A stretch of DNA of 64,000 nt from an uncultured bacterium (GCA_963722655.1 CAVRNT010000002.1:7461-71460); one strand, 5' to 3'; counted from the stretch's first letter, positions 1 to 64,000 are shown. Program-made: numbers and translations. Notes: a model not told the origin generated them from the letters alone.

Positions 1-2
1 GG

Positions 3-245
3 GCCATTGAACCGATCGATAGAAAGTTCAGGCAATTTCTTATTGATGCTCTCCCGCGAAGCACACTTCGGAGTGTCTTGGATGAAAATCGGAAGAAGCA
101 CACCGTTTTGAGCTGCCATTACTGGCAAGAAGTGTTCCTACTCAAAGAAGAGGCTATAAAGGCCGGCATAGACGACGTTCCGGCGAAGGTCAGGATTTTC
201 TCCATGTGGGATGGTATCATCCGCACAGAACTTTTAATGGGATAG
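3..245 (+). CDS. 3' end of an upstream CDS (hypothetical), entering the window in frame 3
   Basis: Open frame from base 3 to TAG at 243-245 with no internal stops; translation ...KAGIDDVPAKVRIFSMWDGIIRTELLMG; no recognisable family. Confidence 0.3.
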   Translation, partial: AIEPIDRKFRQFLIDALPRSTLRSVLDENRKKHTVLSCHYWQEVFLLKEEAIKAGIDDVPAKVRIFSMWDGIIRTELLMG

Positions 246-251
246 ACATTT

Positions 252-275
252 AGGAGGGCTCGGCCCTCCTTTTTC
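252..275 (+). terminator. Rho-independent terminator hairpin
   Basis: AGGAGGGC-tcg-GCCCTCCT 8-bp stem followed by TTTTT. Confidence 0.5.
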
Positions 276-296
276 TAATTTGCTAAGATATTAGGG

Positions 297-755
297 ATGT
301 TCAAGCAAACTTTGTACGTCATCGCGCTGGTAATCGTTCTCGCCGTCGTCAGTGCCCTCGGCTACGCCGTTTTGAAGAGCTTGAAGGCCCTGCCGGCGCA
401 AATCCAGCAAACAGCTTCTTCCTCCATCTATGATACGAGCGAGCTTCAAGTCCAAAGCCCTCTCCCGAATGCCGTCGTCCAGAGCCCGCTCACCGTCTCC
501 GGCGAAGCGGTGGGGGGCTGGTACTTCGAGGCTGTTTTCCCTGTGAGATTGACCGACGCGAACGGGAACGTCATTGCGACCGGTCAAGCTCGCGCGATGG
601 GTGACTGGACGACCACGAGCTCCGTGCCCTTCACGGCCACCATTGACTTCCAGACCGCGGCGACGCCGACCGGATTCTTGATCCTGCAGAACGATAACCC
701 CTCCGGCAACCCCGCGACCCTGAAAGAGGTGAAAATCCCGGTTCGGTTCAGGTAA
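297..755 (+). CDS. Secreted/membrane-anchored hypothetical protein with Ig-like beta-rich domain
   Basis: N-terminal hydrophobic segment (LYVIALVIVLAVVSALGYAVL), beta-rich remainder; no catalytic motif recognised. Confidence 0.5.
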   Translation: MFKQTLYVIALVIVLAVVSALGYAVLKSLKALPAQIQQTASSSIYDTSELQVQSPLPNAVVQSPLTVSGEAVGGWYFEAVFPVRLTDANGNVIATGQARAMGDWTTTSSVPFTATIDFQTAATPTGFLILQNDNPSGNPATLKEVKIPVRFR

Positions 756-772
756 TTTGGTATAATTGAAGT

Positions 773-1018
773 ATGGAAAAACTAAACGTTAGGAAGTTCG
801 CGGTCGCCTTGGGTTTCTCTTGGGCGATCGGCACGCTCGTCCTCGGGTGGGCGGCGATGAGCGGTTGGGGCGTTTCGATGGTGGATGCGCTCTCCTCGAT
901 CTACGTCGGTTACGGGCCGACCTTCTTGGGCGCCATCATCGGGGCCATCTGGGCCTTCTTCGACGGGGCGATTGGCGGGGCCATCATCGCCTGGATCTAC
1001 AACATTGCGAAGAAGTAG
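773..1018 (+). CDS. Small Gly-rich integral membrane protein
   Basis: 81 aa, two hydrophobic helices rich in G/A/I (GAIIGAIWAFFDGAIGGAIIAWIY). Confidence 0.4.
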   Translation: MEKLNVRKFAVALGFSWAIGTLVLGWAAMSGWGVSMVDALSSIYVGYGPTFLGAIIGAIWAFFDGAIGGAIIAWIYNIAKK

Positions 1019-1122
1019 TACTTGGGAAAAAGAATTCCTCGGTTCGGGGAATTCTTTTTTGTTTGAGATTAGCGTATTTATAGTGGGAATTGCTTTTCAT
1101 TTTATGATAGAATAGGAAGCTC

Positions 1123-1932
1123 ATGGATACGCCCAAAGACGACATCATAAAAGTTGCCGGCCTCACCAAGAAATTCGGCGACTTCACGGCCGTTGACGAC
1201 ATCTCCTTCGACGTGAAGCAAGGGGAGATCTTCGCCTTTCTCGGGCCGAACGGCGCGGGCAAGTCCACGACCATCAAGATGCTCACGACGGTCCTCCGGC
1301 CCACGAGCGGCGCGATGTCCTTGAACGGCCACGACCCGACGCGCGATTCGCTCGGCGCCCGCAAATCCTTCGGTATCGTCTTTCAGGACCCGAGCTTGGA
1401 CGATGAGCTCACGGCCTACGAGAACATCGAGATCCACGGTGTGCTCTACGGCGTCCCGAAGGAAGTGGGCCGCGCGCGGGCGGAACAGCTCTTGAAGTTC
1501 GTCGAGCTCTGGGACCGGCGCAACGACCTGGTCAAAGGTTTTTCGGGCGGGATGAAGCGGCGGCTCGAGATTGCCCGGGGTCTTTTGCACCATCCGAAGA
1601 TACTTTTCCTCGACGAGCCGACCCAAGGTTTGGACCCGCAGACCCGCAACCACATCTGGCAGTACATCCAGAATTTGAACAAAGAGGAGGGGGTCACAAT
1701 ATTCTTCACGACCCATTACATGGAGGAGGCGGACAAGGTGGCCCAAAGGGTGGCGGTCATCGATCACGGAAAGATTGTCGACGGCGGCACGCCGGAAGCG
1801 TTGAAAAAGAAGACCAACACTGCGTCGCTCGAGGATGCCTTCCTCTCCTTGACTGGCCATGGCCTTCGCGAAGACGCCGCGACCGGCGCCGATCATATGC
1901 GGGCCGGCGCCCGCGTTTGGAACCGTCACTAA
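1123..1932 (+). CDS. ABC transporter ATP-binding protein (ABC-2 exporter type)
   Basis: Walker A GPNGAGKST, Q-loop, signature LSGGMKRRLEIA, Walker B ILFLDEPT, H-loop. Confidence 0.9.
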   Translation: MDTPKDDIIKVAGLTKKFGDFTAVDDISFDVKQGEIFAFLGPNGAGKSTTIKMLTTVLRPTSGAMSLNGHDPTRDSLGARKSFGIVFQDPSLDDELTAYENIEIHGVLYGVPKEVGRARAEQLLKFVELWDRRNDLVKGFSGGMKRRLEIARGLLHHPKILFLDEPTQGLDPQTRNHIWQYIQNLNKEEGVTIFFTTHYMEEADKVAQRVAVIDHGKIVDGGTPEALKKKTNTASLEDAFLSLTGHGLREDAATGADHMRAGARVWNRH

Positions 1933-1939
1933 AGATAAA

Positions 1940-2692
1940 ATGCAGGCTATCTACATCATTTGGCTCAGGCAACTCAAGCGCTACGTGCGCTCCAAGTCGC
2001 GCATCGTGGGCTCCCTGGGCCAGCCGCTCCTTTTCCTCGTCGCCCTCGGTTTCGGCCTGGGTCCGATCTTCCAAAAGGCCGGCGGAGGTAATTACCTCGA
2101 CTTCCTCGCGCCGGGCATCATCGCGATGGGCATCCTTTTCACGGCGCTCTTTTCGGGCATCGAGATCATTTGGGACCGGCAGTTCGGCTTCCTCAAGGAG
2201 ATGATGGTGGCGCCCGTCTCGCGGCTCCAGATAATGGTCGGGCGGACGCTCGGCGGCGCGACGGTCGCCATCATCCAAGGGATCGTCGTTTTCATCCTCG
2301 CCTTCCTCGTCGGCTTCCGGCCGGAATATCTCACCGTCGGTACCTTCCTCCTTGCCCTCGTTTTTATGTTCCTCATCGCCGTGCTCTTCACCGCGCTCGG
2401 AACGGCCATCGCCTCGCCTTTGGACGATATGCAGGGTTTCCAGCTCATAATGAACTTCGTCGTAATGCCCCTTTTCTTCCTTTCGGGCGCGCTCTTCCCG
2501 CTTGCGGGGCTGCCGAGCGGCATCGCCCTCGTCGTAAAGATCGACCCGCTCTCCTACGGCGTGGACGGCCTGCGTCACGCCTTGACGGGCGTCGCTCAGT
2601 TCGGCTTCGGCACCGATCTTGCCGTCCTCGCCCTCATCACCGCCGCCCTCCTCGGCATCGGCACCTACTTGTTCTCCAAGATCCAGATTTAA
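1940..2692 (+). CDS. ABC-2 family transporter permease
   Basis: ATG at 1940 (MQAIYIIWLRQLKRY) inside the tabulated ORF; 6 predicted TM helices, typical ABC-2 topology; 5' overlaps ATPase stop. Confidence 0.8.
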   Translation: MQAIYIIWLRQLKRYVRSKSRIVGSLGQPLLFLVALGFGLGPIFQKAGGGNYLDFLAPGIIAMGILFTALFSGIEIIWDRQFGFLKEMMVAPVSRLQIMVGRTLGGATVAIIQGIVVFILAFLVGFRPEYLTVGTFLLALVFMFLIAVLFTALGTAIASPLDDMQGFQLIMNFVVMPLFFLSGALFPLAGLPSGIALVVKIDPLSYGVDGLRHALTGVAQFGFGTDLAVLALITAALLGIGTYLFSKIQI

Positions 2693-2792
2693 ATTCGAGC
2701 TTGATCTTGGTGATTGCTAAAAATCCACAGCAGTGGTAATTTTATTGCACCGTTATTCGTCAATTTAAGAATTAGATAGAAAGGAGCCGGTC

Positions 2793-3110
2793 ATGCTGAA
2801 GATCAAATCTAAGAGGGGAAAGGCACTTCCCCGCAACAAGCAGGTTGAATGGTTTTTAGCGCCAACGAGCGCCTTCGCGAATTTTGCCCTGGCGGAATTG
2901 AACCCCGGAGGGAACGCGGCGATCATAACCGTCGATAAGGGGCACGATAAGAGGGAGAAGCGCCATGTTTGGCTGTGCCAAGGCCTTTTCGAAGTGACGC
3001 GCCTGGTCGAAATGGTCCGTTCGGGCCATCCGGAGATCAAGTTCGAGGTTTTCCGGCGCAATCCCGATATTTCCCGCATCGCCCGGAAGGACTTTTCCAT
3101 CAACGCTTAG
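2793..3110 (+). CDS. Hypothetical protein (105 aa)
   Basis: ORF with own terminator downstream; no recognisable motif. Confidence 0.35.
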   Translation: MLKIKSKRGKALPRNKQVEWFLAPTSAFANFALAELNPGGNAAIITVDKGHDKREKRHVWLCQGLFEVTRLVEMVRSGHPEIKFEVFRRNPDISRIARKDFSINA

Positions 3111-3127
3111 TTAAGTTATCTCATAAA

Positions 3128-3158
3128 GGTAGGGGATTCGATCTCCTACCTTTTTGCT
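3128..3158 (+). terminator. Rho-independent terminator
   Basis: GGTAGGGGAT-tcg-ATCTCCTACC 10-bp stem then TTTTTGCTTT. Confidence 0.6.
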
Positions 3159-3190
3159 TTCCGACCGTCGCCGGATTAAACTGGTGAACG

Positions 3191-4903
3191 ATGGCCAAGG
3201 AAGTTGACCTGATAAAGGAAAAATTGAATTTGGTTGATTTTCTGCGGTCCTACGTCACCCTCCTCCCCGCCGGCAAGAACTTGAAGGCGCTTTGCCCCTT
3301 CCATTCGGAAAAGACAGCGTCCTTTATGGTTTCGCCGGAACGGGGCGTTTGGCACTGCTTCGGCTGCGGATTGGGCGGCGACATCATCAAGTTCGCGATG
3401 CTCTACGAGCATCTGGAGTTCCCCGAGGCCCTGCGTTTCTTGGGCGAGAGGGCCGGCATTCCCATCCAGACTTTGAGCCCGGCCCAGCAGCGTGAGTTCG
3501 GCATCCTTTACGACCTCCAGAACGTCGCCAAGGATTTCTACAAGGAGGCTCTGCAAAAAAATCCGGGCGCCCTCCAGTACCTCAAAGCGCGGGGCCTCTC
3601 GGACGAAACGATCGATGAGTTTGATCTCGGTTACGCGGCGGGCGGCGAGACCCTCGTCCTCCATCTCTTGCATGAAGGATTCGATGTCTCGGACGTCGTC
3701 CGGGCTGGACTCGCCCAGAAGAACGTCCGCGGCCTCTACCGCGATAAGTTTTCCGGCCGAGTGATCTTCCCGATCGCGAACCAGGTGGGGAAGACCGTGG
3801 GCTTCACCGGCCGGCTATTGCCCGACGACCCCTCGGTCAAGAATGCCACCGTCGAGCTCCCCAAATACCTGAACTCGCCCGAGACGCCCATCTTCAATAA
3901 ATCCCGCGTCCTCTACGGTCTGGGAAAGACCAAGCAGGCGATCGCCGAGGCGCGGAGCGTCCTCATCGTCGAGGGCCAGATGGATTTTTTGATGGCCTGG
4001 CAAACGGGCGTGAAGAACATCGTCGCCGTTTCCGGCACCGGCCTCACGCCGCAGCACCTGGAACGTCTGCGGAGCCTGGCCGACACGGTTTTGGTCAGCT
4101 TCGACAACGACGAGGCGGGCCTCCGGGCGCTCGAAAGGAGTTTGGCCAATTTCCATAACTTCGATTTTCACGTGAAGGTCATCGACCTCGGTGAGTTCAA
4201 GGACCCGGCGGACGCGGTGCTCGCCGATCCGGTTTTCTTCAAACAGGCGGTTGAATGGGCGAGGCCCGCGATGAAGCACATCTTCGGCGTCTACTTTTCG
4301 CCGAAGGTCTGGAAGGAAGGGGACATCCCGCTCCAAAAGCGGATCTTACGCCACCTCTTGGGCGAGGTCGGCACCTTGAAGAGCGCCGTCGAACAGAACA
4401 TTTGGATCAAGGAGATGGCGAAGCTCTCCGGAATTTCCGAGAACGCCTTGAACGAAGAAATGGCGGAACTGGGCGGCAGTTCCGCGGGCGGCGGGGTGGA
4501 AGGCGAGACGGCCGCGGCGCCGGATTTGGACCGCCTCGGCGCGGTCGCGAAACGCCTCGTCGCCCTCGCTTTGACAAACGCGGAATTCCTCGCTAAATTA
4601 ATGGAGCATCAAGCGCTTCTCCCGGAAAATTACGTCGCCATCCTCGCCGATCCGCAAGCCGAGGGTTCGGCCTTTCTGGAGCTCCAAGGCGCTTATGAGT
4701 TCGGCGATCTGGACGAGGACAAGAAGCGCAAGGAGTTCGGCGACCTGATCCGCCGCCTGCAGTCCTTCGGTTTGAAGAAAGAATTGGCCGGCGTCAAGAA
4801 GGCGCTCAAATCACCCGAGGCGCGGGAGAACGAGGCGGAGACCGAAAAGCTCTTGAACCGTTTCTCGGACATCACGAAGAAGATGAACGACCTCAACCAA
4901 TAA
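3191..4903 (+). CDS. dnaG: DNA primase DnaG
   Basis: CHC2 zinc finger [11 protein letters not shown]...[16 protein letters not shown] region LIVEGQMD...DNDEAG; followed by rpoD as in the MMS operon. Confidence 0.92.
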
Positions 4904-4904
4904 A

Positions 4905-6125
4905 ATGGCTTTCAAAAGAAAGACCAAAAAGAAGACCAAACGACCGGTCCGCCAGGCCAAGCCGAAGCAGACGGCGCACGAAAAGGCCAAGGCGGCGTCG
5001 GCCAAGAAAGCGCTCAAGAAAAGAAGGCCGGTCGTCGTTCCGGAGGAGTACGCCGGCAATCTGGACGAGCTCGTCCGCCGGGGCCGGAGCCGCGGCTTCG
5101 TGACCGACGCCGAGGTCTTGAACTATTTCCCCGAGGTGGAAAAGAACCTGGCCTATTTGGAAGAGGTTTATGAGCGATTGGAGAAGGAGGGCATCAAGAT
5201 AAAGGAAAGCAGTCCCTTGATGAAGGAGGTCAAAGAGTCCAAGTTCGAGGAGGTCTCGCTCCAAGAGCTCAAGGATGCGACGCGCATCGACCAAGAACTG
5301 CCGGACGCCGTCCAGATGTACTTGAAGGAGATCGGCCGCACGGCCCTGCTCACTTCGGCCGAAGAAAAGGACCTCGCGAAGCGCGCCGAAAAAGGGGACG
5401 AGCTGGCGCGGAAGCGCCTCATCCAGGCCAACTTGCGGCTGGTGGTCTCCATCGCCAAGCGCTACGTGAACCGCTCACCCCGCCTTAGCATCCTGGACCT
5501 CATTCAGGAGGGGAACATCGGCCTTTCGCGCGCCGTGGACAAATTCGATTACCGCAAGGGGTTCAAATTCTCCACTTACGCCACTTGGTGGATCCGCCAA
5601 GCCGTGACCCGCGCCCTCGCGGACTACTCGCGCACCATCCGCATTCCGGTCCATATGGTGGAGACCATCACGAAATACACCCAAACGAAGCGGGCGTTGA
5701 TGCAGGAACTCGGCCGCGAGCCGCTCCCCGAGGAGATCGCGACCGAAATGGGGATGGACGTCAAAAAGATCCACTACATCCAGAAGATCTCGCAGGAGGT
5801 TATCTCGCTCGAAGCACCGATTGGCGAGAGCGAGGATGATCTCACCCTTTCCGACTTCATCAAGGACGAGCAGAGTTTGAGTCCGGACCAGTTGGCCAAC
5901 CAGGCACTATTAAAGGACCAGATCCGCGAGATATTGGACGACCTCACGGAGCGCGAGAGGAGGATCCTCGCGATGCGCTTCGGCTTGGACGACAACATCC
6001 CGCACACCCTGGAAGAGGTGGGGAAGGTTTTCGGCGTCACGCGCGAACGCATCCGGCAGATCGAGGCCAAGGCCCTGGACAAGATCCGCCAGCACCATAA
6101 GGCCAAGAAACTCGAGGGTTATTAA
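4905..6125 (+). CDS. rpoD: RNA polymerase sigma-70 factor RpoD
   Basis: Regions 2-4 conserved: [40 protein letters not shown], region 4 [26 protein letters not shown]; Lys-rich N-terminal tail. Confidence 0.92.
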
Positions 6126-6152
6126 ACCAAAAACACCGCTCAAGGCGGTGTT

Positions 6153-6593
6153 TTAGTTCCGCTTAATTATCACGAGAGGGCCGGAGCGGTTCACGATATC
6201 CTGCAGATCATTCTCTTCCACGGCGCCTTCTTCGATGACGACTGGGTTTTCCTGAACGCGACGGGAGGCGGCATGAATGGTCCGGCCGTTACCGATGTAA
6301 AGGATGACGTGGCCGATGCCCTGCGGAAATTTGCGGTTATAAAATCCGCGTACGCCGTGAATGAAAAGCAGGTCTCCCGGCTGGATGTCTTTGAGATTGA
6401 CGGCAGCACCTTGCTCTGCTTGGAGGATGGTGCTCCGCGGAAATTCTACGCCGACTTCCTTGAAGATGTACTGGATGAAAGAGGAGCAATCGAAAAAATC
6501 CGGCGCCTCTTCCGGTTGCGCACCGTATTTGTACGGCTTGCCGATGAGCTGCTTTGCCAGCTCGACTATTTTATTCCTTTGGACATCCGTCAT
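6153..6593 (-). CDS. NlpC/P60 family (C40) cell-wall peptidase
   Basis: Catalytic Cys context YGAQPEEAPDFFDCSSFIQYIF and downstream His (GHVILYIG...IHAAS). Confidence 0.75.
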   Translation of the reverse strand: MTDVQRNKIVELAKQLIGKPYKYGAQPEEAPDFFDCSSFIQYIFKEVGVEFPRSTILQAEQGAAVNLKDIQPGDLLFIHGVRGFYNRKFPQGIGHVILYIGNGRTIHAASRRVQENPVVIEEGAVEENDLQDIVNRSGPLVIIKRN

Positions 6594-6600
6594 TAATTTG

Positions 6601-6671
6601 TCGGGCCAAGCGGAATTGAACCGCTATCATACCCACCCCAAGGGTACGTACTGCCGTTATACTATGGCCCG
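6601..6671 (-). tRNA. tRNA-Pro (anticodon GGG)
   Basis: Reverse complement folds as cloverleaf: acceptor CGGGCCA/TGGCCCG (7 bp), anticodon stem TACCC/GGGTA with loop TTGGGGT, T-arm AGCGG-TTCAATT-CCGCT, discriminator A; no encoded CCA. Confidence 0.8.
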
Positions 6672-6798
6672 CCTTTGCGGGGCCGAAGCCTCGCTGCGGC
6701 GAGGCGAAGGCCCATGCTTGATTAGTATCAAATATCCGGTATAAAGTAGCAAGTAGAAGGTAGCTAGCATAACGAACATTAAAAATAGAGGAGGAATT

Positions 6799-6993
6799 AT
6801 GAGCGCGTTCAATATTCCTGCGGGACGGCAAGCGCCTTGGGAGGGAAGTGATGATAATTCGGGTGTATTTCTATCACCAACAAGAGTGATGACAATGAAG
6901 AAGCCATCGTTTCCTAATGCCAAGCAACAACGCCAATCCGCCAAGGATAAAAAATTGCGAAAAGCAAAGAAACGAGAAGGAGAAGGTTGGTAG
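6799..6993 (+). CDS. Small hypothetical protein (64 aa), low-GC patch
   Basis: ORF ending just before a bidirectional terminator; no homology recognised. Confidence 0.2.
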   Translation: MSAFNIPAGRQAPWEGSDDNSGVFLSPTRVMTMKKPSFPNAKQQRQSAKDKKLRKAKKREGEGW

Positions 6994-7006
6994 GAGTGTT
7001 AACAAA

Positions 7007-7038
7007 AACGGTCCCATTCTTGGGACCGTTATTTTTAT
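7007..7038. terminator. Bidirectional Rho-independent terminator
   Basis: AACGGTCCCA-ttct-TGGGACCGTT 10-bp stem, A-run upstream and ATTTTTAT downstream; sits between convergent genes. Confidence 0.55.
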
Positions 7039-7232
7039 GCTTTAGCTTTTTGTCTCGTGAGCGTCTTGAGGCACTTCACGCAGACGAGCGAGCGCTTGCT
7101 TTTAACGAGGAGCCGCGTCCACTGCAAATTTGCCCGCTTCTTGCCGAAGGTTGTCGGGTTGTAGTGGGCGCGCAGGAGTTGCCGCGTGCCACTCGAGTTG
7201 TATGATTTTCCGCATTTGGCGCACTGTCGCAT
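7035..7232 (-). CDS. rpmB: 50S ribosomal protein L28
   Basis: 65 aa; MRQCAKCGKS...NSSGTR...KKRANLQWTRL...VCVKCLK matches the bL28 pattern (C-x2-C ... KR-x-ANLQ ... C-x2-C). Confidence 0.7.
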   Translation of the reverse strand: MRQCAKCGKSYNSSGTRQLLRAHYNPTTFGKKRANLQWTRLLVKSKRSLVCVKCLKTLTRQKAKA

Positions 7233-7424
7233 GGCAAGGTAAGAATAGGGGATTCAAAGCATCGTGTCAATCAACCAGTCGGCTTTTGACGGTCAATCTT
7301 GACTTCAATCAGGTATTATTGTACATTATTCACCGGTTTCTTTAATAAAAGCTTTGGGGCGAAAGCGCCCAAGCCGAGGAGTAATCCTCGAAATTAACGA
7401 ACAAAACAAAACAGGAGGTGTAAC

Positions 7425-8774
7425 TTGAAAAAGTTTTTCGTTTTCACGGCCTTTTTCATTTTCTTGAGTTCAACAATCGCGTCTTCGCAAACGCCGGTCA
7501 CTAGGGATTTCACGATCTCGGTGCAAAGCCGGGTCGTCCCTTCGAATTGGTGGATTTCGATCCCCATGTATATGTATGGAGATCCCGGCCGACCGATCGA
7601 AGGATTGGACGTCGTCATCAACTACCAGTTGCCGATCGAACATCAGTATGGTGAGTATATCGGGACATGGTCGTTTCCGAGTGACTGGTGGTGCACCGGC
7701 GGTTACGTCAGTCCGGCAGCGGACACCCTGAGGTTCGCCATGTTAGGCGAGCCGTTCAGCTTCAGTTCGGTATTTCTAGGATATTTCCCGGTATACGTTG
7801 GGGGTATCGCAGAGGGCCAGACGGTCCGACTGAACATTTCTGCGTACGTCGCGGAGAAGATAGCCGGGAGAGATACTCTCATCCAAGTCAGTTACAAGGG
7901 TGGCTATATTACCGGGTGTTCATCCGTGCTTGCGGGAGATGCGGACAACGATGGAGCATATTCGATCTTGGATCCTTTGCGGATTTTGGATATAGCGACC
8001 GGCCAATATGCTGCATCCATGATGGATTCGGTGCGTTGCGACGTCTCCGGTGACGGATACATTTCGTCGTACGACGCGTACGAGGTTTTGATGCGGGTTG
8101 TGTACCCATATTGGACCTTTGAGGTCCTTCAGGGTAACTACGGCGGAGCGAAAGGGAATACGGTGCCGGTACCCGGTACGGAAACGCCTATCTCGATACA
8201 ACTAACCGACGTCGAAGGCGGGGTCCAAGTATCACTTCCTGACAGCGTCAGCATAAATTGCGCTGACCTATCGTTCTCGAGCCCATTGACCATCGACAAG
8301 AACGTTTCTACGAACGGACTTTTCGCTTCGAGCGCGGATAGCAAGCGGATCAGCTTGATAGCGACAAGCGAAAAAATCAGCGGGAAGATCGGTTTCGTAT
8401 CAGGTGTAAGCGCTAAGGATTTGATAGTTACCGGAACGGTCGGCAACGGCACGAGGATAACGGTGGTGAAAAATATCGTTACATCAGTGTCGGACCACTC
8501 AACTGCGGTTAAAGACTTTTCTTTAGCCCAGAATTATCCCAATCCGTTCAATCCGACGACGATGATATCGTACAGCCTTCCAAAGGCAGGCAACGTCACG
8601 CTTAAGGTGTATGACATGCTTGGCCGGGAGGTGGCGGCACTGGTGAACGGAGTCGTCCCGGCAGGTCAGCACGAGGTTCAATTCGATGCTTCGTTCTTAC
8701 CGAGCGGCACATACCTGTATCGCTTAGAGGCAGGCAGTTTCACGAAAACACAGAAAATGCTGCTTCTGAAATAG
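7425..8774 (+). CDS. Secreted protein with dockerin-like Ca-binding repeats and T9SS-type (Por_Secre_tail-like) C-terminal sorting domain
   Basis: Signal peptide MKKFFVFTAFFIFLSSTIASSQ; paired D-x-D/N-x-DG segments DADNDGAYSILDPLRILD / DVSGDGYISSYDAYEVLMRVV; C-terminus SLAQNYPNPFNPTTMISYSLPKAGNVTLKVYDMLGREVA...GTYLYRLEAGSFTKTQKMLLLK typical of T9SS CTDs; region is low GC. Confidence 0.65.
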   Translation: MKKFFVFTAFFIFLSSTIASSQTPVTRDFTISVQSRVVPSNWWISIPMYMYGDPGRPIEGLDVVINYQLPIEHQYGEYIGTWSFPSDWWCTGGYVSPAADTLRFAMLGEPFSFSSVFLGYFPVYVGGIAEGQTVRLNISAYVAEKIAGRDTLIQVSYKGGYITGCSSVLAGDADNDGAYSILDPLRILDIATGQYAASMMDSVRCDVSGDGYISSYDAYEVLMRVVYPYWTFEVLQGNYGGAKGNTVPVPGTETPISIQLTDVEGGVQVSLPDSVSINCADLSFSSPLTIDKNVSTNGLFASSADSKRISLIATSEKISGKIGFVSGVSAKDLIVTGTVGNGTRITVVKNIVTSVSDHSTAVKDFSLAQNYPNPFNPTTMISYSLPKAGNVTLKVYDMLGREVAALVNGVVPAGQHEVQFDASFLPSGTYLYRLEAGSFTKTQKMLLLK

Positions 8775-8786
8775 TAATAAGTTCAC

Positions 8787-8829
8787 AAAAAGACCCATCG
8801 GCCAAAAGTCGATGGGTCTTATATTTTTC
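8787..8829. terminator. Bidirectional Rho-independent terminator
   Basis: AGACCCATCG-gccaaaagt-CGATGGGTCT stem, AAAA upstream and TATATTTTT downstream, between convergent genes. Confidence 0.6.
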
Positions 8830-8834
8830 AGAAT

Positions 8835-9452
8835 TTATCCCAGCACCGTTTGCTGATAGCTTTGCGTCGAGAAGTCGAACTTGTAGTAGTTGGCCGTGGA
8901 AGGGGCGCCGACCTGGAGAATGATGGACGTCGCCCCCGGGTCCACCTTGAAGGTCGCCGTTCCGGTCGTTCCGCCCTGGGGCGGCATCGAGTTCCAATTG
9001 CCGGTCGTCGAGAGCACCGTTTCGTTGTTGCCGGAAAGGTCGACGATCTGGAGGAAGTCCGCCGGGTTTAAGGAGCTGTAGCTCGAGGCTTGGGAGGTGA
9101 AGGCCTTAAGGTTCACGGTGATCGTCCCGTCTGGGCTCTCCGTGACGCTGTTCACGGTCACCGTCACGTTCGTCTGGGGCTGGAGGGCCGGACTCGACTC
9201 TATGGTGAAGAGGATATTGGCCGGGATGGAAACGCCGCCGGTCGGCGCAGACGACGTCGGCGTTTGATTGCTCGGCGTCGAGATCGGTGTGGAAGTGGCG
9301 ATCGTCTGGCTTTGGTTCTGGCCGCTTCCGGGCGAGTTCAAGACGACCTGCTGGATGGAGTTCAGCTGGTTGAAAATGAGATAAAAACCGCCGAGAACGA
9401 TGATCGTGAGAACGATCAAAAAGACGTAAATTGCCGTAGCGTTTCTCATCAC
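8835..9452 (-). CDS. Membrane-anchored Ser/Thr-rich extracellular protein (hypothetical)
   Basis: N-terminal TM (IYVFLIVLTIIVLGGFYLIF), low-complexity S/T/P/Q region, beta-rich C-terminal domain. Confidence 0.5.
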   Translation of the reverse strand: MMRNATAIYVFLIVLTIIVLGGFYLIFNQLNSIQQVVLNSPGSGQNQSQTIATSTPISTPSNQTPTSSAPTGGVSIPANILFTIESSPALQPQTNVTVTVNSVTESPDGTITVNLKAFTSQASSYSSLNPADFLQIVDLSGNNETVLSTTGNWNSMPPQGGTTGTATFKVDPGATSIILQVGAPSTANYYKFDFSTQSYQQTVLG

Positions 9453-9474
9453 TCTATTATATCATTACGGGGCA

Positions 9475-10101
9475 ATGGCGCTCGTTATTTTTTCCGTCAT
9501 CGTCCTGGTCTTCTCTGCTGTCATTCACGAAGTGATGCACGGCGTCGTCGCCGACAAGCTCGGCGACCCGACGGCGCGCCTCATGGGGCGGCTGACCTTG
9601 AATCCCCTGAAGCACTTGGACCCTTTCGGCTCCGTCATCCTGCCGCTCCTCCTCGCCCTCCTGCCGGGCGGGGTCGTCTTTGGCTGGGCGAAGCCCGTGC
9701 CCTACAATCCCTATAACTTGAAGGACCCGGAAAAGGGAGCGGCGATGATCGCCGCCGCGGGACCATTGAGCAACCTCTCGATCGCTGTCATCTTCGCCGT
9801 TATCTTCCGCGCCCTCGCCGCGTTGAACTTGGGCGCGATCGGTCCCGTCCTCGGCCAGCTCATCGAAACCATCGTCGTCATTAACGTCGTCCTCGCCGTC
9901 TTCAACCTCGTGCCCATCCCGCCTCTGGACGGCGCGAAGGTCGCGATGGCCTTTATGCCGGATTCCTGGGGGAGCTTCAAAATGTTCTTCCGCGAGAACA
10001 ATCCTTACGGCTGGATCATCCTCATCTTCTTCATCTTCTTCGGCCTTTCCATCATCAGCCCGATCATCTACGGCATCGCCGGTTTTCTCCTCGGAATTTG
10101 A
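9475..10101 (+). CDS. Peptidase M50 (site-2 protease family) integral membrane zinc metalloprotease
   Basis: HExxH motif HEVMHGVVA inside TM helix, multiple TM segments, downstream LDG motif (PIPPLDGAKV). Confidence 0.8.
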   Translation: MALVIFSVIVLVFSAVIHEVMHGVVADKLGDPTARLMGRLTLNPLKHLDPFGSVILPLLLALLPGGVVFGWAKPVPYNPYNLKDPEKGAAMIAAAGPLSNLSIAVIFAVIFRALAALNLGAIGPVLGQLIETIVVINVVLAVFNLVPIPPLDGAKVAMAFMPDSWGSFKMFFRENNPYGWIILIFFIFFGLSIISPIIYGIAGFLLGI

Positions 10102-10140
10102 CAAATCCTCAGGGTTTATCTATTTTTAATATCGTCACTA

Positions 10141-10554
10141 ATGCCGACAACCCATCAGCTGATGAAGCGCGGCCGCAGTGCGGTCGGGAGAAAATCCAAA
10201 GCGCCGGCCCTGGATTCTTATTTTAATTACATCCAGAACCGCCCCGTCAGTTCGCCCTCGCCCTTCAAGCGGGGAGTTTGCGTGAAGGTTTTCACGACGA
10301 CCCCGAAGAAGCCGAACTCGGCCTTGCGGAAGGTCGCCCGCGTGCGCCTCACGAACGGCATGGAGGTCACGGCCTACATTCCGGGCGAAGGCCATAATCT
10401 GCAGGAACACTCCGTCGTGATGATCCGCGGCGGCCGCGTGAAGGACCTGCCGGGCGTCCGGTACCACATCGTGCGCGGCGTTTTGGACACGCAAGGCGTC
10501 ACGGCCCGGAAACAGCAGCGCTCGAAGTACGGTACGAAGCACGCGAAGAAATAA
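10141..10554 (+). CDS. rpsL: 30S ribosomal protein S12
   Basis: [30 protein letters not shown]...[32 protein letters not shown]; about 13-aa insertion after PALD relative to E. coli. Confidence 0.95.
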
Positions 10555-10555
10555 A

Positions 10556-11023
10556 ATGAGGAGAAAGAATTTCAAAAAAACCGAAAAGAAGGCCGATTAT
10601 AAATACGATCGCATCGACACCGGCCGGTTCATCAACTATCTGATGGAGGACGGCAAGAAGGCCACGGCCGAGAAGGTCTTCTACGACGCTTTGGGAAAGA
10701 TTGCGGCCGAGACCAAAGAGGACCCGATCACGATTTTCGAAAAGGCGCTCACGAACGCGACTCCGCTCCTCGAGGTCGCCTCGAAGCGCATCGGCGGCGC
10801 GAACTACCAGATCCCGCGCGAAGTCAGGCCCGAGAGGCAGTTCTTCCTCGCCACCCACTGGATAATTAATGCGGCCCGCTCCAAGAAGGGGAAGCCGATG
10901 GCCGCGAAGCTCGCCGAAGAGCTCATTTTAGCCGCGAAGAACGAGGGCGCGGCGATCAAGAAGAAACAGGACACTCACCGGATGGCGGAAGCGAACCGCG
11001 CATTCGCGTCATACCTGAGATAA
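10556..11023 (+). CDS. rpsG: 30S ribosomal protein S7
   Basis: Conserved uS7 core, position after rpsL. Confidence 0.95.
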
Positions 11024-11036
11024 AAAGGAGGAACTT

Positions 11037-13142
11037 ATGCCCCGACAGTACCCCATAGAAAAGGTGCGCGATTTCGGCATCATCGCGCATATCGACGCCG
11101 GCAAGACGACCGTTTCGGAGCGGATCCTTTTCTATACCGGCGTTTCCCATAAGATCGGCGAGGTCCACGAAGGGGACACGGTGATGGATTGGATGGAACA
11201 GGAGCGCGAGCGCGGCATCACGATCACCTCGGCCGCGACGACCTGTTTTTGGGTCCCGACCTACGCAAGCGGCGACAAGGAACACGAGCACCGGTTCAAC
11301 ATCATCGACACCCCCGGCCACATCGACTTTACCGTTGAGGTAAAGCGCTCCATGCGCGTCTTGGACGGCGCGGTCGTCGTCTTCGACGGCGTCGCGGGCG
11401 TGGAACCGCAATCCGAGACCAACTGGCACTACGCGGATGAATACAACGTGCCGCGCATCTGCTTCGTGAACAAATTGGATCGCGTCGGCGCGAGCTTCGA
11501 ATTCAGCTTCAAGTCCATCTTGGAACGCCTGACGCCGCATGCGGTCCCGATGCAGATCCCGATCGGCCTCGAAGACAAGTTCCAAGGCGTCGTGGACCTT
11601 TTGAAGATGAAGGCCTACCGCTTCGAAGGCGAGCACGGCGAAAAGATCGTCGAGGGCGAGGTGCCGGAAGATCTGAAGGCCGACGCGATGAAGCACCGCC
11701 ACGACCTCATTGAGAAGATCGTCGAGAAGGACAACTCCTTGATGGCGGAATATTTGGAAGGTAAAGAGCCGCCGCTCGCCGATTTGAAAAGGGTCTTGCG
11801 CAAGGCGACCATCGCGAATGAACTCGTGCCCGTCTTTTGCGGTTCGGCCTTGAAGAACAAGGGCGTCCAGCTCATACTCGACGCCGTCGTGGATTACTTA
11901 CCTTCGCCGGCGGATTTGCCGCCCACCAAGGGCGTGAACCCCTCGACCCATGCCGATGAGGAACGCCATCCGAAGGACGACGAACCCCTGGCGGCCCTCG
12001 CCTTTAAGGTGGCCGCCGATCCCTTCGTCGGTTCCCTCACTTATTTCCGCGTTTACTCCGGTACGATGAAGCGCGGCAGCTACGTTTTGAACTCGACCAA
12101 GAACAACCAGGAGCGCATCGGCCGCATCGTCCGGATGCACGCCAATCACCGCGAGGAGGTGGAGGAGATCTACGCGGGAGATCTGGGCGCCATCGTCGGA
12201 TTAAAGAACACCACGACCGGCGACACGCTCACGGACCCCGAGCATCCGATCATCCTAGAGACCATCACCTTCCCCGAACCGGTCATTTCCGTTCGCATTG
12301 AGCCGAAGACCAAGGCCGACCAGGAAAAAATGGGCATCGCCTTGCACCGCTTGGCGGAAGAAGACCCGACCTTTCGGGTCTCGGGCGATCTTGAAACGGG
12401 GGAGACCATCATCGCCGGAATGGGCGAACTGCATTTGGAGATCATCGTGGACCGCATGAAGCGGGAGTTCAGCGTCGAAGCCAACGTCGGCCGGCCACAG
12501 GTGGCCTACAAGGAGACCATCAAAGGCAAGGCCGAGGCGGAAGGGAAGTACATCCGCCAGTCCGGCGGCCGCGGTCAGTACGGTCACGTTTGGCTCAAGG
12601 TGGAGCCGATGGAACGCGGCACCGGCTTCGAGTTCGTGGATGCCATCAAGGGCGGTTCCATCCCGCAGGAGTTCATCCCGGCCGTCGAGAAAGGGGTGCG
12701 CGAGGCCTTGGATCGCGGCATCTTGGCCGGCTATCCTCTGATCGATCTCAAGGTCACGCTCTTCGACGGCTCCTTCCACGAAGTGGACTCTTCGGAGTTC
12801 GCCTTCAAGATCGCGGGCTCGATGGCCCTCCAGGAAGCGTGCACCAGGGCGAAGCTCATTCTCCTCGAACCGATCATGAAAGTGCAGACCATCGCGCCGC
12901 CGGACTTTTTGGGCGACGTGACGGGCGATCTCTCCGCCAAGCGCGGCCGCATCAAGGCGATGGGCGAGCGCGGCACGGTGCGCGTCATCGACGCGGACGT
13001 GCCCTTGGCCGAGATGTTCGGCTACTCCACCGCCCTCCGTTCGATGACCCAAGGCCGCGGCTCCTTCACGATGGAGTTCAGCCACTACGAGGAGGTGCCC
13101 CAGAGCGTCGCGGCGGCCATCATCGAAGGAAAGAAAAAGTAG
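11037..13142 (+). CDS. fusA: Elongation factor G
   Basis: GTPase motifs [21 protein letters not shown]; five-domain length 701 aa; str operon position. Confidence 0.95.
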
Positions 13143-13248
13143 ACGCCGCTTGACATTTCGAGAGGAATCCGAGAAGATTGAGGATACCGAGTGTTATACT
13201 AAAGAGGTTAAAAAAATAAGGTCGAAACAAAGTATCAAAAAAACAACA

Positions 13249-14448
13249 ATGGCAGAAAAAGAAAAATACGTCAGGACCAAGCCCCACGTGAACGTCGGCA
13301 CGATCGGCCACGTGGACCACGGGAAGACGACCCTCACGGCCGCCATCACCCACATCCTGCACATGAAAGGTCTCGCGAAGAAGGAAGAGGGAGTCGACCA
13401 GATCGACAACGCCCCCGAGGAGAAGGCGCGCGGCATCACAATCGCTTTGCACCACTCGGAGTACGAGTCGGAGAAGCGCCACTACGCGCACATCGACGCT
13501 CCCGGCCACGCGGACTACATCAAGAACATGATTACGGGCGCCGCCCAGATGGACGGTGCGATCCTCGTCGTCGCGGCCACGGATGGCCCGATGCCGCAGA
13601 CCCGTGAGCACATCCTCCTGGCCTACCAGGTCGGCGTGCCGAAGATCGTCGTGTTCCTCAACAAGTGCGATATGGTGGACGATCCGGAGCTCATCGATCT
13701 CGTCGAGTCCGAGGTGCGCGAGCTATTGAAGAAATACCATTACGACGGTGATAATACTCCGATCATCCGCGGTTCGGCTTTGAAGGCCTTGGAGGCCAAG
13801 TCGCCCGATGACCCGGCCGCCAAGCCGATTCTGGACCTCGTGAAGGCCCTGGACGACTACATTCCGGACCCGATTCGCGAGACGGATAAGCCATTCCTAA
13901 TGCCGATCGAGGACATCTTCTCGATCGAAGGCCGCGGCACCGTCGTGACGGGCCGCGTGGAACGCGGCATCGTCCACGTGAACGACGAGGTTGAGGTCGT
14001 CGGTTTGAAGCCGACCGCCAAGACCGTAGTCACGGGCATCGAGATGTTCCAGAAGACGTTGGATGAAGGCCAGGCGGGCGATAACGTGGGCGTGCTCTTG
14101 CGCGGACTCAAGAAGGAGGAAGTGGAACGCGGCCAGGTCATCGCGAAGCCGGGCAGCGTCACCCCGCACACGGAGTTCTCGGCCGAGGTTTACGTCCTCT
14201 CCAAAGAGGAAGGCGGCCGCCACACCCCGTTCTTCAACGGCTACAAGCCCCAGTTCTATATCCGCACGACGGACGTGACGGGCGAAGTGACCTTGGCCCA
14301 GGGGACCGAGATGGTCATGCCGGGAGACACGACGAGTGTCACCGTTAAGCTCATCGCTCCGGTCGCTCTTGAAGAGAAGCAGCGCTTCGCCATCCGCGAA
14401 GGCGGCAAGACGGTGGGTGCCGGCGCGGTCACGAAGATCTTGAAGTAA
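13249..14448 (+). CDS. tuf: Elongation factor Tu
   Basis: Start at ATG 13249 ([29 protein letters not shown]); the upstream in-frame extension in the ORF track is not coding; [21 protein letters not shown] motifs. Confidence 0.95.
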
Positions 14449-14475
14449 AAACAAAGTTCAGCTCTTTATCACTCC

Positions 14476-14808
14476 ATGGCAAAAAAAGAAGAACAGGTCC
14501 AAAACGGCCTCCTCCGGATAAAAGTGAAGGCCTATGATTCCAAGCTCATCGACAATTCGGTGAAGCAGATCATCGAGGCCATCCGCCGGCAGGGCGGAGA
14601 GGTCGTGGGACCGACGCCCTTACCGACTGAGTTCAAGAAGTACACCGTGAACCGCTCGACCTTCGTGCATAAGAAATCGCGCGAACAGTTCGAGCTCCGG
14701 GTGCATAAGCGCCTAGTGGACATCCTGAACCCCCAGCAGAAGGTGATCGAATCATTGACCGATCTCAACCTGCCCTCGGGCGTCGACGTGGAGATAAAGA
14801 TGAGCTAA
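14476..14808 (+). CDS. rpsJ: 30S ribosomal protein S10
   Basis: RIKVKAYDSKLIDNSVKQI...GPTPLPTEFKKYTVNRSTFVHKKSREQFELRVHKRLVDI. Confidence 0.93.
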   Translation: MAKKEEQVQNGLLRIKVKAYDSKLIDNSVKQIIEAIRRQGGEVVGPTPLPTEFKKYTVNRSTFVHKKSREQFELRVHKRLVDILNPQQKVIESLTDLNLPSGVDVEIKMS

Positions 14809-14820
14809 AAGCTAAGAGAA

Positions 14821-14850
14821 AGACCCGCCTCAAAGGCGGGTCTTTCGTTT
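14821..14850 (+). terminator. Rho-independent terminator after rpsJ
   Basis: AGACCCGCC-tcaaa-GGCGGGTCT stem followed by TTCGTTT. Confidence 0.5.
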
Positions 14851-14872
14851 GGGTATTTGGGAAGGGTGGGGA

Positions 14873-14902
14873 TTGACGGATTTGCGGGGAATAGATTAGA
14901 AT
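14873..14902 (+). promoter_or_regulatory. Candidate sigma-70 promoter for rplC operon
   Basis: TTGACG (14873-14878), 18-nt spacer, TAGAAT (14897-14902). Confidence 0.4.
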
Positions 14903-14960
14903 ACCTTTCACAGAGACAAGTAGCCAGAAGGGATAACCGGGCTAGGTCTCGGTTCTTTTT

Positions 14961-15398
14961 TTGACCGGAATCATGCTGAAATTAAGCGGCAAAAAACTGA
15001 AGATGACGCAGGTCTGGCAAGGCGACGTCGCCATGCCGATCACGACCGTCAAGATGGATGAAAAAGCCGACTTGGGCGACCTCAAGACCGGCGATTTGGT
15101 GACCGTGAGCGGCACGAGCAAGGGGCGCGGTTTCGCGGGCGTCGTGAAGCGTTACGGCTTCCACGGCGGACCGAAGACCCACGGTCAGAAAAACCGCCTG
15201 CGGGCTCCGGGTTCCATTGGTCCCACGGCGCCCCAGCGCACCATTCCCGGTCGCCGGATGGCCGGCCATATGGGCGTCGAGAAGATCACCGTGAGGAACC
15301 TTTCCGTCGTTTCCGTCGAAGCCGAAAAGAAGACGGTTGCCCTTAAAGGTGCCGTGCCGGGGGCGGTCGGCGGCAAGGTGGAGATCAGGAAGAAATAA
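14961..15398 (+). CDS. rplC: 50S ribosomal protein L3 (shortened form)
   Basis: KKLKMTQVW...GTSKGRGFAGVVKRYGFHGGPKTHGQKNRLRAPGSIG...; only about 145 aa (typical about 210); start may be the internal Met at 14973. Confidence 0.8.
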   Translation: MTGIMLKLSGKKLKMTQVWQGDVAMPITTVKMDEKADLGDLKTGDLVTVSGTSKGRGFAGVVKRYGFHGGPKTHGQKNRLRAPGSIGPTAPQRTIPGRRMAGHMGVEKITVRNLSVVSVEAEKKTVALKGAVPGAVGGKVEIRKK

Positions 15399-15402
15399 AA
15401 TT

Positions 15403-16026
15403 ATGAAGGTGGAAATTTTCGACAAAACCAACAAGCAGACCGGCGAGATAGAAGTGCCGGAGAAGTTCTTCGGTCTCAAGTGGAACGCCGATCTGGTCCA
15501 CCAGGTGATCACGGCCTTTTTAGCAAATCTTCGGAAGCCCTGGGCCCACACGAAGGATCGGAGCGAGGTCAGAGGCGGTGGCAAGAAGCCCTGGCAACAG
15601 AAGCACACCGGCCGGGCGCGGCATGGCTCCTCCCGGTCGCCGCTCTGGATCGGCGGTGGCGTGACCTTTGGTCCCCGGAACGAGAAATCCTACAAAAAGA
15701 AGATCAACAAGAAGATGCAGCGCATCGCGCTTTGGACCGTTCTGTCCAAAAAGCTCAAGGACGAAGTGAAGATCATTAATGACCTTTCCGTGGCCGAGCC
15801 GAAGACTAAGAACGTCGCCGTCATCCTCAAGAATTTTTTCAAAAAACCGACGAGCTTGCTCATCGTGGGCGCCAAGGCCAACAAAGACTTGCTCCGGGCG
15901 GCCCGCAATCTACCGAAGGTGGAGGTGCGGACGGCGAGCGACCTCAATGTTTACGACTGTGCGAGCCACAAGTACGTCTTTTTCGAAAAGAAGGCAGTCG
16001 AGGAGTTGATGGAGAAATATAAATAA
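15403..16026 (+). CDS. rplD: 50S ribosomal protein L4
   Basis: ATG 15403 (MKVEIFDK...); RGGGKKPWQQKHTGRARHGS motif. Confidence 0.9.
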   Translation: MKVEIFDKTNKQTGEIEVPEKFFGLKWNADLVHQVITAFLANLRKPWAHTKDRSEVRGGGKKPWQQKHTGRARHGSSRSPLWIGGGVTFGPRNEKSYKKKINKKMQRIALWTVLSKKLKDEVKIINDLSVAEPKTKNVAVILKNFFKKPTSLLIVGAKANKDLLRAARNLPKVEVRTASDLNVYDCASHKYVFFEKKAVEELMEKYK

Positions 16027-16031
16027 CCTTT

Positions 16032-16409
16032 ATGGCCCTCTTCAAATCGAAGAAAACCAAAGAGACCAAACCGGCCGCGGCACCGGTCGAGGTCAAGGAA
16101 ACGAAGGCCGCTCCGGTCGCCGTCTCGGGCCACCGGCCGAACTACGCCGTTTTAAAGAAACCCTGGATATCGGAGAAGGCCTTAGTGGCCGGCGCGCACG
16201 AACAGTACGCCTTTGCCGTCGACGTCACCGCGACGAAACCCATGGTCCGCGATGAGGTGGAACGCCGCTACGGCGTGCACGTTTTGGGGGTGAACGTCAT
16301 CCGCTTCACGGGGAAGCAAAAGCACTATCGCGGCAAATTGAGCCACAAAATGGTCCAAAAAAAGGCCATCGTCACCTTGAAGAAAGGCGAGAAGATAGAC
16401 ATCCAATGA
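16032..16409 (+). CDS. rplW: 50S ribosomal protein L23 with about 35-aa Lys/Ala-rich N-terminal extension
   Basis: Core YAVLKKPWISEKA...YAFAVDVTATKPMVRDEVERRYGVHVLGVNVI. Confidence 0.88.
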   Translation: MALFKSKKTKETKPAAAPVEVKETKAAPVAVSGHRPNYAVLKKPWISEKALVAGAHEQYAFAVDVTATKPMVRDEVERRYGVHVLGVNVIRFTGKQKHYRGKLSHKMVQKKAIVTLKKGEKIDIQ

Positions 16410-16410
16410 T

Positions 16411-17241
16411 ATGAAATCCTTCAACCCCACCACCCCCTCTCGCCGGTTCATGACGGTCGCGGATTACAGTTCACTCTCGGCCGTGAAGCCCTTGAAGTCC
16501 CTGACGAAGCGTCTCAAGAAGAACGCCGGCCGCAATAACGCCGGCCGCATCACGATGCGCCACCAAGGGGCCGGCAACAAGATCATCTACCGCAAGATCG
16601 ATTTCAAACAGGACAAGGTCGGCGTGCCGGCGCGGGTCGAGGCGATCGAGTACGATCCGTACCGCACCGCCTTCATCGCCCGCCTCCTTTATGCGGACGG
16701 CGAGCGCCGTTACATCTTGGCGCCTCACGGCCTCGCGGTCGGAGCGAAGATCGTTTCCGGACCGGACGCGCCCCTCGAGACGGGCAACCGCACGAGCTTG
16801 AAGCGCATCCCGGTGGGCGCTTTCGTCCACAACATCGAGTTCTTTCCGGGCCGCGGCGGAGCCCTCGGCCGGAGCGCGGGACTGGCCATCCAAGTCCTCG
16901 CCCAGGAGGACGGCTTCACGCACCTCAAGATGCCTTCGGGCGAGATCCGCAAGGTGAGCTGGGACTGCTTTGCCACCCTCGGTTCCGTTTCGAATCCGGA
17001 GTATAATCTCGTCACGATCGGCAAGGCCGGTCGCACCCGCTGGCTGAACGTTCGACCGACGGTGCGCGGCAGTGCGATGAACCCGCGCGACCATCCTTAC
17101 GGCGGCGGCGAAGGGCGCCAGCCGCGCGGCACGAAGCGGCCGAAGACGAAGTGGGGGAAGATCACGGGCGGTCACAAGACCCGCCGCAAGAAGAAATGGT
17201 CCAACCAGCTGATCGTGAAACGCAGACCAAAAATCAGATAA
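16411..17241 (+). CDS. rplB: 50S ribosomal protein L2
   Basis: [16 protein letters not shown]...[16 protein letters not shown]. Confidence 0.95.
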
Positions 17242-17245
17242 ACAC

Positions 17246-17578
17246 ATGAGTCGCAGTTCAAAAAAAGGACCTTGGGTTGATCCCAAGCTCATCAAGAAGA
17301 TCGCCGGCAAGAAACCGGCGGATGCGGCCGTCATCAAGACCTGGTCGCGCGCGAGCGAGATCTCGCCGGAGATGGTGGGCTTTGCCTTCGCCGTCCATAA
17401 CGGTAAGGATTTCATTGAGGTCCGCATCTCGGAGGATATGGTCGGCCATCGGCTCGGCGAGTTCTCGCCGACCCGGAAGTTCGTGAAGCACGGCGGCAAG
17501 ATGCAGCGCGATCTCGAACAGGGAGCGGCGGCCGCTCCAGCCGCGCCGGCCGGAAACGGCGGAGCCGCAAAAAAATAG
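17246..17578 (+). CDS. rpsS: 30S ribosomal protein S19 with Ala-rich C-terminal tail
   Basis: [14 protein letters not shown]...[38 protein letters not shown]. Confidence 0.93.
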
Positions 17579-17581
17579 ACC

Positions 17582-18118
17582 ATGGACACTTTGACCGTCA
17601 AACTGAACTATCTGCGCATCCCGCCCCGCAAGGTGCGGCTTTTGGCCAATTCCTTGAAGGGCCTTTTGGCCACGGAGGCCGAGGCACGTTTGATGTTGAA
17701 TCCTCGCCGAAGCAAGGAAGCGCTCCTCAAACTCTTGCGTTCGGCCATTGCCAATGCTAAAAATAACCATCAGCTCTCGCCGGAGAAACTTTTCATAAAG
17801 TCCGTTCTGGTGAACATTGGTCCGCGTTACAAGCACTGGACGCCCCGCGCCAAGGGCTCGGCGGCCGTCATTCAGCGCCTCACGAGCCACGTGACCTTGG
17901 TCTTGGGCATCCGGAGCGAGGTACCGAGCCGGTTCACCATCGTCCGAACCAAGCCGAAGAAGACCGAGGAGAAACCGAAGAAGGAACCCAAACAGAAAGT
18001 TGTGCCGTCCGCCAAAGGCGGGTCCGTCTCCGGCGGAAAGAAGACCGAGGCCGCCGAGGCGAAGCCTAAGGCGGAACCCGGCGTCTTCCGGCGCGTCTTT
18101 AGAAGGAAAGCGATTTAA
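17582..18118 (+). CDS. rplV: 50S ribosomal protein L22 with about 60-aa Lys-rich C-terminal extension
   Basis: uL22 core to about residue 115, then KPKKTEEKPKKEPKQK... tail. Confidence 0.9.
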   Translation: MDTLTVKLNYLRIPPRKVRLLANSLKGLLATEAEARLMLNPRRSKEALLKLLRSAIANAKNNHQLSPEKLFIKSVLVNIGPRYKHWTPRAKGSAAVIQRLTSHVTLVLGIRSEVPSRFTIVRTKPKKTEEKPKKEPKQKVVPSAKGGSVSGGKKTEAAEAKPKAEPGVFRRVFRRKAI

Positions 18119-18122
18119 AATT

Positions 18123-18788
18123 ATGGCCAGAAAAGTACAACCGAATTCATATCGTCTGGGACTCAACGTCCCGTGGTCCAGCCGTTGGTTCTTCAAAAGG
18201 TCCCTGCGGTACTTTTTGGCGGAAGACCAGGCGATCCGCGGGATCGTCCGGAAGAAGATCCTCCAGGCGGGCATCGCCGGCATCGACATCGAGCGGATGG
18301 GCGAAAACGTCCGGGTGAACGTCCGCGCCTCGCGCCCGGGCCTCATCATCGGCCGCGGCGGGCAGGGAATCGATGACCTGCGGAGCGCCATCACGAAGGT
18401 CGTGAAAGCCCTGCGGCGCAAGAACAAATGGCCGGAGAAGTTCGTTTTAAACCTGAACGTTGAGGAGCTGAAGCGCTTCGAGGTTTCGGCGCCGGTCCTC
18501 GCCCAGCAGTACGCCTTCGATCTCGAGAAGCGCTTGCCTTACCGGCGGGCGATGAAGCGGCTCATTGAATCCACAATGCAGAACCGCGACGTGAAGGGTG
18601 CGAAGATCCGGGTCGGTGGCCGGCTGGACGGCGCCGAGATCGCGCGCGTGGACGGCCTCACGGTCGGCAAGATGCCGCTCCAAACGCTCCGGGCCAACAT
18701 CGATTACGGCGAGGCAACCGCCTTCACTTCCTACGGCACGATCGGTATCAAGCTTTGGATATACAAAGGGGACATCTTTGAAAAGTAG
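18123..18788 (+). CDS. rpsC: 30S ribosomal protein S3
   Basis: ATG 18123 (MARKVQPNSYRLGLNVPWSSRWF); KH domain and C-terminal domain (RRAMKRLIE...GRLDGAEIAR...LQTLRANIDYG). Confidence 0.93.
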   Translation: MARKVQPNSYRLGLNVPWSSRWFFKRSLRYFLAEDQAIRGIVRKKILQAGIAGIDIERMGENVRVNVRASRPGLIIGRGGQGIDDLRSAITKVVKALRRKNKWPEKFVLNLNVEELKRFEVSAPVLAQQYAFDLEKRLPYRRAMKRLIESTMQNRDVKGAKIRVGGRLDGAEIARVDGLTVGKMPLQTLRANIDYGEATAFTSYGTIGIKLWIYKGDIFEK

Positions 18789-18793
18789 CCATC

Positions 18794-19210
18794 ATGCTCA
18801 CCCAACCCAGGAAAACCAAGCATCGGAAGCAGCAGAAGGGCCGGTCCAAGAAGCGGATGAAGGAGACCCGCGGCCTTTATTTGAGCTACGGCCGTTACGG
18901 TCTTCAGGCGACCTCGGCCGCTTGGGTGACCGCGAACCAGCTCGAGGCCGGCCGCAAGGCCATCACCCACGCCCTCAAAAGGGGCGGCAATATGTGGATC
19001 CGGGTCTTCCCCGACAAGCCGATCACGAAGCTCCCGCCCGAGGTGACCTTGGGCGGAGGCAAAGGCAACGTGGAATATTACGTGGTGCCGGTCAAACCCG
19101 GTCGGATAATCTTCGAGATGGACGGCGTGCCGCGCGAGGCGGCCATGACGGCCTTGAAGAACGCCGGTCACAAGATGCCGGTCCGGACCAGGGTCATAGA
19201 AAAAAGATGA
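18794..19210 (+). CDS. rplP: 50S ribosomal protein L16
   Basis: MLTQPRKTKHRKQQKGR... uL16 N-terminus and core. Confidence 0.93.
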   Translation: MLTQPRKTKHRKQQKGRSKKRMKETRGLYLSYGRYGLQATSAAWVTANQLEAGRKAITHALKRGGNMWIRVFPDKPITKLPPEVTLGGGKGNVEYYVVPVKPGRIIFEMDGVPREAAMTALKNAGHKMPVRTRVIEKR

Positions 19211-19407
19211 AAATAAAAGAATTCAAAAACTTCAAAACGAAGCCCGTCCCGGAGCTCCAAAAAGAGCTCAAAGCCCGCGAGGAAAAGCTCTCGCAGTTGC
19301 GCTTTGACCTCTCGGCCGGTAAGGTGAAGAACATTCGCGAGATCCGGCACATCAAGAAGGACATCGCCCAGATACTCACTTTGATTAAAATATCCAACCA
19401 TGCGTAA
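19207..19407 (+). CDS. rpmC: 50S ribosomal protein L29
   Basis: ATG 19207 overlapping rplP stop; MKIKEFKNFKTKPVPELQKELKAREEKLSQLRFDLSAGKVKNIREIRHIKKDIAQI. Confidence 0.85.
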   Translation: MKIKEFKNFKTKPVPELQKELKAREEKLSQLRFDLSAGKVKNIREIRHIKKDIAQILTLIKISNHA

Positions 19408-19627
19408 GCTCACCGGCATAATCGTTTCGGACAAGATGCAGAAGACCCGCGTCGTCTCCGTCGATCGGCAGAAGAAGCACGCGCGCTACGGCAAGTACTA
19501 CACCGTGACGACGCGCCTCAAAGCCCACGACGAGAAGAACGAGTACAAGACGGGGGACAAGGTCATCATCCAAGAGTCCCGACCGCTCTCCAAAGAAAAA
19601 AGGTGGACGATCGTCTCCAAGGCCTAA
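19400..19627 (+). CDS. rpsQ: 30S ribosomal protein S17
   Basis: LTGIIVSDKMQKTRVVSVDRQKKHARYGKYYTVTTRLKAHDEKNEYKTGDKV. Confidence 0.9.
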   Translation: MRKLTGIIVSDKMQKTRVVSVDRQKKHARYGKYYTVTTRLKAHDEKNEYKTGDKVIIQESRPLSKEKRWTIVSKA

Positions 19628-19630
19628 GCC

Positions 19631-20002
19631 ATGATCCAAGAACGCTCCATACTCAAAGTGGCTGATAACTCGGGCGCGAAGACCGTGCGGTGTTTCCGCG
19701 TCCTCGGGGGCAGCGGCCGCCGGTACGCCCAAGTGGGCGACATCATCATCGCCTCCGTCCAAGCGGCGGAACCGCGGAAACAGATCAAGAAGAAGGACAT
19801 AGTCCAGTGCGTCATCGTCCGCCAAAGCAAGCCCATTCGCCGGGCCGACGGCTCTCAGGTGAAGTTCGACGAGAACGCCGTGGTCATCATCGACAAAGCG
19901 AAGAAGGAACCCAGGGCGACCCGCGTCTTCGGGCCGGTCCCGCGGGAGATCAAGGAAAGGGGCTACGACGCCATCGCTTCGATGGCCGAAGAGCTGGTCT
20001 AA
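19631..20002 (+). CDS. rplN: 50S ribosomal protein L14
   Basis: MIQERSILKVADNSGAK...CFRVLGGSGRRYAQVGDIIIASV. Confidence 0.95.
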   Translation: MIQERSILKVADNSGAKTVRCFRVLGGSGRRYAQVGDIIIASVQAAEPRKQIKKKDIVQCVIVRQSKPIRRADGSQVKFDENAVVIIDKAKKEPRATRVFGPVPREIKERGYDAIASMAEELV

Positions 20003-20006
20003 AAAT

Positions 20007-20312
20007 ATGCGCATCAAGAAAGGGGACAACGTGAAGATCATCAAAGGCAAGGACCGCGGCAAAACGGGGAAGGTCATCCGCATTGACCGGGTCTCTGGCC
20101 GAGTGACCGTTGAGGGTCTGAATGTCTTCAAAAAGCACGCCCGCCCGCGCAAGCAGGGCGAGAAGGGCGAGATCGTTTCGGTGGCGCGCCCGCTTAGAGC
20201 GGAAAACGTCGCCTTGGTTTGCCCATCGTGCCACGAGGCCACTCGGATCGGGATGAAGCTGGAGGGTCAAACTAAAAAGCGCTTTTGCCGGAAATGCGGC
20301 GCCAACATATGA
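20007..20312 (+). CDS. rplX: 50S ribosomal protein L24 with C-terminal CxxC...CxxC zinc-ribbon extension
   Basis: KOW core MRIKKGDNVKIIKGKDRGKTGKV; tail [30 protein letters not shown]. Confidence 0.88.
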   Translation: MRIKKGDNVKIIKGKDRGKTGKVIRIDRVSGRVTVEGLNVFKKHARPRKQGEKGEIVSVARPLRAENVALVCPSCHEATRIGMKLEGQTKKRFCRKCGANI

Positions 20313-20803
20313 ATATGGAAAAGGCGGTCAAACAAATAGAAAAGATCGTGGTCAACGCCGGCATCGGCCGCTTGAGCGGCCAGCCGCAGTTCGAGGAGAA
20401 GCTCCTCCCGGCGGTCGTCGCCGACCTCGCCGCCGTGACCGGCCAAAAGCCGGCCTCGCGGGCGGCTAAGAAGTCCATCGCCTCCTTCAAGATGCGGGAA
20501 GGCCAGATCGTCGGTCTCGTCACCACCCTTCGCCGCCGCAAGATGACGGATTTTCTGACGCGCCTCGTTGGTTTGACGATGCCCCGCGTGAAGGACTTCC
20601 GTGGATTGGATTTGAAGAGCGTGGACGAGAGCGGCAATTTGAACGTCGGCTTCCGCGACCAAACTGTTTTCCCGGAGATTGATTCGGAAAAGACCAAGGT
20701 CAACTTCGGTCTGCAAGTGACCATCGTCCCGCGCATCAAAAACCGCGAGAAAGCGATTGCTTTGTATCGTTCCCTTGGGGTACCATTGAAACGCGAAAAA
20801 TAA
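20309..20803 (+). CDS. rplE: 50S ribosomal protein L5
   Basis: ATG 20309 ([20 protein letters not shown]) overlapping rplX stop; the ORF track extends to a TTG at 20285. Confidence 0.9.
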
Positions 20804-20807
20804 CACC

Positions 20808-20993
20808 ATGGCCAAAACATCCGTCAAGGCGCGCGCCGCAAAAAAACCGAAATTTTCCACCCGGTCGGTCAACCGGTGTTTTCGGTGCGGCCGCAAGCGC
20901 GCTTATATGCGCGATTTCGGACTTTGCCGGATTTGCTTCCGCGAGCTCGCGAGCCGCGGCGAGATCCCGGGCGTGAAGAAAGCCAGCTGGTAA
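20808..20993 (+). CDS. rpsZ: 30S ribosomal protein S14, zinc-binding type Z
   Basis: 61 aa; [20 protein letters not shown] four-Cys motif. Confidence 0.9.
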
Positions 20994-20997
20994 GAAA

Positions 20998-21369
20998 ATG
21001 TATATAGATCTACTCATAAAAATAAAAAACGCCCAGAAGGCCGGGCGCGACATCCTGAAGACCCGTTCCACCAAGATGGACAAAGCGGTGGCCGACCTTT
21101 TGGCCAAGCGCGGCTTCGTGAAGAGCGTTGAGGTCAAGGGCAAAACCTACAAGAAATATCTAGAGATCGACCTCAAGAGCGACCGGCTGATCTCGGGGGT
21201 GAAGTTCCTCAGCAAGCCATCCCTCCACCGCTACTCCGGCTACGCTACGATGAAGAAGGTGAAGGGCGGCTACGGTCTGCTCGTCGTCTCCACCCCGAAG
21301 GGGATCGTGAGCGGCGATGAGGCGAAGAAGCACAAGGTCGGCGGAGAACTCCTCTTGGAGGTTTGGTAA
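20998..21369 (+). CDS. rpsH: 30S ribosomal protein S8
   Basis: uS8 length and conserved C-terminus GYGLLVVSTPKGIVSGDEAKK..GGELLLEVW. Confidence 0.9.
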   Translation: MYIDLLIKIKNAQKAGRDILKTRSTKMDKAVADLLAKRGFVKSVEVKGKTYKKYLEIDLKSDRLISGVKFLSKPSLHRYSGYATMKKVKGGYGLLVVSTPKGIVSGDEAKKHKVGGELLLEVW

Positions 21370-21373
21370 AAAC

Positions 21374-21931
21374 ATGAGTAAGATCGGCAAACAACCAGTG
21401 AAGCTGCCCGTGGGCGTGAGCGCGACGCTCGACCACGACGTTTTGCATTTGAAGGGTGCGAAGGGAGAACTCGAGGTGAAGGTCCTCTCGGGCGTCAAAG
21501 CGAAGATCGAAGGCGACGCGGTCATCTTCGAGGCCGTGAGTTCGTCCAAGCAGGCGCGGAGCAATTGGGGAACGACCCGGGCGCTCGCGGCAAACGCCAT
21601 TCTCGGTCTCGCCCAGGGTTTCGAAAAGACGCTCATTCTAGAAGGTGTCGGCTACCGCGTGACCAAGGAAGGGGAGAATCTTTCGCTTGCCCTCGGCTTT
21701 TCCCATCCGATCAAATATCCGGCCCCAGCGGGCATCAGTTTCGAAGTGGAGAAGAATTCAATCTTGAAGATCAAGGGCTTGGACCGGCAGAAGGTCGGCC
21801 AGGTGGCCGCGGAGATCCGGGCGATGAAGAAGCCAGAGCCGTACAAAGGCAAGGGATTCCACTACGAGAGCGAAGTAGTCCGCCGCAAGGCCGGCAAGAA
21901 GGCCGCCGCAACGGCCGGCCCCGCCGTCTAA
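21374..21931 (+). CDS. rplF: 50S ribosomal protein L6 with Ala/Lys-rich C-terminal tail
   Basis: ATG 21374 ([19 protein letters not shown]); two uL6 alpha-beta domains. Confidence 0.9.
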
Positions 21932-21935
21932 AAAC

Positions 21936-22298
21936 ATGCCAAAACAAGCTAAAAGATCCAATAAAGTGAAGTTACGCCGGGCAAAGCGTGTCCGGGCGCA
22001 CCTCAAAACCGGCGATCAAAAGCCGCGGCTTTCGGTTTTCCGGAGCGGCCGGCACATCTACGCCCAGATTATTGACGACGCGTCGGGCAAGACGCTGGTC
22101 TCGGTCTCTTCGCTTGCCATGAAACCCAAGGCCAAATCCAAGAAGACCGACATCGCGGCCCTCGTCGGCGCCGCGCTCGCCGAAAAGGCGAAACAGGCGA
22201 GCGTCGTGAGCGTCGTCTTCGACCGCGGTCGCTACGCCTATCATGGCCGGGTGAAGGCCTTAGCCGAAGCCGCGCGTGCCGGAGGACTTAAATTCTAA
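21936..22298 (+). CDS. rplR: 50S ribosomal protein L18
   Basis: [29 protein letters not shown]...[28 protein letters not shown]. Confidence 0.88.
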
Positions 22299-22302
22299 AA
22301 AT

Positions 22303-22773
22303 ATGGCCAGACCGTACATGAAACCGAAGAAGGTCAGTGAATTCCAGGAAAAGGTCTTGGAGATCCGACGCGTCACCCGCGTCGTTGCCGGCGGCAAGCG
22401 CTTCAGCTTCCGGGCGACGGTCGTCTTGGGCGACGGCAAAGGCAAGGTGGGCGTGGGCGTCGCGAAGGGAATGGACGTGGCCGCATCCGTCGAGAAGGCC
22501 AAGCGGGCCGCTCAGCGGGAGATGTTCATCGTGCCCCTCAAGGACAATCGGACCATCCCGCACGACGTGGACGCCAAGTACAGCGCCGCCAAGGTGCGTT
22601 TGAAGCCGGCCCGGATAAACCACGGCCTCATCGCCGGCGGTTCCGTCCGCGCCGTCCTGGAGCTTGCGGGCGTGAAGGACATCTCGGCCAAGATCTTGGG
22701 CCGGACGACGAACAAGCTCACGAACGCCCTCGCGACCGTGGAAGCCCTCAAGAAATTAATGAAGGTCAAATAA
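22303..22773 (+). CDS. rpsE: 30S ribosomal protein S5
   Basis: ATG 22303 (MARPYMKPKK...); RVTRVVAGGKRFSFRATVVLGDGKGKVGVGVAKG; the next gene (rplO) starts 2 nt later with no L30 between them. Confidence 0.92.
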   Translation: MARPYMKPKKVSEFQEKVLEIRRVTRVVAGGKRFSFRATVVLGDGKGKVGVGVAKGMDVAASVEKAKRAAQREMFIVPLKDNRTIPHDVDAKYSAAKVRLKPARINHGLIAGGSVRAVLELAGVKDISAKILGRTTNKLTNALATVEALKKLMKVK

Positions 22774-22774
22774 T

Positions 22775-23194
22775 ATGCAGCTCAACGAATTAAAACCGGA
22801 TCACCCAAAGAGAAGGGAACTCCGCGTCGGCCGGGGAGGGAAGCGCGGCACGACCTCCGGTCGCGGCCAGAAAGGCCAGAAAGCCCGCTCTGGCCACCGT
22901 CTGCCCCGGACCGAGCGTGAGACGATTTTGAAGTTCCCGAAGGCCCGCGGTGTGAAGAATAAGCCGCTTTCCGCGCGGGCGACGATTATTCAGGTCTCGG
23001 CGCTGGGCGCTTTGGCCGTTGACGGCAAGCTCACGCGGGCGGTCCTCGCTGAAAAAGGCCTTATTGCGAACCCCCGCGCCAAGGTTAAAATATTGGGAGG
23101 CGGCAAGCTCATCTCCGCCGTCATCGTGCAGGGTGTGCCGGTCTCCGCTTCGGCCAGAAAGGCGATTGAAGCCGCCGGCGGGAAGGTGGAATAA
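22775..23194 (+). CDS. rplO: 50S ribosomal protein L15
   Basis: MQLNELKPDHPKRRELRVGRGGKRGTTSGRGQKGQKARSG. Confidence 0.88.
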   Translation: MQLNELKPDHPKRRELRVGRGGKRGTTSGRGQKGQKARSGHRLPRTERETILKFPKARGVKNKPLSARATIIQVSALGALAVDGKLTRAVLAEKGLIANPRAKVKILGGGKLISAVIVQGVPVSASARKAIEAAGGKVE

Positions 23195-24466
23195 ATGAAC
23201 AGGTTTTTGCAAATCTTCAAGATACCGGACCTCAGGAAGAAGATCCTAATGGTCCTCTTTTGGCTTTTGATCTTCCGGCTCCTCGCCGCGATCCCCACGC
23301 CGGGCATCAATGCTGCGGCCCTCCAGAACTTCTTGGGTTCCAACCAGCTCTTCGGCTTTTTGAACCTCTTCTCGGGCGGCGGGCTTTCCAACCTATCGAT
23401 AATGATGCTCGGCGTCGGGCCTTACATTACGGCGACCATCATCATGCAGCTCCTCACCATCGTCTTCCCGAACTTAAAGAAGATCTATTACGAGGAGGGC
23501 GCGGCCGGCCAGGCCAAGTTCAACCGCATCTCGCGGTACCTCACCGTCCCGCTCGCGATGCTCCAAGGCTACGGCTTTTTGAATCTCTTGATTTCTCAGA
23601 AGGTCCTCACGCCTCTCGCGCCTCTCCAGATGCTTACGAACGTCATCGTCATCACGGCCGGCAGCGTGCTCCTTACCTGGATCGGCGAGCTCATCACCGA
23701 ATACAAGATCGGGAACGGGGTCTCCTTGATCATCTTCGCCGGCATCGTGAGCCGCCTGCCCCAGACGGTCGCGAACGCCTTCGTGAACTACAGCCCGTCC
23801 ACCCTTCCGACCTATCTGGCCTTCGTCATCTTGGCCGTCATCGTGATCGCCGGCGTCGTCTTCGTGAACGAGGGCGAACGCAAGGTGCCGGTCTCGTACG
23901 CCAAGCAGGTCCGGGGGAACAAGCTCTACGGCGGCGTCTCGACCTATCTGCCGCTCCGGGTGAACCAGGCGGGCGTCATCCCCATCATCTTCGCCATCTC
24001 CTTGCTCCTTTTCCCGCAGTTCATCTCGCAGGCCATCACCATCGTTTCGCCGACGCTCGCGGCGAGCATGACCGCGTGGGTGAGCGGCTTTTTCGCCAAC
24101 ATTCCGATCTACAGTTTGGTCTATTTCATCCTCGTGGTGCTTTTCACCTATTTCTACACGGCCATTACCTTTGACCCGAACGAGATCTCGAAGAACCTCC
24201 AGCGGAGCGGGGGATTCGTGCCGGGCGTGCGCCCCGGCGAGTCCACGGCCTCGCTCATCACGCACATTATGCACCGCATCACGCTCTTCGGCGCGATCTT
24301 CCTTGGCATCGTGGCCATCTTGCCTAACCTGACCCAAATGGTGACGGGCATCCAAGCCCTGACCGTCGGCGGCACAGCGCTCCTCATCGTCGTCGCGGTC
24401 GCTTTGGAAGTGATGAAACAGATTGAGTCCCAGCTTACCGTCCGGGAATACGAGAACATAATCTAA
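23195..24466 (+). CDS. secY: Preprotein translocase SecY
   Basis: 10 TM helices; conserved LGVGPYITATIIMQLL and plug/hinge motifs. Confidence 0.95.
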   Translation: MNRFLQIFKIPDLRKKILMVLFWLLIFRLLAAIPTPGINAAALQNFLGSNQLFGFLNLFSGGGLSNLSIMMLGVGPYITATIIMQLLTIVFPNLKKIYYEEGAAGQAKFNRISRYLTVPLAMLQGYGFLNLLISQKVLTPLAPLQMLTNVIVITAGSVLLTWIGELITEYKIGNGVSLIIFAGIVSRLPQTVANAFVNYSPSTLPTYLAFVILAVIVIAGVVFVNEGERKVPVSYAKQVRGNKLYGGVSTYLPLRVNQAGVIPIIFAISLLLFPQFISQAITIVSPTLAASMTAWVSGFFANIPIYSLVYFILVVLFTYFYTAITFDPNEISKNLQRSGGFVPGVRPGESTASLITHIMHRITLFGAIFLGIVAILPNLTQMVTGIQALTVGGTALLIVVAVALEVMKQIESQLTVREYENII

Positions 24467-24532
24467 AACGGATACTGCCACAAAATATCGTGGCGGTTTT
24501 TTTGTCCCAAAAATCGTGCTATCATTACTTAG

Positions 24533-25216
24533 ATGCCTAAACAGGCCGTTATTGTTTTTGGCCCGCCGGGGGGCGGCAAAGGAACGCAGGCGGAACTTTT
24601 GGAAAAGAGACACAACTTTGTCCACTTCGACAGCGGGCGGTTCTTTGAGAACCTCTTCAAGTCGCCGGAGGCGAAAAAGGACCCGGTCCTGAAGCGCGAG
24701 AAGTGCCTCTTCGACACGGGAGAGCTGATGTCTCCGGCATTCGCCTTAAGGACCTCGACGGCAGCTGTGAAGCGCATCGGCCTCGCTGGCGATTCCATCG
24801 TCTTTAGCGGTTCGCCGCGCACGGAATACGAGGCCTTCGGCGACAAGAGACATCAAGGATTGCTCAAGACGATCGAAGGCGTCTACGGCAAAAAGAACGT
24901 TTCCATAGTAGAGCTCAAAGTGAAACCGAGGACGTCGCTCAAGAGGAACGGCGCCCGGCGCGTCTGCGGCTTTTGCGGTTTGCCGGTCCTCGCCTCGGCG
25001 AAGACAGCCATCTGTGCCTTCTGCGCCGGCAAGACCCGCCGCCGGACGCTCGACAAGCCTACGGTCATCAAGGAGCGCCTCAAGGAATACGCCCGGCGCA
25101 CCCAGCCGATGATCGCGCGGATGAGAAGGAATGGCTATAGGATAATCCCGGTGAACGGAGAATTACTGCCGTATAAAATATCTGAAGGTATTGCAAAAAA
25201 ACTCCATTTGGCATGA
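24533..25216 (+). CDS. adk: Adenylate kinase (divergent) with Cys4 zinc lid
   Basis: P-loop GPPGGGKGTQAE; lid CGFCG...CAFC; canonical position after secY; NMP-binding region atypical (FDSGR instead of ISTGD). Confidence 0.7.
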   Translation: MPKQAVIVFGPPGGGKGTQAELLEKRHNFVHFDSGRFFENLFKSPEAKKDPVLKREKCLFDTGELMSPAFALRTSTAAVKRIGLAGDSIVFSGSPRTEYEAFGDKRHQGLLKTIEGVYGKKNVSIVELKVKPRTSLKRNGARRVCGFCGLPVLASAKTAICAFCAGKTRRRTLDKPTVIKERLKEYARRTQPMIARMRRNGYRIIPVNGELLPYKISEGIAKKLHLA

Positions 25217-25974
25217 TGCGTCTTAAGAAGGAGAAAGACCTGGAAGGACTTAGAACTTCCGGAAACATTTTGGTGCAGATCCTCGTCGCCTTGCAGGAAA
25301 AGGCGGTTGTCGGCGTGAACTTGATGGAACTCGAGGAGACGGCCCGGAAGATGCTTAAGGGCGCCGGCGCCATCGCCGCCTTTTTGAACTACAAGCCGGA
25401 GGGCGCCTCGACGCCTTATCCGGCCGCCCTTTGCACCTCTTTGAATGACCAGATCGTCCACGGCCAGCCGCATGATCACGTCCTCAAAGACGGTGAACTG
25501 TTGAAGATCGATTTCGGCGTCGTTTACAAGGGTTACGTCACAGATGCCGCCGTCACGATTGGCCTCGGCAAAATAACGGAAGCGGCGAAGAAGCTTATTG
25601 CCGTGACGGAAGAATCGCTCAAAGAGGGGATCCGTGCCATAAAGAGCGGCGGCAGTTTAGGCGACATCGGCTATGCCATCGAATCCCACGTGGAGAAGAA
25701 CGGCTTGAGCGTCGTCCAAGGCCTCACTGGCCACGGCACGGGCTTCAAGCTCCACGAGGACCCGACGGTCTACAACTCCGGTAAGCGAGGTGAGGGAGTG
25801 AAGCTTCAGGAAGGCCTGGTCCTCGCGATCGAGCCGATGGTGAGCTTGGGCTCGCCGCAGATCAAGCAGGCCAAAGACGACAGCTACTTCACCGCGGACG
25901 GGAGCTTGAGCGCCCATTTCGAAAAGACCGTCGCCATCACGAAAAACGGCGTGGAGATTCTCACGCCGTTTTAA
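25213..25974 (+). CDS. map: Methionine aminopeptidase type I
   Basis: Metal ligands D..D (DFGVVYKGYVTDAA), H (GHGTG), E (EPM), and fold length 253 aa. Confidence 0.9.
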   Translation: MMRLKKEKDLEGLRTSGNILVQILVALQEKAVVGVNLMELEETARKMLKGAGAIAAFLNYKPEGASTPYPAALCTSLNDQIVHGQPHDHVLKDGELLKIDFGVVYKGYVTDAAVTIGLGKITEAAKKLIAVTEESLKEGIRAIKSGGSLGDIGYAIESHVEKNGLSVVQGLTGHGTGFKLHEDPTVYNSGKRGEGVKLQEGLVLAIEPMVSLGSPQIKQAKDDSYFTADGSLSAHFEKTVAITKNGVEILTPF

Positions 25975-28143
25975 CTATTTCTTTAGTTTGTGCGGGTTGT
26001 GGTTCGGACAGGCCTTATTGGAACATCTTTCCGGGATGGTCTTCGTTCCTCGCATCATCAGTGAGCCGCAAAGATGGCATTTATTGCCCGTCGGTTTGGA
26101 TTTCATTATGAACTTGCACTTGGGATAGTTGGAGCAGCTGAAGAAAGGCCCGAAGCGGCCGTGGCGCTCCACGATCTCACCGCCGTCCAACGGGCATTTC
26201 ACCCCGGTCCCGTTCAAATTATTGCCGTTCTCGCTCTGCTTGATGTATTTGCACTTCGGATAACGCGAGCAGGCGATGAACTTGCCGAAACGGCCCTCCT
26301 TCTCGACGAGTTTGCCGATCTTGCACTCGGGGCAGGTTTCGCCCGTTTCCTTAGGCGGTTCCATCACCGAGCCGTCGATCTTTCGCGCTCCGAGGCAGTC
26401 GGGGAAGAGCCGGCAGCTCAAGAAGCGGCCGGAACGGGAAAGTTTGATGAGCATCGGACCGTGGCTCGGGTCCAAGGGGCAGAGGAAGCGCGCGTCCTCG
26501 CCCAAGGTCGTCGCTTTTTCCAGTTTGTCCTTCGCCTTAACGTCCTTGGAAAAGGGGCCGTAGAAACCCTTCAAGGTCTTTTCATAATCGCGCTTGCCTT
26601 CGGCAATCTCGTCCAGGTCGTTCTCCATCTCGGCGGTGAAGGAATCGCTCACGTAAGTTGGGAAATTCTTCTCCAAGAACGACGAGACGACGTCACCCGT
26701 GTCCGTGGGCTGAAGGGCTTTGCCGTTCTTCTCGACGTAGCCGCGCTTGAGGAGCGTCGCAATTATCGTGGCGTAGGTCGAAGGCCGGCCGATTTCGCGC
26801 TTCTCGAGCTCGCGGACCAAGCCCGCCTCGGTGTAGCGCGGCGGCGGCTCGGTCTGCTTCTCCTCGCTCGCAATCTCCTTCAATTTCAGCACTTCACCCT
26901 CTTTGACCGGCGGCAGTTCTTTTTCCTCTCCCCGGGAACGGGGATCACCCAAGAGCCAGCCGGGGAAGGAAATCACGCTCCCGGTCGCCGTGAAGTTCGG
27001 TATTTTAGCGCCGTCGATGTTAGTGCTGACCGTCGTCCGGGCCATCTCGGCGTCCATCATCTGGCTCGCGAGCGTCCGCTCGCGGATCAGAACGTAGAGT
27101 TTTCTCTGTTCCTCGGTCGTGCCGGCGTACTTTTTAGATACCTGCGTTGGCCGGATGGCCTCGTGGGCCTCTTGGGCCGTCTTGCTCTTCGTCATAAAGA
27201 CCCGGGGCTGAACGTACTCCTTGCCGAACTCTTTCTCCACTTGGAAGAGGATGGCCGGCAAGAGCTCCTTGCTGATCGCGACGCTATCGGTCCTCATATA
27301 GGTGATGAGGCCTTGCTCGTAGAGCTTTTGGGCGATGCCCATCGTACGGGAAGGGGAGAAACCCAGACGCGACGAAGCGGACTGCTGGAGGGTGGAGGTA
27401 GTGAAGGGCGGGCGCGGCGAGCGCTTGACCTTCGTCTGCTTGACCTCCAAGATGCTCCACCGGCCGCTTTTCGCCTCGGCGATGATCCTCTCAGCCTCGT
27501 TCTTTTCTTTGGGCTGTTCGACGCAAACGAGGCGCAACTCGCCTTCTTCAGCGGCGAAATCGCCCTCCAAGACGTAGAACGTCTCGGGCTTGAAGGCCCG
27601 GATCTCGCGCTCCCGCTCGACGAGGATGCGCAGGGCGGGAGATTGGACGCGCCCGGCCGATAATCCGTAGCGCACCTTCTTCCAAATGAGGCCGGAAAGG
27701 TCGTAGCCGAAGAGCCGGTCCAGGACGCGACGGGCCTCCTGGGCCTTCAAGAGATTCTGGTCGATCGGCCGGGGATGCTCCATCGCCTCCTTGATGGCCG
27801 GTTCGGTGATCTCGTGGAAGGCAATCCGGTCGGCGTTCTTTTCGTCCAGGCCGATTGTCTCCGCGATGTGCCAAGCGATGGCTTCGCCCTCGCGGTCCGG
27901 ATCGGTCGCAAGATAGACCCTGTCCGCCTTACCCGCGAGCTTTTTGAGCTCGGCCACGACGTGCTCCTTACCCTTGACGATCTCGTAGGTCGGCTTGAAG
28001 CCGGCCGCGACGTCGATGGCCTTCTTGTTGCTCTTGGGGAGGTCGCGAATATGGCCGACGCTCGCCCGGATCTCGAATGATGGGTCCAGGTATTTGGAGA
28101 TCGTCTTGGCCTTGGTCGGCGACTCAACAATGACTAAATTCAT
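25975..28143 (-). CDS. topA: DNA topoisomerase I with C-terminal zinc-ribbon repeats
   Basis: TOPRIM N-terminus MNLVIVESPTKAKTISKYL, catalytic Tyr region ITYMRTDS, multiple C4 ribbons (CPECKIG...CSRYPKC etc.). Confidence 0.93.
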   Translation of the reverse strand: MNLVIVESPTKAKTISKYLDPSFEIRASVGHIRDLPKSNKKAIDVAAGFKPTYEIVKGKEHVVAELKKLAGKADRVYLATDPDREGEAIAWHIAETIGLDEKNADRIAFHEITEPAIKEAMEHPRPIDQNLLKAQEARRVLDRLFGYDLSGLIWKKVRYGLSAGRVQSPALRILVEREREIRAFKPETFYVLEGDFAAEEGELRLVCVEQPKEKNEAERIIAEAKSGRWSILEVKQTKVKRSPRPPFTTSTLQQSASSRLGFSPSRTMGIAQKLYEQGLITYMRTDSVAISKELLPAILFQVEKEFGKEYVQPRVFMTKSKTAQEAHEAIRPTQVSKKYAGTTEEQRKLYVLIRERTLASQMMDAEMARTTVSTNIDGAKIPNFTATGSVISFPGWLLGDPRSRGEEKELPPVKEGEVLKLKEIASEEKQTEPPPRYTEAGLVRELEKREIGRPSTYATIIATLLKRGYVEKNGKALQPTDTGDVVSSFLEKNFPTYVSDSFTAEMENDLDEIAEGKRDYEKTLKGFYGPFSKDVKAKDKLEKATTLGEDARFLCPLDPSHGPMLIKLSRSGRFLSCRLFPDCLGARKIDGSVMEPPKETGETCPECKIGKLVEKEGRFGKFIACSRYPKCKYIKQSENGNNLNGTGVKCPLDGGEIVERHGRFGPFFSCSNYPKCKFIMKSKPTGNKCHLCGSLMMRGTKTIPERCSNKACPNHNPHKLKK

Positions 28144-28146
28144 TTT

Positions 28147-28484
28147 TTATTTTCGTTTTAACAAGTACCGACCATGATCCTCAATCACCAAACCGCGCAG
28201 GATGAGGTACGTCGGGTATTCGGACACTACTATATGGGTCTCAAGATTAACCATCCGCGAGAGGTTGTCAAACGCGAGGGGTCCGGCGCTCCCCGTGAGC
28301 GCTTGGAGGATGGCTCGGTCAACGTCGTCATTTTCCTCGCCGATGCTTGAGGCGGCCGACCGGGAAAGGGCGAGACCGTAGTCCGCGGCGCCTCGCCGAG
28401 GCAAAATAGGGCAGCGGGCAGATCCTTCGTCTGCCGCAAGAGTTCGGGATACCCTTCGTCGCCGAGCGCGATCTCGCTCATCAT
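28147..28484 (-). pseudogene. dprA: Degenerate dprA (smf): N-terminal Rossmann start and C-terminal winged helix joined by frameshift, core deleted
   Basis: Frame A 28389-28484: MMSEIALGDEGYPELLRQTKDLPAALFCLGEAPRT (DprA YPxLL...DPPxxLFxxG motif); frame B 28147-28404: DDVDRAILQALTGSAGPLAFDNLSRMVNLETHIVVSEYPTYLILRGLVIEDHGRYLLKRK (DprA C-terminal WH); total about 115 aa versus about 360 expected; conserved dprA-topA adjacency. Confidence 0.6.
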
Positions 28485-28527
28485 CCCTTCATTATATATG
28501 AGCCGTCGGTTATAATAGAGGAAAGAG

Positions 28528-29052
28528 ATGGACCACTTCAAAAAGCGGCTGATCGTCGAGCTCATCGTCGCGGTCATCATCATTGCGGCTCTTTTCGCTG
28601 GCATCTTCTTCTTCAAGGGCAATGTCGATGATTACATCGGCCGGATCGCCCAAGCCCGGGCGCTCCTCACGAGCCGCACCCAAGCCGCGAACAACCTCGC
28701 TCTTCTTGAGAGGCAGTACAACGGCGAGGTCGTCGGCGATCTGAACGAGCTTTACAACATCGTCCCGACCTACGACAGCTTAATTAACTTGAACGCCGAA
28801 CTGCAGTCGATGGCTGTACCCTACAAGCTCGGCTACGGCTTTTCCTTCGCCGGCCAGAACCCCCCGAGCGGGGACAATCTGGGCAGTTTGGGATATAACC
28901 TCACGGTGACCTCCGGCAACATCAACGATCTCCTCTCTTTCCTCAAAGCGCTGACCAATTTCCACGACTTGGGCTCGGTCGACAACGTTTCCGTCCATAC
29001 TTCGAGCGGCCAGTTGAACCTCGCCGTGAACGGTCACATCTTCTATCGCTGA
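28528..29052 (+). CDS. Membrane-anchored periplasmic protein, PilO-like architecture (hypothetical)
   Basis: Single N-terminal TM (LIVELIVAVIIIAALFAGIFFF), coiled-coil then beta domain; reminiscent of type IV pilus assembly PilO, not confirmable without search. Confidence 0.4.
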   Translation: MDHFKKRLIVELIVAVIIIAALFAGIFFFKGNVDDYIGRIAQARALLTSRTQAANNLALLERQYNGEVVGDLNELYNIVPTYDSLINLNAELQSMAVPYKLGYGFSFAGQNPPSGDNLGSLGYNLTVTSGNINDLLSFLKALTNFHDLGSVDNVSVHTSSGQLNLAVNGHIFYR

Positions 29053-29058
29053 ACCATA

Positions 29059-29271
29059 ATGGCCAAGGTCTTCAAGAAATTCAAAAAGTTTGGACAATAT
29101 TGGTTCTTCGCCTTGGCGGTCGTGCTCGTCATTCTCGTCGGGCTTTTCGTCATCTGGAGCGTGGTCTATTTAGGCGAGAGCTTCAACGAGGCCCTCGCGG
29201 TCTCGACCGCGCCGCCGCCCCAGCTTCAATTTGACATCCAGGGTTTCCAAAAACTAAACTTGAACCAGTAA
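29059..29271 (+). CDS. Small single-pass membrane protein (70 aa)
   Basis: TM helix YWFFALAVVLVILVGLFVIWSVVYL. Confidence 0.35.
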   Translation: MAKVFKKFKKFGQYWFFALAVVLVILVGLFVIWSVVYLGESFNEALAVSTAPPPQLQFDIQGFQKLNLNQ

Positions 29272-29276
29272 CGAAG

Positions 29277-29351
29277 GGGCGTGTAGTTCAGTGGTAGAAC
29301 GCTGTCCTGATAAGACAGAGGTCCCAGGTTCGATCCCTGGCACGCCCACCA
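29277..29351 (+). tRNA. tRNA-Ile (anticodon GAT), CCA encoded
   Basis: Acceptor GGGCGTG/CACGCCC, anticodon stem CTGTC/GACAG loop CTGATAA, T-arm CCAGG-TTCGATC-CCTGG, 3' ACCA. Confidence 0.85.
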
Positions 29352-29373
29352 GCTCTTTTCGTTCCTAGCTGTT

Positions 29374-29446
29374 GGGCCGTTAGCTTAGCTGGTAGAGCAC
29401 CTCATTTGCAATGAGGAGGTCAGCGGTTCGACTCCGCTACGGTCCA
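29374..29446 (+). tRNA. tRNA-Ala (anticodon TGC)
   Basis: Acceptor GGGCCGT/ACGGTCC with G3:U70 alanine identity pair, anticodon loop TTTGCAA, T-arm AGCGG-TTCGACT-CCGCT. Confidence 0.85.
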
Positions 29447-29501
29447 CAAATAAGATACCCCGCCAATAGTGCGAGATATCTTACTTTTACGATATTTCTT
29501 T

Positions 29502-29945
29502 TTATCTTTCGGCGATATGGCTGCCAGGACCGCTCACGACGACGATATCCGTCTTATGGATGCCGAAATCCTTGGCTTGCGCGACGGTCGGCATCCAGAC
29601 GTCCACGAAGCCAATCATCTTGCGGTTCATTCGATCCTCGACGGTGAAGACCTTGTCGCCGAAGAGCGCCGGGATCTGGACTTGGGTGCCGAAGGGCAGG
29701 AAATTCGCGGCCAGGAATCCGTCCGCCACGCGCTTATTGGAGGCCGTGACGAACGGTGTCGCATCGGTCTCTTGAGGGACGCTCGCGTAGGCCGTGACGT
29801 AGACCGAAACCGTCTGGGGAGCGGCGGCCGTGACCGCCGGGGCGGAACTGGTTGCGGCAGTGCCGTCCACCGTCTTCGCGTAATCTATCGGGATGGGCCT
29901 TATAAGCAAAACGCCCATCAAAAGCGGCGTTAGATACTTTTTCAT
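29502..29945 (-). CDS. Secreted 3D/DPBB-domain protein (MltA/RlpA-like cell-wall binding or lytic)
   Basis: Signal peptide MKKYLTPLLMGVLLI; VYVTAYASVPQETDATPFVTASNKRVADGFLAANFLPFGTQVQIP...FVDVWMP consistent with 3D-domain double-psi beta barrel. Confidence 0.5.
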   Translation of the reverse strand: MKKYLTPLLMGVLLIRPIPIDYAKTVDGTAATSSAPAVTAAAPQTVSVYVTAYASVPQETDATPFVTASNKRVADGFLAANFLPFGTQVQIPALFGDKVFTVEDRMNRKMIGFVDVWMPTVAQAKDFGIHKTDIVVVSGPGSHIAER

Positions 29946-30074
29946 TTGATTCTATTTACCTTTCCAAACAAAAACCCCCGACGTTGAGGATTATGGCCGT
30001 ATTCTATCATAGCCACGGAAAAAGTCAACCGTAAGGGCTAGGAACCCCATAAAATCAGGCCTATAATGGCTTAG

Positions 30075-30839
30075 ATGGACCTTTTGGATAAGATAGATGT
30101 CATCTACGAGAACGACGACTTCCTGGCAATAAACAAGCCCGCCGGGGTGCTTGTCCATCGGCCGGAAAGCGGCCCCAAGGCCTCCCGGAAGGGGGATGTC
30201 CTCGCGGATTGGATAAAGGGGCGCTATCCGGAGGCCAAAGAGGTCGGGGATGAGCCGAACCTCCGGCCAGGCATCGTCCATCGCCTGGACGAGGACACCT
30301 CGGGCATCATCCTCGTCGCCAAGAATCAGCCGACCTTTGAATACCTCAAGGGCCTCTTCCAAAGACACGAGGTCAAAAAGACCTATCTGGCCTTGGTCCA
30401 CGGCCGGATGGCGGGAAGGGGAAAGATCGAAAAACCCATCGGCCTCCGGTCGGGCTCCTTGAAAAGGAGCGTGAACGCCAGGGACATGAAGATGGTCAAG
30501 GAGGCCGCGACGGAGTACCGGGTCATCAAGCTCTTCAAAAGCGGTCTTGAAACGTACACCCTCCTCCAAGTGACGCCCCTCACCGGCCGGACGCACCAGA
30601 TCCGGGTCCATCTCGCCTCAATCGGCCACCCGATCGTGGGCGACGCGCTCTACGGCAAACCTAAAGCCGACGAGGCGCTCGGCCTCAAGCGCCAGTTCCT
30701 CCATGCCGGAGCCGTGGAGTTCAACCTCGAGGACGGCAGCCGGATGAAGATTGAGGCGGAGATGCCGGAGGACCTGCAGGAATTCTTGGGTCATCTGGCC
30801 GAAGCCGGGGAGAATGATGGCGAGGTCGTTGAATATTAG
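30075..30839 (+). CDS. RluA-family pseudouridine synthase
   Basis: Catalytic motif HRLDEDTSGIILVAKN, upstream DFLAINKPAGVLVH. Confidence 0.88.
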   Translation: MDLLDKIDVIYENDDFLAINKPAGVLVHRPESGPKASRKGDVLADWIKGRYPEAKEVGDEPNLRPGIVHRLDEDTSGIILVAKNQPTFEYLKGLFQRHEVKKTYLALVHGRMAGRGKIEKPIGLRSGSLKRSVNARDMKMVKEAATEYRVIKLFKSGLETYTLLQVTPLTGRTHQIRVHLASIGHPIVGDALYGKPKADEALGLKRQFLHAGAVEFNLEDGSRMKIEAEMPEDLQEFLGHLAEAGENDGEVVEY

Positions 30840-30879
30840 ATTTGACGCGATACCGATCAGCTGTTAAACTCGTAAAACC

Positions 30880-31206
30880 ATGATCGACCAGAAGATATTG
30901 GAAAAGATCAAGCCCGGCGCCAAGGTCCGGGTGACCGAACGCATCAAGGAAGGGGACAAGGAGCGCCAGAGCGTCTTCGAGGGCCTCGTCATCGCCCGCA
31001 AACACGGTAGCGAGCCGGGTGCCTCTTTCACCGTCCGAGCGACGGTCCACGAAGTGGGCGTCGAGAAGCTCTACCCGGTCCATTCGCCGATGATCGCTAA
31101 GGTCGGCGTTCTCTCGTCGCCGAAAAAGGTCCACCGCTCCAAGCTCTATTACGTCCGCCAGCTCTCCCACAAGCAGACCCGCGAGAAACTCCAAACGACC
31201 GCCTAG
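30880..31206 (+). CDS. rplS: 50S ribosomal protein L19
   Basis: KPGAKVRVTERIKEGDKERQSVFEGLVIARKHGSEPGASFTVR. Confidence 0.92.
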   Translation: MIDQKILEKIKPGAKVRVTERIKEGDKERQSVFEGLVIARKHGSEPGASFTVRATVHEVGVEKLYPVHSPMIAKVGVLSSPKKVHRSKLYYVRQLSHKQTREKLQTTA

Positions 31207-31209
31207 TTT

Positions 31210-31238
31210 AAACCGCCGCTTGGCGGTTTTTTGTTTTT
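31210..31238 (+). terminator. Rho-independent terminator after rplS
   Basis: AAACCGCC-gctt-GGCGGTTT followed by a T-run of 10. Confidence 0.65.
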
Positions 31239-31257
31239 GAGCTATCATTTTCCGCGA

Positions 31258-31344
31258 GCCCAGGTGGTGGAAATGGCAGACACACTACCTTGAGGTGGTA
31301 GCGCCAGCAATGGCTTGGAGGTTCGAATCCTCTCCTGGGCACCA
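31258..31344 (+). tRNA. tRNA-Leu (anticodon GAG), long variable arm, CCA encoded
   Basis: Acceptor GCCCAGG/CCTGGGC, anticodon stem CTACC/GGTAG loop TTGAGGT, long variable arm, 3' ACCA. Confidence 0.85.
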
Positions 31345-31444
31345 AGGTGGGATTTTTAAATAGGTGCTTCTCTTGGGCGGTCGAAAGAGCGGTCAAAAAC
31401 CGCTCTTTTAAATATTTCGTTATGGTAGAATTAAGGAAACCCCA

Positions 31445-32965
31445 ATGAAAAGGAGTTTGATTCGCGTTTTTGCAATCGGAATATTGTTCCTGCTCCTTTT
31501 TTTGCCGGCCAAAAGGGAGCAGTCGCTTAATCGCGCCAAGGCGGCATCTTTGACGGCCCAGCCGACCGTCTGCCTCGGCGGTTGGCAAAACCCGGGCAGC
31601 GCGGCGGGAGAGCCGGACGGCAATTCGGCCGTTTTGAGCCAGACGGCGGCGCAGATCTTCTGCGGTTATTTCCAGTCGGGCGACCAATCCAACCCGCCGG
31701 CGCAGGTTACGCTCAATTTTTCTTGGAACATCATCTTTGGAAATCAGAGCGGCCAAACGGTCCAACCGGCCGCGACCGATACCGACACTCAAAATTGGAG
31801 CGCGGTCTTGAGTGGAACTAGCACGACGTCAATCGCGCCAACCTCGACTGAGCCGGCGACCACATCGACCCAAGAAGAGCCATCTTCAACGGATGCCGTG
31901 ATCGTGACGTCAACGGATGCCACGAGCACGGAGCAAACAGCCGCCGATACGTCGACTGACGCAACGGCTCCGACGTCGACATCGATGGACCAAACAACGC
32001 CGCCGCCAACGCCCACGTCCACCGACTCGAACTCCACGACGACCTCCTTTTTGGACAACGTGGGTAAATTCATCGCCGGACTTTTCCTGAACAAGGCCTC
32101 GGCTGATACCGGTCCGGCCGTGAACTTCCTCGAGGTGAGCTACTCTTTGGACGGCCAGACCTGGCAGGTTTTGGGCGACGTGAACCAGAACAACTGGCAG
32201 GGACTGACCTTCAACATTCCGGTCACTTCCTGGGACGACATCAATAAGCTCCAAATACAATTGAGCCCGCTCCCGACGATGGATATGCCCGAAATAGACC
32301 TCGACGGAATGTGGCTCCAGGTCGGCTACAACCAGTCGGTCGCGGACGCCCTCACCTCCGGCGCGAATGCCGCCTTGGATACGGCCGCCAATTTAAGCGA
32401 CGCGGTGAACAGCGCCTTGAGTAACGTCGCCGACGCAATTACGAACGCCCTGACCGGCAATAACCAAGATCAAAGCACCTCCACTCAACCCCAAATGCCG
32501 ACTCTGCCGCCTCCGCCCGCGCACCGATACTCCTTCGCTATCGGCGGAGTAACGCCTATCCCGAGCGGCCCATTACCCTGGGTCTCCGAAAAGGACGCGG
32601 ATTATCTCAAGGATAATTTGAGCGCGAACACGGCCGTGCCCGTCGTGACGCTGACCGACAGGAACACCATCCAAATCCAAGGCGGTTGCGCGGCCCCGTA
32701 TTACACCATCCTCATCTTCGCCAATCCTACCGACTATGCGAGCGATCCTTCCTCTGCCGTATTCAACAAATCGTATAACTGCACGGGCGGTAATTTCACG
32801 AAGACCCTTTCCGACGAAGATCTGCCGCCGGTGCTCCAGAACGGTACCTATTACCTTATCGTCGCCGACCAGGGGGACAAAGGCCCGTGGCAACCTAGAC
32901 CGGGGATTTTCCAAATCTCCTTCGCCGCCGTCGCGCCGGACGCTTCATCAACTGCCACTCAATGA
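31445..32965 (+). CDS. Large secreted Ser/Thr-rich protein with C-terminal 2-Cys domain (hypothetical surface protein)
   Basis: Signal/TM LIRVFAIGILFLLLFL; long T/S/P low-complexity tract; C-terminal domain GGCAAPYYTILIFANP...KSYNCTGGNFTKTL...NGTYYLIVADQGDKGPWQPRPG paralogous to the 40316-40816 product. Confidence 0.55.
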   Translation: MKRSLIRVFAIGILFLLLFLPAKREQSLNRAKAASLTAQPTVCLGGWQNPGSAAGEPDGNSAVLSQTAAQIFCGYFQSGDQSNPPAQVTLNFSWNIIFGNQSGQTVQPAATDTDTQNWSAVLSGTSTTSIAPTSTEPATTSTQEEPSSTDAVIVTSTDATSTEQTAADTSTDATAPTSTSMDQTTPPPTPTSTDSNSTTTSFLDNVGKFIAGLFLNKASADTGPAVNFLEVSYSLDGQTWQVLGDVNQNNWQGLTFNIPVTSWDDINKLQIQLSPLPTMDMPEIDLDGMWLQVGYNQSVADALTSGANAALDTAANLSDAVNSALSNVADAITNALTGNNQDQSTSTQPQMPTLPPPPAHRYSFAIGGVTPIPSGPLPWVSEKDADYLKDNLSANTAVPVVTLTDRNTIQIQGGCAAPYYTILIFANPTDYASDPSSAVFNKSYNCTGGNFTKTLSDEDLPPVLQNGTYYLIVADQGDKGPWQPRPGIFQISFAAVAPDASSTATQ

Positions 32966-33594
32966 TAAATTCCCAATCCCTCCATAAAAGTAACGTCGTC
33001 TTGGTCTTCAAAGACAGGGGCTTGCAGCCGCCGGAAAATTCGGAGATGACCGCCCTCTACGAGAGCGACAAGGGCCGGGGAGCACAACTCGTGGATGACC
33101 CTTTGATGCGGATGAAGATAATGGATGTGCCGCAGTTGAAGCTCCAGGTCGCCTGGGAGGCCGAGCGCCTGCGCCTCGAAGACATGGGTGCCCTGGAGCC
33201 GGACGAATCGCTTTTGATGGACGAGCTCGTCCGGGTCTACGAGAAGCTATGCGAGAAGCGGCCCATCGAGATCGCTTCCTTCGGATTCAACTTCGACGTT
33301 TTTTACCAGACCTCCGACGTGATCCGTATAGGCGACCTCTGGAACGAGGTGTCTAAAATGCCACTTACGCTCGGCGACAGCTTATTGGACTTCGGCTGGC
33401 AGTGGACGATCGCTGAAAAGAGCGGCCGGCGTTTGGACGCCTATTTCACAAAGGTCACGGCGCCACTAGAGTTCGTGATGCACCACAACGCCCACTTCAA
33501 TGTCCACCCACTCCCCGCGCTCAAGGAATTGAAAGATTTGTTCAAGAGGTCGTATGAAAGGACGCGCACCGCTGCTGAAAATCTCAAACTATGA
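32962..33594 (+). CDS. Hypothetical cytoplasmic protein (210 aa)
   Basis: No TM, no recognisable motif. Confidence 0.4.
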   Translation: MINSQSLHKSNVVLVFKDRGLQPPENSEMTALYESDKGRGAQLVDDPLMRMKIMDVPQLKLQVAWEAERLRLEDMGALEPDESLLMDELVRVYEKLCEKRPIEIASFGFNFDVFYQTSDVIRIGDLWNEVSKMPLTLGDSLLDFGWQWTIAEKSGRRLDAYFTKVTAPLEFVMHHNAHFNVHPLPALKELKDLFKRSYERTRTAAENLKL

Positions 33595-35174
33595 GTCTTT
33601 CCGCTGACAAGAAAAAGGGGGTGAAAATAAGGACCGTGAAGCGCCACGGGGCGTTTGCCGTCGCCGTCATAATCGCTGCAGAGGCTATTTTCTCCTTCTT
33701 CCTTTACCTCGCTATCGCCGGGAAGATTTTTGCGCCGCTTCCAGTGGAAGCCCAACCTGGCGTGCCCAACCTCATTTCATACCAGGGACGTCTCACGGAC
33801 ACCTCCGGCAATCCCTTAGGTGGGACAGGAACCGTTTATTGTTTCCGCTATTCCATCTTCGATGCCCAGAGTGGTGGCAATCAACTCTGGCCGGCGAACG
33901 GTAGCGCAACCACCACCCCCAGTAATTCAACGACAACCGTCACGGATGGCGTTTTCAGCGACCAGATCGGCCGGGTGGATAACCTCGCATCTTCATCGCT
34001 CCTTGATTTCATGTCCACCTCAACCTACTACCTGCAGGTTCAGGTGAGCACTTCGTCCCCAACATGCGCAAGCGGCCTAGAAACACTCGCGCCACGCCAA
34101 CAGATCGTCTCCGATGCTTGGGCTAGAACCGCGGCTAACGTTTACGGCTCCATCCGAACAAACGTCGCAAACAAGGTTCAGATCGGTTCCGGCGCCGGCG
34201 CCCAATCCGGCTACACCTTGCTGACCTTGGACCAGTCAAGCTCGAGCACGGAGGCGGTGGGTAACGCCTGCCCAAGCGGTGCGAGTAACGGCTCACTGTG
34301 GTACAACAACATATCTAGCCGCGCCCTCGTTTGCGAGAACAACCTCATCCAGGCCATTTCGAACGCCTCGACGACTATCGCTGGCATTACCGTGAACGCC
34401 ACGAGCGTCACGGCCGGGACGGTCGTGTTCCAAAACGGGAACAACGTCTCCTTTGGTATCAACGGGTCGACGATTACGGCAACCGCAGCTGCTGGCGGCG
34501 GGGGAGCTACCTTGAGCAATTTTTACTATCCACCCGGGGTCATGCAGAGTGCTATGTCCTTATTGTTGAACGCCTCCGGCGGGGTTCTTTCGTTAGTTCC
34601 TTTCCAATTAAATCAAGCACTGACCGCTAGCCGGGTAGCTATTATGGCTTCGATCACTGGCACGACCAGCGCTTCAGCTACTACTCAGTTACGTTCCAAC
34701 CAAATATCTCTTCAAATAGGCATCTATACAAGGGGTGGTGGGACATCCACGGCGAGCATCTATGCGGCCACGTCAATTGCAACAACTTGGTCGTGGAGCT
34801 GGAACGGTACAACAAACACGACAGTTCTCCAAAATATCACCGGCTGGCGGCGGTTGTCGGCGGCGGTGAACATTAACGCCACGCCGGGAGAATATTGGTA
34901 CGGCGTATGGATAAGTCAAGCCCAAACCAACACGGCCTCAGGAGTAGTTGTCTCCTTGGCGATAGGTGATTACAATTCGACTCTTATTTATGGAGGTAAC
35001 ATCAGTGCAATTACCAACTCTTCCCGGCAACCAATGTTGGGCATGGGCATTTACAGCAACAATACTACTAGTGGCTTGACCACATCTATGCCAATCACTT
35101 ATATTTTCGGTGGCGGGGCAACGGGCACACTTAATATGCCATGGATTTTGTTCACGGATTTTGATATGAACTAA
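33591..35174 (+). CDS. Large membrane-anchored/secreted beta-rich protein (hypothetical surface protein)
   Basis: N-terminal TM FAVAVIIAAEAIFSFFLYLAIAG; Gly/Ser/Thr/Asn-rich repetitive beta-strand sequence; GC content drops from about 34.5 kb inside the gene. Confidence 0.5.
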   Translation: MSLSADKKKGVKIRTVKRHGAFAVAVIIAAEAIFSFFLYLAIAGKIFAPLPVEAQPGVPNLISYQGRLTDTSGNPLGGTGTVYCFRYSIFDAQSGGNQLWPANGSATTTPSNSTTTVTDGVFSDQIGRVDNLASSSLLDFMSTSTYYLQVQVSTSSPTCASGLETLAPRQQIVSDAWARTAANVYGSIRTNVANKVQIGSGAGAQSGYTLLTLDQSSSSTEAVGNACPSGASNGSLWYNNISSRALVCENNLIQAISNASTTIAGITVNATSVTAGTVVFQNGNNVSFGINGSTITATAAAGGGGATLSNFYYPPGVMQSAMSLLLNASGGVLSLVPFQLNQALTASRVAIMASITGTTSASATTQLRSNQISLQIGIYTRGGGTSTASIYAATSIATTWSWSWNGTTNTTVLQNITGWRRLSAAVNINATPGEYWYGVWISQAQTNTASGVVVSLAIGDYNSTLIYGGNISAITNSSRQPMLGMGIYSNNTTSGLTTSMPITYIFGGGATGTLNMPWILFTDFDMN

Positions 35175-35180
35175 ATAAAA

Positions 35181-36173
35181 ATGAAAGATAACTTCAAATA
35201 CATCATTATCTCTGTTATCTTGGCGGCGGCAACATTCATCTTGGGGTTTTACGTGAGCAAGGTGAATAGTGGGGCACAGAATGCCTATGTCGCTCCCGTA
35301 AACGGCGATAGTACCGAAGCGACACAAAATAATCTTATTAACCCATCTGTGACGATGAACATCGGGAAACATTTCATCATCAACTTCAAGCCGCTCAAAG
35401 ACCAGCTAACGGCGATACAGAAAGAATATGCTCAAAAAACGTACATTTATTTCGATTATCTCAATAATGCTTCCTGGATCGGCTTGAACGAGAGGGACAA
35501 CTTTACGGCCGCGAGCACCGTGAAGGTTCCGCTTGCCATGGTGCTTATGAAAGCCGTTGAAGACGGAAAGTTGAAATTGACCGATTCATATGCCCTGGAT
35601 GATTTGGATTTGGACAAGAATTTCGGGGATTTATACAAGGTTGGTGCCGACCAAGCATTTACTATAGAGGAATTGCTTAAGATAATGCTGGAACAATCGG
35701 ATAACACGGCGATGCATGGCATCGTTAATGTTTTCAATAAAATCGGGATTGACGACCCGCTAGCGGGTGTATACGATGCCATGGGATGGGGGATAGGTAC
35801 CCCGAATTTATTGCCAGATGTGGGACAAACCGTGGATTACGGTCAGATAAATCTTAAAATGTTATCCAATATGTTCATCGCCCTTTATAACGCAGATTAT
35901 GTGAACGTGGAGCATTCCCAACAAATCCTGAATTACCTAGATAACACGCCATTCAACGACAAAATAGAAGCCGGCGTTCCAGCAAACATTTCGGTTGCTC
36001 ATAAGATAGGAACATCCGTAGACAACGAAACCTTCGCGGATTGTGGTATCATCTACGCCCCAAGCCGTAATTATCTTCTATGTCTCGCCTCCAACGGTGG
36101 GAACGATAATGTCGCTTCAGAATTTATGGCTGAAATTTCCAAGGCAGTTTATAGCTACGTTATGAAAAATTAA
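35181..36173 (+). CDS. Membrane-anchored serine hydrolase of class-A beta-lactamase fold
   Basis: SxxK (STVK), SDN (EQSDNTAM), KTG-like (HKIGTS) motifs; N-terminal TM; low GC. Confidence 0.65.
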   Translation: MKDNFKYIIISVILAAATFILGFYVSKVNSGAQNAYVAPVNGDSTEATQNNLINPSVTMNIGKHFIINFKPLKDQLTAIQKEYAQKTYIYFDYLNNASWIGLNERDNFTAASTVKVPLAMVLMKAVEDGKLKLTDSYALDDLDLDKNFGDLYKVGADQAFTIEELLKIMLEQSDNTAMHGIVNVFNKIGIDDPLAGVYDAMGWGIGTPNLLPDVGQTVDYGQINLKMLSNMFIALYNADYVNVEHSQQILNYLDNTPFNDKIEAGVPANISVAHKIGTSVDNETFADCGIIYAPSRNYLLCLASNGGNDNVASEFMAEISKAVYSYVMKN

Positions 36174-36175
36174 AC

Positions 36176-36979
36176 ATGGAAGAAACACGGAAGATTAAAA
36201 TCGACGAACTGCTAGCCACCGCAAAGGCCAAAGAATGGGAAACACGAGTGCTTCAGGGTAATACCTACAAGAATTTTTCGACCATCATTGTCATTGCGAC
36301 CCGTGGCAAAGGCGTCACGAACGTTAAATGCCCGAAATGCGACCACCCGTTCGAAGTGGAACATTGGGTCGGCCTCCACCCGTGGATAGTGGAGTCGTGG
36401 AAACGATTCATCAAGCCGATGAACATTCCGGTGCAAGAAATAATGATTTCAGGGCACGAGGTAGGTCAAGCTTATGAGGAAGCAGTTCAGGTTATCCTTG
36501 AAACACCGCAGTTCAAAAATTATCGCTACATACTTTTTCTCGAGGATGATATTATCGTGCCATTCATAAACAATTCTTTCGGGCCGCTCATCGAGCTTTT
36601 CAAACATATGGAGAAGTTTGATGTCGCCTCGGCCCTATACTGGACTAAAGGCGAACCGTCTTTACCTCTCGTCTATGGCGACGGTAACATCAACGCGTCC
36701 AGTCCATTCGAGGTCAATACCAATTGGCAGCCCGGTCAGACCGTCGAGGTGAACGGTTGCGGCATGGGCTTCGCACTCATGAAGAAGAATATATTTGAGG
36801 ATCCGCACCTCGAAAGGCCGTTTTTTAAAACCGTAAGTGAGGTTAAAGACGGCCAATACAAGGGTTATACGCAGGACCTGTATTTTTACGAGAAGATAAA
36901 GAGATTGGGTTATAAGATATGTGTTGACACCGGCGTCCGCTGCGGCCACCTGGATTTTCAGAGTGAGGTGGTCTATTGA
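36176..36979 (+). CDS. GT2-like (GT-A fold) glycosyltransferase with N-terminal CxxC element
   Basis: DXD (YILFLEDDII), GT2 C-terminal signature NGCGMGFALMKKNIFED; CPKCDHPF near N-terminus. Confidence 0.55.
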   Translation: MEETRKIKIDELLATAKAKEWETRVLQGNTYKNFSTIIVIATRGKGVTNVKCPKCDHPFEVEHWVGLHPWIVESWKRFIKPMNIPVQEIMISGHEVGQAYEEAVQVILETPQFKNYRYILFLEDDIIVPFINNSFGPLIELFKHMEKFDVASALYWTKGEPSLPLVYGDGNINASSPFEVNTNWQPGQTVEVNGCGMGFALMKKNIFEDPHLERPFFKTVSEVKDGQYKGYTQDLYFYEKIKRLGYKICVDTGVRCGHLDFQSEVVY

Positions 36980-37872
36980 TCATGGAGAGAAACCAGTTCG
37001 ACGAATTATTGGAGAACGTTAAGCGCGTATATGGACCGTTTTATTCATACACTCTTAACTTTGAGAAGACTATTACCCCTAGGGAAGATCTAGGCGTATT
37101 TTTTAACCGCCTATTATACATCACGAACGATATGTTTCGGGATATTCCTATCAAAAAGATCAGAGTTCTAGATCTCGGCTCTTATGAAGGCATATATTCG
37201 GTGGGCTTTGCTCAACTAGGCGCAGAGGTGGTCTCGGTTGAAGGGAGGAGAATCAATTTCGCCAAGATGAAGGTGGCTAAAGAATATCTGGGCTTGCGGA
37301 AGCTCGATGTGGTTCAAGCTGATGTCCGAACCATCACGAGAGAAACATACGGTCGCTTTGACATCGTGCTTGCCTGCGGAATTATGTATCACCTGGATGC
37401 CCCTTCGGTTTTCGAAGTGTCCAAAAACATATCTGATATGGCCGAGCGCTTGGCTATTATCGACACACACATTTCTCTGTCCCGCCCGGTCAGCCATATC
37501 TACAAAGAAAGAGCTTATTGGGGTATGATTCATAAAGAATTCGACGCTGGTATCTCAACTCACGAAAAAGAATTATATCTCGCTAACGCACTAGATAATA
37601 ACGAGAGTTTTTGGCTGACGAAAATTTCCTGGTTAAATCTCCTGAAGAGTCTAGAGTTCAACACGGTTTATGAGTGTTTGGTACCCCAAGCGGAACGGGA
37701 AAAAAGATTATACGACAGAGCAACGCTTGTTGCAGTTAAAAATCTAAAATCTAAATCGTTCTTCCCGGTTTCTATTTCTCCGGACCCGCTATCAGAACAG
37801 ATCGGAGAGACGATATTCATTATGCAGGATAATCAACCCATTCCCAACGATAACGGAATAATTGTAAGATAA
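36976..37872 (+). CDS. Class I SAM-dependent methyltransferase
   Basis: Motif I VLDLGSYEG, acidic loop VVSVEGR, motif FDIVLACGIMYHL. Confidence 0.65.
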   Translation: MIMERNQFDELLENVKRVYGPFYSYTLNFEKTITPREDLGVFFNRLLYITNDMFRDIPIKKIRVLDLGSYEGIYSVGFAQLGAEVVSVEGRRINFAKMKVAKEYLGLRKLDVVQADVRTITRETYGRFDIVLACGIMYHLDAPSVFEVSKNISDMAERLAIIDTHISLSRPVSHIYKERAYWGMIHKEFDAGISTHEKELYLANALDNNESFWLTKISWLNLLKSLEFNTVYECLVPQAEREKRLYDRATLVAVKNLKSKSFFPVSISPDPLSEQIGETIFIMQDNQPIPNDNGIIVR

Positions 37873-37877
37873 AATCC

Positions 37878-38639
37878 GTGGTAGATGTTGTAATCCCAAC
37901 CAAAAAAACTTCACCTTTCTTCGATGCGAGCATCGATTCGTTAAAATACATCCCGTTCCCTTATAAATTACACCTCATTACTAAAGGTACTAGCTGGGCT
38001 GAGGCGATAAATATCGGCTTTGGGGAGAGCGAAAATGATGTGCTCATAATGGACGACGACACGATTCTGGAACCCGACACATTCAGGAATTTTAAACCAA
38101 TTGGGGACATAACCGGATTCAAATTAAGAGGCGGGGATGGGAAAATTAACCATGCCGGGAGCTATGTCGAAATTAGCGATTTCTCATATTGCAATGCTCC
38201 AGTCTCTCCATATTTTCCCGAAACACCGGATATCGTTATTAACTGCCATGCCGGATTTGGGCATCTCTCGGAAGATATAACCGAACCTATCGAGGTTCCT
38301 CATTGCACCGCCTCGCTGCTCTATATCAAGAAAAATGTCTGGCAAAAATTGCACGGTATAGCAACCGACTATCCGGGTTACCAGTACGAGGACGTGGATT
38401 TTTCTTTCCGGGCTCTGAAAGAAGGGTTCAAGATAGTTTGCCTGCCCAATGAAGCGATCCACCATTTGGGAGCAACTAAGGGCTCCGACCCGAATTTCCC
38501 TCAGAAAATGTCGGTCAATCTAAAAATTATCACTCGAAAATTTTTTAGTGACCCGGAATTTATAGGACTCCTTTACAAGAGAGGGCTTGTCAATGGGCAT
38601 TCATCAATCTTTACAAATTCAGATTTTCTGATAAAATAA
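37878..38639 (+). CDS. GT2-like glycosyltransferase
   Basis: N-terminal VVIPTKK, DXD in VLIMDDDTIL, GT-A spacing. Confidence 0.55.
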   Translation: MVDVVIPTKKTSPFFDASIDSLKYIPFPYKLHLITKGTSWAEAINIGFGESENDVLIMDDDTILEPDTFRNFKPIGDITGFKLRGGDGKINHAGSYVEISDFSYCNAPVSPYFPETPDIVINCHAGFGHLSEDITEPIEVPHCTASLLYIKKNVWQKLHGIATDYPGYQYEDVDFSFRALKEGFKIVCLPNEAIHHLGATKGSDPNFPQKMSVNLKIITRKFFSDPEFIGLLYKRGLVNGHSSIFTNSDFLIK

Positions 38640-38704
38640 TTACTTAATTAAGTTCTTTTAAAATTCACTTTCCCCGATAAACTCAGAAATGGAGGACAGC
38701 CGTC

Positions 38705-39706
38705 ATGGCAGAAGAGTTCTACAACAGGTTTAATTCCTTAAAGATCCTGATTTTTTCTGACAGGTTGCAGGAGATCGCTGTCGGCGGATTGCCGTACCCG
38801 TTGATCTGGCACATTTACCCGACCAATCACTGCCCCTTAGATTGCGATTTTTGTATCATGGCCGAGGAAAGGGAAAACAAGGTTTCCCTCCCCAGAGAGA
38901 TTCTTTTGAAGGCTATCCGGGATGCCGCCGAACACGCGAAAACCATACATTTTTCCGGAGGCGGGGAACCGACAGCTCACCCCGATCTTTTGGAAGCGAT
39001 CGAACTAGCTAAGAGATCCGGCTTGAAGGTGGCACTTTCGACCAACGGTGTTTCCCTGACCCAGAAAATATTTGATCTGGTAGATTTTCCGCGGGTCAGC
39101 TTGAACGCTGCTACAAAAGAGGTCTTCCGAAGCAATACCGGCACCGATCTTTGGGACAAAATCATCGAGAACATCAAAGATCTCAAGGGCAACAAGGGTA
39201 AATTAGGACTAGGATTCGTATTGACCCCGGAAAACCAAAGAGACCTTTACGGTTTTTGCAAGTTGGCGAACGACCTCGGCATTAGTTGGGTCCACATCCG
39301 GCCGGCTTTTCTAAAGAAAAGGAACGAAGAGGTCAGAGCCCTGATGCCCGAATCGACCAGGATCATCGATGGTGCTAAGGAGGATTTCCCCGACTTGGTG
39401 ATTCACTTCAAAACGGACAAATTCGACGGCTATTGGACGCCAAGGAGGTACGATAAGTGCCGGGCAACACCATTATTAGCGGTGCTGAAGGCGAACGGCA
39501 AATTCTGCGTTTGCCAAGACAGGGTCGACCTGGAATACGGCGATTATCGGAAACAATCCTTCGAGGAAATTTGGCGCTCAAAAGAACATCTGGAAATACT
39601 GAAGAGAATCAATCTCGAAGAATGTCCCAGATGTGTCGAGACGAAGAAGAACGAGTACATCCAAAAAATCTTCATAGAGGATGGATTTGTAAGAGATATT
39701 CTCTAG
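38705..39706 (+). CDS. Radical SAM enzyme with C-terminal Cys-rich (SPASM/twitch-like) region
   Basis: CPLDCDFC (Cx3Cx2C) at residues about 43-50, GGEP motif (FSGGGEPTAHPDL), C-terminal CVCQDR...ECPRC cysteines. Confidence 0.75.
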   Translation: MAEEFYNRFNSLKILIFSDRLQEIAVGGLPYPLIWHIYPTNHCPLDCDFCIMAEERENKVSLPREILLKAIRDAAEHAKTIHFSGGGEPTAHPDLLEAIELAKRSGLKVALSTNGVSLTQKIFDLVDFPRVSLNAATKEVFRSNTGTDLWDKIIENIKDLKGNKGKLGLGFVLTPENQRDLYGFCKLANDLGISWVHIRPAFLKKRNEEVRALMPESTRIIDGAKEDFPDLVIHFKTDKFDGYWTPRRYDKCRATPLLAVLKANGKFCVCQDRVDLEYGDYRKQSFEEIWRSKEHLEILKRINLEECPRCVETKKNEYIQKIFIEDGFVRDIL

Positions 39707-39721
39707 CATACGTAAGAATTA

Positions 39722-39756
39722 GCCTGTTCAGTTATGAAACTGAACAGGCGTTTTTT
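39722..39756 (+). terminator. Rho-independent terminator after the radical SAM gene
   Basis: GCCTGTTCAGTT-atga-AACTGAACAGGC 12-bp stem followed by TTTTTT. Confidence 0.65.
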
Positions 39757-39776
39757 AAAATAGGCCTCGCGCGCTG

Positions 39777-39785
39777 TGTTATAAT
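39777..39785 (+). promoter_or_regulatory. Candidate extended -10 promoter (TGtTATAAT) for downstream methyltransferase
   Basis: TGTTATAAT at 39777-39785; SD AAGAGGGA 8 nt before ATG 39810. Confidence 0.35.
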
Positions 39786-39809
39786 GCCATACGTAAGAGG
39801 GATGAAACC

Positions 39810-40319
39810 ATGAAACTGGATATCGGCTGTGGCCCAAATAGACAGAAAGGATTTAAGGGAACGGACGTCATTTCAGGACCTACCGTGGATTTTGTTTTGG
39901 ACCTGGAGAAATTTCCTTGGGAACCGTTCGCGGACAACTCCTGCGACGAAATCTACACGTCTCATTATGTGGAAAAAACGAAAGACCTCATTAAGTTTAT
40001 GGACGAAATGTGGCGCATCTGCACTCCGAACGCTAAAATTACGATAGTCGCCCCTTACTACACCTCGATCCGCGCCTTTCAGGATCCCATGGCGACCCGT
40101 TTGCTTTCCGAAGCCACGTGGCCATATTTCAATAAGGAATGGCGCACCGCAAACAAGCTCGATCACTACCCGATCAAGTCGGATTTTGCCATTGAAAAAA
40201 TAATGGTCTTTTTTAACCAGCCATGGGACAAGAAATCCGAGGAGGCAAGGGAGTTCGCTAAAACCCATTACTGGAACGTCGTCTCCGATATTCTCGTCGA
40301 GCTCAAAGCCGTAAAATGA
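39810..40319 (+). CDS. SAM-dependent methyltransferase (type 11-like, small)
   Basis: Motif I LDIGCGPN, acidic DVIS, SCDEIYTSHYVE motif. Confidence 0.65.
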   Translation: MKLDIGCGPNRQKGFKGTDVISGPTVDFVLDLEKFPWEPFADNSCDEIYTSHYVEKTKDLIKFMDEMWRICTPNAKITIVAPYYTSIRAFQDPMATRLLSEATWPYFNKEWRTANKLDHYPIKSDFAIEKIMVFFNQPWDKKSEEAREFAKTHYWNVVSDILVELKAVK

Positions 40320-40816
40320 AGATCAAGACCAAGGCAAAGATCGGCCGCGAATATCGCGTCTTGGCCATCGCGGTCGTTTTCTTTGCCGTCGGCCTTTTTT
40401 TCTTTATCAAGGACCAAACGATACCGGCGCCGCAGACTAAGCCGACGGCCGCGCCAACATTGAGCGTCGCTTCGCCCCAGGGGGCAAGTTTCCCCGATCC
40501 GACATTCGCCAAATATCCTGCGCCATCCAATTTCGAAAAATTCACCTATGAGAATGGAGAGATCGACGGCGCGAGCAGCTTGAGCGTCTCTGCGACCTGC
40601 AATGGCCAATACGTCGCCATCCTGATATATCCCGGGAACTTCGATTACCGGTTGGATGTGAGCCGGTCCGTTTACAACAAATCGTTCCCTTGCGACACCG
40701 GAAAAACCTTCAATCACATCATCGAAGCAGCGGACCTTTCAACCCTCCAGCCGGGAAGTTATTACCTGATGACGGCTGACCAGGGAGCGAGCGGCCCGTG
40801 GTATAATCCTAAGTAG
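40316..40816 (+). CDS. Secreted small protein carrying the same C-terminal 2-Cys domain as the 31445-32965 product
   Basis: TM VLAIAVVFFAVGLFFFI; SATCNGQYVAILIYPGNFDY...NKSFPCDTGKTFNHI...GSYYLMTADQGASGPWYNPK aligns with the C-terminus of the 506-aa protein. Confidence 0.5.
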   Translation: MKIKTKAKIGREYRVLAIAVVFFAVGLFFFIKDQTIPAPQTKPTAAPTLSVASPQGASFPDPTFAKYPAPSNFEKFTYENGEIDGASSLSVSATCNGQYVAILIYPGNFDYRLDVSRSVYNKSFPCDTGKTFNHIIEAADLSTLQPGSYYLMTADQGASGPWYNPK

Positions 40817-40817
40817 C

Positions 40818-41252
40818 ATGGCGGTAAGGAAGAACAATAAAAGAGTTTTCGTCATCCCGGCTGTCCTTGGCTGCTTAATTATCGCGGCCGCCTTCGTTTG
40901 GCTGAACCTCGAGCCAATAAAGCTCTATCTGGAATCCAACAACCCCTTGAGCGCTAACTGGGCCGCCATCCAGTTGAACGACGGCGAGATCCTTTACGGC
41001 CACCTCGCGGGCGTCACGGACGCGACGATCGGCCTGCGGGATGTCTATTCGCTCCAGAAGTTCACGCCGGCGGAGACTGTAAGCGTCGCGGCCACCTCGA
41101 CCGGCCTTGCTCTTTCCCAGACCCCGGATATCGTGCCACCCGCGAAGCTCATCCCGATCCAGATGTCCGGCGACCTCTTCATTGACCGCCATTCCGTGCT
41201 CTATTTCAGTTTCATTTCGCCCGACAACCCCGTCGTCCCGTATCTCCAATAA
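40818..41252 (+). CDS. Membrane-anchored hypothetical protein (144 aa)
   Basis: N-terminal TM VFVIPAVLGCLIIAAAFVWL. Confidence 0.4.
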   Translation: MAVRKNNKRVFVIPAVLGCLIIAAAFVWLNLEPIKLYLESNNPLSANWAAIQLNDGEILYGHLAGVTDATIGLRDVYSLQKFTPAETVSVAATSTGLALSQTPDIVPPAKLIPIQMSGDLFIDRHSVLYFSFISPDNPVVPYLQ

Positions 41253-41254
41253 AA

Positions 41255-42589
41255 ATGCTCAAGGGAGGGTCCGCTATCTCGCTGGCCGCTTTAATCCTCG
41301 CGCTCGCCGCCTTGCCGTCGGCGCGGGCTTTTAATTCTACATCGACCGATTTCTTCCTGCGCGGTGACGTCCAAAGCATCGGCGGGCGGACGACCTCCAC
41401 CGATTTCATTATCTTTAACAACGGTGCGGTGGATGCCCTGAATCTCGCGACCTCGACGGATTTCCAGCTCATCCCGGGCCTCATCCGCGCCCTTTTCCAG
41501 TCGCCCGCGCCGACCTACACGCTCATACATTATCATTTCCGTTTTGACAACGGCACGGAGCAGACGGCGAGTTCCGCGACGAATGGGATTGAAGATGTTG
41601 CCCTCACGAACTGGGCACAGAGCACGAGCACGCGACTCCGGGTGGAGATCTCGAACACCGGCGGGACCATCATCAACTACACCTCACAACAGTTCCGCAT
41701 CGAATACGGGCTCTTGAGTTCCTCCTGCGCGTCCTCGTCCTATTCCGCTGTAACGAGCACGGGCGCCTGGACGATGTTCAATTCGGGCAATTTGAACGAC
41801 GCCTCGGACACCACGAACATCGCGGTATCGACGGGCGGCGTTTTGGACACCAACCATACCTTCCTCACGCCGAACGGGGGAGTGCGAGATTCTTCGAACC
41901 AGACGGGCGCGCTTTCATTACCATTACCGAGCGATTCTTTCGCGGAACTGGAATACGACATCCAGGCGGTCGCGAGCTCTACCCCCGGCGCCACTTACTG
42001 TTTCCGGGTCACGAACGCCGGTAGCGCGACAAGCTTCGCTTATTCCCAATATCCCCAGATAACCTTGGTGGGCGGCGCCCAGTCCATCTCGCTCGTCATC
42101 TCCACAACGACCGTGAACTTGCCGGGCCTCGCTCCGGGGACGCCCATCACGGGAACCTCGACCGCGACGGTCACATTGACTGGCGGCACTCATGGCTACA
42201 GTTTGCAGATTCAAAGGAACTCGTCCACCTCCACGCTCTCGTCCTCCACCACTCCGTTCCCGGATTACGCCTCCTGGAATCCATCAAGCACCAACTGCAC
42301 ATCGGGAGAGGGGAACGCCACGACGACCCCCGGGAAGACATTTGCCCTCCGCGTTCAGCAGACGGGCACGACGGCGAACTACTGCTCTTTCTGGTGGGGA
42401 GCGAGCGACGCAAGCGGCACCGCCCTTTACGCCGGGGTGCCGACGAGCACCGTGACGATCGTTAACGCCACCTCAACGAACAACGGCACCTCCACCTCGA
42501 CCATTCTTTACCGGGCCGACGTGCCTTCAACCCAAAAAGCCACGAATTATACCGGATTAGTGACCATCACCGTCCTGGCCAACCCGTGA
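41255..42589 (+). CDS. Secreted Ser/Thr-rich protein with repeated TSTDF motifs and C-terminal domain paralogous to the next gene
   Basis: Signal peptide; three N-terminal (S/T)STDF(F/I/Q) repeats; C-terminal NSSTSTLSSSTTPFPDYASWN...FALRVQQTGTTANY...WWG...GVPT...TNYTG. Confidence 0.5.
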   Translation: MLKGGSAISLAALILALAALPSARAFNSTSTDFFLRGDVQSIGGRTTSTDFIIFNNGAVDALNLATSTDFQLIPGLIRALFQSPAPTYTLIHYHFRFDNGTEQTASSATNGIEDVALTNWAQSTSTRLRVEISNTGGTIINYTSQQFRIEYGLLSSSCASSSYSAVTSTGAWTMFNSGNLNDASDTTNIAVSTGGVLDTNHTFLTPNGGVRDSSNQTGALSLPLPSDSFAELEYDIQAVASSTPGATYCFRVTNAGSATSFAYSQYPQITLVGGAQSISLVISTTTVNLPGLAPGTPITGTSTATVTLTGGTHGYSLQIQRNSSTSTLSSSTTPFPDYASWNPSSTNCTSGEGNATTTPGKTFALRVQQTGTTANYCSFWWGASDASGTALYAGVPTSTVTIVNATSTNNGTSTSTILYRADVPSTQKATNYTGLVTITVLANP

Positions 42590-42626
42590 TATCCACAGCT
42601 ATAGTCAAAACCGGTATGTTATAATA

Positions 42627-43292
42627 GTGTCAATGAGGAAGGCAATAAAAACGCTCTCTTTCGAAGGTTATGTCGTGGCAATATCGGTCGCGGTCTTCAC
42701 GGCGGTGGCTCTTTTTGCCGCTATTCCATCGCTCGTACCCCAGGTTTTCGCGAGCACGTCCACGTCAACGGGCCAGACGATAAATTTGACGGTGAATCAG
42801 ACGATCACGCTCACCGTCCCGGCCGCGGTCAGCATGACGGCCCTCACGCCGGGCAACAACACGCCGAGTATCTCGACGACGACCGCGGTCGTTTCGACGA
42901 ACGCATCGAACGGCTGGAACTTGCAAATCAATCGCAATTCCTCTACCTCGACTCTTGCCTCGTCGACCATAAATTTCCCGGACTACACTTCCTGGAACGG
43001 GAGCAGTAATGCGGCTACATCTTCCGTCGTCGCACAGACCTTCGCCTTCCGCGTCTACCAGACCGGGACGACCGGAGGTATCTACAACACCACCTGGTGG
43101 GGGACGAACGACACGGACCCGAACGCTAAATTCGGCGGCGTGCCGACGGGTGCAACTACAATGGCGAGTACGAGCACCTACAGCGGTTCATCTCAAACCG
43201 TCGTCTTCGGTTTCCGGGCCGACGCACCGGCCACCCAAGCCGCCACGAACTACACCGGCAACATCACCGTGACCGCGATCGCCCTTCCGTAA
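42627..43292 (+). CDS. Secreted paralogue of the C-terminal domain of the preceding gene
   Basis: NSSTSTLASSTINFPDYTSWN...FAFRVYQTGTTGGIYNTTWWG...GVPT...ATNYTG collinear with 41255-42589 C-terminus. Confidence 0.5.
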   Translation: MSMRKAIKTLSFEGYVVAISVAVFTAVALFAAIPSLVPQVFASTSTSTGQTINLTVNQTITLTVPAAVSMTALTPGNNTPSISTTTAVVSTNASNGWNLQINRNSSTSTLASSTINFPDYTSWNGSSNAATSSVVAQTFAFRVYQTGTTGGIYNTTWWGTNDTDPNAKFGGVPTGATTMASTSTYSGSSQTVVFGFRADAPATQAATNYTGNITVTAIALP

Positions 43293-43332
43293 AGCGCTTG
43301 CCGGCCAAGGGCTGAGCTGTATAATAAGGGGG

Positions 43333-44238
43333 ATGGTCAATAAACGATTCAGATTTTTCTTCGCTATTACCGCCATTACGGTAATATTTTTATCTCCGGT
43401 CTTAGCCAACGCCCAGGTCGGGATCTCGCTCTTCCCAATCAAGTTCGATGTTACGGTCGCGCCGGGGCAGACCTACTCCGACACCGTTACCGTCATCAAC
43501 CCCAACGATTTCCCGATCGGCGTCCAGCCAGAGGTGGAGAACATCGCGGGCGGCAATCAGGGCTCCATCGACCTCGTTGACACAGACATCCCGCACGGCC
43601 TTTCGGCTTGGATCCAGATCGACCGAACCCAGTTCACCTTGGCCCCGCAGGAAAGACGACAGGTGTCGTTCTCTATCGTGGTCCCGGAAAACGGCGAGCC
43701 CGGAGGCCACTACGGCGCTATTCTCTTTAGAGGCGTAACGGTCGCGGGGAATCCCGCCGCGACCGGCGTCGGTATTTCCGGCCGAGTCGGTTCGGTGATC
43801 CTCGTGAACGTCCCAGGCGCCTCTTACGCCACCGGCAATTTGGCCGACTTCGCCGGTCCTAGTTCCTACGTCTCCCACGGCCCGGTGAACTTCTCCTTTA
43901 CCGTCAACAACACCGGCAACACCCATTTCAGCCCCCAAGGCCAAATCACATTGAACGGCCCCTTATTGGGGACCATCCAAATACCCTTTGATTCTGGCAT
44001 CATTTTCCCTGGTTACAACCGCGTTTTCACAGCCTCCTGGCCAAACCGGTACGGTTTCGGCCCGCTCACGGCTACCCTTTCGGTCCAGATCCCGGGGAGC
44101 GGGACAGTGACAAAAACGCTTCATTTCTTCATGTTCCCGTGGCAGGAAGCCTTCGGCATACTGGTAATTCTGCTCGTCCTGATCTTCTCCTTCCGGGGCG
44201 TCAAGAAGAACTTCCGGATAGTCCGCGTTCAGAGGTAA
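43333..44238 (+). CDS. Cell-surface protein, DUF916-like ectodomain with C-terminal TM anchor (DUF3324-like)
   Basis: Signal peptide, beta-rich domain, C-terminal WQEAFGILVILLVLIFSF + RGVKKNFR; architecture as in Firmicute WxL-locus DUF916 proteins. Confidence 0.45.
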   Translation: MVNKRFRFFFAITAITVIFLSPVLANAQVGISLFPIKFDVTVAPGQTYSDTVTVINPNDFPIGVQPEVENIAGGNQGSIDLVDTDIPHGLSAWIQIDRTQFTLAPQERRQVSFSIVVPENGEPGGHYGAILFRGVTVAGNPAATGVGISGRVGSVILVNVPGASYATGNLADFAGPSSYVSHGPVNFSFTVNNTGNTHFSPQGQITLNGPLLGTIQIPFDSGIIFPGYNRVFTASWPNRYGFGPLTATLSVQIPGSGTVTKTLHFFMFPWQEAFGILVILLVLIFSFRGVKKNFRIVRVQR

Positions 44239-44239
44239 C

Positions 44240-45439
44240 GTGAAAAATGTCATCTTCTGGTCAGCGCTCATCTCCTTAACGGCCTTTTGCCTGCCGGCGG
44301 CCGAAGCCCAGGTCATCCCGCCCGCGAGCGGCACGACCGCGGTCTCCATTACGGTCATCTTCCCACCGGCGGCTCCAAGCGATCTCTCGGCCTCGGCCAT
44401 CTCGAACTCGCAGATAAATTTGGCCTGGACGGACAACTCCAATAACGAAACCGGCTTCAGCATCGAGGAGGCGGTCGGCAACGATTCCATCTTCACGCCG
44501 ATCGATTCCGTCGGACCGAACGTCACGACCTATTCACGAACCGGGCTCCTCGCGAGCACGGACTATTTTTATCGAATTCGGGCCTATAACATTGCCGGTC
44601 CGAGCAACTACTCGAACGAGGCTTCGACGACAACGCCCGCCGCGCCCGTGACTCCTCCTCCGCCTCCGCCACCGACGGGTGGAGGCGGAGGAGGCGGAGG
44701 AAGTTATTCACCTTTGCCTAATGCCGGCACCGCGGTTAGTTTTGCCGGCCACGCGTTCCCCAAGACGCAGGTGACGCTTCTCAAGGATGCTCAGGTCGTC
44801 GCGAGCACCGTCGCGAGCGACGACGCGAGTTTTCAGATGTCCCTTTCCGGACTTTCCGCCGGCAACTACATCTTCTCGCTCTACGGCACTGATGCTTACG
44901 GCAACCGCTCCGCCCTCCGCACCTTCCCCTTGAGCGTTACGAGCGGGGCGAGCACCAACGTGAGCGGCATCTTCATCGCGCCCACGCTCACGACCGATAA
45001 GAGCACGGTGAAACAGGGAGACCCGATCACCTTCTTCGGTCAGACCGTCCCCGCTGGCGTCGTCACGATCGCCGTGAATTCAAGCGGCGGTTTTTACGTG
45101 ACGACGACTGCCGATCAATCAGGTGAATACCTCAAGGAATTCGACACGACCCCGTTGGATTTCGGTCAGCACACGGCCTATGCCCGCACATCCGCCATGA
45201 ACCTCGTGACGGACAACAGCAGCGTCATCGGCTTCAATGTCGGCACGACGAACGTCAAGAACAACCCCAAGGCCTCTAAGGGCGACCTGAACGGCGACAA
45301 CCGAGTGAACATCGTGGATTTCTCCATAATGGCCTACTGGTACGGCAAAAAGAATCCACCGAAGAGCATAGACATTGGCGGCTTCGGTGTCGTTGACCTT
45401 CGGGATTTCAGCATTCTCGCATACAATTGGACAGGCTAA
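44240..45439 (+). CDS. Secreted FN3-domain protein with poly-Pro/Gly linker, Ig-like domain and C-terminal dockerin
   Basis: FN3 (INLAWTDNSNNETGFSIEEA...STDYFYRIRAYNIAGPSNYSNEAS), PPPPPPPTGGGGGGGG linker, dockerin repeats DLNGDNRVNIVDFSIMAYWYG and DIGGFGVVDLRDFSILAYNW. Confidence 0.65.
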   Translation: MKNVIFWSALISLTAFCLPAAEAQVIPPASGTTAVSITVIFPPAAPSDLSASAISNSQINLAWTDNSNNETGFSIEEAVGNDSIFTPIDSVGPNVTTYSRTGLLASTDYFYRIRAYNIAGPSNYSNEASTTTPAAPVTPPPPPPPTGGGGGGGGSYSPLPNAGTAVSFAGHAFPKTQVTLLKDAQVVASTVASDDASFQMSLSGLSAGNYIFSLYGTDAYGNRSALRTFPLSVTSGASTNVSGIFIAPTLTTDKSTVKQGDPITFFGQTVPAGVVTIAVNSSGGFYVTTTADQSGEYLKEFDTTPLDFGQHTAYARTSAMNLVTDNSSVIGFNVGTTNVKNNPKASKGDLNGDNRVNIVDFSIMAYWYGKKNPPKSIDIGGFGVVDLRDFSILAYNWTG

Positions 45440-45443
45440 ATCA

Positions 45444-46355
45444 ATGAAGAAATACCTTTTAATGATAATCTTGTTCTCGCTGGCTTTGACCTCCAAAGCC
45501 GCCTCGTTAAGCTTAGAAACGCCGAACCCAATCGTTCCTCTGGGCACACCCTTTGCGGTGACCGTCTATTTGGACCCCCAAGGCCAGAGCGTGAACGCCT
45601 TGGAGGGTAACTTGACCTTTCCAAACGACAAACTCCAATTGGAGAACGTCTACGGCAGCGATTCCATCGTGAGCCTTTGGATCGAACGCCCGCATGAGGC
45701 GGTTTCCGGCACGATCGCCTGGAGCGGGATAATGCCCGGCGGTTTCGGCGGCGTATTGGAACCGAATGAGGCCCAACCCACTCCGGGCCAAGTGGCCGTC
45801 GCGGTCTTCAAGCCGCTCCAGATCGGAACCGCCACCATCGGTTTCGGAAATGTCTCGGTGCTCTTAAACGATGGTCGAGGGACGCCGGCCACCGTCACGA
45901 TGAGCACCCTCACCGTCTCCGTCGCTGCCTCAAGCTCGACGGCCGGAGCGGCCTTGCCTACCGCGCTCATCGGTGACAATGTTCCGCCGGAACCCTTCCA
46001 AATCAACCTAAGTCGTTCTCCCAACCTCTTTAATGACCAATGGTTCATCGCCTTCGTCGCCCACGACAAAGGGACAGGTGTTGCTTCCTACGACGTCTTG
46101 GAATCGAGAACGCCGGTCGTCGACTTCAGCAGTGCTGCCTGGCAACCGGTAATAAATCCGTATGTCTTAAAAGATCAATCTCTAGCGAGCTATGTTTACG
46201 TGAGAGCGACGGACTACGCCGGGAACTCCCGCCTCGCCTCTTTGCCGCCGACGCGCCAGAACGCATTGTCACCAGTCCTGACCTATCTGTTAGTTATAAT
46301 AATAGGAGCGGCATCTTTCATCCTATGGCTGACTTTAAGAAAGAGAAAAAACTGA
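45444..46355 (+). CDS. Cohesin-like domain protein with C-terminal TM anchor
   Basis: Signal peptide; GTPFAVTVYLDPQGQSVNALEGNLTFPNDKLQLENVYGSDSIV...GQVAVAVFKPLQIGTATIGFGNVSVLLNDGRG cohesin-type pattern; C-terminal VLTYLLVIIIGAASFILWL + RKRKN. Confidence 0.55.
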   Translation: MKKYLLMIILFSLALTSKAASLSLETPNPIVPLGTPFAVTVYLDPQGQSVNALEGNLTFPNDKLQLENVYGSDSIVSLWIERPHEAVSGTIAWSGIMPGGFGGVLEPNEAQPTPGQVAVAVFKPLQIGTATIGFGNVSVLLNDGRGTPATVTMSTLTVSVAASSSTAGAALPTALIGDNVPPEPFQINLSRSPNLFNDQWFIAFVAHDKGTGVASYDVLESRTPVVDFSSAAWQPVINPYVLKDQSLASYVYVRATDYAGNSRLASLPPTRQNALSPVLTYLLVIIIGAASFILWLTLRKRKN

Positions 46356-48079
46356 AATTCGTTTGCCTGACCGCCGTTGTCGCGGCGGTCTTCCTCGTCT
46401 TTCCGACGGCCCGGGCCGCCGGCGCCTCTTTCACCTTTTCGGCCCAGACCGGCTCTTATGAGGTCGGCGATGCTATCCCGATTACGGTCTATATCCAGAG
46501 TCCGGGTCAATCCATCAATGCCGTCTCCGGCGCGATCTCCTTCCCGAGTGACAAATTGGCGGTCACCTCCATATCGCAGAGCGGTTCCATCGTTAACCTC
46601 TGGGTTCAAAACCCGAGCTATTCCAACGGTGCCGGTACGGCTAACTTCCAAGGAGTGGTTCTGAATCCGGGTTTCGTTGGTTCCAACGGAACGATCATTA
46701 CCATCAATTTCAAGGCGATTGCCCCAGGCGTCGCTCTCGTTTCTTTCACTTCCGGTTCCATTCTCGCGAACGACGGCCAGGGCACGAACATCCTGGACCC
46801 GGACGGATTGCCTTCCGATCAATACGCCATCAACGTACTGGGAACGACTAGCAACGGTCTGACGAGCACTCCGAACAGCGCGAATGGACCGCTTGCGACC
46901 GTGATTTCATCACCGACCCATCCCGACCCGACGAAGTGGTATTCCGAGAACGATGCAAAGTTCGTTTGGACAGTCCCCGACGGCGTTGACGCCGTGCGCT
47001 TGCTCTACAACAAATACTCCAACTCGACACCGACCGTGCTCTACCAACCGCCGATCAGCGAAAAGGAACTCACGGGGCTAGACGACGGCGTCTGGTATTT
47101 CCACATCCAGTTCCATGACGCGAGTGGCTGGGGGAACATCGCCCATTTCAAATTCCAAGTAGACACGACGCCACCTAATCCGTTCCAAATCGGTTTCGTG
47201 TCCAGCGCCGATCCAACAGACCCACGACCGACTGCCATTTTGAATGCCACCGACGCGCTTTCTGGTATCGCTTATTACAAGATAAAGATTGATGACCAGA
47301 ATTTCATAACAGTTTCGGCCAGCCAAGCACAAAGCGGCCCCTATCAGCTACCAGTCCAAGCGAGCGGCGCCCACAACATTTTGGTCCAGGTCTTTGACCA
47401 AGCTGGCAATTATCAAACCGCTATCGGGCAGTTCACCGTCGCGCCGATCGATCCTCCGATGATTGTGAACTACACCACCCAATTCCGGTCCGGCGAGTAT
47501 CTGGTCGTCAAGGGCACGACCTACCCGAACGCCACCGTGACCGTCCACCTCGAAGGGAGCGGCGTTCTACCGAAGAGCTGGACGGGCGTAAGCGACAGCT
47601 CCGGTGCCTTTACGGTCACCGGTGACGGCGCGATCGACGCAGGCGCTTACAAGATGTACGCCACCGTGACCGACAGCCGGGGCGCTCAAAGCCCGCCGAC
47701 CCAGCAGTACGACGTTGCGGTCGCGCCGAGCACTTTCCTCGGCATCGGCAACTACGCCATCAGCTTAATCGCCATAGTGATCTCGCTCATCATCGTTCTG
47801 CTCGTAGTCGGGGCGTTCCTGCTCGGTCCCGGGCGGGTCCACGCAATCAGAAAAGGTGTGACCTTGGAGACGAAGACGGCCGAGCGCGACGTGGAACGCG
47901 CCTTCAACTCCTTGCGACAGGATATTAAGACCCACGTCCGCTTCTTGGAGAAGGTGAAATCGATGCGCGACCTGACGAAAGAGGAAGGAATGATCTTAAA
48001 GCAGCTCAAGGACGATCTGGAACGCTCGGAGAAGTCCATCGAGAGCGACCTCGAGAAGATCGAAAAACAGCTGAAATAA
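46325..48079 (+). CDS. Cohesin-like domain surface protein with Ig-like repeats, C-terminal TM and cytoplasmic coiled-coil tail
   Basis: Start ATG 46325 (MADFKKEKKLKFVCLTAVVAAVFLV); GDAIPITVYIQSPGQSINAVSGAISFPSDKLAVTSISQSGSIVNLW...GTIITINFKAIAPGVALVSFTSGSILANDGQG cohesin-like; TM ISLIAIVISLIIVLLVVGAFLL; charged coiled-coil C-terminus. Confidence 0.55.
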   Translation: MADFKKEKKLKFVCLTAVVAAVFLVFPTARAAGASFTFSAQTGSYEVGDAIPITVYIQSPGQSINAVSGAISFPSDKLAVTSISQSGSIVNLWVQNPSYSNGAGTANFQGVVLNPGFVGSNGTIITINFKAIAPGVALVSFTSGSILANDGQGTNILDPDGLPSDQYAINVLGTTSNGLTSTPNSANGPLATVISSPTHPDPTKWYSENDAKFVWTVPDGVDAVRLLYNKYSNSTPTVLYQPPISEKELTGLDDGVWYFHIQFHDASGWGNIAHFKFQVDTTPPNPFQIGFVSSADPTDPRPTAILNATDALSGIAYYKIKIDDQNFITVSASQAQSGPYQLPVQASGAHNILVQVFDQAGNYQTAIGQFTVAPIDPPMIVNYTTQFRSGEYLVVKGTTYPNATVTVHLEGSGVLPKSWTGVSDSSGAFTVTGDGAIDAGAYKMYATVTDSRGAQSPPTQQYDVAVAPSTFLGIGNYAISLIAIVISLIIVLLVVGAFLLGPGRVHAIRKGVTLETKTAERDVERAFNSLRQDIKTHVRFLEKVKSMRDLTKEEGMILKQLKDDLERSEKSIESDLEKIEKQLK

Positions 48080-48116
48080 GGCGGCGCAGCGGCGCCCAAT
48101 CGGGTATAATGATATT

Positions 48117-48596
48117 ATGAAACATTTTAAATTTTTACCGTTCCTGACGGCCGAGGCGCACTGCGACGTGCCCTGCGGCATCTATGACCCGACGCCGGCG
48201 AAGATCGCCGCGAAGACCGTCGCCAGAATGGTCGACCAAATAGCGGACATCCATCCGCCGCAGGATTGGAACGACGCCGCGGCGGCTTCGGCTTACGTCC
48301 AAAGTATCGCCCGACGCGTGGCCGTGAAGGAGGAGCACGCCCAGATCTGTAAGAAGGAGCTTTCTGTTCTTTGGTCCGATTTCTTCAAGCCGGAGCATCT
48401 CGTGAAGTACCCGAACCTGCACAATTTGTTCTGGAAAGCGGCCAAACTCTGTTCCAAGGACAAGCAGACGATCAGCAAGGAGGATGCCGTCGCCCTCGTC
48501 GGCGCCGTGGATGAAATCGCCCGGGTCTTTTACGAAGTGAAGGGCGATCCGAAGAGATACGAGGCCTATAAGGAAATCACCGACAAGCTATACTAA
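48117..48596 (+). CDS. sodN: Nickel superoxide dismutase precursor
   Basis: 14-aa leader then Ni-hook HCDVPCGIYDP; LSVLWSDFFKPEHLVKYPNLHNL matches the NiSOD core (LDVLWSDYFKP...YPELH in Streptomyces). Confidence 0.88.
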   Translation: MKHFKFLPFLTAEAHCDVPCGIYDPTPAKIAAKTVARMVDQIADIHPPQDWNDAAAASAYVQSIARRVAVKEEHAQICKKELSVLWSDFFKPEHLVKYPNLHNLFWKAAKLCSKDKQTISKEDAVALVGAVDEIARVFYEVKGDPKRYEAYKEITDKLY

Positions 48597-48601
48597 AACT
48601 T

Positions 48602-48640
48602 GGAGGTTGAACCTCCCAGGAGGTTCAACCTCCTGATTTT
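48602..48640 (+). terminator. Strong hairpin (14-bp stem) between sodN and sodX; terminator/attenuator-like
   Basis: GGAGGTTGAACCTC-ccag-GAGGTTCAACCTCC then TGATTTTA directly abutting ATG 48641; stem contains the only GGAGG Shine-Dalgarno-like sequences. Confidence 0.45.
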
Positions 48641-48910
48641 ATGAGGCCGTTCATCTTCAAGGTTCAGGTCAGCGGCGAGAGCCTCTGGCCCGAACTCGTG
48701 CCCGGCCGCATCTACTGGGCGACCGGCCTTTTGGCCCCCAAAGCGGGGGATTATGCCGTCTTTCGAAGTCCCGACGAACCGGGTAAGTTCGTCGTGAAGA
48801 AGGTGAAAAGCGTCCAGGACGGGCTTTATGAGCTCGTCGGGACCGTTCCGTGGTCTTCGTCATACAAAGTGCCAAAAAGCCAGATTTTAGGCCGTCTTTT
48901 GGGCGTTTAG
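48641..48910 (+). CDS. sodX: Putative NiSOD maturation peptidase SodX (S26/S24-like)
   Basis: 89 aa, GESLWPEL (GDSM-like Ser motif) and downstream KKVK; placed by adjacency to sodN. Confidence 0.5.
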   Translation: MRPFIFKVQVSGESLWPELVPGRIYWATGLLAPKAGDYAVFRSPDEPGKFVVKKVKSVQDGLYELVGTVPWSSSYKVPKSQILGRLLGV

Positions 48911-48976
48911 CGGCTTGTTTTTGGAGGCCCGATTTGGTATAATTACATCAAGAAAAGGAGCCGAACGGCTATTTTT

Positions 48977-50926
48977 TTGCCCCGTATGCCCAAGGAGAAA
49001 AAAGAAGAAGAAAACAACATTACGAACGGCAGCGCCTCATACAGCGCGAAGGACATCTACGTCTTGGAGGGCTTGGAGCCGGTCCGCCGGCGCCCGGGAA
49101 TGTACATCGGCTCGACGGGCGTCGACGGCCTGCATCACCTGGTCTGGGAGATCGTGGACAACTCCATCGACGAGGCGATGGCCGGCTTCGCCAAGAACAT
49201 CAAGGTGGAACTCCTCAAGGACAACAAGGTGGCCGTCACGGACGACGGCCGCGGCATTCCGGTGGACATCCATCCCCAAACCAAGAAATCGGCCCTCGAG
49301 ACCGCGCTCTGCACGCTCCACGCGGGCGGCAAGTTCGGCGGCGAATCCTACAAGGTCTCGGGTGGCTTGCACGGCGTGGGCGTCTCCGTTGTGAACGCAC
49401 TCTCGGTCTGGATGAAAGCGGAGGTCAACAAGGATGGCGGGCTTTACGTCCAGGAGTACAAGCGCGGCAAACCGCAGTACAACGTCAAAAAGATCGCCAA
49501 GTCCGATACGACGGGTACGAAGATAATTTTCCAGCCCGACCCGGAGATATTCCAGACGATAGAGTTCGACCGCAAGAAGATCTTGGACCATCTGCGCCAG
49601 CAGGCCTATCTCACAAAGGGCATCCGGATAGAAGTTCTGGACGAGCGCGAGGAGAGACCGTTTTATTACGGCTTTTACTTCGACGGCGGTTTGAGCTCGT
49701 TTATCCATTATCTTTTGGACGACGAGCCGGTCCTTTTGGACGAGAACTTCTACGTCCACAAGGCCTCCGAAGGGATCGACGTCGAAGCGGTCTTCACCTA
49801 CGTGGACGACCAGGAAGCGAAGGAACTGTCCTTCGCGAACAACATTTATACCCCCGACGGCGGCATGCATTTGACCGGCCTCCGAGCCGCCCTCACGCGC
49901 ACCTTGAACGACTACGCCCGGAGCGAAGGATATTTGAAGGAGAGCGATGAGAACCTCACCGGCGACGACATCCGCGAGGGGATCGTGGCCATCGTCTCGG
50001 TGAAGATCCGCGAGCCCCAGTTCGAAGGCCAGACCAAGGCCCGTCTGGGGAATCCCGAGGCGCGCCCGGCCGTCGAGACGGTCGTCGCCGACGCCCTCAA
50101 GGAATTTTTGGAAAAGCACGGTAGTGAGGGCCGGAAGATGATCGAGAAGAACCTCTTGGCCGCGAAGGCCAGGAAGGCCGCGAAGGCGGCGAAAGACACC
50201 GTCCTCAGAAAAGGCGCCTTGGAAGGGCTCACGCTTCCGGGGAAGCTCGCCGACTGCTCATCACGCAAGGCCGAGGAATCGGAGCTCTACATCGTCGAGG
50301 GCGACAGCGCCGGCGGTTCCGCCAAGCAGGGCCGCGACCGCCGCTTCCAGGCCATTTTGCCCCTCCGCGGCAAGATAATGAACGTGGAGAAGTCCCGCAT
50401 CGACAAGATGCTCCTCAACAAGGAGATCCGCGCCTTGGTCGTCGCCTTGGGCACGGCCATTTCCGAGAACTTCGACATCACGAAGCTTCGCTACCACAAG
50501 ATCGTCATTATGACCGATGCCGACGTGGACGGCGCCCACATCCGGACCTTACTCCTCACGCTCTTTTACCGCTACTTCCCGAAGATCGTTGAGGACGGCT
50601 ATCTCTACATCGCCCAGCCGCCGCTCTTCCAGCTCCGCAAAGGCAAAGAGATGAGCTACGCCTACACCGATGCCGAGCGCGACAGGATCTTGAAGAAAAT
50701 GGGGGACGGCGTCACGATCCAGCGTTACAAGGGTTTAGGCGAGATGAACCCCTCTCAGCTTTGGGAAACGACGATGGATCCCGCAAAGCGCCTCTTCCTC
50801 AAGGTCACGGTGGACGACGCTCTGGAGGCCGACAAGCTCTTTGACGTATTGATGGGGGAGCTCGTGGAGCCACGCAAGAACTTCATCCAGGCCAACGCCG
50901 TTTACGCCAAGAACATAGATATATAA
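48977..50926 (+). CDS. gyrB: DNA gyrase subunit B (compact form lacking the large insert)
   Basis: GHKL ATPase motifs (VLEGLE..RRPGMYIGS, GLHGVG), TOPRIM EGDSAGGSAKQGRDRRFQAILPLRGKI, C-terminal PLF..KGLGEMNPSQLWETTMDP. Confidence 0.93.
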   Translation: MPRMPKEKKEEENNITNGSASYSAKDIYVLEGLEPVRRRPGMYIGSTGVDGLHHLVWEIVDNSIDEAMAGFAKNIKVELLKDNKVAVTDDGRGIPVDIHPQTKKSALETALCTLHAGGKFGGESYKVSGGLHGVGVSVVNALSVWMKAEVNKDGGLYVQEYKRGKPQYNVKKIAKSDTTGTKIIFQPDPEIFQTIEFDRKKILDHLRQQAYLTKGIRIEVLDEREERPFYYGFYFDGGLSSFIHYLLDDEPVLLDENFYVHKASEGIDVEAVFTYVDDQEAKELSFANNIYTPDGGMHLTGLRAALTRTLNDYARSEGYLKESDENLTGDDIREGIVAIVSVKIREPQFEGQTKARLGNPEARPAVETVVADALKEFLEKHGSEGRKMIEKNLLAAKARKAAKAAKDTVLRKGALEGLTLPGKLADCSSRKAEESELYIVEGDSAGGSAKQGRDRRFQAILPLRGKIMNVEKSRIDKMLLNKEIRALVVALGTAISENFDITKLRYHKIVIMTDADVDGAHIRTLLLTLFYRYFPKIVEDGYLYIAQPPLFQLRKGKEMSYAYTDAERDRILKKMGDGVTIQRYKGLGEMNPSQLWETTMDPAKRLFLKVTVDDALEADKLFDVLMGELVEPRKNFIQANAVYAKNIDI

Positions 50927-51058
50927 GGTCTTGCATTCTTTTTGGCAGTGTGGTAAGTTAGTATTAATTCCACAGACAGCGGGCGAACAATAAGACCCGC
51001 CGAGGAAAAGCCCTCAAGGCCTCTTTGTCTGCGGAAAACCGCGGATTTTTTCGTAAAT

Positions 51059-51559
51059 ATGAAGACTAAAGCCCAAAAAAAGGAACAAATAGACCTCGGT
51101 AAGAAAGCACTCGAAAAGAGCGAGACGATCGTCATCACCGATTTCACCGGCCTTTCGGCCAACGAACTAAACGCCTTCCGGCGGGCGGTGCGCGATATCG
51201 GCGGTGCAATGGTCGTTCTCAAAAAGCGCCTTTTGAAGCTGGTCTTAAAGGACAAGGGGCTGGACTTCGAACCTAAGAGCTTCACCGGCCAGACCGGCGT
51301 GGTCTTTTCGCCTAAGGATATGGTGGAAACGGCCGGCGCGGTCCACAAGTTTGGCAAACCCTTCGCCGCGAAGAACCTTTTCAAGATCTCCGGCGGCTTC
51401 GAGGTTAAGGAGAAGAAGTTCGTGGACGCCGAGATCGTCAAGCGGTACGGGGAGTTGCCGTCCCGCGAAGCGCTCCTCGGCCAGCTCGCCTTCATGCTCA
51501 CCGTCCCCATCAAGAAATTATTGTTTGTAATGAACGAGAAAACGAAAAAGGTCGTTTAG
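51059..51559 (+). CDS. rplJ: 50S ribosomal protein L10
   Basis: uL10 N-terminal domain; position before rplL. Confidence 0.88.
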
Positions 51560-51572
51560 AATAAATAAAATC

Positions 51573-51944
51573 ATGTCTGAAAAATTCGATAAAATCATCT
51601 CCGAGGTCGAGAAGCTCTCCGTTTTGGAGCTCTCCGAGCTCGTGAAGGCCCTCGAAGAGAGGTTCGGCGTTTCCGCCGCGGCCATGGCTGTCGCTGGTCC
51701 GACTGCCAGTAACGGTGGCGCGGCCGAAGAGAAGACCGCCTGGAACGTGCTTCTCAAGGTCTCGGGCGACCAGAAGATCAATGTCATCAAGGCCATCCGC
51801 GAAGCGACCGGTCTCGGTCTCAAAGAGGCCAAAGACATCGCCGACGGCGCGCCGAAGGTAGTGAAGGAGGGCCTCAAAAAGGAAGACGCCGAGGAGCTTA
51901 AGAAAAAGCTCGAAGCGGTCGGCGCCACGGTCGAGCTTCAATAA
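51573..51944 (+). CDS. rplL: 50S ribosomal protein L7/L12
   Basis: N-terminal dimerisation helix, Ala-rich hinge, C-terminal domain [53 protein letters not shown]. Confidence 0.92.
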
Positions 51945-52094
51945 CCACGGTCAGTTTGCTATACTTAAACAGTCAGATGTTAACCAACCAGTCCATCATC
52001 GTCGTCGGTTTGTCTCTTATCCTCCTTACGGACGGGCGGGTGGTTGGTTTTCTCAAATAATGGACACAGACACCGATTAGAATAAAAAAGAAAA

Positions 52095-52130
52095 CAAGCC
52101 CTCCGCCCCAAGCGGAGGGCTTGTCGTTTC
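52095..52130 (+). terminator. Rho-independent terminator downstream of rplL
   Basis: CAAGCCCTCCGC-cccaa-GCGGAGGGCTTG 12-bp stem then TCGTTTCGT. Confidence 0.6.
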
Positions 52131-52217
52131 GTCTCCAAACGCAAGGGAAATCTGGCCTTTGGGTGTGGGGATAAGACGAACGTCACCCACAAGCCCTTTA
52201 ACAAAAAGGAGGGAAAT

Positions 52218-52409
52218 ATGGACCAGCGAGTCCAAGACAAAGAGAAACCGGTCGAGCAGGTGCTCCGCGTTTTCCATCAAACCAAGAAAAAGGCGGAAGT
52301 GCTCGTATCCGGCACAGGGAAACCGAAGAGGCTGTATGTCGAAAAACAAGGAGACAAATGGCAAGACCAATTCGGCAAACAACACAAACTGTTTTTCCCG
52401 GAGGCCTGA
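52218..52409 (+). CDS. Small basic hypothetical protein (63 aa)
   Basis: ORF preceded by GGAGG SD (AAAGGAGGGAAATATG); no family recognised. Confidence 0.25.
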   Translation: MDQRVQDKEKPVEQVLRVFHQTKKKAEVLVSGTGKPKRLYVEKQGDKWQDQFGKQHKLFFPEA

Positions 52410-52525
52410 AATGAATGAGTTTTAGGAGTGAAAACACCGCTCCGAGACAGCAACACCGTGGGGTGGCGCGACATGCCGCCCCTTTTTCTTGCCTCCTTAT
52501 GGATTTTTACGTATCCTAATGGCGA

Positions 52526-52597
52526 GGGCGTTTAGTTCAGTGGTAGAACGTTGCATTCACATTGCAAAGATCGCTGGTTCGATCCCAGCAACGCCCA
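52526..52597 (+). tRNA. tRNA-Val (anticodon CAC)
   Basis: Acceptor GGGCGTT/AACGCCC, anticodon stem TTGCA/TGCAA loop TTCACAT, T-arm GCTGG-TTCGATC-CCAGC, discriminator A; no encoded CCA. Confidence 0.85.
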
Positions 52598-52661
52598 CTA
52601 AAGTTGCCGAAAGCGACATATTTACCCCACTTAACGGTGGGGTTCCTGCTATACTTATCTC

Positions 52662-53399
52662 ATGAAACACAAAGAGGGGTTTTCGCAGATAGCGGTCATA
52701 TTGATCGCGATTGGGATAGTCGTAATCGGGGGAGCGATATGGTATTTTTCTTCGCGGGGACCTGCGGTTATACCTACTCCAATTTCTCAAAATGAAACCG
52801 AGGGTTGGCAGACATACACTACTAGCAGTTACGGCGGATTTTCATTTAAGTACCCGGCGAATCTCACGATTGCTTATAATGGATCAAATGATACATACAG
52901 CCCAATCGTATGGACGGTGGCATTCAGCGATGGAACGGACATAGAGTTAATAACGAAAGATGCGTGGCAGCAATTGGCTAGCTACGAAAAGAATACTATT
53001 TTAGTCTCACCGTCAAGCACATACCAGTTTAATTATCAGCAATTTGAAAGCCCAGATGGTTCAATGAGAGGCGCTTCATGTTTCGAGACGTCGGATGAGT
53101 CGGTTGGGCTACTAGATGCAAATTTTATTGTTGAGGCAATGGATATGAATGGGAATTACATCTTCGTCTCAAGTGTCGATTTGATAAGTGATCCAATGAC
53201 CGATCCGGCATTCAGTGCACTTGATAAACAATACTCGGAGTTATTCATGAGCACGTCAACGGATGCTAATATGAGAGCAGAGCAATTTAAGAATAACGAT
53301 ATCGTGAATTACTTCAACAGCCCTCAGGCACGCCAAGACGCATCGAGCACCGTAAAAGAAGTGGAGCAGATAGCATCCTCTGTGCATTTCAACCAGTAG
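52662..53399 (+). CDS. Membrane-anchored extracellular hypothetical protein (low GC)
   Basis: N-terminal TM IAVILIAIGIVVIGGAIWYF; remainder beta-rich, no motif. Confidence 0.45.
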   Translation: MKHKEGFSQIAVILIAIGIVVIGGAIWYFSSRGPAVIPTPISQNETEGWQTYTTSSYGGFSFKYPANLTIAYNGSNDTYSPIVWTVAFSDGTDIELITKDAWQQLASYEKNTILVSPSSTYQFNYQQFESPDGSMRGASCFETSDESVGLLDANFIVEAMDMNGNYIFVSSVDLISDPMTDPAFSALDKQYSELFMSTSTDANMRAEQFKNNDIVNYFNSPQARQDASSTVKEVEQIASSVHFNQ

Positions 53400-53433
53400 G
53401 GATCGAATGCATCAAGAGCCGTTCCATAATTAT

Positions 53434-53575
53434 CCCTTCCGTCATTTTCTCTCACCTTTCCCTGTGGATTTCTTTCTCGTACAATGACCATATGGCAGGG
53501 GAAGATGTAGGTCTTCGAAGATCTTCTCAAAGAAGAAAGTTCTAACATCCTCCACTAACCTCCACAAAAGTTGCC
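53434..53575 (+). repeat. Direct repeat copy 1 (about 140 bp, about 85% identical to 54545-54685), internally hairpin-forming
   Basis: Shared blocks CCCTTCCGTCATTTTCTC...TTTCTTTCTC...GGGGAAGATGTAG(G/A)TCTTCGAAG(A/G)TCTT..CAAAGAAGAAAGTTCTAACATCC(T)TCACTA..CTTCACA. Confidence 0.6.
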
Positions 53576-53591
53576 GCTTTAGTCATAAAAA

Positions 53592-53617
53592 CCCATCTTC
53601 TCGGATGGGCTTTTTTG
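53592..53617 (+). terminator. Rho-independent terminator following repeat copy 1
   Basis: CCCATC-ttctcg-GATGGG then CTTTTTT. Confidence 0.5.
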
Positions 53618-53706
53618 TGGGATAGTATAGGAATGAATCCCAGTAAAAAAATAAAAGTGCCGATCCTTATTAAGGACTATGTCTCTAATGCGGAAGCTGC
53701 GGTAAG

Positions 53707-54102
53707 GTGAAACCATTTTTAGCTGGTTCTGATCAACTGGAATACACCGAGGGCGACCTGCTTTACCGAGACGTCTACTACACCGGCAACGGCCTCTTCA
53801 TGGGCTTGGAGGTCGTACATCTCAAAGGGAAGCCGGTGCTTTCGATGTCTTACTACGGCAACTTCAAGAAGATGACCGAGGAAGAGGTTGACGGCGTTTT
53901 AAAACAAGCCCTACTTGCTACCGCTAACACTACCCGAATCTGGAAGCACGCGGAATGGGAGAAAGGGGAATACAAATACGTCTGCGAACCGGACTTTGAT
54001 GGTTCACTCGACGAGTTCGCTGGCCTGGAACAGATATCCAAGTCAAGTGAGAGTGTTTACCGCTTTTTCTATGCCGGCGGCTTATTAAACGAACTAGCGT
54101 GA
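53707..54102 (+). CDS. Hypothetical protein (131 aa)
   Basis: ORF in the repeat-bracketed cassette, 4-nt overlap with the next gene; start may be GTG; no family recognised. Confidence 0.4.
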   Translation: MKPFLAGSDQLEYTEGDLLYRDVYYTGNGLFMGLEVVHLKGKPVLSMSYYGNFKKMTEEEVDGVLKQALLATANTTRIWKHAEWEKGEYKYVCEPDFDGSLDEFAGLEQISKSSESVYRFFYAGGLLNELA

Positions 54103-54533
54103 AGATACTGTTCGTCTGCAAGGGCAATGTTGGTAGGAGCCAGATGGCTGAGGCGATTTTTAATAATCTCGCCAAGGGAAATCATCATGCCTATTCCGCA
54201 GGGACATGGGTCTATGATAAGGAAGGTAAGAGTCTAGAAGGGCAAAAGATAGAAGAGGTAGATGAGGCATTGGTTGTCATCAACTCCCTGAAAGAGCTGG
54301 GCATCGATGTTTCCAAGAAACAACGAAATCAGGTTACACCAGAAATGATCAGGGAAGCAGATAAAATTGTTGTTATGGCGGAAGAACACACTATTCCCGA
54401 CTTCCTAAGAATCAGCGATAAGGTCATCTACTGGGAAATTGAGAACCCTAAAGGTATGGACCAATTAGATACAAACAAGATACGTGATCAGATAGCTGAT
54501 CGTGTTAGAAAATTAGTGTCCGAGTTAGATTAG
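54099..54533 (+). CDS. Low-molecular-weight phosphotyrosine phosphatase / ArsC-like (LMW-PTP fold)
   Basis: P-loop ILFVCKGNVGRSQMAEA (CX5R-S), single Cys, later aspartate (DxxD) region; 144 aa. Confidence 0.7.
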   Translation: MKILFVCKGNVGRSQMAEAIFNNLAKGNHHAYSAGTWVYDKEGKSLEGQKIEEVDEALVVINSLKELGIDVSKKQRNQVTPEMIREADKIVVMAEEHTIPDFLRISDKVIYWEIENPKGMDQLDTNKIRDQIADRVRKLVSELD

Positions 54534-54544
54534 GTTATGAATTG

Positions 54545-54685
54545 CCCCTTCCGTCATTTTCTCCTACCTTTTCCTGTTAATTTCTTTCTCCTATGATTAC
54601 TCCATGGTAGGGGAAGATGTAGATCTTCGAAGGTCTTGTCAAAGAAGAAAGTTCTAACATCCTTCACTAGCCTTCACAATGGACA
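54545..54685 (+). repeat. Direct repeat copy 2 (overlaps truB start region)
   Basis: See copy 1; ends at the truB ATG (54679). Confidence 0.6.
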
Positions 54686-55329
54686 GGATATTCGCCGTTT
54701 GGAAGCCTAAGGGGCCGACGTCGCACGACATCGTGGACCAAATCCGGCGTGCGATGGGGGAATATCGGGTCGGCCATGCCGGCACGCTTGACCCGCTCGC
54801 GTCCGGCATCTTGGTTATCGCGACGGGTAAGAGTACCAAACTCCTAGGGCGACTCGTAGACAAGGACAAGGAGTACATTGCGAAAGTGAAGCTCGGCGAA
54901 TACAGCTCGACCGATGATACGGAAGGCGAGAAGACGCGAGTTAAAAACGCACCGAGACCAAAGAGATCGGGGGTCCTGAACGCCTTATCCAAATTCGTCG
55001 GTGAGATAGACCAAATACCTCCCACCTATAGTGCCGTGAAGATTGCTGGCCAAAGGGCCTACCAGCTCGCACGGGAGGGGAAGGCGCCAAATTTGAAACC
55101 CCGGCGCGTCTTAGTTAAGGAGATTAGACTCATCTCCTATAAATGGCCTTATCTTAAGTTTAGAGCGATGACCGGCCCAGGCGTTTACATCCGGGCTTTG
55201 GCCCGAGACATCGGCCAAATGCTTGGCAGCGGCGGATACCTGACGGAACTGAAGCGGGTTAGGGTTGGCGATTTTCGGAAAGGCGATTGTATATCCATAC
55301 AAGATTTGGTAAAATTAAAAGGTAAATAA
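54679..55329 (+). CDS. truB: tRNA pseudouridine-55 synthase
   Basis: GHAGTLDPLASGILVIATGKSTKL catalytic Asp motif, VWKPKGPTSHD N-terminus. Confidence 0.9.
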   Translation: MDRIFAVWKPKGPTSHDIVDQIRRAMGEYRVGHAGTLDPLASGILVIATGKSTKLLGRLVDKDKEYIAKVKLGEYSSTDDTEGEKTRVKNAPRPKRSGVLNALSKFVGEIDQIPPTYSAVKIAGQRAYQLAREGKAPNLKPRRVLVKEIRLISYKWPYLKFRAMTGPGVYIRALARDIGQMLGSGGYLTELKRVRVGDFRKGDCISIQDLVKLKGK

Positions 55330-55579
55330 AGATCGGCATCCCTTAGGAGATCCTGTGGCCGGCCTAAGGGAGTTGAACATATGGCCACAACCTCCCTCTT
55401 TTCTCCTGCCCCGGGCCTCTGTGCCCGGGGCACCCATTTTCGGAATGTTTTGAGAAAACGAAAATGAGTCGGTGGGGAAATGCAAGCTGTTGATAACCTC
55501 GGTCTAAAATCCAAGTAAATGAAAGGTTATTAAATGATGCTACTTTAAAAGGCGGCATTTTTAGCGTAACTAGAAGTGC

Positions 55580-55646
55580 TATAATTGTGTATGTAAGTGG
55601 GGAACAGTGGATAACTTTGGGGATAAGTCCCCAATCTGGGGATAAC
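55580..55646 (+). promoter_or_regulatory. Candidate mraZ promoter (-10 TATAAT 55580-55585) overlapped by TGGGGA(T/A)AA direct repeats (putative MraZ operator)
   Basis: TATAAT at 55580; repeats GTGGGGAA 55597, GTGGATAA 55607, TGGGGATAA 55618, TGGGGATAA 55637 at about 10-bp periodicity, 10-60 nt upstream of mraZ ATG. Confidence 0.45.
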
Positions 55647-55657
55647 CCAGAAAAACC

Positions 55658-56089
55658 ATGATATTAGGCGAGTTCAAACATAGCGTAGATCCTAAAGGCC
55701 GGTTGGCCCTGCCGGCCAAATTCCGCGAAAAGTTCCAGGCCGGCGCCATCATCACCCGTGGCTTGGACAAGTGCTTGTTCGTCTTCGGCTTGAACGAATG
55801 GGAGGCTCTGGTCCAGAAGCTCACGAATTTGCCCCTGGCCCAAGCGAACTCCCGCGCCTTCGTGCGCCTGATGCTTGCCGGGGCGAGCGACGTGAAGCTC
55901 GACGGGCAAGGGCGGATCCTCGTGCCGGACTATCTCCGCCATTACGCCGGCCTCTTGAAACAAGCGGTCATCACCGGATTATACAATCGGATGGAGATCT
56001 GGGACGAGGCGGAGTGGGAGACATACAAGCAGAGGACCGAATCCGCATCGGACGAGATCGCGGAAAAATTGGGGGAACTGGGGATCTGA
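55658..56089 (+). CDS. mraZ: Transcriptional regulator MraZ
   Basis: Duplicated DPKGRLxLP motifs (SVDPKGRLALPAKFRE; LDGQGRILVPDYLRHYA). Confidence 0.9.
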   Translation: MILGEFKHSVDPKGRLALPAKFREKFQAGAIITRGLDKCLFVFGLNEWEALVQKLTNLPLAQANSRAFVRLMLAGASDVKLDGQGRILVPDYLRHYAGLLKQAVITGLYNRMEIWDEAEWETYKQRTESASDEIAEKLGELGI

Positions 56090-56093
56090 TCCG

Positions 56094-56978
56094 ATGCCCC
56101 ACGTTCCCGTTCTTTTAAAGGAGGTTATTAAGGTGCTGGAGCCGAAACCGGGTGAGTTCTTCGTGGACGGCACCCTCGGGGCCGGCGGCCACGCCCGGGC
56201 GATCATCGAGAGGACCAAGGGTCGGGGGCTTTTCCTCGGCCTCGACTGGGACGAAAAGGCGCTCGAGGCTTTCCGCCCTGAAGTGGCGAGCCGCGGCAAT
56301 GTCATTCTGGCCCACGAGAACTACGCCCACATCCCGGAACTTTTGAAAAAACTGCAAACGCCGAAGATCGACGGCTTGGTCCTCGACCTCGGACTTTCTT
56401 CGGACCAGCTCGAGAGCTCCGGCCGAGGCTTCAGCTTCCTGCGGAGCGAGCCCTTGGACATGCGTTACGACCGGAGTGACGAGGAACGACCGACAGCGGC
56501 CCAGGTAGTGAACAGCTTCAGCGAGGATGCCCTCACGGACATTATCTTCAAGTACGGCGAGGAGCGCTTCGCCCGTCGCATCGCGAAGCGGATCGTGGAA
56601 CGAAGGCGCACGGCCAGAATAATGACGACCGAGGAACTGGTCCGGGCAATCGAAAGCGCCGTGCCGGTGAGCAGCCGAGGTCATTTACATCCTGCGACCA
56701 AGGCCTTCCAGGCCCTGCGGATCTATGTGAACAACGAACTCAAGAACCTCGAGACCATCCTCGCCGCCTTACCGGAGATAATGGCGGACGGCGGTCGGGT
56801 GGCCGTCATCTCCTTCCATTCGCTCGAGGACCGGCTCGTGAAGAACGCTTTCCGAGAACTGGCCGTCGCGAAAAAGGCCGACCTCGTGAACAAGAAGCCG
56901 ATCGCGCCCGGTCCGCCCGAGATCAAGGCGAATCCGCGGAGCCGTTCGGCGAAACTAAGGGCAATAAGATTCAAATAA
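56094..56978 (+). CDS. rsmH: 16S rRNA (cytosine1402-N4)-methyltransferase RsmH
   Basis: HVPVLLKEV, DGTLGAGGHA, DLGLSSDQL motifs. Confidence 0.92.
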   Translation: MPHVPVLLKEVIKVLEPKPGEFFVDGTLGAGGHARAIIERTKGRGLFLGLDWDEKALEAFRPEVASRGNVILAHENYAHIPELLKKLQTPKIDGLVLDLGLSSDQLESSGRGFSFLRSEPLDMRYDRSDEERPTAAQVVNSFSEDALTDIIFKYGEERFARRIAKRIVERRRTARIMTTEELVRAIESAVPVSSRGHLHPATKAFQALRIYVNNELKNLETILAALPEIMADGGRVAVISFHSLEDRLVKNAFRELAVAKKADLVNKKPIAPGPPEIKANPRSRSAKLRAIRFK

Positions 56979-56990
56979 CGATAAATAAAA

Positions 56991-57302
56991 ATGACCATCT
57001 TCAAACCAAATTTTCATAAAGGCTCGGTGAAATTCATCGTGCTGCTCTTCCTCACGCTGCTCGTCGGTGGCGTTTTCTACGTCATCGAGTATAATTCTTT
57101 GGTAAACGCCCGTTATCAAGTGAACTCATTGAAGGGACAGATTGCGTCCGCCCAAAGCTTGGGGACCCAGCTCCAGAACGGCCTTTACCAGGTGACGGAC
57201 CCGGTGAAGCTCGAAACGCTGGCCGCGAAATACTCATTGACGCTCGATAACCGGCCGCAATACTTGCTCGCCGCACAATGGGTTTCAGATTCATCTTTTT
57301 AA
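56991..57302 (+). CDS. ftsL: FtsL-like cell division protein
   Basis: 103 aa, single TM (FIVLLFLTLLVGGVFYVI) then coiled coil; canonical position between rsmH and ftsI. Confidence 0.55.
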   Translation: MTIFKPNFHKGSVKFIVLLFLTLLVGGVFYVIEYNSLVNARYQVNSLKGQIASAQSLGTQLQNGLYQVTDPVKLETLAAKYSLTLDNRPQYLLAAQWVSDSSF

Positions 57303-58888
57303 CCGCGCTCTTCGGTATTATCTTCGGCCTTTTAGGTCTCAATTTGTTCCGCCTCCAGATAGAGAACGGGGGCTACTACTTCGCCCGCGCCGAGGCGCGG
57401 AATCAAGCCCTCGCCCAGTCCAATCTCACGCGGGGGCAGATCTTTTTCACGGACCGGAGCGGCAACAAGATCACGGTCGCGATGGACCAACCCTACCCCG
57501 TAATCTACGCCGTCCCGCAGGAGATCGCGGACCCGTCCTCGACCGCCGCCGCTCTCGCGCCGGCGATCGGCTGGGACCCCGGAGCCCTCGCCAAAGCCCT
57601 GGACAATCCGAAAAGTTTGTTCCGGATGCTCATCGAAAAGGCGACGCCCACCGAGACCGACGCCGTCACGGCCCTCAACTTGAGCGGCATCTATACCGAC
57701 GAGAAGGACTACCGTTACTATCCTTTCGGGACGCTCGCCGCGCAGGTCGTCGGCTTCGTGGGACTCAACAGTTCGACTTCGCAGCCGGCGGGCCTCTATG
57801 GTCTCGAGAACCAGTACAACGCTGAGCTCGCGGCGGGCACCGACCTCCAGACCACCATCGACCGGACGCTCCAAGCCCAGTCGGAGGAGATCTTGCAGAA
57901 CCTCATGACCGCCCGGAAAGCTGAGGGAGGCACCATCATCATCGAGGACCCGAAAACTGGCGCCATCCTCACCTTCGCCAATTCACCGACCTTCGACCCG
58001 AACGCCTACGCGAGCTCGTCCGTCTCCACTTTCATCGATCCGGGCACGGAATATTTTTACGAACCTGGCTCCGTCTTTAAAGCCATCACGATGGCGATCG
58101 GCATCGATGACGACATCTTCACCTCGAGCACGACCTACACCGACCCCGGCTACGTCGTGTTGAACGGGAAGAAGATCACGAATTACGACCACAAGGCCTA
58201 CGGCCCCGGCACGACGATGACTGGGGTCATTATGCATTCCATCAATACCGGCGCCGTCTGGGCCGAGCAGCAGATCGGGAGCAAGCTTTTCTCCCAAGGT
58301 GTCTTCAATTTCGGTTTCGGCTCCCCGACTGGCATCGACCTGCCGAACGAGATCGGCGGACGGACCGTGAACCTAACGAACAAGAACGCTGAGCCGGTGG
58401 ACTTCGCGACCGTCGGCTTCGGCCAGGGGATTGGCGTAACCCCCATCCAGATGGTGAACGCCTACGCGGCCCTGGCGAACGGTGGCCTTCTGATGCGGCC
58501 CTACGTCAACGCGGCTCTCGGGCCCGAGGTCGTGCGGCGGGTTATAAGCCCGGCCACGGCCAAGGAGGTCACCTTGATGATACAGATCGCGGCGGAAAAC
58601 GGCGGGGTCGCGAACATCCCGTCCTTCCACGTGGCGGGGAAGACCGGCACGGCCCAAATTCCGGATTTGGTCCACGGCGGCTACACCCAAAACTACATCC
58701 ACACCTTCGTCGGCATGGTGCCGGCGACCGACCCACGCCTCGTCATTCTTCTCAAGTTGGACAATCCCGACGTGGGCGACCTCGCGGCCCTGACCGTCGT
58801 TCCGGCCTTCCGCCAACTGGCCTCCTTCGCTATGAACTACCTGAACGTCACCCCGGATAATCCGAACAACATCGTCACTAAACCATGA
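57278..58888 (+). CDS. ftsI: Penicillin-binding protein 2/FtsI-type transpeptidase
   Basis: N-terminal TM, dimerisation domain, transpeptidase motifs SVFK (SxxK), SIN (SxN), KTGT. Confidence 0.85.
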   Translation: MGFRFIFLTALFGIIFGLLGLNLFRLQIENGGYYFARAEARNQALAQSNLTRGQIFFTDRSGNKITVAMDQPYPVIYAVPQEIADPSSTAAALAPAIGWDPGALAKALDNPKSLFRMLIEKATPTETDAVTALNLSGIYTDEKDYRYYPFGTLAAQVVGFVGLNSSTSQPAGLYGLENQYNAELAAGTDLQTTIDRTLQAQSEEILQNLMTARKAEGGTIIIEDPKTGAILTFANSPTFDPNAYASSSVSTFIDPGTEYFYEPGSVFKAITMAIGIDDDIFTSSTTYTDPGYVVLNGKKITNYDHKAYGPGTTMTGVIMHSINTGAVWAEQQIGSKLFSQGVFNFGFGSPTGIDLPNEIGGRTVNLTNKNAEPVDFATVGFGQGIGVTPIQMVNAYAALANGGLLMRPYVNAALGPEVVRRVISPATAKEVTLMIQIAAENGGVANIPSFHVAGKTGTAQIPDLVHGGYTQNYIHTFVGMVPATDPRLVILLKLDNPDVGDLAALTVVPAFRQLASFAMNYLNVTPDNPNNIVTKP

Positions 58889-60192
58889 TGAAAACCATCG
58901 TTTTAAAAATAATTGCCTGGAAACTTAAGCTCATCGCGCGCCTCACCGTCCTCAAGTACCGACCGGCGATCGTGGGCGTGACCGGGAACGTCGGCAAGAC
59001 CTCGGCCAAGCTCGCGATCGCAGCCGTGCTTTCCGCCGACCGGAAAACCCGGGTCTCGGCCAAGAATTTCAACAACGAGCTGGGTCTGCCTTTGAACATC
59101 ATCGGCGATTTCAAATCGAGCGAGGGTCTCGGCGTCTGGTTGCGGGCGCTCGCCTTGGGCGTGAAAAACCTAGTTCTCACGACGGACTACCCCGAGGTCC
59201 TCGTCCTCGAATACGGCGTGGACCGGCCGGGGGATATGACCTATCTCTTGGGCATTGCAAGGCCCCAGATCGGGGCGGTGACAGCGATCGGCCGAATTCC
59301 GGTCCACGTGGAGTTCTTCCAAGGGCCGGAGGGCATCGCCAAGGAAAAGTCCAAGCTGGTCAGTTTCCTCCCCGCGACCGGTTTCGCGCTCCTCAACGCC
59401 GACGACGAGACCGTTTTAAAAATGAAGGAGCAAACTCGGGCCCACGTCGTGACCTTCGGCTTCGATCCGAAGGCAGATATGCGCATCACGAACTTCCAGA
59501 ACCGGTTCGACCCGGAAACGGGTGAGGCCGGGATTTCCTTCAAACTCAAATACGGCGGGAGTATGGTGCCCATACGCATCCCCGGCGTTTTCGGCCGGAC
59601 CACCGCTTACGCCTCGGCTGTGGGCGCCGCGACCGGCCTCGTCTTCGGAATGAACCTATTGAAGATCTCCGAGGCGCTTTCGAACTATCGCGGCCCGGCC
59701 GGCCGTTTGCGGGCAGTGCCTGCCATTCGAGGCGGGATGATCGTCGACGACACATACAATTCTTCGCCCCACGCGGCGCGCGAGGCCCTGGAGACATTAG
59801 GGATGCTCAAAGCCAAACGGAAGATCGCCGTTCTGGGGGATATGCTGGAACTCGGCAAATACACGATGGAGGCCCACAAAGAGATCGGGAAATTGGCCGC
59901 GAAGACCGCCGATCTGCTCGTGACCGTGGGGGCCAGGGCGAAGTTCATCGCCGAGGCGGCCGAGGGGGCCAAGATGCCGAGGAAGGATATTGCGGCCTTC
60001 GAATCCGTTTCCGAAGCGGGGATTTGGCTCGCTGAGCGGGTGAAGAAAGGTGATTTGGTCCTCGTGAAGGGCTCGCAGGGAGTGCGGATGGAGAAAATCG
60101 TCAAGGAATTGATGGCCGAACCCTTGAAGGCTAAAGAGACGCTGGTCCGCCAATCGCCCGTCTGGCTTGCGAAATCGGGACTCTACGAGTAA
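58885..60192 (+). CDS. murF: UDP-N-acetylmuramoyl-tripeptide--D-alanyl-D-alanine ligase MurF
   Basis: P-loop VGVTGNVGKTSAKLAIAAVL, Mur ligase central and C-terminal domains. Confidence 0.88.
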   Translation: MMKTIVLKIIAWKLKLIARLTVLKYRPAIVGVTGNVGKTSAKLAIAAVLSADRKTRVSAKNFNNELGLPLNIIGDFKSSEGLGVWLRALALGVKNLVLTTDYPEVLVLEYGVDRPGDMTYLLGIARPQIGAVTAIGRIPVHVEFFQGPEGIAKEKSKLVSFLPATGFALLNADDETVLKMKEQTRAHVVTFGFDPKADMRITNFQNRFDPETGEAGISFKLKYGGSMVPIRIPGVFGRTTAYASAVGAATGLVFGMNLLKISEALSNYRGPAGRLRAVPAIRGGMIVDDTYNSSPHAAREALETLGMLKAKRKIAVLGDMLELGKYTMEAHKEIGKLAAKTADLLVTVGARAKFIAEAAEGAKMPRKDIAAFESVSEAGIWLAERVKKGDLVLVKGSQGVRMEKIVKELMAEPLKAKETLVRQSPVWLAKSGLYE

Positions 60193-60207
60193 ATTGGAAA
60201 CGTGAAT

Positions 60208-60282
60208 GGCCCTATCGTCTAGTGGCTAGGACGGCGCCCTCTCACGGCGCAAACAGGGGTTCGACTCCCCTTGGGGCTACCA
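60208..60282 (+). tRNA. tRNA-Glu (anticodon CTC), CCA encoded
   Basis: Acceptor GGCCCTA/TGGGGCT (two G.U pairs), anticodon stem GCGCC/GGCGC loop CTCTCAC, T-arm AGGGG-TTCGACT-CCCCT, 3' ACCA. Confidence 0.75.
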
Positions 60283-61759
60283 AATTAGATTTTTTACCGT
60301 CGTAAGTCTGGTTAAGCTCATAAATCTTAGCCAATTTACTGTTTCCAAATCTCTTGCCGTCAAAGTATATTTTTTCGGGAAATACGTTCTTTTGGAAACG
60401 CATTTTAAAGTCATAGCGGAGCCGCTTCCATGTTGCTGCGCTATTACGAACGAACTCGAAGCAGTATGCTAGTGCCTCGTCCATATTGAATTCATCAATG
60501 CGGTTTTCGTTCCCAAGCCGGGATTTCTCGCGGATCTTATTATTGATGATATTCTTCTGCTCAAGAAACTCATCATCGTTATAAACGCCGGACCTATGAA
60601 GATTGAAGATTTCCTGTCGTTCATTTTCCAGTTTTTCAATTTCCCGCCGAAGTTGGCCGTTAGCCGCGTCGAACTTCTTAAAATTTGATTGCCAAACATC
60701 AATCATGATTTCCCTGAACCACTTCTCGTACCTGACATTCGGTGTGATGGAATGCAAGTACTCAATAAACAACTCCTCAAATGTTGACTTGGGTATGAAC
60801 GAAGCGTTTCTGCATTCTTGCTTGTGGTGATGATAATATGGATATCGTTTGCCGTTTCTACCTCGTGAATTACTCCCAGTGATCTGGCATAAGCAATCCG
60901 AGCAGAAAGATCTCCGCAATGGGAAATCCTCATTAACGACCTGCCGTCTGAAGGATCGGTTGTTGCTCTCACGCCTCGCTTGGCACCTGGCAAAAAGTTC
61001 CTTCGAGACAATAGGCTCGAAGTTGCCCTCCACACGAAAGCCCCAAACATCTATGATGCCGGCGTATATTTCATTCTTAGTAATCTTCTCAATGAGCTGC
61101 GGGAAGGGTCTTTTTCCGTGCCTTGTTCTAAGACCTCGTTCCGCCACGAAATCAGACAAAGACTCATAGCTATACGTCCCCTTAGCCCACTCATCAAAGA
61201 TAAGCCGAATATATGCTGCTTTTTCAGGATCGGGAACGATGTTGGAGCCATGGTGCGGGCGATAATAGCCAAGGGGCGACTGCCAAACCCAGATCCCTTG
61301 TTTGATGCGCTCTATCATCCCACTTTTGGTTCTTTCAGTTCTCATATTATTATCAAGTTCAGCGAACACAGAAATCATTCCTTCCATCGCCCTGCCTATC
61401 GAGGTCTCATTAATCGGTTCGGTGACAGACCGCAACTCAGTGTTGTAACGTCTCAACATTCCTCGCACGGAGACATGATCGTCCTGGTTCCTTGAAAAAC
61501 GATCGAGCTTGTAAACAATAAAGAAATTTACAGGCCGCTTTTTATTCGAACAGAGGCTAATTGCCTTTAGGAATTCGGGGCGATCCGCTGTCTTCGCTGA
61601 CTCGCCCTTGTCAATGAACGCAGCTAATACTTCGATATTGTTTCTTGACGCCCATTCACGACAAAGGCGTTCTTGCATTTCTAAGCTCGTACCTTCAACC
61701 TGCTCCTTCGAAGATACGCGGCAATAAATCACTCCTGTTCTATTCCCCTCGATTTGCAT
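60242..61759 (-). CDS. Large serine recombinase (resolvase/integrase family)
   Basis: N-terminal catalytic domain GVIYCRVSSKEQ (Ser nucleophile), DRFSRN, then recombinase domain and Cys-rich region (CSDCLCQ...C). Confidence 0.85.
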   Translation of the reverse strand: MQIEGNRTGVIYCRVSSKEQVEGTSLEMQERLCREWASRNNIEVLAAFIDKGESAKTADRPEFLKAISLCSNKKRPVNFFIVYKLDRFSRNQDDHVSVRGMLRRYNTELRSVTEPINETSIGRAMEGMISVFAELDNNMRTERTKSGMIERIKQGIWVWQSPLGYYRPHHGSNIVPDPEKAAYIRLIFDEWAKGTYSYESLSDFVAERGLRTRHGKRPFPQLIEKITKNEIYAGIIDVWGFRVEGNFEPIVSKELFARCQARRESNNRSFRRQVVNEDFPLRRSFCSDCLCQITGSNSRGRNGKRYPYYHHHKQECRNASFIPKSTFEELFIEYLHSITPNVRYEKWFREIMIDVWQSNFKKFDAANGQLRREIEKLENERQEIFNLHRSGVYNDDEFLEQKNIINNKIREKSRLGNENRIDEFNMDEALAYCFEFVRNSAATWKRLRYDFKMRFQKNVFPEKIYFDGKRFGNSKLAKIYELNQTYDGKKSNLVAPRGVEPLFAP

Positions 61760-61941
61760 AACTTAATTCTATTAGCTTCCCGCAATCTTTGTAAGACCCC
61801 AACGGGATATTTGGAAACAGCTCCATTTTCAAGCCAGTCATCAAAAATCAGCTGGCCTAGGTCATAAAGAGCGTTGCGAATTTCAATAATCTCATCATCA
61901 GACAGATGAATTTCCGCATCTTGTTTCATGTTCCTTCTCAT
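61729..61941 (-). CDS. Small hypothetical protein (70 aa) upstream of recombinase
   Basis: ORF overlapping recombinase start by about 30 nt; acidic; no family. Confidence 0.3.
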   Translation of the reverse strand: MRRNMKQDAEIHLSDDEIIEIRNALYDLGQLIFDDWLENGAVSKYPVGVLQRLREANRIKLCKSRGIEQE

Positions 61942-62081
61942 CCACGATAGGGGAACATGGGGGAAATCTTAAGGTGGGACTTATTGCTAGAAGGAGGACA
62001 TTGTCCAGTCGTACCGGTGAATTACCCCGTTGGGAATACCATTGAAATGTAAAGAATAGTAAACTATACTAACATGGCAGA

Positions 62082-62612
62082 ATGGATACAGCAACCATCA
62101 GAAAATATGTCCGGCTTTACGACGCAGAAAGATGCCTTTTTGAAGAAGTCGGCCCACAAGCCAGTCGAAGAGGATATTTGACGTTCAGAGAATTTTACGC
62201 GATATGTATTTGGAAATCGGCAAGGCAAAAGCAAAATTATCTTCAGAACGAGGGTAAGAAGTGTGTAGAGGATATAACGAAGAAAGCGTTTTCCACCGAA
62301 GACGAAAAGGAAAAAATCAAACTCCTTTGCAAGTTGAGAGGCGTTAAAATTCGGACTGCATCTGCTTTGCTCACAGTTGTGTTTCCAAACAAATATGCTG
62401 TCCTGGATATCAGGTGCCTAGAGATGTTGGAAGAGCAGTTTCGCTCCGGGATCTCAAAATCTGTTTCCCTGAAAACATGGCTGGAATACCTTTCGAAGAT
62501 GAGGAGCCTTGCAAGCGGCTACGGGATCACTCCAAGACAATTGGATATGGCGCTATTTGCAATGCACAAGGAAAAATTGGAGAATATGAACCATAGGAAC
62601 TTATATCAATGA
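62082..62612 (+). CDS. Hypothetical protein with possible helix-hairpin-helix (HhH-GPD/Ogg-like) segment
   Basis: LRGVKIRTASALLTVVFPNKYAVLDIRCLE resembles an HhH followed by catalytic-Asp position of HhH-GPD glycosylases; weak. Confidence 0.35.
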   Translation: MDTATIRKYVRLYDAERCLFEEVGPQASRRGYLTFREFYAICIWKSARQKQNYLQNEGKKCVEDITKKAFSTEDEKEKIKLLCKLRGVKIRTASALLTVVFPNKYAVLDIRCLEMLEEQFRSGISKSVSLKTWLEYLSKMRSLASGYGITPRQLDMALFAMHKEKLENMNHRNLYQ

Positions 62613-62794
62613 AGACTGTGGAAAGCAAAGAGTTTTATACAGCGCAGGAACTCGCCGACAAGTTGGCAGTGAACATAATGACGATCTATAGATATATCAA
62701 AGCAAGGCGGCTCAAGGCGTACAAAATAGGCAAGGAGTTCAGGATTGATAAGAACGAATTCGGAAGATTCTTAAAGAGATCTGAAACAAAATGA
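62609..62794 (+). CDS. Excisionase-family helix-turn-helix DNA-binding protein
   Basis: 61 aa; YTAQELADKLAVNIMTIYRYIKARRLKAYKIGKEFRI typical of MerR-superfamily excisionase HTH. Confidence 0.65.
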   Translation: MKTVESKEFYTAQELADKLAVNIMTIYRYIKARRLKAYKIGKEFRIDKNEFGRFLKRSETK

Positions 62795-64000
62795 GCAATC
62801 TAAATAAACACGACATTGAGTTTTTAATTGATTGCCTTAAAAACGGAAAAGAAATTCCGGAGGTTTATAAGTACGCAATTTTCCCGACTAAGCAAATGGA
62901 ATACGAGCTTGTCTACGCGGGCAAAATGCGGAAGGAAGATGTGCTTGCCGATACAGAAGAAGCCAAGCCTGTACCGCTCCAAATCGAAAAAGTCTTTAAT
63001 GGGAAAACGTACCCGCTCTTTTCCAGAGATTGGCGCAACCTTCTGGTTTTTGGGGACAATCTGCAAATTCTGAAGACATTCTATGAAGACAAAGATCCCC
63101 TCATAAGAGGAAAAGTAAAGGGGAAAGTGAAACTTATTTACATAGATCCGCCTTTCGGTACAGGCGACGAGTATGAAGGATCTGGCAATTCGGGTGCCTA
63201 TAGCGCGAAAAGAAAAGGGGCAGATTTTGTAGAGTTCTTGCGCAGACGATTGATACTTTTGAGAGAGATGCTCGATCCGCTAGGATTCATACTGGTTAGA
63301 CTGGATTATCACTTTGGCCATTACACAAAAGCCGTCTTAGATGAAATATTTGAAAGAAGTAATTTTCGTAATGAGTTCATTGTCAATCGAGTCAAGAAAA
63401 ATGTCACTGAAAAAGGAAGAAGAACGATTCCGAATGCGGTAGATAGTATTTTTGCTTATTCTGCGACGGAAAGTGCTGAGTATAAATACATACTTAGGCA
63501 ACTAAAAGAGAGGCGAGAAGGATATTGGCACAATATGGAATCAGCGGGCTATTCGGGACCACGGCAAGTCGTTATTACTGGGAAGACGTATTATCCGACC
63601 AAGAACTCCCATTTTAAATTCACTCAAAAACAAGCAGATGAAATGATAGCTGCCGGGAGAATAAGAGTGAACCCACGAAGCAACAAACCAGAATATTGGG
63701 TAGAAGCAAAAGATTTTGAGACATTAGACAGTAATTGGTCTGATATACCAGGGTACACTTTCACGACAGGTTATCCCACTGAAAATTCCGAAGATCTACT
63801 AACTAGAGTAATAAAACTGACGACGGATGATGGCGATTTAGTCATGGACGTTTTCGCTGGAAGCGGGACTTCTCTTGCGGTTTCAGAAAAGCTCGGACGC
63901 CGCTGGGTTGGTTGCGATATTGGCAAGTTATCCATTTACACAATTCAAAAGCGACTGCTTGGAATCGATGAAAGTAAGGATTTAGGGAATCCAAAGAGGA
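62791..64000 (+). CDS. DNA methyltransferase, beta class (N6-adenine or N4-cytosine), 5' partial; continues beyond window
   Basis: Motif IV DPPF (IYIDPPFGTGDEY) precedes motif I FxGxG (VMDVFAGSGTSLAV), the beta-class order; ATG 62791 overlaps preceding stop. Confidence 0.8.
   Translation, partial: MSNLNKHDIEFLIDCLKNGKEIPEVYKYAIFPTKQMEYELVYAGKMRKEDVLADTEEAKPVPLQIEKVFNGKTYPLFSRDWRNLLVFGDNLQILKTFYEDKDPLIRGKVKGKVKLIYIDPPFGTGDEYEGSGNSGAYSAKRKGADFVEFLRRRLILLREMLDPLGFILVRLDYHFGHYTKAVLDEIFERSNFRNEFIVNRVKKNVTEKGRRTIPNAVDSIFAYSATESAEYKYILRQLKERREGYWHNMESAGYSGPRQVVITGKTYYPTKNSHFKFTQKQADEMIAAGRIRVNPRSNKPEYWVEAKDFETLDSNWSDIPGYTFTTGYPTENSEDLLTRVIKLTTDDGDLVMDVFAGSGTSLAVSEKLGRRWVGCDIGKLSIYTIQKRLLGIDESKDLGNPKR

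Follow-up and report, generated by a model that had tools for sequence, protein, structure and literature searches.

Large serine integrases such as PhiC31, Bxb1, Listeria A118/LI Int, SPbeta SprA and TP901-1 consist of a resolvase-type catalytic domain, a recombinase domain and a zinc ribbon with a coiled coil, in that order, and act on short att sites that have only a very short core in common. The half-site model of LI Int places the distal recognition motif 5 bp further out in attP-type arms than in attB-type arms. The large serine recombinases of SCCmec, Ccr, insert at the extreme 3' terminus of a conserved protein-coding gene (rlmH/orfX), which is preserved, and their att site lies outside the ccr ORF. 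Among tyrosine recombinases, the P4-like/Islander/TIGER islands are inserted in the 3' part of a tRNA gene that is restored by element DNA, with the integrase adjoining the tRNA and a direct repeat of tens of tRNA bases. In archaeal tyrosine integrases of the SSV1 type, attP lies within the int gene, the target is a tRNA, and integration alters int, which is split into two non-functional parts. According to the accessible part of a preprint, the Thermotogota Group 1 proviruses (Marinitoga MPV1 and others) carry a serine recombinase at the provirus end beside a tRNA (for Glu, Phe or Pro), most often tRNA-Glu, and tRNA targeting was hypothesised for them (bioRxiv 10.1101/2020.11.07.368316).

The DNA analysed here (the window) is a stretch of 64,000 nt from an uncultured bacterium. 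The murF gene (58885..60192, plus strand; Mur_ligase_M and Mur_ligase_C domains), which ends the dcw cluster in this lineage, is followed by a tRNA-Glu(CUC) gene called by ARAGORN (60208-60282, plus strand; anticodon ctc), the presumed integration target and attB side of the left junction, and by a gene on the minus strand (60242-61759) for a recombinase of 505 aa, LSR1. The domain order, Resolvase (PF00239, E 7.9e-33, residues 10-156) and then Recombinase (PF07508, E 8.7e-12), assigns LSR1 to the large serine recombinases, and no Phage_integrase domain of the tyrosine type was found in it. The catalytic serine, S16, lies in a YCRVSS motif that does not vary in two alignments, one of 26 and one of 52 sequences. 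All invariant columns of the family alignment, including C286, C289 and C316, are retained in LSR1 because LSR1 itself belongs to that alignment. Pfam gave no zinc-ribbon match in LSR1 itself; PF13408 is on record for many of its homologues. The top NCBIfam match is CcrB, far under the cut-off of that model, and the identity to any INPHARED phage integrase is at most 28%.

LSR1 overlaps the tRNA-Glu gene by 41 nt (60242-60282). The final 13 codons, LVAPRGVEPLFAP, and the TGA stop are read from the strand opposite the tRNA, from its CCA end to nt 35-37, with the stop codon complementary to anticodon bases 35-36 and A37; the first-pass annotation had ascribed about 14 C-terminal codons to the complement of the tRNA 3' half, which agrees with 13 codons and a stop. 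The GC content, 0.59-0.62 at 56-60 kb, is 0.41-0.47 from about 60250, and the earlier observation of a drop to about 42% after the tRNA corresponds to a measured fall from 0.60 to 0.42. At its other end, LSR1 is overlapped by 31 nt at its start by an ORF of 70 aa (61729-61941, minus strand), which has no match in Pfam, NCBIfam or PADLOC. Nearly all related loci have a homologue of this ORF, about 55-70 aa long, immediately upstream of their LSR gene, and on this conservation the 70-aa ORF is a candidate recombination directionality factor or cofactor.

The search for LSR1 homologues gave 1853 sequences at E<=1e-10, mainly from contigs of uncultured bacteria in this survey, and the family is apparently large and undescribed. 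Among the 120 best of these 1853 matches, 96 (about 80%) have tRNA-antisense tails of the type G[VIFL]EP or RIEL, and 12 have an alternative tail containing WNQL. Of the 71 metagenome loci compared, at 32-65% identity, 40 have the stop of the LSR within a called tRNA gene on the minus strand, which is Glu-TTC in 20 loci, Glu-CTC in 8, Ala in 5, Lys in 3, Arg in 2, and Asn and Met in 1 each. All but one of these 40 overlap lengths equal 2 mod 3, and the 41-nt overlap of the window is also that of L084 and L086. The read-through occurs at a fixed distance from a conserved KKSxLV motif and in a constant frame relative to the tRNA 3' end with nine different tRNA species, in homologues down to 32% identity. 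The overlap between recombinase and tRNA is far beyond chance, as arrangement and frame recur in 40 of 71 loci, and the earlier proposal that it is an att junction is supported. Together, the pattern suggests a family that targets tRNA genes, chiefly tRNA-Glu, at their extreme 3' end.

The copies that are not integrated end in a conserved helical tail, ..VGxxWNQLxxELxxWxxF. In L088, which represents the free form, the LSR has this tail intact, no tRNA is present, and the gene lies amid relaxase, TraG-like and primase genes. In the AlphaFold2 model of the free-form homologue P0026 (mean pLDDT 83), the tail is predicted with confidence as a helix (residues 504-520), and residues 343-420 form a long helical hairpin; the model matches full-length SPbeta, Bxb1 and PhiC31 integrases. 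The top Foldseek matches of the model are the SPbeta, Bxb1, PhiC31 and LI serine integrases (E 1e-16 to 1e-10). Compared with these known integrases, the family would have an extra C-terminal helical domain, as judged from the P0026 model.

The junction architecture was observed in 11 related integrated elements. An orphan copy of the WNQL-type tail lies 4.0-11.4 kb from the tRNA, only upstream of the LSR and only on the LSR strand; the elements accordingly measure 4.0-11.4 kb, with their ends placed by the junction signature and GC steps. The GC step coincides with the orphan tail in L086 and L084, and the cargo of 4-11 kb between both junctions is distinct in GC content. What the two junctions have in common is just GT[AG][GA]CC(C), with or without TGG, which amounts to 7-12 bp. 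The host flank lacks CCA in 5 of the 11 elements, and the CCA then comes from the element side. Immediately after this core the free-form and integrated tails diverge, with the orphan tails standing at the far junction. In every attP arm, TGGAAY lies at a constant 23 nt from the core, and in the tRNA arm TCGAAC lies 5 bp closer; GAAYC occupies +26 to +30 in each of the 11 attP arms, and its place in the tRNA arms is +21 to +25. No clear symmetric motif was seen in the left arms of attP and attB. Because the junctions share only 7-12 bp, attP is placed inside the integrase ORF. In the window, the predicted core of the left junction is GGGGCTACCA, the antisense of TGGTAGCCCC (60273-60282), which spans acceptor nt 68-72, the discriminator and CCA, and by analogy with the 11 elements the crossover is expected within 60274-60280.

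These observations suggest the following course of integration. In the free element, attP would lie within the 3' end of the integrase ORF, with the conserved helix encoded downstream of the core. Strand exchange, presumably by the serine recombinase itself, would take place in the 7-12-bp core common with the tRNA (CCA, discriminator and acceptor nt 72-68), with the crossover around core positions 5-6. After integration, the tRNA would be rebuilt with its last few bases from the element, and the integrase ORF would continue into the antisense strand of the tRNA to gain the tail that ends at the anticodon, while the original integrase tail would be left as an orphan at the far junction. Since attP lies inside the LSR ORF, integration would exchange the C-terminal ~30 residues. 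The GAAYC sequence may be the motif of the zinc-ribbon domain, with its 5-bp offset between attB and attP arms, and the adjacent ORF of about 60 aa may encode the directionality factor. Separately, tandem arrays such as those in L089 and L094 imply site pairings that are non-canonical for large serine recombinases, which counts against this model.

The domain order and the short sites with a very short core are those of the known large serine integrases, and the 5-bp offset matches the half-site model of LI Int. The family differs from these enzymes in its putative target, the 3' end of a tRNA instead of a protein-coding gene, and in having attP inside the integrase ORF. The resemblance to SCCmec lies in insertion by a large serine recombinase at the extreme 3' terminus of a conserved gene, which is preserved; the difference lies in the protein-coding target and the outside position of att in SCCmec. 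With the SSV1-type systems, the family shares an attP in the integrase coding sequence, a tRNA target and a changed gene product; however, the tail swap leaves the catalytic and DNA-binding domains intact, in contrast to the split int gene. The enzyme families are unrelated (tyrosine versus serine), and therefore the likeness is an analogy and not a membership. The Thermotogota Group 1 elements are whole proviruses as opposed to LSR elements of 4-11 kb, and they are likened here by description; the accessible part of that preprint does not report att mapping, ORF overlap or tail exchange (bioRxiv 10.1101/2020.11.07.368316).

In related Patescibacteria genomes (L005-L014), murF and tRNA-Glu(CUC) are present without a recombinase beside them, so the target site is unoccupied there. 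This upholds the earlier reading of an integrated mobile element at tRNA-Glu. In these genomes, murF and the tRNA are followed by genes for RmuC, a nucleotidyltransferase, DedA, an RsmI-like protein or a glycosyltransferase, and in L004 a small secreted-protein gene is in that position. None of the relatives examined has mraY, murD or ftsW after murF and tRNA-Glu; the break in the dcw cluster after murF is therefore ancestral, and the first-pass view that the element splits the cluster was not borne out, since element-free relatives likewise end the cluster at this point.

The same data bear on the reading of the locus as a classical tRNA island, which would carry the tRNA 3' half as a long repeat at its right end, interrupt a once contiguous murF-mraY order and use the 61-aa HTH protein encoded at 62609-62794 as excisionase. 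The position of the recombinase gene against the tRNA 3' end, the GC drop at that place and the match of the HTH protein to the 'excise' family are what such an island would show. However, the enzyme is a serine and not a tyrosine recombinase, the expected mraY is missing after murF and tRNA-Glu in element-free relatives, and the HTH gene is missing from the other elements of the family. Furthermore, no stretch of more than 10 nt from the tRNA 3' end recurs within 20 kb, so that the direct repeat of about 40 nt anticipated earlier has no second copy there, and the duplication in related elements is only 7-12 bp, far from the tens of bases in the tyrosine islands. A long tRNA repeat belongs to the tyrosine-integrase picture, and none is expected for the serine family with its 7-12 bp. 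The classical reading is already contradicted and is very unlikely. Another possibility, that the read-through into the tRNA is an accident of annotation and the recombinase is unrelated to it (for instance a domesticated gene, an invertase or a resolvase), gains something from the Pro/Gly-rich composition of the tRNA-derived tail, which is unlikely to be structured. It is hardly credible in view of the same-frame read-through with nine tRNA species at a fixed distance from KKSxLV, the orphan tails that mark a second junction on the same strand and the GC-distinct cargo of 4-11 kb between the junctions. We consider it quite probable that the locus is a tRNA-targeting serine integrase element with attP in the ORF and tail exchange, of which the window holds a truncated copy.

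The cargo operon of the window copy starts with a gene for a 176-aa protein (62082-62612, plus strand) with weak Ogg-like helix-hairpin-helix similarity. The ORF of the HhH-like protein was correctly recognised before, but the label rests on matches below curated cut-offs (Ogg-HhH, E 3.5e-4; NCBIfam N-glycosylase, E 1.8e-10, 40.6 bits versus a cut-off of 183), and the protein has no similarity to the product of the RadC/HhH gene that L175 has in the corresponding position. The next gene (62609-62794, plus strand) overlaps both its neighbours and encodes the 61-aa HTH protein of the excisionase family (HTH_17, E 2e-10; also TIGR01764 'excise'). Its type had been named correctly; its proposed role as the excisionase of the element is not supported, as the other elements of the family lack the gene and carry instead the conserved ORF of about 55-70 aa upstream of the integrase. 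The 61-aa protein more likely regulates the mod operon, and the 70-aa ORF is the better excisionase candidate. The HTH protein also matches mad1 of PADLOC weakly (E 1.6e-8; NCBIfam MAD1, 27.6 bits versus a cut-off of 80), and a TraG-like fragment matches mad8 (E 5e-7); no further mad genes of the methylation-associated defence system (MADS) were seen beside the methyltransferase.

The third gene (62791..64000, plus strand) runs off the window and encodes a type III-like Mod, a beta-class N6/N4 methyltransferase (N6_N4_Mtase, E 2e-32; PADLOC MTase_III, E 4e-56). As described in the first-pass annotation, DPPF (residues 119-122) precedes the FxGxG motif (FAGSGT, residues 355-360). The protein shares 46% identity with a Mod from a plasmid, where a helicase Res is its partner, and, up to residue 606, 77% identity with the 688-aa Mod P0127, beyond which the two are unrelated; on these similarities it is assigned to the type III Mod family. 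In homologous mod loci, Res follows immediately downstream; at the P0127-type locus it is an 856-aa ResIII/SWI2_SNF2 protein, and the HTH and HhH-type genes that this locus has upstream are of other families than those of the window.

The homology to full-length Mods (671-688 aa) stops after codon 606, at the window-equivalent position 64608. The last ~81 residues are missing; what follows in the ORF is traG-like sequence read out of frame, and the traG-like gene joined to mod is itself 5'-truncated, without its first ~105 codons. No match to two Res proteins was obtained by tblastn in the window and the following 8.8 kb, no ResIII gene was called up to 80.6 kb, and the remainder of mod is nowhere in these 80.6 kb. 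The assignment to a restriction-modification family therefore stands, but not the idea of a functional module with an adjacent nuclease, with mod cut and res absent. The second junction of the element is likewise absent from 72.8 kb (the window and L001) and up to 80.6 kb (L174). Since neither res nor a right junction lies within 20 kb, the copy looks truncated. Its original cargo would have been a type III restriction-modification module of HhH-like protein, HTH protein, Mod and Res, and the element would now be broken 4.3 kb in, with mod cut after codon 606 and fused to the truncated traG-like gene.

The junction at 64608 might instead be a nested insertion, and not a sign of decay, in an element that is intact but larger than 20 kb, a composite or tandem array with its far junction outside the available sequence. 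Some family members do lie on elements of 17 kb or more that also carry relaxase, TraG and primase genes, tandem arrangements occur in L089, L094 and L135, and the next 20 kb to the right is full of mobile and defence-type genes. However, the 11 mapped elements measure only 4.0-11.4 kb, and a simple nested insertion is no explanation for two truncated genes with the remainder of mod and res absent from 80.6 kb; an intact large element is thus unlikely. Mis-assembly, in which the mod-traG junction joins two genomes and the true right half of the element is missing from the data, would account for the GC jump from 0.40 to 0.56 exactly at the junction, and it would fit with the lack of genes on record right of the second LSR (LSR2) for the NCBI contig and with a low-GC right part that comes from one Logan contig. 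By its gene records, however, the 278,717-nt NCBI contig has the 61-aa HTH protein and a C-terminal part of LSR2 (465 aa) on the two sides of 64608, and the junction itself is contained in a Logan contig that matches the window with 100% identity over 1911 nt. Reads may be common to both assemblies, and beyond about 68.2 kb the sequence is that of a single Logan contig. The break is also codon-precise and independent of the reading frame, as in a real rearrangement; an assembly artefact is quite unlikely. The truncated copy in the window is probably a remnant that can no longer move, lying at the border of a larger mosaic of mobile and defence-type genes, and the 20 kb to the right contains two TraG-like genes, LSR2, a SymE toxin and an AAA_21 ATPase.

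The window contains the tRNA-side junction of an element that belongs to a tRNA-targeting serine-integrase family. A tRNA-Glu(ctc) gene was called by ARAGORN at 60208-60282 on the plus strand, and it overlaps by 41 nt the minus-strand ORF of LSR1 (60242-61759), a large serine recombinase (LSR) of 505 aa with Resolvase and Recombinase domains. The final 13 codons of LSR1 (LVAPRGVEPLFAP) are read from the strand opposite the tRNA's CCA end, acceptor stem, T arm and variable region, and the TGA stop of the ORF lies opposite tRNA nt 35-37. The GC content falls from about 0.60 to 0.41-0.47 at 60250. At the family-conserved position next to LSR1, the minus strand encodes a 70-aa homologue of a conserved partner ORF (61729-61941). 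The plus strand then encodes a 176-aa ORF (62082-62612), a 61-aa protein with HTH_17/'excise' family matches (62609-62794), and a beta-class N6_N4 methyltransferase, identified by domain match, which starts at 62791 and runs beyond the window end. The tRNA-Glu, the overlapping recombinase, the GC fall, the HTH protein and the methyltransferase with the features ascribed to it in the first-pass annotation were all found in the window. The ORF of the 176-aa protein is likewise present; its 'HhH' label comes from sub-threshold matches only, and an exact-protein look-up returned no record.

The database holds 1853 homologues of LSR1 at E<=1e-10, nearly all of about 505 aa. Among the best 120 of these, 96 carry a tRNA-antisense-type tail, ..KKSxLVAPRG[VIFL]EPxF or the like, which translates the reverse complement of the tRNA CCA end, acceptor stem and T loop, and 12 carry an alternative, mutually conserved tail, ..LVxxVGxxWNQLxxELxxWxxF. 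Two homologues that were looked up show the same 41-nt overlap, with tRNA-Arg(TCT) and tRNA-Glu(TTC). From a metagenome scan, 71 loci with 32-65% identity were usable, and the LSR stop lies inside a called antisense tRNA in 40 of them (Glu-TTC 20, Glu-CTC 8, Ala 5, Lys 3, Arg 2, Asn 1 and Met 1). A further 13 loci have a tRNA-like tail with no tRNA called, in many because the contig ends there, and 11 have the WNQL-type tail. The overlap lengths are 2 mod 3 with one exception, and the frame is therefore fixed relative to the tRNA end. The tRNA overlap is a hallmark of the entire recombinase family. At one locus (L084 11475-12829), a tRNA-Arg(TCT) has the serine-integrase element on its 3' side and a tyrosine integrase gene immediately 5'.

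The tail HMM located orphan WNQL tails, which are left at the far junction of an integrated element, on the recombinase strand only and upstream only. The distance from orphan tail to tRNA is 4.0-11.4 kb in 11 integrated elements (L084, L086, L093, L096, L098, L101, L102, L113, L134, L166 and L173), and in L086 and L084 the orphan tail is exactly at the start of the low-GC segment. The only sequence common to both junctions is GT[AG][GA]CC(C), which runs antisense to the discriminator and acceptor nt 72-68. The TGG corresponding to CCA precedes this core on the element side and is missing from the host flank in 5 of the 11. Since only the core is shared and TGG is lacking in these host flanks, the crossover is placed within those 7 bases, and the last few tRNA bases come from the element. 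When the junction halves are joined, attB would consist of the host flank and the tRNA 3' end (reconstructed for L086 as ...GAATTCGCTGAGGGTGACCTTACCGGGATTTGAACCC...), and attP would lie inside the recombinase ORF (for L086, ...AAATCCCAATTGGTGACCCAAGTGGGAGAGAATTGGAACC...), so that the free-form protein would have the WNQL tail. A free form is seen at L088, where the recombinase tail is intact, no tRNA is present, and relaxase, TraG-like and primase genes lie around it.

In the attP arms, TGGAAY (the W-N codons) is always 23 nt from the core start, and TCGAAC in the tRNA arm is 5 bp closer to the core; GGG occurs at +14 to +16 in both arms. The half-site rule published for large serine integrases fixes the place of the proximal motif and puts the distal motif 5 bp further out in attP; the 5-bp shift between TGGAAY and TCGAAC fits this rule. 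The TGGAAY/TCGAAC and GGG motifs are thus predicted to be protein contacts. A search of the left arms of attP and attB for a symmetric (inverted) motif gave none that was convincing. L113 aside, no independent copy of an empty site or free attP matching the reconstructed sites was found among the loci compared. L113 has an additional copy of the reconstructed attB (4182-4241, 98% over 60 nt) about 340 nt upstream of the far junction, consisting of the host flank and the first 20 nt of the tRNA antisense.

Tandem or nested-looking elements were observed at L089 1347-8089, at L094 7351 and 10001-11569, and at L135 2826 and 10001-11581. In L089, a free-form-tailed family recombinase is followed by a second element with a recombinase ending in tRNA-Ala; elsewhere among these loci, a free-form recombinase has an additional orphan tail upstream of it. 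In such elements the hybrid junction resembles attP, and the site pairings would therefore be non-canonical for serine integrases. The 5.8-kb element of the closest LSR1 relative (L093, 76% identity) has a Terminase_2 (small terminase) gene at 4928-5308, which hints that some of these small elements may be phage satellites.

The structure of P0026, a free-form homologue of LSR1, was predicted by AlphaFold2 with a mean pLDDT of 83. The model has a resolvase domain, a recombinase domain, a zinc-ribbon region, a long helical hairpin (343-420) and an additional C-terminal helical domain, of which the WNQL tail is the last confidently predicted helix (504-520). The best Foldseek matches of the model are the SPbeta, Bxb1, PhiC31 and LI integrase structures, and the identity to any INPHARED phage integrase is 28% or less. 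Integration would thus take out a structured helix and put in a Pro/Gly-rich peptide encoded by the tRNA. The free-form enzyme with the last helix and the prophage-form enzyme with the tRNA-encoded tail might then differ in activity or directionality.

Nearly all loci have, immediately upstream of the recombinase gene, a conserved ORF of about 55-70 aa with the consensus MLSxEQxRKIDPxLxxLSDEELxxIRxxLYxLGQLxF..., and this ORF is the strongest candidate directionality factor. The first-pass annotation had given the role of excisionase to the 61-aa HTH protein; the HTH_17 gene is not part of other elements of the LSR1 family, and the conserved upstream ORF is preferred. Taken jointly, these results might describe the first defined family of tRNA-targeting serine integrases, very abundant in uncultured bacteria, with the tail swap as a built-in switch and the ORF of about 60 aa as the partner factor, a reading we put forward tentatively and hold to be less likely than not. 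If it is true, integration versus excision would be controlled in a way not described for serine recombinases, and the tail exchange is a concrete, testable idea of directionality control.

Serine integrases are the main tools for the insertion of large DNA into genomes, and protein-coding genes are regarded as their natural targets. In archaeal SSV-type tyrosine integrases, the attachment site is inside the integrase gene and the target is a tRNA. The LSR1 family resembles them in both respects, whereas the SSV-type enzyme is a tyrosine recombinase and the enzyme here is a serine recombinase. A survey of tRNA islands from 2015 states that no serine integrase was known to use tRNA genes (PMC4383910), and the largest LSR survey (Durrant et al. 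2022) confines its analysis to protein-coding targets, with tRNA not mentioned in the main text (PMC10083194). In Thermotogota proviruses, serine recombinases adjoin tRNA-Glu, tRNA-Phe and tRNA-Pro, and tRNA targeting was proposed; the passages of that preprint consulted give no att mapping (10.1101/2020.11.07.368316). The literature found on serine recombinases targeting tRNAs consists of this preprint and general surveys, and no report was found of an attachment site inside a serine-recombinase gene with a tRNA target. The large family described here, with tRNA targets and the att site in its own ORF, rests on computation only. It would widen the known target range to the ~25 bp at the 3' end of tRNA-Glu and of further tRNAs, a natural target that is short and highly conserved, and it would be a source of candidate integrases with near-universal landing sites. 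An integrase ORF ending in a tRNA, together with an orphan WNQL tail, would also be a simple sequence signature for mapping small mobile elements in candidate-phyla bacteria, whose mobilome is poorly known.

The cargo of the window copy is ordinary, a decayed type III R-M module. Judged by its sequence, the window methyltransferase is a type III Mod: it has a PADLOC MTase_III match (E 4e-56) and is 46% and 38% identical to two plasmid Mods, each followed by a DEAD-box helicase Res. The closest Mod (688 aa, 77% identical) is in an operon of HTH, RadC/HhH, Mod and Res (856 aa). The homology ends precisely after residue 606, at position 2519 of L001, a Logan contig stretch extending the window rightwards (window-equivalent 64,608). 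From L001 2521 onward, the GC content is 0.56 and a traG-like gene is missing its first ~105 codons and with them the Walker A motif. Two Res proteins and the C-termini of two Mods, used as tblastn queries, gave no match, and neither the rest of mod nor res is found anywhere in 80.6 kb. The methyltransferase had been proposed as possibly the first gene of an R-M or other defence module; the type III family agrees with an R-M origin, and the truncation and the missing res speak against a functional module. A small HTH gene and an HhH-type gene precede both of the 77%-identical Mods (window 62082-62794 and L175 6045-7004), and the pairs differ in family, with HTH_17 and Ogg-like in the window versus HTH_3 and RadC in L175. 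Such a pair may be a recurrent accessory slot of this type III R-M lineage. Homology of the 176-aa ORF to the RadC/HhH gene upstream of the closest Mod was rejected, as there is no similarity, and membership of the HTH and methyltransferase genes in MADS was not adopted because the matches were weak and below cut-offs.

In the window copy, LSR1 and its small partner ORF look intact, a break interrupts the type III R-M cargo at 4.3 kb, and the far junction is missing. The copy is most likely a remnant that can no longer move, lying on the margin of a mosaic island. The first-pass annotation had expected the tRNA-Glu 3' end to recur on the right-hand side. Searches of the whole window, L001 and a second Logan stretch, L174, by blastn-short, with core 7-mers and with the pattern GT[AG][GA]CC-N13-17-TGGAA returned only the tRNA itself and chance matches. 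The tail HMM against six-frame translations of the window and right extension gave nothing below E=0.97, and the core-plus-tail pattern of LSR1 is absent from the extension. That the window element is longer than 20 kb seems unlikely to us.

Over window 62090-64000 the Logan contig matches the window exactly, and it continues to window-equivalent 80,628 (L001, L174). The mod/traG junction is directly seen on this contig only; the 278,717-nt NCBI contig was judged by its recorded genes, where the 64,608 junction falls between the 61-aa HTH gene and a gene piece for the last 465 residues of a second recombinase, with no genes on record to the right of the latter. Only these residues of the second recombinase are recorded for the NCBI contig, which probably ends or is disrupted inside that gene. 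We regard it as very unlikely that the sequence right of the window is an assembly artefact. On L001, the second large serine recombinase (4674-6638, window-equivalent 66763-68727) has 654 aa, is unrelated to LSR1, and ends in two C-terminal HTH_3/XRE domains, an unusual fusion. Beyond it, L174 6840-18296 (window-equivalent ~69.0-80.5 kb) is a mosaic of defence- and mobile-type genes. Its low-GC block encodes a dCTP-deaminase-like protein with a C-terminal membrane-like extension, an FAD protein and an AP-endonuclease-2/UvdE-like protein; a second TrwB/TraG-like ATPase, a SymE toxin, a radical-SAM/SPASM protein, a 665-aa AAA_21/SMC_N ATPase and a SET-domain protein are also present. PADLOC gave no match for four genes of this mosaic (L001 6919-10652).

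On the other side of the junction, the element had been described as splitting the dcw cluster after murF. The MurF relatives in GTDB are all labelled as uncultured Patescibacteria-type MAGs. Loci L005-L014 (MurF identity 56-62%) have the same tRNA-Glu(CUC) after murF, with no recombinase there. Beyond the tRNA come genes for RmuC, a nucleotidyltransferase, DedA, an RsmI-like methylase and glycosyltransferases, and mraY, murD and ftsW are absent. Since these relatives without the element also end the cluster at murF, the break is ancestral and the description does not hold. The variable trait is the occupancy of the tRNA site. In the best MurF match (L004, 83%), a small secreted-protein gene follows murF, and the contig stops 650 nt past murF without a tRNA. 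In L005 (11321-11396) and L006 (4064-4139), from closely related MAGs, exactly the 77-nt tRNA-Glu gene by murF is precisely inverted and 100% identical, and L005 has about 700 additional nt including a 156-aa ORF. Either a recombinase acting at the tRNA or the assembly could account for the inversion.

Two other low-GC regions were observed in the window. An island at 52600-54650 (0.43-0.46) directly follows tRNA-Val(CAC) (52526-52598) and contains a 245-aa ORF without Pfam match, a 131-aa ORF and a low-molecular-weight phosphatase, with no recombinase seen. It is missing in the closest relative, L004, where truB is almost directly after tRNA-Val. At 35000-40000, a 5-kb block with a GC content of 0.42-0.46, within a backbone of 0.57-0.60, contains five same-strand ORFs of 250-333 aa.
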